DNA of 32,000 bases from Xylella taiwanensis (lineage in GTDB: Bacteria; Pseudomonadota; Gammaproteobacteria; Xanthomonadales; Xanthomonadaceae): positions 990,001 through 1,022,000 of the forward strand of contig NZ_CP053627.1 of assembly GCF_013177435.1 (NCBI RefSeq). Direction: 5' to 3'. Position 1 is the first letter of the stretch; every line of letters begins with the position of its first letter. The notes beneath the pieces were generated by a model. That model had not been told where the DNA came from. It ran no database searches and saw only the letters and a list, made by a program, of their open reading frames with translations. Shown in pieces: positions 1 to 32,000 of this stretch. The position numbers and the translations under genes are program-made.

Positions 1-207
1 AAAGACGAAAGCGATCGCCACATTGGTCATCCTGGTGCGCGTGATGGCCGTGGTCATTTCAGCGTTCTGATTGTCACGCCCATGTTCGCTGGAAAAACGC
101 TGCTTGCTCGGCACCGTGCAGTTTATGCGGCGTTGGGCTCGATGATGAAGACAGATATCCACGCGCTTTCAATCGAAGCTCTGGTTGATGAAGGTGACGC
201 ACATTGA
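1..207 (+). CDS. BolA-family protein, 3' portion (start lies upstream of the window)
   Basis: Frame +1 reads KDESDRHIGHPGARDGRGHFSVLIVTPMFAGKTLLARHRAVYAALGSMMKTDIHALSIEALVDEGDAH and ends at TGA 205-207. The GHF-x-V-x-IV...F-x-G...RHR-x-VY-x-AL...IHAL pattern is the BolA signature. It is missing from the ORF track because it has no start inside the window. Confidence 0.7.
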   Translation, partial: KDESDRHIGHPGARDGRGHFSVLIVTPMFAGKTLLARHRAVYAALGSMMKTDIHALSIEALVDEGDAH

Positions 208-804
208 GCGAGTGGCGCTGGTGCTGTCCAAAGCGATTAGAGTGATTGTGGCGGTTTCAGTTTCAGGTTCAGGTTTTAGGAAAGGCAAGATGGCTATTTG
301 CATGGGTTTTACTGTCATCTTCGAATCGATTGCAGCCATTCAATCGTATGTTGGTAAAACATTTGATAATCACCAGTAGGAAACTGACTGGTGCATAGCA
401 TGCAATGCGTGAGGGTGTCGTTAAGTCGTTGATGTTACTTTTCTGGATTTTGTCTTGAAAAAATATGTCATTTCCTCGTTCGTTAACCTGCGTCTATGAG
501 TTGACAACGTGCTGGAGAATATCTACCCACTCTGCAATATCGGTAATCCGGCTTTGTTTGCATGTACTTTGTCCATCTAACTTGGGAGTACCCACTGCCA
601 AGGGGAGCGCTACCAAAGTGTCAGCATCCGTTGGCAGCCTCGCATTGTGAGGCACTTCGATAAGTACATCGTGCGTATTGTCAAGCTGTCGTTTGAGTTC
701 GGCGTAAGGGTGATTGGGTGTGGTTGTTCCGTCCAAAAGGGGAAGACGGTTGCTACGGCTTCATTTTTTATGTGATATGTAAGCCTTACGTATTGGTGGA
801 TTCA

Positions 805-2406
805 ATGAATCTGCAATTTACTTCACATTGGTTTGTTTTTCTGTTGCCAGTCGCTGGGTCGTTATTGACTTCGTGCAAACAGGAGTCCCCGTCGGCTAAG
901 CCGCAGATCATCATGATTGAAGCTAAATTGCCGCCCCGTCCTCTCAAGCCTGATCTGCCACCGCTGTTTCTGGATATTGAGCGGCGTACCTTTCAGTTTT
1001 TTTGGGACACAACCAATGAGGTGAATGGCCTGACTCCGGATCGCTATCCGTCAAGGCCGTTTGCCAGTATCGCTTCTGTCGGTTTCGCTCTGACCGCATA
1101 CCCCATCGGGATCGAAAACGGCTGGATCAGCCGAAATCAAGCGATTGATCGTACCCTGACTACGCTGAAATTCTTACGCGATGCTCCGATGGGGCCGCAG
1201 CGTAGTGGCCGTGCTGGCTACAAGGGGTTCTTCTACCACTTCCTGGACATGCAACAGGGGCATCGCTACGACAGTTGGGTCGAGTTGTCCAGTGTGGATA
1301 CTGCATTGCTGATGATGGGAGTGTTGTTTGTCGAGTCTTATTACGATGGTGAAGATGTCCGTGAGAAGGAAATTCGTCAGATTGCCGACCGGCTATATAG
1401 GCGGGTTGATTGGCCGTATTTGCAACAGCGTAAGCCGCTGATTTCGATGGGTTGGTATCCTGAGCGTGGCTTCATCGAGCATGACTGGATGGGTTACAAC
1501 GAAGCAATGATGGTCTACTTGCTAGCGTTAGGTTCGCCGACCCATCCGTTAGAACCCGTCTCCTGGATTGAATGGACACGCACCTATAACAAGGATTGGG
1601 GGGTGTTTCAGGGGCAGGAGTATCTGGCTTTCGGCCCGTTGTTTGGACATCAGTACACTCATGTCTGGGTGGATTTTCGAGATATTCAAGACCAATACAT
1701 GCGTGAGCGCGGTATTGATTATTTCCTGAATAGCCGTCGTGCTGTGCTTGCTCACCGCGATTACGCAATCGATAACCCGATGAAGTGGAAGGATTATGGC
1801 GAAAACATTTGGGGCTTGACTGCCAGCGATGGGCCGCAAAACACCACCCAGGAATACCGCGGTGAACAGCGTCAGTTTTTCCACTACCGTAGCCGTGGTG
1901 CCGGCCTGTTTGAATTCTTTGACGACGGTACGATTGCGCCAACCGCTGTGGTGGCTTCGGTTGTGTTCGCTCCTGAAGTGGTGATCCCAGCCACGCTGGA
2001 GATGCACAAGCGTTATGGTGATTTCCTATATTCCAGTTATGGGTTTCTGGACGCCTTCAATCCCAGCTTTGATTATGATATTCCCCTTAAAACAGGTCGC
2101 TTGATCCCCGGCCGTGGTTGGGTGGCCAGTGATTATATCGGCATCGACCAAGGGATCATGCTCAGCATGATTGCCAACTACCGTAACGACTTTGTCTGGA
2201 ATGTAATAAAGAAGAATAAGTATGTTCGTACTGGATTGGAGCGTGCCGGTTTTACGGGTGGCTGGCTCCAAGAGGATGAGGTACTGAGTGGGCTGCAAAA
2301 GGACGAGCGCGCTGCGGCGGCACGCTCGTTGGGCATCGCGGAGTCGCGTGCTGCGGCTGCGCAAATGCAGTCGATACCATCCTTCTCGAGTAAGAAACCG
2401 GAGTAG
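805..2406 (+). CDS. Lipoprotein, glucoamylase-like DUF3131 / GH144-type (beta-1,2-glucanase family) glycoside hydrolase
   Basis: ORF 718-2406. I place the start at ATG 805 (MNLQFTSHWFVFLLPVAGSLLTSC, signal peptide with a lipobox-like LTSC). Body motifs FFWDTTNEVNGLTPDRYP and GFFYHFLDMQQGHRYDSWVELSSVDTALLMMG resemble the 'putative glucoamylase' family now classed as GH144. The family call is from memory, not a search. Confidence 0.65.
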   Translation: MNLQFTSHWFVFLLPVAGSLLTSCKQESPSAKPQIIMIEAKLPPRPLKPDLPPLFLDIERRTFQFFWDTTNEVNGLTPDRYPSRPFASIASVGFALTAYPIGIENGWISRNQAIDRTLTTLKFLRDAPMGPQRSGRAGYKGFFYHFLDMQQGHRYDSWVELSSVDTALLMMGVLFVESYYDGEDVREKEIRQIADRLYRRVDWPYLQQRKPLISMGWYPERGFIEHDWMGYNEAMMVYLLALGSPTHPLEPVSWIEWTRTYNKDWGVFQGQEYLAFGPLFGHQYTHVWVDFRDIQDQYMRERGIDYFLNSRRAVLAHRDYAIDNPMKWKDYGENIWGLTASDGPQNTTQEYRGEQRQFFHYRSRGAGLFEFFDDGTIAPTAVVASVVFAPEVVIPATLEMHKRYGDFLYSSYGFLDAFNPSFDYDIPLKTGRLIPGRGWVASDYIGIDQGIMLSMIANYRNDFVWNVIKKNKYVRTGLERAGFTGGWLQEDEVLSGLQKDERAAAARSLGIAESRAAAAQMQSIPSFSSKKPE

Positions 2407-2409
2407 TAA

Positions 2410-3702
2410 GTGCATTCCGGTAAATGCCTGACTGGGTTGTTGCTTGGCTTGGTGATGGTTGCTTGTGGTCATGAGCCGTCCAGACACACGGTGAGGTTTT
2501 GGGCAATGGGACGTGAGGCCGAGGTGGTGGCCGGATTGGTGCGTGACTTCGAGAAGGAATATCCGGAGATTCGTGTAGACCTTCAGAGCATCCCAATGAC
2601 CGCCGCCCACGAGAAGTTGTTGACAGCATTTGCTGCAAACAGCCTTCCTGATGTGTGCCAATTAGGTAACACTTGGCTGTCAGAATTTGCGTTACTGGAT
2701 ACGCTGGAACCGTTACAGCCGTACGTGGCCAAGTCCAATGTTGTAATGCCTGCGGACTACTTCCCTGGCGTTTGGGATACCAACATCGTTGCTGACATCC
2801 TTTATGGGGTACCTTGGTATGTGGACACACGTCTGCTGTTCTACCGCAAGGATATTCTGGCGGCAGCCGGGTACAGTGGGCCTTTAACCAGTTGGGCCGA
2901 TTGGGAACGTGCGATGGCCGCGATCAAGCGCCATGTCGGCCCAGATCGTTATGCCATCTTAATGCCGCTCAATGAGTTTGAGCAGCAGCTTTCGTTGGCA
3001 TTGCAGCAGGACGATCCGTTGCTGCGTGATAACGACAATTATGGCAATTTTCGCAGTCCCGGGTTCCGTCGGGTACTGCGTTTTTACCGCAATATTTACG
3101 AGCAGAGCTGGGCACCTAAGATTTCCGAAACCCAGGTGTCTAATGTCTGGTACGAGTTCTTTAACGGCAATTATGCGTTTTACTTCTCAGGGCCGTGGAA
3201 CGTGCGCGAGTTTAAGTTGCGTCAGCCATCGGAGATGAGCGGTAAATGGGGCACGATGCCGCTGCCTGGTCCGGATGGGCTTGGCGCGGGCGTCGCTGGT
3301 GGCTCCAGCTTGGTTATTTTTAAATCTTCGCAGCGCAAACAGGCGGCTTGGCGATTAGTCGAATATCTGTCTCGGCCGCAGGTGCAGGCTCGCTTCCACA
3401 GCATCATCGGAGATTTGCCGCCGCGCCGCAGTACTTGGCGTTTTCCTGGCTTAGCCGAAGATCCGTTGGCACATGCCTTTGCAGAGCAGCTGGAGCGCGT
3501 TAAATCCACGCCCAAAGTGCTGGAGTGGGAGCGGATCGTGCAGGAGATGCGTTTGATCACCGAGCGGGTGGTACGCGGGGGTTTGGCAGAGGAGCAGGCT
3601 GTAGAGCAGCTTGATCGGCGTGTCGACAAAATTCTTGCCAAGCGTCGTTGGATCGAGGAGCAGGTCGGCAAGACGTCGCATTCTGAGAGAGTAAAGCAAT
3701 GA
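2410..3702 (+). CDS. ABC transporter extracellular solute-binding lipoprotein (CUT1 sugar family)
   Basis: 430-aa ORF with a GTG start 3 nt after the upstream stop. N-terminus GLLLGLVMVAC is lipoprotein-like. The sequence is typical of family-1 sugar-binding proteins (VRFWAMGREAEVV..., GVPWYVDTRLLFYRKD, SGPWN). Its stop overlaps the next start (ATGA at 3699-3702). Confidence 0.8.
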   Translation: MHSGKCLTGLLLGLVMVACGHEPSRHTVRFWAMGREAEVVAGLVRDFEKEYPEIRVDLQSIPMTAAHEKLLTAFAANSLPDVCQLGNTWLSEFALLDTLEPLQPYVAKSNVVMPADYFPGVWDTNIVADILYGVPWYVDTRLLFYRKDILAAAGYSGPLTSWADWERAMAAIKRHVGPDRYAILMPLNEFEQQLSLALQQDDPLLRDNDNYGNFRSPGFRRVLRFYRNIYEQSWAPKISETQVSNVWYEFFNGNYAFYFSGPWNVREFKLRQPSEMSGKWGTMPLPGPDGLGAGVAGGSSLVIFKSSQRKQAAWRLVEYLSRPQVQARFHSIIGDLPPRRSTWRFPGLAEDPLAHAFAEQLERVKSTPKVLEWERIVQEMRLITERVVRGGLAEEQAVEQLDRRVDKILAKRRWIEEQVGKTSHSERVKQ

Positions 3703-4580
3703 GGTGTGCTTCTTTAGTCGGTTGGGTGTTCGCTGCTCCTGCGGTGTTGGTGATTGGCATGTTCTTCGGTGTACCAGTGTTGATGGCGTTAGCACTCAGT
3801 TTGACCGATTTCGATTTATACGCTCTCGCCAATCCGATGTACCTGCGCTTTGTTGGCTTGAACAATTATCTGGAATTGCTGCAGACCCCGTTGTTCTGGA
3901 AGTCGCTGTGGAATACGACCTATTTTGTGCTGCTCGGTATGCCGATGTCGATTGCGGTGTCGCTGGGGGCAGCGTTGCTGTTGAATTCAAGAGCAGCACG
4001 TTTTAAGGGATTGTTCCGCACAGTTTTGTTTGCCCCGGTGGTGACTACGTTGGTTGCTGTCGCGTTGATTTGGCGTTACCTGTTTCAACTTAAGTATGGG
4101 GTGGTGAACTGGGCGCTTAATTGCGTTGGTATTCATCCAATCGACTGGTTGGGTGACCCGCATTGGGCGATGCCGATGATCATGCTGTTCGCTGTGTGGA
4201 AGAACTTTGGTTACAACATGGTGATTTTTTTGGCCGGGTTGCAGGCGATCCCACAGGATCTGTATGAAGCCGCGCGCATTGATGGAGCTTCCAAATGGCG
4301 GCAATTCCTGCATATCACATTGCCGATGCTGGGACCTGTGCTGATGGTGGTTGGGATCATCACTGTATCCGGCTACTTTCAGTTGTTTGCCGAGCCTTAT
4401 GTGATGACCCGGGGTGATCCTCTACAGAGTACGGTCAGTGTGCTGTACTTCATGTTTGAGGAGGGTTTCAAATGGTGGAACCTTGGACGTGCTTCTGCTG
4501 TCGCGTTTCTGTTGTTCTTGATCATTCTTGCGGTGACGACGTTGATGCTGTGTGTTGGACGTAGGAAAGATTTGATATGA
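3699..4580 (+). CDS. ABC sugar transporter permease (MalF/UgpA-like)
   Basis: 293-aa multi-pass hydrophobic protein carrying the EAA-loop motif LYEAARIDGASKWRQFLHITLP. ATGA overlap with the next gene at 4577-4580. Confidence 0.85.
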   Translation: MRCASLVGWVFAAPAVLVIGMFFGVPVLMALALSLTDFDLYALANPMYLRFVGLNNYLELLQTPLFWKSLWNTTYFVLLGMPMSIAVSLGAALLLNSRAARFKGLFRTVLFAPVVTTLVAVALIWRYLFQLKYGVVNWALNCVGIHPIDWLGDPHWAMPMIMLFAVWKNFGYNMVIFLAGLQAIPQDLYEAARIDGASKWRQFLHITLPMLGPVLMVVGIITVSGYFQLFAEPYVMTRGDPLQSTVSVLYFMFEEGFKWWNLGRASAVAFLLFLIILAVTTLMLCVGRRKDLI

Positions 4581-5413
4581 GCCGCGAAGTTGGGCGCACT
4601 AAGTGGAACATCCTGTTAGTCAATGGCTGTTTGTTCATGCTTGCGTTGGTGAGCCTTGCGCCCTTGCTATGGATGTTGTCTGCGTCGTTGATGCCAGCGG
4701 GCGAAGCTAGCCGCTTCCCGCCGCCATTTCTTCCGTCTGTGGTGACGTTGGCCAACTACCGTGAGTTGTTTGCACGCATTGGCATGGGGCGCTACTTCGC
4801 TAACAGCTTGCTGGTGTCGTTATCGATTACATGTGGTTCAGTACTTTTTAATACGATGGCTGGCTACGCGTTTGCCAAGCTGCGTTTTTCCGGTCGTGAA
4901 CGGGTCTTTCAGTTGCTTCTTACGGCGTTAGTGATCCCGGCACAGGTGGCCATGCTGCCGTTGTTTTTATTGATGAAACATCTGCATTTGGTCGACAGTT
5001 TCGCTGGAGTGATCATTCCAGCATTGGCGACGGTATTTGGCATTTTTCTGGTCCGGCAGTACGCGCGTGGTATTCCCAATGATCTGATCGAGGCCGCACG
5101 CATTGATGGTGCCAGCGAGATGCGGATTTTCTTCCAGATTGTTCTGCCAATGCTGAAACCGGTATTGGTGACGTTAACAACGTTTACCTTTATGACGGCT
5201 TGGAACGATTTCATGTGGCCGTTGATCGTGCTCACCGATCAGGAGCACTACACCTTGCCGGTGACGCTGGCTGCGCTCGCGCGCGAGCACGTCATGGACA
5301 TAGAAATGATGATGGCAGGAGCAGTGGTAACTGTGGTGCCGGTACTGCTGTTGTTCATGGTGTTGCAGCGTTACTACATCCAGGGTTTGTTGCTGGGGAG
5401 CGTGAAAGGGTGA
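4577..5413 (+). CDS. ABC sugar transporter permease (MalG/UgpE-like)
   Basis: 278-aa hydrophobic protein with the EAA loop LIEAARIDGASEMRIFFQIVLPMLKP. Translationally coupled to the upstream permease. Confidence 0.85.
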   Translation: MSREVGRTKWNILLVNGCLFMLALVSLAPLLWMLSASLMPAGEASRFPPPFLPSVVTLANYRELFARIGMGRYFANSLLVSLSITCGSVLFNTMAGYAFAKLRFSGRERVFQLLLTALVIPAQVAMLPLFLLMKHLHLVDSFAGVIIPALATVFGIFLVRQYARGIPNDLIEAARIDGASEMRIFFQIVLPMLKPVLVTLTTFTFMTAWNDFMWPLIVLTDQEHYTLPVTLAALAREHVMDIEMMMAGAVVTVVPVLLLFMVLQRYYIQGLLLGSVKG

Positions 5414-5418
5414 AGCGA

Positions 5419-8400
5419 ATGATACAAATCCTCAGCGTGGTCGTAGCGTGTATCTGGATATGTGCTGCCCAGGCTGAGCAGGAACAGATTTTGGATGAGT
5501 TCGAGGATGTTTCTTCCTGGAAGCTTGTGCTTTCTGATCACGTGAGTGGCACCTTGCGCCAAGTGGCAGTGGCTTCCGGGGGGTATGCACTGTGTTTGGA
5601 TTACAATTTCAATGGTGTTTCTGGTGACGTTGGTATCCGTCGTGAGCTGCCGATCCAGTACTCTGAAAATTACCAGTTCTCTTTTTTAGTGCGCGGTGAT
5701 GCGCCAGCCAATGACTTGCAATTGAAGTTGCTCGATGTGAGTGGCGACAATGTGTGGTGGGTCAATCGAACTAAGTTCGAGGCGCCACCTAATTGGACAC
5801 TGGTAAGTTATCGTAAGCGTCACATCGAAAAGGCTTGGGGCCCAGATACGGATAAAACGCTGCGCCGCAGCGCGCAGATTGAGTTCAATGTCCACAATAG
5901 CGTTGGTGGGCGTGGGAGTATCTGTTTCGACAGGCTTGCGTTGAAGGCGTTGCCTTCCCCGGATACTTCTCCGTTGACCGCTGCGGCAATTACCGACACT
6001 GCTCCAGCGCTTGAGCATCGCTTGATTGATGGCAGGCTCGATACCTTTTGGTTAAGTAGTGGAATTAAGCAGCAGACTGTCACCCTGGACATGGGGAGAC
6101 CACGGGAGATTGGGGGTGCGGTGATCGACTGGGTGCCAGGATTGCAGGCGACACGCTACACGGTCCGTGGTTCAATCGACGGTCGTCGCTGGAAGGTGCT
6201 GCGTAACGTTATTGCCGGTACTTATCCCACCCACTGGCTAGCGTTACCGGAGACTGAGGCGCGTTATGTGCGCTTCGATCTGCAGGACGGCCCGAACTGG
6301 CGTTATGGGATTAAGGAGATTCATTTACAGCCGTTAGCGTTCGCTGCGACGCCGAACGACTTTATCAAGTCTTTAGCTTCGCTTTGGCCACGTGGCAGCT
6401 TCCCACGCGGTTTTTCGGGCGAGCAGTCTTATTGGACCATCCTTGGTCTGGACGGCGGTAGCGAACAGGGGTTGATCAACACAGATGGTGCAATCGAGGC
6501 GACTAAGTCCGGTTTCAGTATTGAGCCCTTTGTGGTGATGGACGGTAACCGCTTGCTACGCTGGTCCGACGTGAGCAGTGAGCAGAGTCTGCAAGAAGGT
6601 TATCTGCCGATTCCGCGTGTGGAGTGGCGCCACGACCAAGTTAATCTACAGGTGACTGCATTCGTACAAGGTACACCTGAGCAGGCGCAAGTGGTGGCCC
6701 GCTACCAACTGCGCAACACGAGTAAGCAGGCGCGTGATTTTGCGCTTGCGCTGGCGGTACGCCCGTTCCAGGTGAATCCACCTTCGCAGTTTCTCAATAC
6801 GCCTGGTGGTATCAGTCGGATTGATCAGCTTGTGTTCAACGGTACTCAAGTCAGTGTTAACGGCAAGCCGCGCGTGTTCACTTCGCGGGCACCGGATGCG
6901 GCATTCGCCACTTCATTCGATGCCGGTATGGATGTCGTCCATCTGGCCCAAGCACCGCTGCCACATACTACTCAGGTGAATGACGATAGTGGCTTGGCGT
7001 CTGGAGTCATGTTATTTCGCTGGCATCTTCAGCCAAACGAAATTCGCGAGATCGCGGTGTTGATACCGCAAAACGGGAGCCCCGGATGGTCTAGTGGTTT
7101 TGATGCCAAACAGGCGCAGCAGCAGGTTGCGCAGATGTGGCACGACAAGCTCGATTTGGTGCGGATCGAGGTGCCTACCGAAGGTCGACCGATCGTCGAT
7201 ACCTTGCGTACCGCAATGTCGCATATGCTGATTTCGCGGGATGGGTCAAGTCTGCAACCTGGTACACGCTCTTATTCGCGTAGTTGGATCCGTGATGGTG
7301 CAATGATTTCCGAGGCTTTGCTGCGACTGGGCCGTGAAGATGTGGTGCGCGATTACATCAATTGGTTCTCACCGTATCAATTTGCTAACGGCATGGTGCC
7401 ATGTTGCGTGGATCACCGTGGTAGTGATCCGGTTCCGGAGAATGACAGTCATGGGGAGTTGATTTACACCATCGGTGCGTATTATCGCTACACAGGTGAC
7501 CGTGATTTCCTGGCGGCGATGTGGCCGCATGTCAATGCGGCGGCAGCCTATATGGACACGTTGCGTTTGAGCGAACGCACCGAGGCCCATTTCATGCGTG
7601 ATCCGGCTTTCTACGGGATGATGCCGGCGTCAATCAGCCATGAGGGCTATTCGGCCAAACCGGTACATGCGTATTGGGATAATTTTTGGGCGTTGCGTGG
7701 GTATGAAGATGCGGCGCATCTGGCGAGCGTGTTGGATAAGCCTGAGGATGCTGTGCGTTTGAGCGCTTCACGGGACGAGTTCGCCGCTGACTTGTCTGCT
7801 TCGTTGCGTTCGACGGTTCGCAATCATGGTATCGATTATCTTCCTGGATCAGCAGAACATGGTGACTTTGATGCGACCTCAACAGCGGTCGCGTTGGCGC
7901 TGGAAGGAGAACGGTCCTTACTGCCGCAGGATTTACTCGCTAATACTTTTGAGCGTTACTGGACTCAATTTGTTGAGCGCCGTGATGGCAAGCGCAAGTG
8001 GAAGGATTACACTCCGTATGAGTGGCGTAATGTTTCTGCTTTCGTGCGTTTGGATTGGCGTAACCGTGTCTGGGATGCGGCCACGTTTTTTCTCAGAGAC
8101 CGTGCGCCGCCGGCATGGAACCAGTGGGCTGAGGTTGTTTCGCACACGCCTAACGTGCCGTTCTTTGTGGGTGATCTGCCGCATGCTTGGGTTGCTTCGG
8201 ACTTTGTGCGTTCGGTACTTGACATGTTTGCCTACACACGTGAGTCCGATGCCAGTCTGGTGATTGCGGCCGGTGTACCGGTGCATTGGTTTGGAGGTGA
8301 GGGTGTGGCTTTACACGATCTGCGTACGCCTCATGGACGGCTGAGCTACCGCATTCAGGGAAGCGAGAAGCAATTACGCATTGAGCTGAAGTCTGGACTG

Positions 8401-8583
8401 CTGATGCCATCTGGCGGTGTGGTGTTCCGTTGGCCGTATGCTGGCGTACCCGGTGCGTCCAGGATTAATGGTGAAGTTGCGGCTTGGCAGGGGCGAGAAC
8501 TACGTATTTTGCGGTTGCCGGCGACGGTGGAAATTGATATGCCGGCGGCCACGCTACACCGTACCGAGCGCGTGGGGCCATGA
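5419..8583 (+). CDS. Exported multidomain protein: N-terminal beta-sandwich-like region, F5/8 type C (discoidin) domain, C-terminal glucoamylase-like (alpha/alpha)6 region
   Basis: The ORF track starts at 5200 inside the permease gene. In-frame ATG 5419 gives MIQILSVVVACIWICAAQA, a signal peptide, 5 nt after the permease stop. The discoidin-like stretch is at about 6000-6335 (RLIDGRLDTFWLSS...ATRYTVRGSIDGRRWKVL...ARYVRFDL...IKEIHL). Downstream, SYSRSWIRDGAMISEALLRLG resembles the GH15-type W-x-RD helix-barrel motif. Confidence 0.7.
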   Translation: MIQILSVVVACIWICAAQAEQEQILDEFEDVSSWKLVLSDHVSGTLRQVAVASGGYALCLDYNFNGVSGDVGIRRELPIQYSENYQFSFLVRGDAPANDLQLKLLDVSGDNVWWVNRTKFEAPPNWTLVSYRKRHIEKAWGPDTDKTLRRSAQIEFNVHNSVGGRGSICFDRLALKALPSPDTSPLTAAAITDTAPALEHRLIDGRLDTFWLSSGIKQQTVTLDMGRPREIGGAVIDWVPGLQATRYTVRGSIDGRRWKVLRNVIAGTYPTHWLALPETEARYVRFDLQDGPNWRYGIKEIHLQPLAFAATPNDFIKSLASLWPRGSFPRGFSGEQSYWTILGLDGGSEQGLINTDGAIEATKSGFSIEPFVVMDGNRLLRWSDVSSEQSLQEGYLPIPRVEWRHDQVNLQVTAFVQGTPEQAQVVARYQLRNTSKQARDFALALAVRPFQVNPPSQFLNTPGGISRIDQLVFNGTQVSVNGKPRVFTSRAPDAAFATSFDAGMDVVHLAQAPLPHTTQVNDDSGLASGVMLFRWHLQPNEIREIAVLIPQNGSPGWSSGFDAKQAQQQVAQMWHDKLDLVRIEVPTEGRPIVDTLRTAMSHMLISRDGSSLQPGTRSYSRSWIRDGAMISEALLRLGREDVVRDYINWFSPYQFANGMVPCCVDHRGSDPVPENDSHGELIYTIGAYYRYTGDRDFLAAMWPHVNAAAAYMDTLRLSERTEAHFMRDPAFYGMMPASISHEGYSAKPVHAYWDNFWALRGYEDAAHLASVLDKPEDAVRLSASRDEFAADLSASLRSTVRNHGIDYLPGSAEHGDFDATSTAVALALEGERSLLPQDLLANTFERYWTQFVERRDGKRKWKDYTPYEWRNVSAFVRLDWRNRVWDAATFFLRDRAPPAWNQWAEVVSHTPNVPFFVGDLPHAWVASDFVRSVLDMFAYTRESDASLVIAAGVPVHWFGGEGVALHDLRTPHGRLSYRIQGSEKQLRIELKSGLLMPSGGVVFRWPYAGVPGASRINGEVAAWQGRELRILRLPATVEIDMPAATLHRTERVGP

Positions 8584-8907
8584 AAAGGGTGTATCTTGGA
8601 CAAGGTGTACCTGGGTAGCGAAGTTTGTGCGTTTTGTTGTTGCTGGGGTTCTGCACGAGTGCGATGAATGGCACTAATTGATGATGGGAGCATGGGAGCG
8701 TCGCTGGTTCAACGATCCCTCTAAAAGAGGATCCACTGAAGTTTGTGTTGTTCGTGTGTCAAGTTTGGATTGACCATATGGTGCGCTTCCAGCAGTACCC
8801 ACTGGTTGTGGGTGGGGTTGAAGTTGGATCCTGACGGGTGTTGAGCCTCAGATAAGGATGGAGTGTAGATATGCAACCCTTGGTTCGTTGCGTGGCTTGG
8901 TGGCGGG

Positions 8908-10128
8908 CTAGCTGTGTAGGCGATTGTAGATACTCAAGCCGGCGATCCAGACCCCGAGCATGCTGCCGAAGTTTGTGAATAAGAAGGTCAACATCACCTT
9001 TGAAACCCGGTTTTTATACCAGCCATATAGGGTCTGTGCGTCGTCGCGTAAGGTCAGGAAGTCCTGGTAGGCTGGCTTGCGCATATGAACCTCGACCAGT
9101 GCGGCGAAGGCACCAGTTGGTAGGCTTAGCCGGAACGGCTTAAACGGCGCGACCAGTGATGCCACCAGCACACTTAATGGGTGGCTGCCTGCTAATGCGC
9201 AGCCGAGTCCGGCCATGACACTGGTGTATAATGCCCATTGCAGCAAAAGGTCTGTGCCCATTGCCAAGCCACCGCGCAAAAATCCGACCACAATACCAGT
9301 TGCGATAAGTGTCATCAGTCCCAGCGTGAACCAGGGGACCCGTTTCTTCTGTTGTACTTTTTCCAGTATGGCACGCAGCTCGGTTGGTGGTTCGATGTCA
9401 TCCTCCAGATGTTTAGCCAATCCAGTTAAATGACCTGCACCGACAACCACCAGTACTTTCCGCGTTGCAATGTTTACTTCCTCGCGCAGGCGGGCCGCCA
9501 TGTAGCGGTCACGCTCGGCGATAATGGTCTGGTATAGCTCCGGGCTTTCGCTGGCGAAGTCGCCAAAGCTAGCTTCGAGCATGTCGCCTTGCTTGAGTTT
9601 TTCAATTTCTTCTTCGCCGACTTCATCGGCGGCGAACAGCCCAGCGATCAGTCCACTGCCCAGCTTCAATTTCCCGAAGAAGCCAAGCTTGGCCGAGGCA
9701 CGCTTAAAAGTAAGGCCGACTTCACGGTCGATCAAATGTACGGGGAGATCGCGTTCGCGTGCCATGGTCACTGCGGCCTTCAATTCTGCACCTGGTTCGA
9801 TGCCTAACTGCTTGGCTAGGCGCCGTTGGTATGCCGCGAGAGCCAGGTTGGCTGCGAATAAGGCCAATTGGCCCTTACGTATCACCTGTATCAGGTCAAG
9901 CTTAGCTAACGTATCCGGATCGCATAGTGCTTGCAGGCGCTGTGCATCCAGTTCGACAGCGATGGCGTCATAGCAGCCACTTCCTACCTCTTGTTTGACT
10001 GCAGCCACACTGGCTTGTGAGACGTGAGCAGTGCCGAGTAGCGTGTAGTGCACGCCATTGCGTTCAACCACACGTAGAGGTTGCCCTGTGAGGGCGTCTT
10101 GTTGCGGGGAAACAGAGGGAATCATCAA
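8908..10128 (-). CDS. TraB/GumN family protein
   Basis: 406-aa ORF. N-terminal VHYTLLGTAHVSQASVAAVKQEV and GAGHLTGL are typical of the TraB (pheromone-shutdown-like) family. The C-terminal third is hydrophobic (predicted TM helices). Confidence 0.7.
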   Translation of the reverse strand: MMIPSVSPQQDALTGQPLRVVERNGVHYTLLGTAHVSQASVAAVKQEVGSGCYDAIAVELDAQRLQALCDPDTLAKLDLIQVIRKGQLALFAANLALAAYQRRLAKQLGIEPGAELKAAVTMARERDLPVHLIDREVGLTFKRASAKLGFFGKLKLGSGLIAGLFAADEVGEEEIEKLKQGDMLEASFGDFASESPELYQTIIAERDRYMAARLREEVNIATRKVLVVVGAGHLTGLAKHLEDDIEPPTELRAILEKVQQKKRVPWFTLGLMTLIATGIVVGFLRGGLAMGTDLLLQWALYTSVMAGLGCALAGSHPLSVLVASLVAPFKPFRLSLPTGAFAALVEVHMRKPAYQDFLTLRDDAQTLYGWYKNRVSKVMLTFLFTNFGSMLGVWIAGLSIYNRLHS

Positions 10129-10249
10129 AAAATTCGTCCAGAAGAGGGTAGGATATCTGTATTAGGCAGATCCACCGCTTGACGATGGAACGCTGTGATC
10201 ATTGGCATCTCATTCATGCAATGTCTTGTAGGGCTGCAGCGTCTACACC

Positions 10250-11137
10250 TTAGTCGATGTAGCGTTTGAGCAAGTCGCCATAGGCGTCGATGCGACGGTC
10301 GCGCAGAAATGGCCAGACCCGTCGTACGTGCTCGCTGCGTTGCAGGTTGATTTCGCATGTTAGAATCTCTGGTCCGTGGCTATTGGCTTCGGCGAGGAAC
10401 TCGCCTTGCGGGCCGAGTACGTGGCTGTTCCCCCAAAAGCGAATGCCTGACGTGCCGAGCGGTGATGGTTCGTGGCCGGCACGGTTGCAACTGAGCACTG
10501 GTAAACTATTAGCAACGGCGTGACCACGGTGGCTCAGTAACCAAGCGTCGCGCTGGCGGGTTTGTTCGTCGTATTCATCATTCGGATCCCAGCCGATTGC
10601 AGTTGGGTACAGCAGCAATTCGGCGCCCGCCAGTGCCATCAATCGTGCCGCCTCTGGGTACCATTGATCCCAGCACACTAGAACACCGAGACAGCCGACC
10701 GATGTAACAATTGGCTTGAAGCCGATGTCACCTGGTGTGAAGTAGAACTTCTCGTAGAAACCAGGATCGTCTGGGATGTGCATCTTACGGTATTTACCGA
10801 GTAGGTTGCCGTCCTTTTCCAATACCACCGCAGTATTGTGGTAGAGGCCTGCGGCACGGTGTTCGAACAGTGAGCCGACAAGTACCACGCCATGTTGCTT
10901 AGCCAGTGCACCCAGGCGTTCGGTACTTGGACCTGGAATCGGCTCGGCTAAGTTGAATTCGCTGATCGATTCGTGTTGACAGAAGTATGCACTGTTGTGT
11001 AATTCATGCAGCAATACCAGTTTGGCGCCCTGTGCTGCAGCCTCAGCTACACGCGCTTCGATGATGCTTAGATTAGCCTCGGCATTGCCATGGTTGTGCT
11101 CCTGGATCAGTGCTACGGGGAGAATATGACGGTTCAT
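10250..11137 (-). CDS. aguB: N-carbamoylputrescine amidase (carbon-nitrogen hydrolase family)
   Basis: 295-aa ORF with nitrilase-superfamily blocks (LVLLHELHNSAYF, YRKMHIPDDPGFYEKFYFTPGD, LGVLVCWDQWYPEAAR containing the catalytic Cys). It sits directly downstream of agmatine deiminase. Confidence 0.8.
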   Translation of the reverse strand: MNRHILPVALIQEHNHGNAEANLSIIEARVAEAAAQGAKLVLLHELHNSAYFCQHESISEFNLAEPIPGPSTERLGALAKQHGVVLVGSLFEHRAAGLYHNTAVVLEKDGNLLGKYRKMHIPDDPGFYEKFYFTPGDIGFKPIVTSVGCLGVLVCWDQWYPEAARLMALAGAELLLYPTAIGWDPNDEYDEQTRQRDAWLLSHRGHAVANSLPVLSCNRAGHEPSPLGTSGIRFWGNSHVLGPQGEFLAEANSHGPEILTCEINLQRSEHVRRVWPFLRDRRIDAYGDLLKRYID

Positions 11138-11218
11138 GACACATTTCCATGAAGGATGCGCACAGGGTAGCGTGCTCGTGCGTGATGTTGAGAGTGGTTG
11201 TGGGCCCAGTAGAGAGTG

Positions 11219-12274
11219 TTATCCAATACATGGTGATGTGGCGAGCAGGCCAGCCGGTATCTGTATGGTGATACAGTGCAGGCTTCCGTTTTGCCAGATC
11301 AAGGGACGGCACGGTACTGGCACGATTTCACGCTCGGGAAATGCGTCGGCCAGCACTGCTTGTGCGAGTGCATCGGCTGGATCTCCATAGATTGGCATCA
11401 GGACCGCACCTTCGATGATTAGAAAGTTGGCGTAAGACGCAGCTAAGCGTCGATCCTCGTCCATAATTGGCTTTGTCCATGGCAGTGGGAACAGCTTGTA
11501 GGGATGTCCGTCGGTGGTGCGTAGTGTGGTTAATTCAGTGCCCATTGCTTGCAATTCAGCGTAATGGCTGTCACTGATGTCGTTGCAGGATTGATAGACA
11601 ATACTGTCGGTCGAGGCGAAGCGGGCAAGAGTATCAATATGGGCGTCGGTATCGTCGCCTTCAAGATAGCCATGTTCCAGCCACAGCACCCGGTCTTGTG
11701 CCAACCATGCAGTTAAGTTGGCATCCAGTGTTGTACGTGTGTGCTGCGGGTGGCGTTCGTGCAGGCAGCGCCAAGTGGTCAGTAGGGTGCCCGCGCCATC
11801 TGTCTCGATTGCGCCACCTTCCAGAGTGAAGTCGATGCTGTGCATCAGGGCGTTCGCGAACAGACCGCTGGCGTGCAATACGCTCACCAACTGGTCGTCC
11901 AGCTTAGCTTCGAACTTACCGCCCCAGCCCGTAAAGCGGAAGTCCAGTAAGCAGAAGTTGCCATTCGTGCCGACCAAGGTGATCGGCCCTGAGTCGCGCA
12001 CCCAAGTGTCATTATAAATGGCCAAGGTGAAGCGTACCCGTTTCATCATTACATGTGCTGAACGCAGTCGCGCCTCGGCATAGGTTTGCAAGCCGTCGTC
12101 GACAACGCAGATGATGACTGTCTGAAAGCGAGTGATCGCTGCTACCAGTGCTATGTAGGTTTCCTCGACTTCAGGCAGACGTGCGGACCAGTCAGTATTG
12201 GCATGCGGCCAAGCGATTAGAATGGCAGACTGCGGTTCCCACTCGGCGGGGAAGCGGAACGGGAGTGTCGTCAA
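11219..12274 (-). CDS. aguA: Agmatine deiminase
   Basis: 351-aa ORF. FPAEWEPQSAILIAWPH, WVRDSGPI, HIDTLARF and C-terminal GSLHCITIQIP (catalytic Cys) match the agmatine deiminase / Porphyromonas-type peptidyl-arginine deiminase family. Confidence 0.85.
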   Translation of the reverse strand: MTTLPFRFPAEWEPQSAILIAWPHANTDWSARLPEVEETYIALVAAITRFQTVIICVVDDGLQTYAEARLRSAHVMMKRVRFTLAIYNDTWVRDSGPITLVGTNGNFCLLDFRFTGWGGKFEAKLDDQLVSVLHASGLFANALMHSIDFTLEGGAIETDGAGTLLTTWRCLHERHPQHTRTTLDANLTAWLAQDRVLWLEHGYLEGDDTDAHIDTLARFASTDSIVYQSCNDISDSHYAELQAMGTELTTLRTTDGHPYKLFPLPWTKPIMDEDRRLAASYANFLIIEGAVLMPIYGDPADALAQAVLADAFPEREIVPVPCRPLIWQNGSLHCITIQIPAGLLATSPCIG

Positions 12275-12321
12275 TTGTGTTTCACTTTCAGTGATTGCAC
12301 TCTGTGGCAGGATGGCCGTAA

Positions 12322-12654
12322 TCAGCGCATTGCCGGTGCTTTAGGTCCAATTTCGTCGGTGCTTGCGCTATTCATGACGACGTTGATGACTTTCCCTTTC
12401 TCGAAGTAAACGGTGTAATTAGGGTAGACCCAACGATCAATTTGTGGCCATTTCCGCTTTTGACCGCCGCTTGGAGGCAGTTTCTGTGTGGGTGTGCCGT
12501 AATTCGCTTCCACCTGGGCCATAGATTGATTTCGCGTTGGTGCTGCGGTTGGCTTAATTTTAACGCGATCAATCAGTAGCGTCTCGGCTTGACAAGTTAC
12601 AGCGATCCCCAGTAACGCGGCCAGCGTGCATGCGGCGATATGGCCGTTTTGCAT
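12322..12654 (-). CDS. Small exported protein of unknown function
   Basis: 110-aa ORF with a signal-peptide-like N-terminus (AACTLAALLGIAVTCQA/ET). It lies 47 nt upstream of aguA on the same strand. I recognised no family. Confidence 0.5.
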   Translation of the reverse strand: MQNGHIAACTLAALLGIAVTCQAETLLIDRVKIKPTAAPTRNQSMAQVEANYGTPTQKLPPSGGQKRKWPQIDRWVYPNYTVYFEKGKVINVVMNSASTDEIGPKAPAMR

Positions 12655-12770
12655 GTTTTTATTTCCTCAATTGGATGATGTTGAACTGCGATTACAACAA
12701 AAAACATTGATGAAAAATGCTTTGGCCACATACGTAAAAGGTTTATCAACGTTTGTTCAATGCGGCAGAA

Positions 12771-12796
12771 AAACAAAAAACCGCCCTGAGGCGGTT
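12771..12796 (-). terminator. Rho-independent terminator downstream of rpmJ
   Basis: Plus strand reads aaacaaaaaaCCGCCctgaGGCGGtt. On the minus strand this is a GC stem (AACCGCC/GGCGGTT, 4-nt loop) followed by TTTTTTGTTT, about 30 nt after the rpmJ stop. Confidence 0.65.
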
Positions 12797-12826
12797 TTCC
12801 AGGACACACTACCACAAAGCTGCGCT

Positions 12827-12952
12827 TCAGCGTTGACGCGCCTTAAAGCGAGGATTGGACTTACAAATCACGAAGATCTTACCGCGGCGGCGGATCACCT
12901 TACAGTCACGGTGACGTGTCTTTGCTGACTTTAGTGAGGATAGAACTTTCAT
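12827..12952 (-). CDS. rpmJ: 50S ribosomal protein L36, type B (non-zinc, YkgO-like form)
   Basis: Not in the ORF track (41 aa). The minus strand reads [41 protein letters not shown] and ends at TGA 12827-12829. GAGGTG sits 6 nt upstream of the ATG. The sequence resembles E. coli YkgO rather than the CxxC-containing RpmJ. Confidence 0.85.
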
Positions 12953-12974
12953 ATACACCTCGGCGAAACGCTTG

Positions 12975-12996
12975 TCTTGTATAGCTCTTGTATAGC
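12975..12996. repeat. Perfect tandem duplication of an 11-bp unit (tcttgtatagc x2)
   Basis: Read directly: 12975-12985 and 12986-12996 are identical. The repeat lies 23-44 nt upstream of the rpmJ start codon, in the rpmJ/cmk divergent intergenic region. Confidence 0.9.
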
Positions 12997-13179
12997 TAGA
13001 GTTAGGCGTTCATGCATTCTCTTAATAAATCAAAATGCACCAGACGCTAAAATGACCAGGAAGCTAATTGATGTTGATAATGCTATCTGCCTTTAAAGTA
13101 GACTTTCAAGTGCTTATGGCACATACATAAACAGGCGGAGCTACAATCTCTAGCTTTAATCGCGATTACTGGAGTTTGG

Positions 13180-13851
13180 ATGACTGACCTTGTGCCTGTC
13201 CTTACCATTGATGGCCCGTCCGGGGCTGGTAAGGGTACAGTCAGTAGGATTGTGGCTGCGCGGCTGGGTTGGCATTACTTGGATTCAGGGGTGTTGTATC
13301 GGGCTGTTGGAGTGGCGGCTGGCTGGGCAGGTCTTGATGTGTCCGACACAATGGCTTTAGTGAGTTGCGCGTTCGATACTCATGTCAATTTTGCCGAGTG
13401 TGCTGATGGGGATATGCGTATCCTGGTGAATACGATCGACGCCACCGACGAGCTGCGTATGGAAACCGCTGGTGTGCTGGCTTCGACAATTGCTGCTGTC
13501 TCTGAGGTGCGCGCTGCATTGAAGGAGCGTCAACGTATGTTTCGACGCGGTCCAGGATTAGTTGCAGATGGTCGTGACATGGGTACGGTAATCTTTCCGG
13601 ATGCCCAATATAAGGTTTTCTTGACTGCTAACGCCGAGGAGCGCGCTCAACGCAGGCATAAACAGTTGATGAAGAAGGGTGTTTCGGTTATGTTCACCAC
13701 TTTGCTGGACGAAATTAGGGCGCGCGATGCGCGTGATGCTTGCCGATCTGTAGCGCCGTTAAGGCCGGCTGATGATGCCTTGTTAATCGATAGTACCCGT
13801 ATTGGGGTCGATGAAGTCGTTGCTCAGGTACTTGCTTTGGTGACTGATTGA
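13180..13851 (+). CDS. cmk: Cytidylate kinase
   Basis: 223-aa ORF with the P-loop [16 protein letters not shown] and [15 protein letters not shown] lies 6 nt upstream of the ATG. It has the conserved position upstream of rpsA. Confidence 0.9.
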
Positions 13852-14052
13852 AGTAAGAAGTTTAGGTTCCTTTGGACAGAATCCCCAGTGCTTGTGGTGT
13901 CCAATGGGGTGCCAGAATCAAATATGCAAGGTGTTGTAGACAGGCTCCGTTGCGCGATGCGTGGCGGTTTATCCACTTAAACTTTAGGGTGGACGGTGTA
14001 TCTGGCGATAAAGCTTTGAGTGACCGTCCGTGTGTTTAACCGAGTAAATCAA
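13852..14052 (+). promoter_or_regulatory. rpsA 5' leader, structured and without a Shine-Dalgarno sequence
   Basis: The 201-nt gap contains complementary segments (ccccag...ctgggg-like and GGACGGT...ACCGTCC). There is no purine-rich SD in ttaaccgagtaaatcaaATG. This resembles the SD-less, autoregulated rpsA leader of E. coli. The call rests on that analogy only. Confidence 0.3.
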
Positions 14053-15729
14053 ATGACTGAATCTTTTGCTGAACTGTTCGAAGCCAGCCAAGCGAACCTG
14101 GCGAAGCTAAAACCGGGTGCCATCGTTACTGGGACCGTTGTGGATGTCCGTGGTGACGTAGTGGTTATTAACGCCGGTTTGAAGTCCGAAGGCATCGTGC
14201 CGATTGAGCAGTTCCGTAATGACGCTGGTGAGATCGATGTTGGAGTGGGCGATCAGGTCAAAGTTGCGTTGGATTCCATTGAGAATGGCTTTGGCGAGAC
14301 TATTCTGTCGCGTGAAAAGGCTAAGCGTTCGATGGTGTGGGATGAGCTGGAAGAGGCGTTGGAGAAGAATGAGACTATCAGTGGCCGTATCAGCGGTAAG
14401 GTCAAGGGAGGGTTCACCGTTGACATTAAGGATGTCCGCGCGTTTCTTCCCGCTTCTTTGGTCGATGTGCGCCCGGTTCGGGATCCTGCTTACTTGGAGG
14501 GTAAGGAGCTGGAGTTTAAGCTCATTAAGCTAGATCGTAAGCGTAACAATGTGGTTGTTTCTCGTCGTGCGGTGGTCGAAAGCGAGCATTCCGAGGAGCG
14601 CGAGCAGCTGTTGGATAAGTTGCAGGAAGGCGCAGTTTTGACTGGTACGGTTAAAAATATGACCGATTACGGGGCATTCGTGGATCTAGGCGGAGTCGAT
14701 GGATTACTTCACATCACTGACATGGCATGGAAGCGTGTGCGCCATCCGTGTGAGGTGGTTAATATCGGCGATGAGGTAGAGGTACGTGTACTGAAGTTTG
14801 ATCGTGAACGCAATCGTGTCAGCCTTGGTTTGAAGCAACTGGGCGAGGATCCTTGGGATAACATCTCGCGTCGTTATCCGGCTAACTGTCGGGTATTTGG
14901 TAAGGTTTCCAACGTTACTGACTATGGTGCGTTTGTTGAGATCGAGGCAGGTGTCGAAGGTTTGGTGCATGTCTCAGAAATGGATTGGACCAACAAGAAT
15001 GTCAATCCTTCCAAGGTTGTTCAGGTTGGTGATGAGGTTGAGGTCATGATTCTGGATGTGGACGAGGAACGTCGTCGCATCTCGTTGGGCATGAAGCAGG
15101 TCGCTGCCAATCCCTGGGAAACCTTTGCCGTTACCCATAAGAAGGGTGACAAGGTGAGTGGTCAGGTTAAGTCGATCACAGACTTTGGCATCTTTATCGG
15201 TTTGGAAGGTGGTATCGATGGTTTGTTGCACTTGTCTGACATTAGCTGGAACACTACCGGCGAAGACGTAGTCCGTAACTTCAAGAAGGGGGATACCCTA
15301 GAAACAGTTGTCTTGGCTGTCGATCCAGAGCGTGAGCGCATTTCGCTGGGTGTGAAGCAGCTGGAACAGGATCCTTTTGGCCAATATATGGCTACTCACC
15401 CGAAAGGCTCCAAGGTCGCTGGCATCGTTAAGGAGGTTGATGTCAAAGGGGCCTTGATTGAGCTGGCTGACGGAATCGAAGGTTACGTTTCGGCACGCGA
15501 CATTGCCAACGAGCGTGTAGAGGACGCGAGTCAGTACCTGAAGGTAGGTGATAGTGTGGAAGCTAAGTTCATTGGCATGGACCGTAAGGGGCGTACTTTA
15601 CAGTTGTCGATTAAAGCCAAAGATGATGCCGAGATGCGTGAAGTTCTTGAGGAATACCAATCCTCTTCTAGCGGTACTACAAAATTGGGTACGTTGCTGA
15701 GAGAGCAACTCGGTAATAAGTCCGAGTAA
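14053..15729 (+). CDS. rpsA: 30S ribosomal protein S1
   Basis: ORF 14020-15729. The canonical start [10 protein letters not shown] is at ATG 14053. There are six S1-domain repeats (recurring G-x-V-x(n)-GAFV/FVDLGG-x-DGLLH-x-S motifs). Confidence 0.95.
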
Positions 15730-15830
15730 TTGGTTGCTCCTGATTCTCCTTTATAAAATTAGGGATCGGATCGGCCTAGGTGTTCTGCCTGGACCGATTC
15801 CGGTGTCAAGCAATTTTTTGTCTTTTACCG

Positions 15831-16145
15831 ATGACCAAGTCCGAATTAATCGAGATCCTGGCCAAGCGCCAAGCGCATTTGAAGTCAGATGACGTCGATC
15901 TTGCGGTCAAGTCATTATTAGAAATGATGGGCGAAGCCCTATCTGAGGGAGACCGCATTGAAATCCGTGGTTTCGGTAGTTTCTCCATACACTACCGTCC
16001 ACCGCGTTGTGGGCGTAACCCTAAGACCGGTGAATCAGTTGCATTACCTGGCAAACATGTGCCTCACTTTAAGCCTGGCAAAGAATTGCGTGAACGTGTG
16101 TCAAGTATTGTACCTCTGGCGGAATGTGGCGGCGCCACTGAGTAA
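15831..16145 (+). CDS. ihfB: Integration host factor subunit beta
   Basis: ORF 15780-16145. The canonical start MTKSELIE is at ATG 15831. [45 protein letters not shown] is the HU/IHF signature. Confidence 0.9.
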
Positions 16146-16194
16146 CCAGTTCTGATCGGTTAAGCTATTGGCTGATCGTTCTCGGATGTGACCC

Positions 16195-16491
16195 ATGAAA
16201 ATCTTCCGCCTTCTGGTAATGTTGGTCTTTCTACTGGTCGGCTTGGTCATTGGCGTCTTGAATTCTGCCGAAGTGACTCTGGATTTTATGTTCTCGAGTG
16301 TGCGTACCACTTTGGGTATGGTTATCGTTGTGGCGTTGCTGGCTGGTCTGATTATTGGTAGCAGTTTGGTGTTCGTGGTCGCATTGATTCCTACTTATTC
16401 CAAGCTTCGCAGGACCAATAAAGTGTTGGCTCAGATGCGTAGTGCATCTGAACTCGCTGCCGATCTGCGTCCTACCGATGGATTGCATTGA
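16195..16491 (+). CDS. lapA: Lipopolysaccharide assembly protein LapA (DUF1049 membrane protein)
   Basis: 98-aa ORF with two hydrophobic helices. Its position immediately upstream of lapB (4-nt gap) matches the conserved ihfB-lapA-lapB order. Confidence 0.7.
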   Translation: MKIFRLLVMLVFLLVGLVIGVLNSAEVTLDFMFSSVRTTLGMVIVVALLAGLIIGSSLVFVVALIPTYSKLRRTNKVLAQMRSASELAADLRPTDGLH

Positions 16492-16495
16492 TCCT

Positions 16496-17674
16496 ATGGA
16501 ATTCTTGGATGAGTGGTTCTGGTTTTTCTTATTGCTGCCGCTGGCTGCTTTGAGCGGTTGGGTCATTGGCCGACGGGGAGGGCAACGCCATGGTCAGGCC
16601 CAGGTGAGTCGGTTGTCTAGTACTTATTTTCGCGGCCTGAATTATCTACTCAGCGAACAACCCGATAAGGCAATCGAGCTGTTTCAGCATATTGCGGAGC
16701 TGGATAAGGAAACTTTCGAGACTCATGTTGCGCTCGGTCATTTGTTCCGCCGCCGTGGTGAGATTGATCGCGCGATCCGGTTGCATCAAGGATTGGTGCA
16801 ACGTTCTGATTTGACCGACCATCAGAGGGTGCAGGCCTTACTTGCGCTGGGCGAGGATTACATGAAATCTGGATTGCTGGATCGCGCTGAGACAGTATTC
16901 ACAGAACTTGCGCAGATTGATCAACGTGCACCGCAAGCGCTACGCCACTTAATCACCATCTACCAAACTGAGCGTGATTGGGAGAAAGCGATCGACAATG
17001 CGATCCGTTATGAAGCGGTCACTGGGGAGCCGATGGGCAAGCTTATTGGTCAATTCGAATGCGAGTTGGCGGATCGCTACCGTGCTTCCAACCAACACGA
17101 ACGGGCGCTGGAAGCGGTGCGTCGTGCTTACCAAGCCGATGCGACTTCGGTACGTGCCGGTATCATTGAAGGTCGCATTGAGGCTGATTTGGGTCACAAC
17201 GAGGCGGCGGTCCGTGCTTGGGAACGTGCTGCGCGTCATGATCCTGAGTATCTTCCCGAGATCATTCCGGCGTTGCTGATTGCCTATCGTCAAGGGGGTG
17301 ACATTGCTGGGGCCCGTAATTTTCTTTCCGAGATGACTGAGCACTATCGTGGTATTGCTCCGGTTTTGGCGATGACCCAACTGATGGAATCGCAGGAAGG
17401 ACCAGCACATGCGCGTGGTTATCTCGGTAGCCAGCTGAAAGCGAAGCCCTCGGTACGTGGTCAATCGGCGCTGATCGATCTAACTCTAGCTGATGGAAGC
17501 GATCCGGTCGCGTCTTTGCATGATCTAAAGCATATTACCGATCAACTGTTGGTACGCAATCCCAGTTACCGTTGCACGCGCTGTGGTTTCGGCGCTAAGA
17601 CTCATCATTGGCAATGTCCAAGTTGTAAAGAGTGGGGAACAGTGAAGCCGTTGCTGAACTATGCGGTGGTCTAA
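16496..17674 (+). CDS. lapB: Lipopolysaccharide assembly protein LapB (YciM): TPR plus rubredoxin-like zinc finger
   Basis: ORF 16442-17674. I favour ATG 16496 (MEFLDEWFWFFLLLPLAALSGWVIGRR, an N-terminal TM helix). It has TPR-like repeats and C-terminal CTRCGFGAKTHHWQCPSCKEWGT, typical of LapB. Confidence 0.85.
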   Translation: MEFLDEWFWFFLLLPLAALSGWVIGRRGGQRHGQAQVSRLSSTYFRGLNYLLSEQPDKAIELFQHIAELDKETFETHVALGHLFRRRGEIDRAIRLHQGLVQRSDLTDHQRVQALLALGEDYMKSGLLDRAETVFTELAQIDQRAPQALRHLITIYQTERDWEKAIDNAIRYEAVTGEPMGKLIGQFECELADRYRASNQHERALEAVRRAYQADATSVRAGIIEGRIEADLGHNEAAVRAWERAARHDPEYLPEIIPALLIAYRQGGDIAGARNFLSEMTEHYRGIAPVLAMTQLMESQEGPAHARGYLGSQLKAKPSVRGQSALIDLTLADGSDPVASLHDLKHITDQLLVRNPSYRCTRCGFGAKTHHWQCPSCKEWGTVKPLLNYAVV

Positions 17675-18651
17675 TGCTGATCCTATGGCAGTGGGGTGTA
17701 CTGCACTTGGTAGTGGCAGCGGTGGGTACTTGGCTGTTGCGCCACTATGCTCTTTGGCGTCGGTTGCTCGACTTGCCTTGTGAACGTCGTAGTCACCAAA
17801 TGGCGACCCCGCGTGGTGGTGGTATGGCAATTGTGTTTGCGTTGCTTTTTGGCTGTGTGTTGGCTTGGTTCGGATTGCCGCAGTGGCGCTTCTATCTGGC
17901 TCTCTATGCTTGCGGTCTTACACTGATTGCTTCAATCGGTTGGTGGGACGATCATCGTCCGCTACCGGTTGTTCTCCGTTTCGTGGTGCATTGTCTGGCT
18001 GCTACGCTCCTTGGTGTGTTGACCTTCACCGAATCTGGCAGTGTGTGGCAAGCATTGGTTGCTGCTGGGGCTGCGCTGGTGTTGGTTAATATCTGGAATT
18101 TCATGGATGGCATCAATGGTCTGGCGACCACTCAGGCAGGGGTTGCAGCGATCGCTTATGCCTTGGTCTTGCCGGGACTCACAGCTTGGGCGGGCTGGGC
18201 CCTGGCAGCGGCTTGTTTGGGTTTTCTGCCGTTCAATTTTCCACGTGCGATGATCTTCCTTGGTGACGGTGGCAGCGGCGCATTAGGCTATGCTTTGGCC
18301 GCATTGCTGGCGTTGGCCCTGACTAAGGGACAGGTCAGCGTTTGGATAGTTTGGATTCCGTTGACTGCGTTTCTTGTCGATGCAGGCTTCACCTTGCTGT
18401 CTCGCCTATTTTCTGGCCAGCGTTGGTGGCAACCGCATGTTCAACATGTCTATCAGCGGGCTGCCAGACGTTGTGGCTCGCATACGCCCGTCACACTTGC
18501 TTATTTCGTTTTCAGTGTATCTACCCTTGTCTTATTTTTTGCCGTTGCACATATACCGTTGTTGCAGTGGGAAGCGATGGAATCGATGATTTTTTGTGTC
18601 TTTGTCGGCCTGATTTGGCTATTTCTGCGTCATGAATTGCGTGACGACTGA
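17674..18651 (+). CDS. Glycosyltransferase family 4, polyprenyl-phosphate HexNAc-1-phosphate transferase (WecA/WbpL-like)
   Basis: ORF 17632-18651. ATG 17674 overlaps the lapB stop (TAATG). Polytopic membrane protein with WWDDHRPLP and NFMDGINGL, MraY/WecA-family motifs. Confidence 0.8.
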   Translation: MLILWQWGVLHLVVAAVGTWLLRHYALWRRLLDLPCERRSHQMATPRGGGMAIVFALLFGCVLAWFGLPQWRFYLALYACGLTLIASIGWWDDHRPLPVVLRFVVHCLAATLLGVLTFTESGSVWQALVAAGAALVLVNIWNFMDGINGLATTQAGVAAIAYALVLPGLTAWAGWALAAACLGFLPFNFPRAMIFLGDGGSGALGYALAALLALALTKGQVSVWIVWIPLTAFLVDAGFTLLSRLFSGQRWWQPHVQHVYQRAARRCGSHTPVTLAYFVFSVSTLVLFFAVAHIPLLQWEAMESMIFCVFVGLIWLFLRHELRDD

Positions 18652-18663
18652 AGGAAGGAATAC

Positions 18664-20571
18664 ATGATTTCTTGGCGTAACTGCTTTGCCAGCGTTGTGC
18701 CTAAGCTGGCTGTCATTGTTCATGACTTGGTCCAGGTCTGGGCGTGCTGGGTTGTTCTGCATGCGGCGCGTTACTCGATGTTGGTTCAGCCTCCGGGTTT
18801 GCCATATGCCGACTGGCGCACGCTGGTTGTGCTTATCGTGCAAGCGGTTGTTTTCTGGCGAGTCGGTCTGTATCGAGGTCTGTGGCGCTTCGCCAGCGTC
18901 CCTGATCTCTGGAACATCTTCAAGTCCGCTTTTTCTGGGCTGATCGTGATTGTGTTGGTGCTGTCGGTCACTCGGTTTGAAGGGGTGCCGCTGTCAGTGT
19001 TGGTTGTTTATCCCTTTGCACTGTCGGTGTTGCTTGGCACACCTCGATTGCTGTATCGAGCTTGGAAAGACTACCAATTGATTCACTCGGTCGACTCCTC
19101 TGAGCGCGTACTGATTCTGGGTGCTGGGCGCGCTGCTGAGGCTTTAGTGCGAGATATGCGCCGTACTAGTGCGTTCGTTCCGGTTGGTTTCATCGACGAT
19201 GCGGTGTATCTGCGTGGCGCCAAGATTCAGGGCTTGAACGTTCTTGGTTGCTTGGAAGAGGCCAGCACTATCGCGCGTGAGACTGCAGCCAAATTACTGG
19301 TGATTGCGATTCCTTCGCTTGATGCTGCTGGCATGCAGCGCGTGGTGGCGATCTGTGAGAGTACCGGCTTGCCGTTCCGGATGGTGCCTAAGCTGATCGA
19401 TGTGCTCGAAGGTCGTACCCTGCCGGGTGAACTGAAGGAAGTCTCCATTGAGGATCTCCTCAATCGCAAACCTGTAATCCCGGACTGGCGTCTGATCCGT
19501 AGTTGGTTATCTGGAAAGACGGTGATGGTGACGGGGGGCGGCGGCTCCATTGGCTCAGAAGTGTGTCGTCAATGTGCGCGTCACGGCGTGAGTCGGGTAG
19601 TGATCGTTGAGATCGATGAGTTGGCGTTGCTGACGATTGACTCGGACCTGCGCAGATTGTTTCCCGACATTGAGGTGCTGCGCATTCTTGGCGATTGCGG
19701 TGATGCTGCAGTGATCGCTCATGCACTCCGTTGCGCGCATCCAGATGCTGTGTTCCATGCGGCGGCCTATAAACAAGTGCCGTTGCTCGAAGAGCAATTG
19801 CGCGAGGCAGTGCGTAACAACGTTTTGGCGACCGAGAACGTGGCGCGCAATTGTGTTGCAGCCAAAGTTCAAACTTTCGTGTTTATCTCTACCGATAAGG
19901 CGGTAGAACCGGTTAACGTGCTTGGTGCGACAAAGCGTTACGCGGAGATGATTTGTCAGAGCTTTGATGCCAAGAACACTGGGACGCGTTTTGTCACGGT
20001 GCGTTTCGGTAACGTACTGGATTCGGCAGGCAGCGTGGTGCCACTGTTTCGTGAGCAGATTCGCCAGGGAGGTCCAGTGACTGTGACTCATCCGGACGTT
20101 ACCCGTTATTTCATGACTATCTCCGAGGCTTGTCAGCTGATCTTGCAGGCTGCGGCGTTGGCATCGCATGGCGCAATTTACACGCTCGATATGGGGGAGC
20201 CTGTGCGGATCCGTTTGCTGGCCGAGCAGATGATCCGTCTGGCTGGTAAGCAGCCGGGGCGCGATATCGTCATTGTTTACACTGGATTGCGTCCCGGTGA
20301 GAAGATGCATGAAACGCTTTTTTATGCCGACGAAAACTATCGACCGACTGCACATCCTAATATCCTTGAAGCGGATGTGCGGGCGTTCCCCCAAGAGCAA
20401 GTGTTGCAGTCAGTGGTGCGTCTACGTGAGGCGGTGCAACATTACGACACTGTCGAGATTGAGTCGGTGCTTAGTGTGTTGATGCCAGATTTCGATGCTG
20501 CACGTCATAAAGAAGAAAGAAGATTCGAAACAGTGGTCCCATTTCCAGCACGTGAGGTCAGAAGACTATAA
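18664..20571 (+). CDS. Membrane-anchored nucleotide-sugar 4,6-dehydratase/epimerase (CapD/WbpM/PglF family)
   Basis: 635-aa ORF with N-terminal TM helices and two Rossmann-like regions (VLILGAGRAAEAL; VTGGGGSIGSE). ISTDKAVEPVNVLGATKRYAE is typical of the CapD family. Confidence 0.85.
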   Translation: MISWRNCFASVVPKLAVIVHDLVQVWACWVVLHAARYSMLVQPPGLPYADWRTLVVLIVQAVVFWRVGLYRGLWRFASVPDLWNIFKSAFSGLIVIVLVLSVTRFEGVPLSVLVVYPFALSVLLGTPRLLYRAWKDYQLIHSVDSSERVLILGAGRAAEALVRDMRRTSAFVPVGFIDDAVYLRGAKIQGLNVLGCLEEASTIARETAAKLLVIAIPSLDAAGMQRVVAICESTGLPFRMVPKLIDVLEGRTLPGELKEVSIEDLLNRKPVIPDWRLIRSWLSGKTVMVTGGGGSIGSEVCRQCARHGVSRVVIVEIDELALLTIDSDLRRLFPDIEVLRILGDCGDAAVIAHALRCAHPDAVFHAAAYKQVPLLEEQLREAVRNNVLATENVARNCVAAKVQTFVFISTDKAVEPVNVLGATKRYAEMICQSFDAKNTGTRFVTVRFGNVLDSAGSVVPLFREQIRQGGPVTVTHPDVTRYFMTISEACQLILQAAALASHGAIYTLDMGEPVRIRLLAEQMIRLAGKQPGRDIVIVYTGLRPGEKMHETLFYADENYRPTAHPNILEADVRAFPQEQVLQSVVRLREAVQHYDTVEIESVLSVLMPDFDAARHKEERRFETVVPFPAREVRRL

Positions 20572-21461
20572 TGATTAAGCGTATTCGTAAGGCTGTTTTC
20601 CCCGTGGCAGGTCTTGGCACACGTTTCCTGCCAGCGACTAAAACCATCCCCAAGGAAATGCTGCCGATTATCGATAAACCTCTCATCCAGTACGCGGTTG
20701 ACGAAGCAATCCAGGCTGGATGCGATACGCTGGTATTCGTGACAAACCGTTACAAGCATGCGGTTGCCGATTACTTCGACAAAGCATATGAGTTGGAGCA
20801 GAAGCTTGAGCGTTCCGGTAAATATGAGCAGCTAGAATTAGTTCGCCATGTGTTGCCTGATGGGGTGCGTACAGTTTTCGTCACCCAAACCGAAGCATTA
20901 GGTCTGGGTCATGCGGTGCTGTGTGCCAAACCGGTGGTGGGCGACGAACCATTCGCGGTATTGCTGCCAGACGATCTCATGTGGAGCCGTGATGGCGGTG
21001 CGCTCAAACAAATGGCTGATGTTGCTGAAGCCTCCGGCAGCAGTGTGATCGCAGTAGAGGATGTCCCCTCCGATAAGACCGTGAGTTATGGCATCGTTGG
21101 GACTGAAGTTTTTGAAGGACGCAAGGGTCGCATTACCAAAATTGTTGAAAAGCCTAAGCCCGAGGATGCACCGAGTAACCTCGCTGTGGTGGGGCGCTAT
21201 GTTCTCAGTGGCAAAATATTCGAGTTGCTTGAAAACACATCTATCGGTGCTGGCGGCGAGATTCAATTGACCGATGCGATCGCCCAACTACTGAAATACG
21301 AGAGAGTGGATGCATACCGATTTGAAGGCCACCGATTCGATTGCGGCGCGCATATTGGTTTGATTGAGGCCACCCTGCATTTAGCGCTTGAACACAGCAA
21401 ACATGGCCAAGCAGTGCGTGAGATGCTGCGTGGCACGTTGCTCTCGGTCGACAAGCACTGA
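20571..21461 (+). CDS. galU: UTP--glucose-1-phosphate uridylyltransferase
   Basis: 296-aa ORF. KAVFPVAGLGTRFLPATKTIPKEMLPIIDKPLIQY and VEKPKPEDAPSNLAVVGRY are GalU signatures. The start overlaps the upstream stop (TAATG at 20569-20573). Confidence 0.9.
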   Translation: MIKRIRKAVFPVAGLGTRFLPATKTIPKEMLPIIDKPLIQYAVDEAIQAGCDTLVFVTNRYKHAVADYFDKAYELEQKLERSGKYEQLELVRHVLPDGVRTVFVTQTEALGLGHAVLCAKPVVGDEPFAVLLPDDLMWSRDGGALKQMADVAEASGSSVIAVEDVPSDKTVSYGIVGTEVFEGRKGRITKIVEKPKPEDAPSNLAVVGRYVLSGKIFELLENTSIGAGGEIQLTDAIAQLLKYERVDAYRFEGHRFDCGAHIGLIEATLHLALEHSKHGQAVREMLRGTLLSVDKH

Positions 21462-21501
21462 GTTGTCAACATTTGCTGCGGTTCTCGCAAAGATGCCCAG
21501 C

Positions 21502-21532
21502 ATACGTCGTCCTTATCTTCTGGACGACGTAT
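21502..21532 (+). terminator. Hairpin downstream of galU (possible terminator)
   Basis: An 11-bp perfect stem, ATACGTCGTCC (21502-21512) / GGACGACGTAT (21522-21532), with a 9-nt loop, 41 nt after the galU stop. It is followed by cttcagg, so there is no clear U-tract. Confidence 0.4.
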
Positions 21533-21686
21533 CTTCAGGCGGCGTGCTGAGCCTCAATGCGTTCCTGACCTTACGATGTCAATACAAGTGTTGAAAGGTG
21601 ACGACATCGCTTGCAGTGGTGTCAGTCATGGAAGAATTGGGTGACAATGTGCGACAAGACCTTTTATCTTCTGCGTGATCATCTCT

Positions 21687-22559
21687 ATGCCGGCAGCCTC
21701 CGACTTGGCTCGTATCCTCGACGGGCGTCGTATTGCCGAGGACCTGCTTGATGTGTTGAAGGCACGGGTGGATGCACGTGTCGTCGCCGGTAAGCTGCGT
21801 CCAACGTTGGCGGTGGTGCTGGTCGGTTCTGATCCTGCGTCAGTCGTGTATGTGCGCAACAAGCGGCGTGCAGCAGAGAAGGTCGGGATAAAAGCCTACG
21901 ACTTCGATCTTCCAGAAACGACATCCGAGGCCGAGTTGGCCGCGTTGATTGACCGACTCAATGCCGATCCGAAGATCCACGGCATCCTGATCCAATTACC
22001 ACTGCCGGGCATTCCTGATGCCAACCGGCTGATTCAGCGTATCGACCCGCGCAAGGATGTAGATGGTTTCCATCCTCAGAACGTTGGTCACTTGGCGTTG
22101 CGTGAGTTTGGCCTAAGGCCATGCACGCCTCGCGGTATCGTTACCTTGCTTGGCCACACAGATCGACCGGTCCGTGGGCGTAATGCCACCATTGTCGGAG
22201 TTAGCAACCATGTTGGCCGACCCATGGGACTGGAGCTGCTGATAGCCGGTTGTACCGTGACCAGTTGCCATAAATTCACTCCGCCGCAGATGCTGGAAGC
22301 AGCCGTGCGTCAGGCTGATATTCTCGTCGTTGCAGTTGGCTGTCCTGGGTTGATTCCGGGGGAGTGGGTTAAGCGTGGGGCGGTCGTGATTGATGTTGGT
22401 ATTAACCGGCTCGACGATGGTCGGTTGGTGGGCGACGTTGGCTTTGAGAGTGCAGTCCAGCGTGCGAGCTGGATTACTCCGGTGCCGGGAGGAGTAGGGC
22501 CGATGACGGTGGCGACTTTGATGCAAAACACGCTGGAAGCTGTCGAAGCGACGGACTAA
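21687..22559 (+). CDS. folD: Bifunctional methylenetetrahydrofolate dehydrogenase/cyclohydrolase
   Basis: The ORF starts at GTG 21675; I favour ATG 21687. [40 protein letters not shown] and [18 protein letters not shown] are FolD signatures. Confidence 0.9.
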
Positions 22560-22627
22560 GCCCTTGGGCGCGATAAGCTGCGTTGCAAGGTGTCATCAGC
22601 ATATGCGGTGAGTGTCGGTCGGAGTGA

Positions 22628-24133
<1,506 letters not shown>

Positions 24134-24331
24134 GCTCCGTGATGCCACAGAAAGCGTCTGCCTCGCTTTGCCGGCTTTGTTGGTCGTTATCAATCTCTGT
24201 GGTGTTTCGTGGCGGATGTATGCCACGGTCATCTTTCTCGAGTCATTTCTCGCCTGATTTCCTATGTGTCGCGTTGCTGCGCTTTTTTCCTGAGCATAGC
24301 CCGCCGCGTTGCTGTCACCGGACCACCTGCT

Positions 24332-25900
24332 ATGACGCCGAATATCCATCACGACAAAATTCTTATCCTCGATTTCGGTGCGCAGTACACGCAATTGATT
24401 GCCCGCCGTATCCGTGACATCGGTGTCTACTGCGAAGTCTGGGCCTGGGATCATTCCCCCGAAGAGATCCTGAACTTCGGAGCCAAAGGGATTATCCTGT
24501 CCGGCGGCCCCGAATCGACCACATCCCCAGGCGCGCCCACAGCCCCGCAACACGTATTCGACAGCGGCCTGCCCATCCTCGGCATTTGCTATGGCATGCA
24601 AACGATGGCCGTACACTTTGGTGGCACGACCGAGGCCGCTAACAAACGCGAGTTCGGCCACGCCTCGGTTCAGGTCATTTGCCCGGATACCTTACTTTCC
24701 GGCTTGTCCGATCATCACCCTGAGTCCCGTCTGGATGTGTGGATGAGTCATGGCGACCATGTTGCGCAAGTGCCGCCTGGCTTCACCATCACCGCGGTCA
24801 CTGACCGCATCCCCGTTGCGGCGATGAGCCGCGAAGATAAGCGCTGGTATGGCGTGCAATTTCACCCGGAAGTGACCCATACCTTACAGGGGCAGGCTTT
24901 GCTGCGCCGTTTCGCGGTCGATGTGTGTGGCTGCCAGACCTTGTGGACCGCGGCTCACATTATTGAAGACCAGATTGCGCGCGTGCGTGAACGTGTCGGT
25001 AGCGATGAAGTCATTCTCGGCCTGTCCGGTGGCGTTGATTCTTCCGTCGTGGCCGCTCTGTTACATAAAGCCATTGGACGGCAACTGACGTGCGTGTTTG
25101 TGGATACCGGCCTGCTTCGCTGGCAGGAAGGCGACCAAGTGATGGCCATGTTTGCTGAACACATGGGCGTCAACGTGATCCGTATCAATGCCGCAGTGCG
25201 TTACTTCAATGCACTGCAAGGTGTTTGTGATCCAGAGGCCAAGCGCAAGATCATCGGTCACCTCTTCATCCAGATATTCGAGGAAGAAGCCAGCAAGCGA
25301 AAGCACGCCAAATGGCTGGCCCAAGGCACGATTTATCCTGACGTGATCGAGTCGGCCAGCAGCAAGACCGGCAAGGCCCACGTGATCAAGACCCATCACA
25401 ACGTCGGCGGCTTGCCGGAGCACATGACGCTCGGCATCATCGAACCATTACGCGAATTGTTCAAAGATGAAGTGCGCCGCCTTGGCATCGCACTCGATTT
25501 GCCCCGCACGATGGTGTATCGCCATCCATTCCCAGGCCCGGGCTTGGGCGTGCGTATCCTGGGTGAGGTCAAGCCAGAGTATGCCGAGCTGCTGGCCAAG
25601 GCTGACGCGATTTTTATCGATGAATTGCATCGCGCCGGCCTGTACGACAACGTCAGCCAAGCCTTTGCCGTCTTTCTTCCAGTGAAATCGGTCGGTGTCG
25701 TCGGTGATGCCCGCGCTTACGAATGGGTGATTGCATTGCGTGCGGTCGAGACCGTCGATTTTATGACCGCACATTGGGCGCCGCTGCCGTATGACTTCCT
25801 CAGCATCGTGTCCAACCGCATCATCAATGAACTACGGGGCGTCTCCCGCGTGGTCTACGATATTTCCGGCAAACCGCCAGCGACGATTGAGTGGGAGTGA
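24332..25900 (+). CDS. guaA: GMP synthase (glutamine-hydrolysing)
   Basis: ORF 24209-25900. The conserved start region [28 protein letters not shown] is at ATG 24332. It has the GATase ICYGMQ motif, the PP-loop [11 protein letters not shown], and an intact canonical C-terminus [10 protein letters not shown]. Confidence 0.95.
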
Positions 25901-26180
25901 AATCAGGTCATTGCGTGGTTTATCGCCAGCGATAGGACATCTTTCTTGTCGCTTACCTCACGGTGTCTATCGATCCTCAGCAAGCGGAGCACGTTAGTGG
26001 TAAAGGTGATGCTAGAGCTCAAGGACCGGATGAAGACTCTACCGTTTACTATTCGGACCAAACCGGTCTTTGCAGGTAAAACACCCGTAAAGAAAGCTGG
26101 TGTCATGAAGATTTTCGAGCATCAGCAGGATTGTTGACCTTTGACGGTAAAAACCGTTACGCACATGAGGGAACCCCTCA

Positions 26181-27353
26181 ATGCTTACCGACACTGCACG
26201 ATGCAATCTTAAGCGTCATTCCAAGCCCTATCAGGCTTCGGATCGTGACGGCATGTACGTCACACGGTACGGTATCGACCACCGGTACCGCCACCTTCCG
26301 TGGCGATGACTGCCTCAATGGCCGGCGCGAGACACTGACCATTCGACGGTATGGGCGGTCTGGTATTGCGCTGGCGATGGCTAGTGAAACGCGAAGCGAC
26401 GCCGAAAAGGACGTCGTCGCTCAGAGCCAGTCCCCAGCGCAAGAGAAGCAACGCAGGCTGACCGCAGCCAAGATCTTTTGCGACCTAGTAGGCAAGGGGG
26501 GCGCATGCTTGAATGGCTGACCTTACTCAGGTGATGCGCAAGAGCAGTGTTGCACGCAATATTCTGCCGGCCTTCCAGCATCGGCAGCGCAACGCAATCA
26601 TCGCCGCCCCCTGGCCGTGCCATGTGCAATAAGGTCAAGGCCCGTGGACGTACCCATCCGTGAGATCGTCAAACAGGATGATGCCTTCGGAAATCCTGCA
26701 CGGCGAGCAAGTGGACAACCCAGCCGCAAGCGTGCGTGCCGCTTCGATGACCACCTTTGTTCCCAAGGAGCGTGCCTTGTCGCTGCTGGAAATCTCGCTG
26801 CTGGCACCACGGGGCACGACAGCCACCTATCCGAGGATCCCGCTGGCACTGCGCATGATCCTGCTGCTGGTGCACATGAGAGAGTTTGATGCAGCTCCCC
26901 CGTGATGAGGTTGATGTCAAGAACGCCACCTGGACGATTCCCAAGCAACGTATCAAGCGGCGCCGCAGGTGGTTGATCTGTTGCGCCCGGCGCACGACAG
27001 CTTTGTGGCGCTACACACCGGCGTGGCCGGTTCCAAGTGGGTGCTGCCGTTACGCTATGACGCTGACCGCTGCATGTCGAACGCGACCTTGTAACCGATC
27101 AAGCAGATCGTGGCGGAGCGGGCAAATGGAGCCATTCACCGTCCATCACGTGCGCCGTACAGGCGCGACGCTGTTGCACGACATCGGCTGCAACTGCGAC
27201 TGAATCGAGAAGTGCCTGGTCCACGAAGCCGGTCGTTCCTCATGCTCGATCTACAACCAGAGCCAGTACACCGAACACCGGTGCCACATACTGCAGGCGT
27301 GGGCCAACATGGTCGATGCCTGGATCGACGGGCAGATCTACGTGCCGAATTGA
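26181..27353 (+). pseudogene. int: P4-type tyrosine integrase, decayed (several frameshifts and in-frame stops)
   Basis: Integrase-like peptides are spread over three frames:
- MLTDTARCNLKRHSKPYQASDRDGMYV (from ATG 26181, stop after 42 codons).
- NGRRETLTIRRYGRSGIALAMASETRSDAEKDVVAQSQSPAQEKQ.
- IPLALRMILLLVHMRE / PRDEVDVKNATWTIPKQRIKRRR.
- QVVDLLRPAHDSFVALH...WVLPLRYDADRCMSNATL.
- FTVHHVRRTGATLLHDIGCNCD-TGA-IEKCLVHE...SIYNQSQY...LQAWANMVDAWIDG, ending at TGA 27351-27353.
The TGA at 27201-27203 sits where these integrases normally have Trp (DWIE). Confidence 0.85.
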
Positions 27354-27773
27354 TGCCGAAGAACACGGTCATGCTTCTATTGCGTGTGATGGCTTGCAAT
27401 GGCTACGTGGTCACTGGACACCCTTGCATGTCATTCCGTTATGGACCTGCGTGCGTGGCGTTGCAGGTCAATGTAGCCCAGCACGGTTGACGTCTGCCGC
27501 GTGCTGCGTCTGAAGCAGCTGCAAGTCCTGCTTGGATGCAGGTTGGTGCTGGCTGCATGCTTGGCGTGAACCCGCTCGGGTAGGGCAGGTTTTGCGTAGG
27601 TAGACATCGGGCTTCGCAGCGCTACTACGAGGGGTTTGCTGGTGCGCCTCAATCCACGTGTCCACTGCGGCCAAGCCCTACATGAAGTTCAGTACCTATC
27701 GGAACAACGTGCTGGAGCGAAGCACGGCCAAGTCAAGCGCTCTTGCGGTGTCTTTTTCGACTTCACTCAATGG

Positions 27774-28766
27774 TTACTTCAAGTCTTGTTCGAGCCAATA
27801 GCGTTCTTCTTCGGCGACGAGCTCCTGCATTGCGTTCAGTTCAACGGACCGCGCTGACCTGCGGCGGCCCGCGATCTTTTCAGATGTCATCTCCGACTGA
27901 AATTCGGTCTGGATGCACGCTCCCAGCACTCGCTGGAACTCCAGTGCATCGGTGCGTGCGCAGCGCACGGACCCATCCGCATCATTGATCACCATCAGCA
28001 TCACAGAATTCAAGCGAAGCAGGTGGCGCCAGCGGCGATCCATTGACACGAAATACGGGATGAAGAAGTCGGCCTGGTTAGATTTGGCTGTGGCGTTTTG
28101 CTCCATGACACGGAGCAATGTCATGTCCCAGGCCATGCCGCGAATCTTCTGCAACATCTCAGTGGACCTGCCCATGATGGGGCCGAAGAAGGGCGACCCC
28201 TGGCTAGAGGTCATGCCGCTCCAGATCAGCTGCAATTCGGTAAGCGGGATCACCCCTAGCTGATGAATGCTGAAACGGCACAATTCACGCAGGATGTGAT
28301 GCTTGTCCCGTTTGCGTTCCTCATGCCAAAGTCGAGCGAACCGCACTAGCAGCGCCTGCACTACAGCGCTCTTTGCCTCGTGTTCATCAATACACTTACT
28401 AGTGTGTGACTCGGTCAGAAAGGCTTCGGCATCGGGCCGTAGCAGGGCCTTCAGGTCCTCGTATGCAGCATCAAAAACGAAGCGGCTGGGATCATGCTGA
28501 AAGGCATGCCAATCCAGGTGGTCGAGCATGCGGAAAGCGATCAGCGTATTCAAGGGGCGCTCGTTTGAGGGCTCGTCGCGGGCTAGACGCCTGTTCTCAA
28601 TGAGAAACGACATCACGTCGAATTGCACATGGCGGTTTCGAGCCTTCAGCATGAGAATTTGGATGACCCTATCGCGATCAGCGCGTTGAATGTTCTCGCC
28701 AGCAATGGCCGCACGCCGCTTCTCTGCAACATTCGAGTCGAAGCTGAGAGAGAAATCGATCAACAC
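27774..28766 (-). CDS. Hypothetical protein, no family recognised; possibly the C-terminal 330 codons of a disrupted ~420-codon gene
   Basis: 330-codon ORF whose first codon is GTG 28766 (next in-frame ATG at 28652). It has no signal peptide or TM segment and looks helix-rich and charged. It lies 71 nt plus one small ORF downstream of qatD on the same strand. Confidence 0.5.
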   Translation of the reverse strand: MLIDFSLSFDSNVAEKRRAAIAGENIQRADRDRVIQILMLKARNRHVQFDVMSFLIENRRLARDEPSNERPLNTLIAFRMLDHLDWHAFQHDPSRFVFDAAYEDLKALLRPDAEAFLTESHTSKCIDEHEAKSAVVQALLVRFARLWHEERKRDKHHILRELCRFSIHQLGVIPLTELQLIWSGMTSSQGSPFFGPIMGRSTEMLQKIRGMAWDMTLLRVMEQNATAKSNQADFFIPYFVSMDRRWRHLLRLNSVMLMVINDADGSVRCARTDALEFQRVLGACIQTEFQSEMTSEKIAGRRRSARSVELNAMQELVAEEERYWLEQDLK

Positions 28767-28835
28767 GTTCGACCTGCCACCCGTGAGACAGGCATGGACG
28801 CTGGTTTCGGGCGATATGAAGAACGCACGCGGCCC

Positions 28836-29036
28836 TCAAAAAAACGAGGTTACAGCCTCGCTGGAGGACACATTGAGCCCGAGCTCCAAGTCAACGGCAC
28901 CCGGAGCATCGGTGCAGAAGACGGTGCGGATGAATGCGCATTCGGCGGCGCGGTTTGCTTCAATGGCATCGAGTGCAGCCATGTCACGGTTGAGGAGGGC
29001 GGAGAACAGCGCGTCGCCAATGGGGATGTCAGGCAT
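28836..29036 (-). CDS. 66-codon ORF, in the same frame as 27774-28766 and separated from it by a single TGA; probable N-terminal fragment
   Basis: ATG 29036 is preceded by AAAGAG 7 nt upstream. 29036 and 28766 are 270 nt apart (a multiple of 3). The only stop between them is TGA 28836-28838. Confidence 0.35.
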   Translation of the reverse strand: MPDIPIGDALFSALLNRDMAALDAIEANRAAECAFIRTVFCTDAPGAVDLELGLNVSSSEAVTSFF

Positions 29037-29107
29037 AGATCACTCTTTAAGTTGTCAACATAGGCCGGCAGTTTTGGGTATTGCGACTCAGCGTGTTCCG
29101 CCTCCAG

Positions 29108-29857
29108 CTATACGAGCAACGCGCGCAGGTTGTCGCGGATGATGCGAGCCAGGTCGCTCGCAGGCCGTCCATGCAAACGGCCCAGTGCCTCCACTACGCT
29201 TGCTACATCAGCCGGTTGCGAAGGTCTGTCGCCAGTGCGGGTGAAGGGGCCATCGGTTTCCGTCAGCAGCCGATCCAAGGGGATTGCTTGCACCAGCGGC
29301 GCGTGCCTCTCATGGCCCAGCATTCTGGCATTGATTGAGAAGTAGCAGCCCAGCTCCAGCGCACGCTTTGCCTCGGTTTTGGTTCCGGTGAACCAATGGA
29401 GAACAATTTTCCCGCGCTCGGGCGGCAGATGTGTCTCGACAAGATCGAGCACCGCCTTAGCCGACCTGATGCTGTGGACCGTGATGATCTTGTCGCCGGC
29501 CTGCGCACAACGCTGCAACACGTGCTGGAAGACACGCTGCTGCGCATCAAGCGACTTGAAGTACCGAGGGCCGGCGTCCAACCCGACTTCGCCAACATAA
29601 CGCGTCTCCGCGAGATACCGATCCCACAACTCGATCTCGCTTTCACGCTCCGCGACCAATTGCGGGTGCAGCCCCAGCGCTGCTCGAACATGCTTTGTGC
29701 GCTGCGCGAGTGCGTGATTGCGGGGCCACGCGCGCGGAGTCGTCGTTACGGCCAGGGTGAACACGCCGGACGCCTCCGCATCCTGGACCGCCGCCGCATG
29801 ATCCGGGTAGAGATCAAGGTGGCAGTGGAAGTCCACCAGGTTTGCAGAGGCGATCAT
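29108..29857 (-). CDS. qatD: TatD-family metal-dependent hydrolase/DNase, QatD-like
   Basis: The ORF track starts at 29974, overlapping qatC by 104 nt. In-frame ATG 29857 lies 13 nt after the qatC stop, with AGGA upstream, and gives MIASANLVDFHCHLDLY. TatD motifs: HCH (29819-29827), GEVGLD, ITVHSIRS, VLHWFTG, LLTETDGPF. Confidence 0.8.
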   Translation of the reverse strand: MIASANLVDFHCHLDLYPDHAAAVQDAEASGVFTLAVTTTPRAWPRNHALAQRTKHVRAALGLHPQLVAERESEIELWDRYLAETRYVGEVGLDAGPRYFKSLDAQQRVFQHVLQRCAQAGDKIITVHSIRSAKAVLDLVETHLPPERGKIVLHWFTGTKTEAKRALELGCYFSINARMLGHERHAPLVQAIPLDRLLTETDGPFTRTGDRPSQPADVASVVEALGRLHGRPASDLARIIRDNLRALLV

Positions 29858-29870
29858 GCACGCATCCTGG

Positions 29871-31235
29871 TCAACCTGGTCTGGCTTCAACACCGTCGAT
29901 GAGCCGTGCGACTTCGTCAAGGCCGCGCCGGTAGACATCGGCAAGCTGATCCAAGTGTGCGGCTTCATCGGCAAGCGAGCCGGGCTTGTGGATCAAGAGG
30001 TTCGCGAGCTGAGGCTTGCCCTTCAAGCGCTCGATCGCGTACTGGAACGATCTGACCTGCACTCCTGTCGCCTGGCGTGTGTCCAATGGCTCCGCGTGAA
30101 GATCGGGTACGGTGTACGTCGTCGGGTCGTTCCCCGTACCCCATGCGGCTGTCAACGCTGCGCGACGGATCAGACAGGGCAGGCAATAGCCACATTGCTC
30201 AATACTACGTCCTAGCCATCTGACCTTGGCGGGAGATGAGCACGACAACGCATCTGTTGCCAGCGTCTTCAAGAGATCTGGGTTGCGGCAGGCGGCGGCC
30301 ATCTCGCCCTTCGTCTTGTCCCAGTAAGGGTTCCGAATCGTGCCGTTAATGCCGAGTGCGACGAGCAGGTCGTTCCACCTCGCTATGTAATACGGATGCG
30401 TGGTGCGGGTGCTGTTTGATCCCAAGCGCAGCGGATCCAAAGGCACATTCAGCGCGATCAGCCCATTTTCGGGGACACGCAGGACGAAACGCTGCCCAAG
30501 CCCGGTGCCCGCGAACACCCCGAGAGCGAAGCACAGGAACGACCTGCCGCGGGTGCTGTTCTCCTTGTCACCGTCTTCCACAAGGCCATCGGCAAAGGTC
30601 ATGTTGACCCGCAGTCGTTCGAATGAGGTGTTGTAATGTTCTTGCAGGCTTTTGGACAATCTTTCCTGTGCCTGGCTTGTCGCGCCCTCGCCGCAGTGGC
30701 TGACCAGTAGAGGCGTGGCGCCGTCCTCCAACAGATCAATGGCCCCAATCAAGCTGTCTAATCCCCCTGAGAACAGGCTGATGGAATCAAAGAGCGGAGC
30801 GATCAAGTCCAGAGACGTTGCTTGGGCAAGCGTCGCGAACTGATCTGGACGTGCTCTGAACACGATCGTCCAGAGATCACCCGTCAGGAAGTCCAGCGAC
30901 TGCTTCAGTAGCGCTGCTGCTGCATTCCAACGCACGGGATCACTGACTGGCACGACCAGCCGTATTTCGCGCGTCCACGCGTCCTGCGAGTGCTTGGTAC
31001 GAGAGATGCCTGTGTCTGCTGCGTGGATATGGGCCGCCAGGATCAGCAGGTCAATGCCGATCTCCGAGGGAAACACACCGAGGTTCTTCAAGCGAGTCAG
31101 CGCATGACCGATGCCATGCGCTAAGGATTTATCCTTGGAAACGAGTAGCACGTAGGTGCTGTGTTCGTCGACACCCGCCGTGACCTTGAAGTTGTCATCA
31201 GGACCGAAGTGGCCCGCCAAGAGGTGTCGCTTCAT
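29871..31235 (-). CDS. qatC: QueC-like PP-loop ATPase with N-terminal extension, QatC-like
   Basis: 454-aa ORF. The PP-loop SGGLDS is at aa 156-161 (nt 30753-30770, checked by hand). The Cys cluster CGYCLPC is at aa 348-354 (nt 30174-30194), as in the QueC zinc site. The start overlaps the upstream stop (ATGA, 31232-31235). Confidence 0.8.
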   Translation of the reverse strand: MKRHLLAGHFGPDDNFKVTAGVDEHSTYVLLVSKDKSLAHGIGHALTRLKNLGVFPSEIGIDLLILAAHIHAADTGISRTKHSQDAWTREIRLVVPVSDPVRWNAAAALLKQSLDFLTGDLWTIVFRARPDQFATLAQATSLDLIAPLFDSISLFSGGLDSLIGAIDLLEDGATPLLVSHCGEGATSQAQERLSKSLQEHYNTSFERLRVNMTFADGLVEDGDKENSTRGRSFLCFALGVFAGTGLGQRFVLRVPENGLIALNVPLDPLRLGSNSTRTTHPYYIARWNDLLVALGINGTIRNPYWDKTKGEMAAACRNPDLLKTLATDALSCSSPAKVRWLGRSIEQCGYCLPCLIRRAALTAAWGTGNDPTTYTVPDLHAEPLDTRQATGVQVRSFQYAIERLKGKPQLANLLIHKPGSLADEAAHLDQLADVYRRGLDEVARLIDGVEARPG

Positions 31236-31960
31236 TGATCCGCCTCCAGATCGGCCAGGGTGTGCAAGATTGCAAATGCAGACGCGTACAGCGCATCGAC
31301 GAACCCTTGAATGCGCTCGGGCGTGAGATTCGGCGTTTCCGCACGGGCCCGCGTCAGCGCGTCGCTCACCCCACCCCGGATGAAGTCGCGCAACTGCTGT
31401 TCGACGCGGTGTGCAGCTTGCGTGTCCGCTGGCATGGTCACAGCCTTTGTCCCAATGTCGTTGTAGATGCGGGCTTCTATCGCGTGGGTGGCATACAGCT
31501 CGAAGACTGTCTGCATTTGATCCGGCGTGCAGGTGTCCAGATCGGTAAGCCCTTCACTTATCAGTTCGTCGATGGTTTCAAAGTACGCCTCGCGGGGGAT
31601 GCCTGCATCGACGGTGCCCGCGCCTGGGCAGACGTAGTCGGCCAGACCAATGAGGATGCCCGTGAGTGGGCGTCCGGCTAACGACTCCAGGTCCAGCGCT
31701 CGTAGCGCCTCGCGCACCCCCCTTGCTTGTGCATCGGCCAGAAAACCAAGCAACCGTGCCCCCGCTCCACGCGAGGCGCCCATACGTTGCGCCGCCTGGC
31801 GCGCGCCGCCGGCCGATGTTGCAACGTATGTTGAGACGGCGCGGCCCAGGTTGACACGGTCGCTGCCACCCGAAGCGGCAAATCGCGTGAAGCTGTTGCG
31901 CGCATCGGAGAAGCGTCGCGGGTCTGCCGTTGCGGGCATGGGTGGCCGGTTCGGCGGCAT
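31232..31960 (-). CDS. qatB: Protein in the QatB position of a Qat-type operon (start uncertain; frame stays open to the window edge)
   Basis: 242-aa ORF from ATG 31960. It is assigned by position only (immediately upstream of and coupled to qatC); I do not recognise a domain. The same frame has no stop up to base 32000 (...AAPPGNGAAPDNV-M), and neither ATG 31960 nor ATG 31939 has an SD. Confidence 0.45.
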   Translation of the reverse strand: MPPNRPPMPATADPRRFSDARNSFTRFAASGGSDRVNLGRAVSTYVATSAGGARQAAQRMGASRGAGARLLGFLADAQARGVREALRALDLESLAGRPLTGILIGLADYVCPGAGTVDAGIPREAYFETIDELISEGLTDLDTCTPDQMQTVFELYATHAIEARIYNDIGTKAVTMPADTQAAHRVEQQLRDFIRGGVSDALTRARAETPNLTPERIQGFVDALYASAFAILHTLADLEADQ

Positions 31961-32000
31961 GACGTTGTCTGGTGCTGCGCCATTGCCAGGAGGGGCGGCA

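Follow-up and report, generated by a model that had tools for sequence, protein, structure and literature searches.

Directly downstream of qatD, on the minus strand of the Xylella taiwanensis window (the whole stretch of 32,000 nucleotides that was analysed, positions 990,001 to 1,022,000 of contig NZ_CP053627.1), a frame of 420 codons runs from ATG 29036 to TAA 27774 and is interrupted by a single in-frame TGA (28838-28836). The locus raises the question of whether this frame represents one inactivated gene or two short ones, and whether it belongs to the Qat system beside which it stands. From the evidence presented below, positions 27774-29036 are probably the pseudogene of what was one gene of about 420 codons until its recent inactivation, a neighbour of Qat on its island and not a Qat component.

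Structure of the interrupted reading frame

The ATG at 29036 is preceded by AAAGAG, and 71 nt separate the gene from the stop of qatD (29108). Alignment with the homologous loci L036 and L001 (loci are cited by number) showed that this spacer (29037..29107, minus strand), including the AAAGAG ribosome-binding site, is kept in related islands, with a gap of 70-71 nt in L001-L004. Codons 1-66 (28839..29036, minus strand) align to residues 1-66 of intact homologues of 419-426 aa; the X. taiwanensis annotation treats them as a hypothetical protein of their own (66 aa, LPH50_10045). Codons 68-420 and the TAA stop (27774..28835, minus strand) contain a 330-codon ORF from GTG 28766 to TAA 27776-27774, which is annotated as LPH50_10040 (P0002 is 100% identical to it). 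The 23 codons that follow the TGA are open (GPRAFFISPETSVHACLTGGRSN). Beyond the stop the frame shows no further damage, an observation that speaks against complete loss of function.

An earlier note, made from the letters of the sequence, had described the split by the TGA with exact coordinates. What it did not notice is that the TGA is found directly 3' of a run of seven T (T7, 28844-28838) and is followed by GGG (28835-28833), a context that bears on the origin of the stop.

Homologues and the origin of the stop codon

When the 420-aa read-through product was used as the query, 141 homologues were found (best E = 3.9e-215), nearly all of which cover 98-100% of it. The frame is therefore a real coding sequence and not a chance, GC-driven ORF without homologues, as the earlier note had allowed it might be. 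More than 100 homologue clusters consist of uninterrupted proteins of 413-426 aa, and none of the homologues is split, so they do not exist as two separate genes. The column aligned with the stop is a sense codon in all 19 aligned homologues (Glu in 17, Val in one and Lys in one), and the Glu sits inside a conserved motif, FFEGPRAFF.

The closest relative is a contig of a sister-lineage X. taiwanensis MAG (L036; GCA_052692375.1), which shows about 96% nucleotide identity and also has qatD upstream. At the site where the window reads T7-GA-GGG, this contig reads T6-GAG-GGGG and its Glu codon is intact. A Japanese assembly resembling X. taiwanensis, with an ANI of 94% to PLS229, has been described (PMC12542735); it is not equated with L036 here. 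The lesion, comprising T7, TGA and GGG (28833..28844, minus strand), was defined by DNA alignment with L036 and with Telluria L001 and by a codon view of 10 loci. In the ancestral TCG TTT TTT GAG GGG CCG, the T6 run was lengthened by one T and the G4 run shortened by one G, which produced TTT TTT TGA GGG; the two slips preserved the downstream frame while changing Glu67 to a stop. No full-length protein would then be made from the window allele, except through rare UGA read-through. The lesion was common to the sequenced Taiwanese X. taiwanensis genomes and absent from the sister lineage. As in ordinary homopolymer-slippage pseudogenes, one local lesion interrupts a frame that is otherwise intact, a sister lineage has an intact orthologue, and neighbouring genes are decayed. 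The lesion differs from these in being an unusual +1/-1 pair three bases apart, which preserves the frame and nevertheless creates a stop. Between the window and L036 the dN/dS of the gene was 0.27 (6 non-synonymous and 7 synonymous changes), compared to 0.075 for qatD. The single, uninterrupted homologues and the GAG of the sister lineage bear out the reading of one gene of about 420 aa inactivated by a stop, which the earlier note had preferred, and the same two results tell against its alternative of a small protein plus a 330-aa protein.

Two further explanations were weighed against inactivation. A T7 run beside a G3 run is a typical site of indel errors; however, an error would need two compensating length changes. 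Identical 66-aa and 330-aa ORFs were each found on 31 contigs from several independent accessions, from the 2014 draft through later assemblies, and because both split ORFs recur in this way a sequencing or assembly error in the homopolymer is scarcely conceivable. It is also very unlikely that the locus still functions, either by UGA read-through to full length or with the 66-aa and 330-aa products both acting as working proteins. Such function would be in keeping with the absence of any other lesion from the 1,260-nt frame, with the Val and Lys tolerated at the aligned column and with the GenBank annotation of both ORFs as genes; the GTG-started product, moreover, keeps all the near-invariant residues of the family, including four acidic ones, and its AlphaFold prediction is confident (pLDDT 89.7). 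Nevertheless, the split form occurs in no homologue, and the closest relative has a normal GAG, hence the stop does not mark a conserved recoding site; Glu predominates at the aligned position, which is never Cys/Sec. The N-terminal ~90 residues, which are conserved in closer relatives (D8, R37, G68, P69 and others) and divergent in distant ones, are kept by every homologue. The higher dN/dS than that of qatD and the clearly dead alpA and integrase genes alongside (see below) also weigh against a working locus. Recoding as selenocysteine or by programmed read-through was rejected, given the Glu, Val or Lys of homologues at this site and the GAG of the closest relative. Programmed frameshifting on the T7 run was likewise rejected, as inspection by eye found that only the zero frame continues the homologous protein and the -1 and +1 frames do not.

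Decay of the integrase-side end of the island

The island is flanked by the 3' end of guaA (GMP synthase; 24209..25900, plus strand; Pfam GATase and GMP_synt_C). Using the integrases of L001, L010 and L013 (PF13356 + PF22022 + PF00589) as tblastn queries, a P4-type tyrosine integrase pseudogene was found at 26181..27350 (plus strand) as four collinear pieces in at least three reading frames. It carries at least 3 frameshifts, and no ORF of 150 aa or more was present in this region. Of alpA, the last ~38 codons remain (27549..27685, minus strand), to which tblastn of AlpA (PF05930) matched with residues 88-125 only. A 255-bp deletion, seen as a clean gap of 255 columns in the DNA alignment, took the start codon and the helix-turn-helix region. 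Up to the deletion junction, alignment with L001 and L002 showed high identity for the spacer between the gene and alpA (27686..27773, minus strand).

The genes upstream, all on the minus strand, are QatB, QatC and QatD by PADLOC (E = 1.7e-115, 3.9e-207 and 1.4e-124, respectively). Both qatD (29108..29974; TatD-like nuclease, Pfam TatD_DNase) and qatC (29871..31235; QueC-like, with the full profile covered) are intact, and qatB (31232..32000) is open to the window end, its frame being open to 31999. The integrase-side end of the island, consisting of the gene, alpA and the integrase, is decayed, while qatC and qatD (and qatB within the window) are intact and qatD looks constrained. Since alpA and the integrase have also been destroyed, the loss of the gene is explained by general decay of this end; the earlier idea that inactivation fits with toxicity is not required.

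Relation to Qat and to the island backbone

In the closer relatives, the gene is the last of a co-directional, highly variable array of defence genes, usually with alpA immediately downstream and a tyrosine integrase in convergent orientation. AlpA was encoded directly downstream in L001-4, L010, L013, L037 and L038, and about half of the loci had an integrase no more than 10 kb away. Many islands are inserted at the guaA 3' end; the guaA-int arrangement was seen in L001-3, L010, L013, L029 and L038, and both int and alpA were intact in L001-3, L010, L013 and L038. The upstream neighbours of the homologues are unrelated and fall into many different clusters.

The position of the gene had led the earlier note to consider it a candidate fifth Qat-associated component. 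This would make it an accessory 'QatE', and it does follow qatD co-directionally, across a conserved spacer of 70-71 nt, in the window, L036 and L001-L004; with qatD it forms a pair of co-oriented neighbours in the window and six or seven related islands (with a TIR gene between them in L007-9). Co-occurrence with Qat proved inconsistent, however, and the two are separable. Of about 25 species-level loci, only 7 (L001-4 and L007-9) have Qat genes upstream of the homologue, and in 3 of these 7 (L007-9) the TIR gene separates the homologue from qatD. The other ~18 species-level loci have no Qat genes near the homologue. The upstream modules seen elsewhere include CBASS with BrxR, an AAA_21 ATPase/UvrD/methylase set, ubiquitin-like E2/JAB genes, type I restriction-modification, Gabija (Gabija-like) in 3 loci, and TIR systems. 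Published surveys define qatABCD as four genes, with 98% of loci canonical and QatBC sufficient for defence (PMC13434339), so that the gene is outside the published system definition. In the window itself, qatC and qatD (and qatB up to the window end) are intact, and qatD looks constrained, yet this gene is dead. A fifth Qat component is thus largely refuted and highly improbable. It stands beside Qat on an island that carries them both, without being part of Qat.

The tyrosine integrase by the guaA 3' end and alpA, features of guaA-type islands, are present in the window as remnants. In Stenotrophomonas maltophilia, the guaA-flanked island is a known defence island of high diversity (PMC11680222), and guaA-inserted int-alpA mobilizable elements form a described family with the core genes int, alpA, repA, trbJ and trbL (bioRxiv 10.64898/2026.01.12.698999). 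In common with the guaA islands (GIsul2, BcenGI2, 'PIME' and S. maltophilia island #13), the island studied here has an Arm-DNA-binding tyrosine integrase right after guaA, an AlpA regulator and a large variable cargo of immune systems. Unlike in those elements, alpA is oriented towards the integrase, both genes are remnants in the window, and no repA or trb genes were noticed in passing in the Pfam annotation of the flanking genes (at its far end, the island extends beyond the window).

Could the gene instead belong to the island backbone, regulating excision, maintenance or transfer together with AlpA and the integrase and not acting as an immunity effector? Its place and orientation directly upstream of alpA are constant, with a conserved spacer of ~90-120 nt, while the upstream cargo wholly changes; it is linked with integrases only 24-29% identical to one another, and guaA-inserted int-alpA elements are a described family. 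In the window, moreover, exactly the gene, alpA and int are degraded, with Qat left intact. On the other hand, Achromobacter xylosoxidans widely conserves an intact copy beside only a 91-aa integrase fragment and no alpA. Copies on plasmids, in a conjugative element and behind a type I restriction-modification operon are accompanied by neither int nor alpA. No integrase lies within 10 kb of the gene at about half of the loci, and the gene is not listed in the described core of the guaA elements. A backbone role thus appears unlikely, less so than a fifth Qat component; the fixed place by alpA and int and the shared decay mean that the gene could serve the island itself, against a purely 'defence' reading.

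A widespread family without domain annotation

The gene is a member of a widespread, unannotated family of stand-alone proteins of ~400-440 aa encoded on mobile DNA. The family comprises 538 clusters at 50% identity, almost all of 400-440 aa. Scans with Pfam, NCBIfam and PADLOC assigned no family to the 330-aa, 66-aa and 420-aa products, and gave no significant match for 68 close and 107 diverse members. With PADLOC-DB 2.0, the window protein and the 107 members gave isolated matches at chance level only and no catalogued defence family. Profile searches of PDB sequences (alignments A2 and A3) also returned chance matches only, so the earlier statement that no family is recognisable was upheld. 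A literature search by accession found nothing on the gene family. Phage origin of the family was considered and rejected, there being no match to it in 50,697 phage records.

Across the 107 diverse members, which share only 15-25% identity, seven residues are near-invariant: D100, E147, W303, D304, P326, D332 and R391 (P0001 numbering), all of them within codons 68-420. D100, E147, D304 and D332 are each at least 90% conserved. An AlphaFold model of the full-length protein had a pLDDT of 90 and a pTM of 0.88, with strands and helices alternating around the near-invariant residues. Foldseek searches with this model against PDB and BFVD, and with the 330-aa model against PDB, found no match at E <= 1e-3. 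A HEPN RNase (R-x4-6-H) was rejected as well: the RKRDKH string, which had already been judged too weak to call HEPN, lies in a variable stretch, its His is not conserved in the alignment, and it is absent from the near-invariant columns.

Possible function of the intact protein

The near-invariant D-E-D-D residues suggest, from sequence, a metal-dependent, PIN-like nuclease. The intact protein may be a metal-dependent phosphodiesterase or nuclease whose active site would be formed by the four near-invariant acidic residues (D100, E147, D304 and D332), on a putative PIN-like alpha/beta core interrupted by a helical insertion of ~120 residues. It would act alone, as an effector of the island in immunity, abortive infection or addiction. 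The other candidate role named in the earlier note, that of an independent and undescribed defence or effector gene, may apply.

Several features are shared with PIN nucleases (VapC, PF01850), namely four near-invariant acidic residues in the order D...E...D...D, D-[ST]-N after the first strand and [ST]-x-D after a later strand, and alternating strands and helices around the acidic residues in the predicted secondary structure. Two stretches of the profile consensus are reminiscent of PIN motifs, 'islDtNvasy' behind strand 1 and 'FLTFD' behind a later strand, and the acidic quartet was found at strand ends and helix starts (positions from predicted secondary structure). By hhalign, D100 fell on VapC D7 and E147 on VapC E42 at a probability below 1%, which is not significant; neither VapC as a single sequence nor a 26-sequence VapC profile gave significance (for the profile, probability 0.8%, E = 0.066), and the relatives found for this profile were all at least 73% identical, hence little was gained. 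The family protein differs from PIN nucleases in being three times larger, with an N-terminal domain of ~90 aa and a helical insertion of ~120 aa, in having no conserved antitoxin partner and in giving no significant sequence-profile or Foldseek match (none in Pfam for the 68 and 107 members). The only PIN match of the full model in Foldseek was 2fe1 (E = 2.5, TM 0.21 normalised to target), where the large insertion may defeat local alignment. With the 330-aa model, from which the N-terminal domain is removed to expose a putative PIN core, nothing was gained, and no PIN protein was among the 50 best matches listed. A Toprim fold was also considered and rejected; weak Foldseek matches (E ~2) to topoisomerase II and to the C-terminal part of OLD were treated as noise.

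Taken jointly, a metal-dependent nuclease or phosphodiesterase with a D-E-D-D site on a PIN-like core, acting as a stand-alone island effector, with no full-length product in the window, is a tentative proposal. It is somewhat more doubtful that the intact family constitutes a new single-gene immunity or abortive-infection effector, that is, a D-E-D-D metal-dependent nuclease whose fold has no Foldseek link to a solved or viral structure, encoded at the integrase-side edge of integrative defence islands, at guaA and elsewhere, in Pseudomonadota and beyond.

Significance

For this genome, the finding is an ordinary outcome: a mobile defence island at guaA has lost its mobility, and the genes on its integrase side are in decay. 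In GenBank, the hypothetical proteins LPH50_10045 and LPH50_10040 should become a single entry marked as a pseudogene. The family is a useful landmark for the cargo boundary of guaA-type islands. Neither a domain annotation nor a catalogued defence assignment exists for it, and no fold relative was detected, yet it carries a sharp residue signature. This signature and a very consistent place in defence islands recommend it as an inexpensive and well-defined candidate for a screen of phage defence or island biology.

The interrupted gene downstream of qatD

The gene directly downstream of qatD starts at ATG 29036 on the minus strand, preceded by an AAAGAG ribosome-binding site and 71 nt past the qatD stop, and ends at TAA 27776-27774. 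Its 420 codons are open save for one TGA (28838-28836, minus strand), the sole interruption of the frame, and the 23 codons from this TGA to the GTG of the 330-codon ORF are open. The split frame had been described accurately in the earlier note, since coordinates, ribosome-binding site, 71-nt gap and single TGA were all confirmed. The 420-aa conceptual product matched 141 homologues, nearly all of 413-426 aa, at 98-100% query coverage, and an exhaustive profile search gave 538 clusters at 50% identity, almost all of 400-440 aa. In a 20-sequence alignment, the stop lies within the conserved motif FFEGPRAFF; of the 19 intact sequences, 17 have Glu in the stop column, one has Val and one has Lys. 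The note had offered one gene inactivated by a nonsense mutation or two separate proteins; the former reading is right, as the homologues are uninterrupted and the sister-lineage contig L036 has a plain GAG at the site. The finding is real and the frame is a single gene interrupted by a stop.

The two parts match, at 100% identity, X. taiwanensis database entries annotated as hypothetical proteins, LPH50_10040 (330 aa) and LPH50_10045 (66 aa). Both split products were recorded on 31 contigs each, which rules out a one-off sequencing error at the TGA; sequencing error is thus effectively excluded, and so is recoding. Residual function, through UGA read-through or a GTG-started 330-aa product, is conceivable, but no split homologue was found and the closest relative has GAG.

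Origin of the stop codon

The cluster of the 66-aa ORF includes a partial protein of 112 aa, encoded in a metagenome-assembled genome of X. taiwanensis, which is unbroken and has Glu as residue 67. The contig that encodes it, L036, is about 96% identical to the window in DNA, and there too qatD lies upstream across the same spacer. The site reads TCG TTT TTT GAG GGG CCG in L036 and TCG TTT TTT TGA GGG CCG in the window; in relatives at a greater distance the codon is GAA or GAG. Gain of one T in the ancestral T6 run together with loss of one G from the G4 run would create the in-frame TGA, and two such slippage events three bases apart would be the simplest path, the alternative being a single codon hit by three substitutions. 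In Japan, Isodon japonicus has yielded an X. taiwanensis-like assembly with 94% ANI to PLS229 (PMC12542735). If L036 belongs to this Japanese assembly, the lesion arose after its lineage and the pear strains of Taiwan had diverged.

Between the window and L036, dN/dS was 0.27 for the studied gene (6 non-synonymous and 7 synonymous changes) and 0.075 for qatD; the counts, small as they are, suggest that constraint has relaxed on the studied gene alone. The dS of qatD (0.20; window 29108-29974 against L036 1-724) was about twice that of the first 112 codons of the pseudogene (0.09), again on small counts. A 7-bp hairpin (AGCGAGG...CCTCGTT) followed by a T run, scoring as intrinsic-terminator-like, lies exactly at the new stop (28862-28838, minus strand). 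L036 keeps the hairpin, followed there by just T6, and homologues at a greater distance have a weaker one. Its location is probably due to chance, and the hairpin with its T run could end transcription inside the gene.

Relation to Qat and the guaA island

The QatB, QatC and QatD genes upstream of the studied gene gave very strong PADLOC scores, the qatB frame being open up to the window end. Among 28 loci from a scan of one genome per species, QatBCD was found upstream of the homologue in L001-L004 (gap 70-71 nt) and in L007-L009, where a TIR-domain gene stands between qatD and the homologue; Qat genes were absent from the other approximately 18 loci. Upstream neighbours were many unrelated clusters. 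Among the annotated examples, Achromobacter has CBASS, BrxR, a CPBP protease and an unknown 433-aa protein, P. aeruginosa a ResIII-methylase-UvrD-AAA_21 set, Ottowia HipBA and HigBA, Acidovorax a ubiquitin-like E2/E1-JAB system, and Pectobacterium conjugative-element genes. Gabija was upstream in three loci and AbiH in one, while very distant members followed a type I restriction-modification operon or a toxin-antitoxin islet. The published qatABCD system has four genes, 98% of loci being canonical, and QatBC is enough for defence (PMC13434339). Because Qat is patchy upstream, the neighbours are unrelated and the published definition has four genes, the proposal of a fifth Qat component is unsupported.

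A caspase-like (Peptidase_C14) and DEAD/Helicase_C protein of about 1,014 aa lies directly upstream of qatA in L001 (1943-4987), L003, L004, L007 and L009, with a more distant relative in L002, L010 and L011. The gene may be a defence gene in its own right that travels with Qat. The TIR-domain protein has 407 aa (L007 8615-9838, L008 and L009); its gene looks split in L009, and qatA and qatC look frameshifted in L004 and L009. An unannotated protein gene (~433 aa) overlaps the homologue start by 4 nt in Achromobacter (L029 8703-10004) and Paraburkholderia (L015 8703-10001), which looks like translational coupling, and is preceded by a related gene (Rce1-like/CPBP protease in Achromobacter). 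The ~433-aa protein may be a lineage-specific partner.

Downstream of the studied gene, alpA keeps just its final ~38 codons (27549-27685, minus strand; junction ~27685/27686), and DNA alignment with L001 and L002 showed a clean 255-bp deletion that took the alpA start and helix-turn-helix. A P4-type tyrosine integrase pseudogene follows (26181-27350, plus strand), in collinear pieces in at least three frames without a long ORF; it adjoins guaA, beyond which lie guaB and folD. Since the rest of the window (1-21500) is housekeeping, the defence island begins only at guaA. That region holds a glucoamylase and sugar ABC transporter cluster, agmatine deiminase, CN-hydrolase, cmk, rpsA, lapB and polysaccharide-synthesis genes. 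The alpA remnant, broken integrase and guaA flank thus place the Qat genes on an integrative island inserted at the guaA 3' end, of which the integrase-side end (studied gene, alpA, int) has decayed, with qatC and qatD intact and qatB open to the window edge. The spacer between the studied gene and alpA (27686-27773, minus strand; L001 11258-11351) shows between genera roughly the same conservation as the coding sequence, and may contain the promoter of alpA or some other regulatory element.

In nearly every case the homologue closes a co-directional array, with AlpA ~90-120 nt downstream in L001-L004, L010, L013, L037 and L038. About half of the loci have a convergent tyrosine integrase within 10 kb; some of these integrases are only 24-29% identical to the guaA type. 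An ORF of 2,095-2,198 aa lies between alpA and the integrase in L013 (11762-18355, minus strand) and L037 (13367-19654, minus strand), the L037 copy having no Pfam match on record. The fixed position, and the co-decay with alpA and int in the window, would fit an island backbone gene working with AlpA and the integrase. This role is weakened by intact copies in Achromobacter, whose integrase has been reduced to a fragment, and by others that lie on plasmids or after restriction-modification operons without int or alpA; on six plasmids the homologue stands alone. The family had no match in 50,697 phage records. A guaA-flanked defence island is already known from S. maltophilia, where it is very diverse (PMC11680222). 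Mobilizable int-alpA elements inserted at guaA have been described as immune-system reservoirs (bioRxiv 10.64898/2026.01.12.698999); the core genes listed for them do not include the studied gene. The studied gene is a passenger that has become a pseudogene on a decaying guaA island, and not a Qat component.

Protein family and possible activity

Pfam, NCBIfam and PADLOC did not recognise the family, and sequence searches of the PDB gave no recognised relative. The AlphaFold2 model built with 68 homologues was confident (pLDDT 90.3, pTM 0.88); Foldseek with the full model and the 330-aa product returned nothing at E ≤ 1e-3 from the PDB or BFVD. Across 107 members with only ~15-25% identity, D100, E147, W303, D304, P326, D332 and R391 were at least 90% conserved. 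The motif islDtN directly follows the first core strand, PYLxEN comes after the second strand, MAWD lies in the helix preceding a later strand, and FLTFD comes directly after that strand. In the predicted structure, these motifs and the strand-helix alternation look like an active site of PIN type that a helical insertion of ~120 residues divides. In hhalign against VapC (sequence confirmed against 3TND), D100 fell on D7 and E147 on E42, at a probability below 1%. A metal-dependent PIN-like nuclease is tentatively the most likely chemistry, at somewhat less than an even chance, and is not an established membership.

The result in the window is itself mostly ordinary. The interest lies in the intact family, which is widespread and wholly unannotated; its acidic signature is sharp and its place in defence islands consistent. 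As a lead for experiments the family is moderately interesting.

Follow-up and report, generated by a model that had tools for sequence, protein, structure and literature searches.

The three co-directional genes that close the window (the whole 32,000-nucleotide stretch of the Xylella taiwanensis chromosome analysed here) are, with a high degree of confidence, part of a complete and canonical QatABCD operon, of which the window holds a partial qatB followed by qatC and qatD (Table 1). The same confidence extends to the view that this operon is cargo of an island targeting the guaA gene whose integrase has since decayed. The QatABCD anti-phage system was reportedly described by Gao et al. in 2020. 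As such, the system in X. taiwanensis is already known, since NCBI labels all four of its proteins as Qat anti-phage system QatA to QatD; our search found no literature pairing Xylella with Qat. Judged from the protein alignments, the sole unusual feature of the operon is a lineage-specific substitution in the predicted ATP pocket of QatC, F235C.

Gene order and borders of the qat operon

The first-pass annotation of this DNA had proposed a tight run of three genes on the minus strand, with ATGA shared at one junction and 13 nt left at the other, a description that both the list of open reading frames and the sequence itself bear out. The overlap joins the qatB stop to the qatC start (GATCAATGAAG), while the 13-nt gap separates the qatC stop from the qatD start (TGA CCAGGATGCGTGC ATG). 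The qatB frame was also correctly described as open between positions 31,961 and 32,000, where no stop is met on reading the sequence. The ATG at position 31,960 is not the start of qatB, as the part of the protein encoded in the window enters the PADLOC QatB profile only at position 48; this late entry, taken together with the 285-residue frame present on the extended contig, means that qatB is cut by the window edge.

For the extension of the contig we used two loci of the X. taiwanensis chromosome (L001 and L002) that are 100% identical to the window across 12,130 nt. The order qatA-qatB-qatC-qatD is complete on them, and the reading frames of all four genes are intact. Full-length QatB comprises 285 amino acids starting with MGTS (L002 9147-10004); the first 30 codons of its gene (MGTSTAYGGPRGGTPLVPSWL...) sit 1-89 nt past base 32,000, and qatA ends one base into the qatB start (TGATG). 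The co-directional genes of the operon, which runs from the qatA start to the qatD stop at L002 7216-12128, overlap by 1 nt (qatA/qatB) and by 4 nt (qatB/qatC). An ATPase gene had been expected on the minus strand just beyond base 32,000. A KAP-family P-loop NTPase, QatA, is indeed encoded upstream on that strand, but the gene severed by the window edge is qatB, and qatA lies wholly outside the window.

Table 1. Features of the qat locus and its surroundings; positions refer to the window unless L001 or L002 is named.
Feature	Position	Strand	Description
guaA	24332..25900; L001 15336-16904	+	GMP synthase; Pfam GATase and GMP_synt_C; 3' end is the island integration site
Integrase pseudogene	26181..27350	+	P4-type tyrosine integrase; directly downstream of guaA
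Island neighbour gene	27774..29036	-	419-codon frame of an uncharacterised family; in-frame TGA at 28836-28838
qatD	29108..29857	-	249 aa, ATG at 29857; TatD-family (HxH, type II) metal-dependent nuclease
qatC	29871..31235	-	454 aa; QueC-family PP-loop ATP pyrophosphatase with Qat-specific N- and C-terminal extensions
QatC codon 235	30531..30533	-	TGC (Cys); Phe in 80/80 relatives (81-sequence alignment)
qatB	31232..32000	-	3' 256 codons and stop; cut by the window edge
qatA	L002 7216-9147, 90-2021 nt beyond the window edge		643 aa; KAP-family P-loop NTPase

The same architecture of qatB, qatC and qatD recurs in all 80 related loci. The qatA gene is present in 76 of them, and the remaining four contigs stop short of its position. 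A scan for promoters and terminators returned one promoter-like and eight terminator-like sites, which did not rise above shuffled controls, so that no sigma-70-like promoter or terminator could be singled out; none of the sites was usefully placed, save for a stem-loop within the neighbouring gene discussed below.

Most public annotations of the X. taiwanensis qatB gene begin 43-50 codons too late and thereby lose the MGTS N-terminus. This segment is essential according to published mutagenesis, and a clone built from such records would therefore be a dead construct.

Assignment of the four proteins to the Qat families

The E-values obtained with the curated Qat models span 1e-105 to 1e-273, and the match is far beyond chance. 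That the three genes form the B-C-D part of a Qat system, as the first-pass annotation had it, is agreed upon by PADLOC, the NCBIfam equivalogs and the PDB matches. QatA reaches 1021 bits in PADLOC and 908 bits with NCBIfam NF041923 (cutoff 600), matches Pfam KAP_NTPase, and carries the Walker A and Walker B motifs GDWGAGKSS and LIDDLD. The QatB part encoded in the window scores 2e-116 in PADLOC; the full-length protein scores 8.6e-130 across profile positions 1-293 and 232 bits with NF041924 (cutoff 100). It matches the QatB chains of PDB entries 9zee (9zee_A; 1.7e-48) and 9vll (9vll_A). QatB belongs to a family of all-helical proteins whose disordered N-terminal tail opens with MGTS and bears a conserved PxW motif; here this N-terminus (MGTSTAYGGPRGGTPLVPSWL) falls outside the window, and its residues G2, T3, S4, P18 and W20 are conserved in 74-76 of 76 relatives.

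QatC covers positions 1-452 of the 453 in its PADLOC profile (3.9e-207), attains 535.9 bits with NF041925 (cutoff 280), and aligns with the QatC structures 9vlk (1.2e-124) and 9zee_B (7.4e-112). Its motifs are SGGLDS at residue 156, STRTTHP at 275, CSSP at 332 and CGYCLPC at 348; the PP-loop residues S156-G-G-L-D160-S161, the pair T276/T278 and the zinc ligands C332, C348, C351 and C354 do not vary across the 81 sequences aligned. In a set of species-representative genomes, among whose hits X. taiwanensis itself did not figure, the nearest QatC is betaproteobacterial and 84% identical. For QatD, PADLOC (8.5e-125), Pfam TatD_DNase (6.6e-50) and NCBIfam NF041926 (351 bits; cutoff 230) concur. 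In the PDB it matches 3gg7 (2.9e-67) and the A. baumannii QatD 9xsn (5.3e-60). The metal ligands HxH, E, H, H and ExD line up, HCH at residues 11-13 and the remaining positions corresponding to A. baumannii H8/H10, E86, H124, H148 and E194/D196. The sequence cluster to which QatD belongs also holds 298-aa proteins named as antitoxins, for which no relation to a neighbouring AbiTii-like gene was found; these members are probably a clustering artefact.

Set beside the QatABCD systems of P. aeruginosa, E. coli and A. baumannii (PDB 9zee, 9zef, 9vlk, 9vll, 9xsn), the X. taiwanensis operon has the same four-gene order with the same tight junctions, and its proteins match the four curated equivalog models over their full length. 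The two share the MGTS and PxW elements of QatB, the SGGxDS, Thr-x-Thr and four-Cys zinc motifs of QatC, the HxH two-metal site of QatD and the KAP NTPase Walker motifs of QatA. It differs from them in possessing Cys235 instead of an invariant Phe in QatC, in ten further unique substitutions, and in residing on a decayed island within a xylem-limited plant pathogen.

Mode of action expected by analogy

Four structural and biochemical papers from 2026 (PMC13279940, PMC13376578, PMC13639016, PMC13434339) deal with the Qat systems of E. coli, P. aeruginosa and A. baumannii; in their available text, phage protection is shown for the systems of these three species only. The remark in the first-pass annotation that the mechanism of Qat is poorly understood is thus superseded in part, but it keeps some force: the published mechanism is incomplete, and the available text of the published Qat work contains no reconstitution of QatC activity in vitro.

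If the X. taiwanensis proteins act as these papers describe for their counterparts, QatC would bind QatB in a 1:1 complex, with the QatB N-terminus (Gly2, after removal of Met) threaded into the PP-loop active site, and would spend ATP in joining a small molecule to the amine of Gly2. A 7-amido-7-deazaguanine (NDG) adduct on Gly2 of QatB was detected at low level; NDG is a candidate only, since the residues with which QueC and Cap9 read 7-carboxy-7-deazaguanine (CDG) are replaced by Thr-x-Thr in QatC. The QatB tail would also tether QatD, a predicted two-metal 3'-5' ssDNA exonuclease and AP endonuclease inhibited by NTPs, which is proposed to be freed once infection drains the NTP pools. QatA, in turn, would form a DNA-binding oligomer of KAP NTPase subunits that broadens the range of phages covered.

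The X. taiwanensis copy offers no new handle on the real conjugate of QatC or on the way in which modified QatB halts the phage and, already catalogued as it is, holds little for basic biology. Among plant pathogens, X. taiwanensis has quarantine status; phage biocontrol is used in its genus, and an intact Qat operon could narrow the phage host range in this species.

A lineage-specific substitution in QatC and the state of the operon

In two crystal structures, the residue corresponding to Cys235 stacks on the adenine of ATP, as described for F235 of E. coli QatC (PMC13639016) and F237 of P. aeruginosa QatC (PMC13279940). The X. taiwanensis protein has lost this adenine-stacking Phe at a position that does not define the family, and F235C accordingly touches activity, not membership in Qat. 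The same QatC protein sequence, Cys235 included, is found on 32 contigs and is therefore not a sequencing error. This natural variant could serve as a probe of how ATP binding controls Qat.

F235C is one of 11 singleton changes that X. taiwanensis QatA to QatD carry at otherwise invariant columns of a concatenated 72-sequence alignment, whereas 17 relatives with a similar nearest-neighbour identity carry 0-5 such singletons, with a mean of about 1.9. Seven of the ten others are identified by separate alignments of the single proteins: E144G, F146L and G279A in QatB, D192A, V513I and V524L in QatA, and R76G in QatC; QatD has no unique change. Given this excess over comparable relatives, full activity is not certain, and F235C together with the other changes at invariant sites suggests that the activity of the X. 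taiwanensis operon may be reduced.

One can go further and regard the operon as a genuine QatABCD by descent that has become a relic, weakened or inactive, and is on its way to being lost like the rest of the island, a scenario that we consider unlikely, although it deserves to be taken seriously. It draws on the replacement of the adenine-stacking Phe, on the number of unique substitutions (E144G and F146L in QatB, D192A in QatA and R76G in QatC among them) and on the condition of the surrounding DNA, in which the island integrase is frameshifted, a neighbouring gene has a premature stop and an XcyI-like restriction enzyme is reduced to fragments. Against it, the four qat frames have all remained open, QatD is free of unique changes, and every residue that published mutagenesis proves to be essential is kept (S156/S161 and T276/T278 of QatC, G2 and the tail motif of QatB); F235 is not among the QatC mutants described in the available text of this work. 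Moreover, Xylella lives in small, xylem-limited populations, in which mildly deleterious changes may build up genome-wide while function is kept. Whichever way a canonical Qat operon has fared in this lineage, F235C and the excess of changes at invariant sites offer a natural test case for whether defence systems share the decay of the islands that carry them in a pathogen with a reduced genome.

Two other identities for the QueC-like and TatD-like genes

That an ordinary QueC of the queuosine pathway and a housekeeping TatD have come to lie next to each other by chance is exceedingly improbable. The first-pass annotation had pointed to Pfam QueC and TatD for these proteins; the strong TatD_DNase match materialised, but QueC gave only a sub-threshold match (E 0.0093; 15.9 bits, where Pfam's gathering score is 22) that is confined to the zinc region and is expected for QatC as a divergent branch. 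Apart from these two matches, a queuosine function could be read from one UniRef name for the QatC protein, 7-cyano-7-deazaguanine synthase. QatC does share the PP-loop Rossmann core, SGGxDS and the four-Cys zinc site with canonical QueC (7-cyano-7-deazaguanine synthase, PF06508), but with 454 residues it carries extra domains at both termini as well as a long Var3 loop, far exceeds the cutoff of the QatC equivalog, and has Thr276 and Thr278 in place of the QueC Tyr and Asp that read CDG. Its genomic setting is not that of queuosine synthesis either: gene calling over the 21-kb locus shows no queD, queE, queF or tgt, and the island that carries the genes is foreign DNA of high GC content. A canonical queuosine QueC is ruled out by the family scores together with the active-site motif.

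A type IV CBASS, a system whose QueC-like Cap9 modifies the CD-NTase, we consider virtually out of the question and ruled out by gene content. The two systems do have common ground: Cap9, like QatC, has the QueC fold, and for both enzymes conjugation to an N-terminal glycine is the proposed chemistry; Cap9 likewise takes the N-terminal glycine of its partner CdnD into the active site for deazaguanylation, and the substrate N-terminus is of the MG(T/G)S type as in QatB. Gene calling in the 21-kb locus, though, gave neither a CD-NTase nor a TGT-like Cap10 nor any further gene of CBASS, and the partner QatB is all-helical, starts with MGTS and is no nucleotidyltransferase. QatC is also about 20 kDa larger, its CDG-reading Tyr/Asp pair is replaced by Thr/Thr, and QatB is unrelated to CD-NTases. 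The genes that the first-pass annotation had named as telling against Qat (CD-NTase, TGT, queuosine genes) are therefore all missing from the genes called at this locus.

The guaA island and its decay

Both the notion of a decayed island next to guaA and that of a plant-associated Xanthomonadales genome have held: the host is X. taiwanensis, and the canonical Qat operon is accompanied by an integrase pseudogene and a broken neighbouring gene. A tblastn comparison with the intact integrase of a related locus (L013) covers residues 1-403 of this protein across three reading frames. The single short open reading frames between 26.1 and 27.5 kb gave no Pfam integrase match, while the C-terminal piece of the pseudogene gave a weak match to Phage_integrase when its stops were masked; intact orthologues display the domains Arm-DNA-bind_3, Phage_int_M and Phage_integrase. 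The arrangement guaA-integrase-Qat is found in eight other loci.

The GC content is 0.59-0.63 in the Qat region and 0.48-0.58 elsewhere in the window; the GC profile of L001 revealed no sharp left edge of the island. A search for att direct repeats (L001 4800-16000) returned nothing but short, mismatched pairs of 14-20 nt, and no pair lay at a plausible boundary. X. fastidiosa genomes presumably do not have the island. In placing a P4-type integrase directly after the 3' end of guaA and in carrying immune cargo, the island resembles GIsul2 and the PIME integrative mobilizable elements, a likeness only; it differs from these guaA-targeting elements in that frameshifts have turned its integrase into a pseudogene, alpA, rep and tra are absent from the genes called at the locus and no att repeat was found.

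A broken gene next to qatD

The frame of the neighbouring gene is interrupted by a single stop, at which the list of open reading frames splits it into pieces of 66 and 330 amino acids. A terminator-like stem-loop coincides with this premature stop. Intact copies follow directly after qatD in two related loci (L013 and L037), and the family is widespread, with 140 homologues, the intact ones of which measure 413-426 amino acids. The acidic residues D94, D100, E147, D304 and D332 are invariant in it. It has no match in Pfam, NCBIfam, PADLOC or PHROG, and PADLOC likewise found no match for the 433-aa Achromobacter partner of this family. A confident AlphaFold model of the 419-aa protein retrieved nothing better than E = 0.047 or TM = 0.26 from PDB and BFVD. 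The gene might belong to an unrecognised family for immunity or island maintenance that accompanies defence cargo where elements integrate at guaA-type sites, an idea that we put forward as rather doubtful speculation; some Qat operons could even have a member of the family as an accessory partner.

The operon at the window edge encodes a QatABCD system

Three co-directional minus-strand genes occupy the right end of the window, and the ORF list together with the reverse-strand sequence bears out the arrangement that the first-pass annotation had described: the stop codon of qatB and the start codon of qatC overlap as ATGA, and a gap of 13 nt separates the qatC stop codon from the ATG of qatD. 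Searching for exact matches to QatC retrieved two complete 2.82-Mb chromosomes (CP087686.1 and CP011800.1) that are identical to the window across all 12,130 overlapping bases. Full-length QatB comprises 285 amino acids with the N-terminus MGTSTAYGGPRGGTPLVPSWL in both X. taiwanensis loci, and its start codon is positioned 89 nt past base 32000; hence, it is qatB and not qatA that the window edge truncates. The ATG at 31960, within the window, encodes an internal methionine of QatB, in agreement with the entry of the PADLOC QatB profile only at position 48. The expectation that the ATPase gene qatA lies beyond base 32000 was correct in that the gene preceding qatB encodes a 643-amino-acid KAP-family NTPase (QatA), whose stop codon shares one base with the qatB start (TGATG), but the gene that runs across the edge is qatB itself.

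Coordinates of the qat genes and of the neighboring remnants in the window
Feature	Position	Strand	Remarks
Integrase, P4-type tyrosine, pseudogene	26181-27350	+	directly downstream of guaA
Remnant of 225-aa gene	27455-27671		218 nt, DNA-level only, ~70% identity to the gene in L013 (MAG labelled Telluria sp.)
419-codon frame, uncharacterised family	27774-29036	-	between qatD and guaA
qatD	29108-29857	-	249 aa, ATG at 29857; ORF list and reverse-strand sequence
qatC	29871-31235	-	454 aa; ORF list and reverse-strand sequence
qatB, 3' part	31232-32000	-	frame open from 31232 to base 32000; full gene at 9147-10004 of L002 (extended X. taiwanensis locus)

Each of the four proteins is recognized by dedicated family models. 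PADLOC profiles matched QatB (2e-116), QatC (3.9e-207, full length), QatD (8.5e-125) and QatA (1021.6 bits), and the NCBIfam scores were 908 bits for QatA (cutoff 600) and, against the respective equivalogs, 232 bits for QatB (cutoff 100), 535.9 bits for QatC (cutoff 280) and 351 bits for QatD (cutoff 230). Sequence searches of the PDB led from QatC to 9vlk (1.2e-124) and 9zee_B (7.4e-112), from QatB to 9zee_A (1.7e-48) and 9vll_A, and from QatD to 9xsn (5.3e-60) and the older structural-genomics entry 3gg7. The first-pass annotation had proposed PADLOC and Pfam searches of the three proteins; PADLOC hits were obtained for all of them, and of the two Pfam families named, TatD_DNase was found in QatD (6.6e-50), whereas QueC remained below threshold in QatC (15.9 bits; gathering score 22). 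No CD-NTase, TGT-like or queuosine gene was called across the 21-kb locus; therefore, the genes named at the outset as speaking against Qat do not refute it. With the family models, the upstream QatA and these refuting genes not found, the initial Qat interpretation is supported, and by every testable defining feature the operon is a member of QatABCD. A canonical QueC was rejected on the sub-threshold Pfam score and with no queuosine gene called nearby; type IV CBASS was rejected with neither a CD-NTase nor a TGT-like gene called in the 21-kb locus.

When one genome was scanned for each species, 80 related Qat loci emerged (QatC identity 60-84%), most of them belonging to Betaproteobacteria and Gammaproteobacteria. 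The order qatB-qatC-qatD holds in all 80, and qatA is present in 76, the remaining four contigs ending before its position; this matches the published figure of about 98% of Qat clusters having the full four-gene form. Horizontal acquisition accounts for the betaproteobacterial affiliation of the nearest QatC relatives retrieved. NCBI names all four X. taiwanensis proteins as Qat anti-phage system QatA, QatB, QatC and QatD, and the finding is therefore already known; of mild interest only are the QatC F235C substitution, the signs of erosion, the misannotated qatB start and the orphan-fold neighbor family.

In public records, qatB carries three annotated starts, giving proteins of 285 (8 contigs), 242 (2 contigs) or 235 amino acids (29 contigs). 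The 285-amino-acid form with MGTS represents the true start; the two shorter annotations delete this N-terminus and predominate, so that most records are devoid of an essential part of QatB. Misannotation of this kind is also mentioned by Gao et al.

Functional motifs and proposed mode of action

We compared the proteins with the residues shown to matter in the structural papers of 2026 (PMC13279940, PMC13376578, PMC13639016, PMC13434339). The pyrophosphate loop SGGxDS of QatC (S156...D160-S161), its Thr276/Thr278 pair and its zinc cysteines (C332, C348, C351, C354) are present and identical in 81/81 sequences. The two threonines are described as standing where QueC and Cap9, unlike QatC, have a Tyr/Asp pair that reads 7-carboxy-7-deazaguanine (CDG). 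QatB begins with MGTS and carries the PxW further along its chain (P18, W20), both conserved in 74-76 of 76 relatives and each reported as essential by mutagenesis. QatD shares with the A. baumannii protein the HxH motif and the other ligands (Glu, His, His and Glu-x-Asp), and QatA contains a Walker A (GDWGAGKSS) and a Walker B (LIDDLD) motif.

By analogy, the X. taiwanensis system most likely works as the published ones do. According to these reports, a 1:1 QatC-QatB complex is the smallest unit that confers defence against some phages; the N-terminal tail of QatB sits in the PP-loop active site of QatC, with Gly2 adjoining the ATP alpha-phosphate, and 7-amido-7-deazaguanine was detected at a low level on the QatB N-terminal peptide by LC-MS/MS. 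As far as these reports describe it, no group has reconstituted QatC activity with CDG and ATP, and the Thr-x-Thr motif is taken to suggest a different or additional substrate. The same QatB tail is reported to bind QatD, a Mg-dependent 3'-5' ssDNA exonuclease and Ca-dependent AP endonuclease that is inhibited by physiological NTP levels, and it has been proposed that NTP depletion during infection unleashes it. QatA is described as a DNA-binding protein that assembles as 7-8-mers and modulates the phage range covered. In X. taiwanensis, the QatC-QatB complex would accordingly take the QatB tail with Gly2 into the QatC active site beside ATP, and QatC may conjugate a deazaguanine-type or other substrate to the QatB N-terminus; QatD would be bound by the QatB tail, be inhibited by NTPs and perhaps be freed upon NTP depletion, and QatA would adjust the range of phages covered.

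Signs of possible erosion

QatC carries a cysteine at position 235 (codon TGC, 30531-30533, minus strand), a residue that is phenylalanine in 80/80 relatives. Crystal structures are reported to place Phe235 of E. coli QatC and Phe237 of the P. aeruginosa protein in a stack on the ATP adenine (PMC13639016, PMC13279940). The identical Cys235 protein is found on 32 contigs, and F235C is therefore a genuine, fixed change. When QatA-D of 72 operons were concatenated and aligned, 11 columns proved invariant except for a residue unique to X. taiwanensis, compared with 0-5 such columns (mean about 1.9) in 17 sequences with comparable nearest-neighbor identity (0.81-0.90); 12 were reached only by two much more isolated sequences. 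Per-protein alignments name QatA D192A, V513I and V524L, QatB E144G, F146L and G279A, and QatC R76G, and contain no such change in QatD. At the level of sequence, this excess may reflect relaxed constraint or the general drift expected of a small-population, xylem-limited pathogen. These changes, F235C among them, do not demonstrate loss of function. All four qat reading frames are open throughout, and no residue that mutagenesis has proven essential is missing.

The guaA island

The first-pass annotation had spoken of a decayed island next to guaA in a plant-associated member of the Xanthomonadales, and both descriptions hold, the host being Xylella taiwanensis (order Lysobacterales). The GC content of the Qat region (0.59-0.63) is higher than that of the rest of the window (0.48-0.58). 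Residues 1-403 of an intact integrase orthologue were recovered across three reading frames, which marks the integrase gene as a frameshifted pseudogene, and a single in-frame TGA (28836-28838) breaks the 419-codon frame, likewise a pseudogene. The gene order guaA-integrase-QatABCD recurs in eight other loci, among them those of Verticiella, Pigmentiphaga, Extensimonas, Cupriavidus and a Lysobacterales MAG, and the integrase is intact in all three that were checked. Integrative elements adjacent to guaA (GIsul2, PIME family) have been described as carriers of immune systems.

The 225-amino-acid gene is intact in L013 (11951-12628, minus strand), between the 419-amino-acid gene and the integrase, and matches the PADLOC candidate PDC-M06B (2.7e-84). 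The L013 island (8001-15941) is syntenic with the window (qatD, 419-amino-acid gene, integrase, guaA) and its guaA is 83% identical to that of Xylella; judged by its sequence, this contig would fit a Lysobacterales origin better than its Burkholderiales label and may be mis-binned.

Outside the window, upstream of qatA and before uvrA is reached (5487-6927 of the extended X. taiwanensis loci L001/L002), an XcyI-like type II restriction enzyme is represented by two fragments covering only its C-terminal quarter, and an intact AbiTii-like gene (298 aa; PADLOC 5.7e-38) is followed by uvrA; no gene for a methyltransferase was called beside the fragments. The other members of the 90%-identity protein cluster that includes this 249-amino-acid QatD are 298-amino-acid proteins named "antitoxin"; they are unrelated to the AbiTii-like gene, and their grouping is probably a clustering artefact of the protein collection.

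The window from 718 to 25900 otherwise looks like ordinary housekeeping, with genes for a glucoamylase-like protein, an ABC sugar transporter, a gumN/TraB-family protein, agmatine deiminase with a CN-hydrolase, cmk, rpsA, polysaccharide biosynthesis, folD, guaB and guaA. The search for tRNA genes gave none.

A neighbor family without known fold

The family of the 419-codon gene comprises 140 homologues (413-426 aa), with members in Ralstonia, Stenotrophomonas, Achromobacter, Pectobacterium and P. aeruginosa, and has no match in Pfam, NCBIfam, PADLOC or PHROGs. For a confident AlphaFold2 model of the Ralstonia member (pLDDT 89.8, pTM 0.89), searches of the PDB and BFVD gave no matching fold. 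The gene directly follows qatD in two of the 80 loci and lies at most 1.5 kb from qatD in two more, and the family recurs next to defence systems and integrases: in Ralstonia within a conjugative element, adjoining AbiH fragments and AlpA, and in Achromobacter at the guaA 3' end, adjoining a CBASS operon and BrxR. In the A. xylosoxidans loci (L086-L088, 400-9242), this guaA 3' flank holds the CBASS operon (patatin, DncV-like, E1/E2), BrxR and a Rce1-like protease; a 433-amino-acid gene without assigned family overlaps the 413-amino-acid homologue by 4 nt, and the two may form a two-gene unit.
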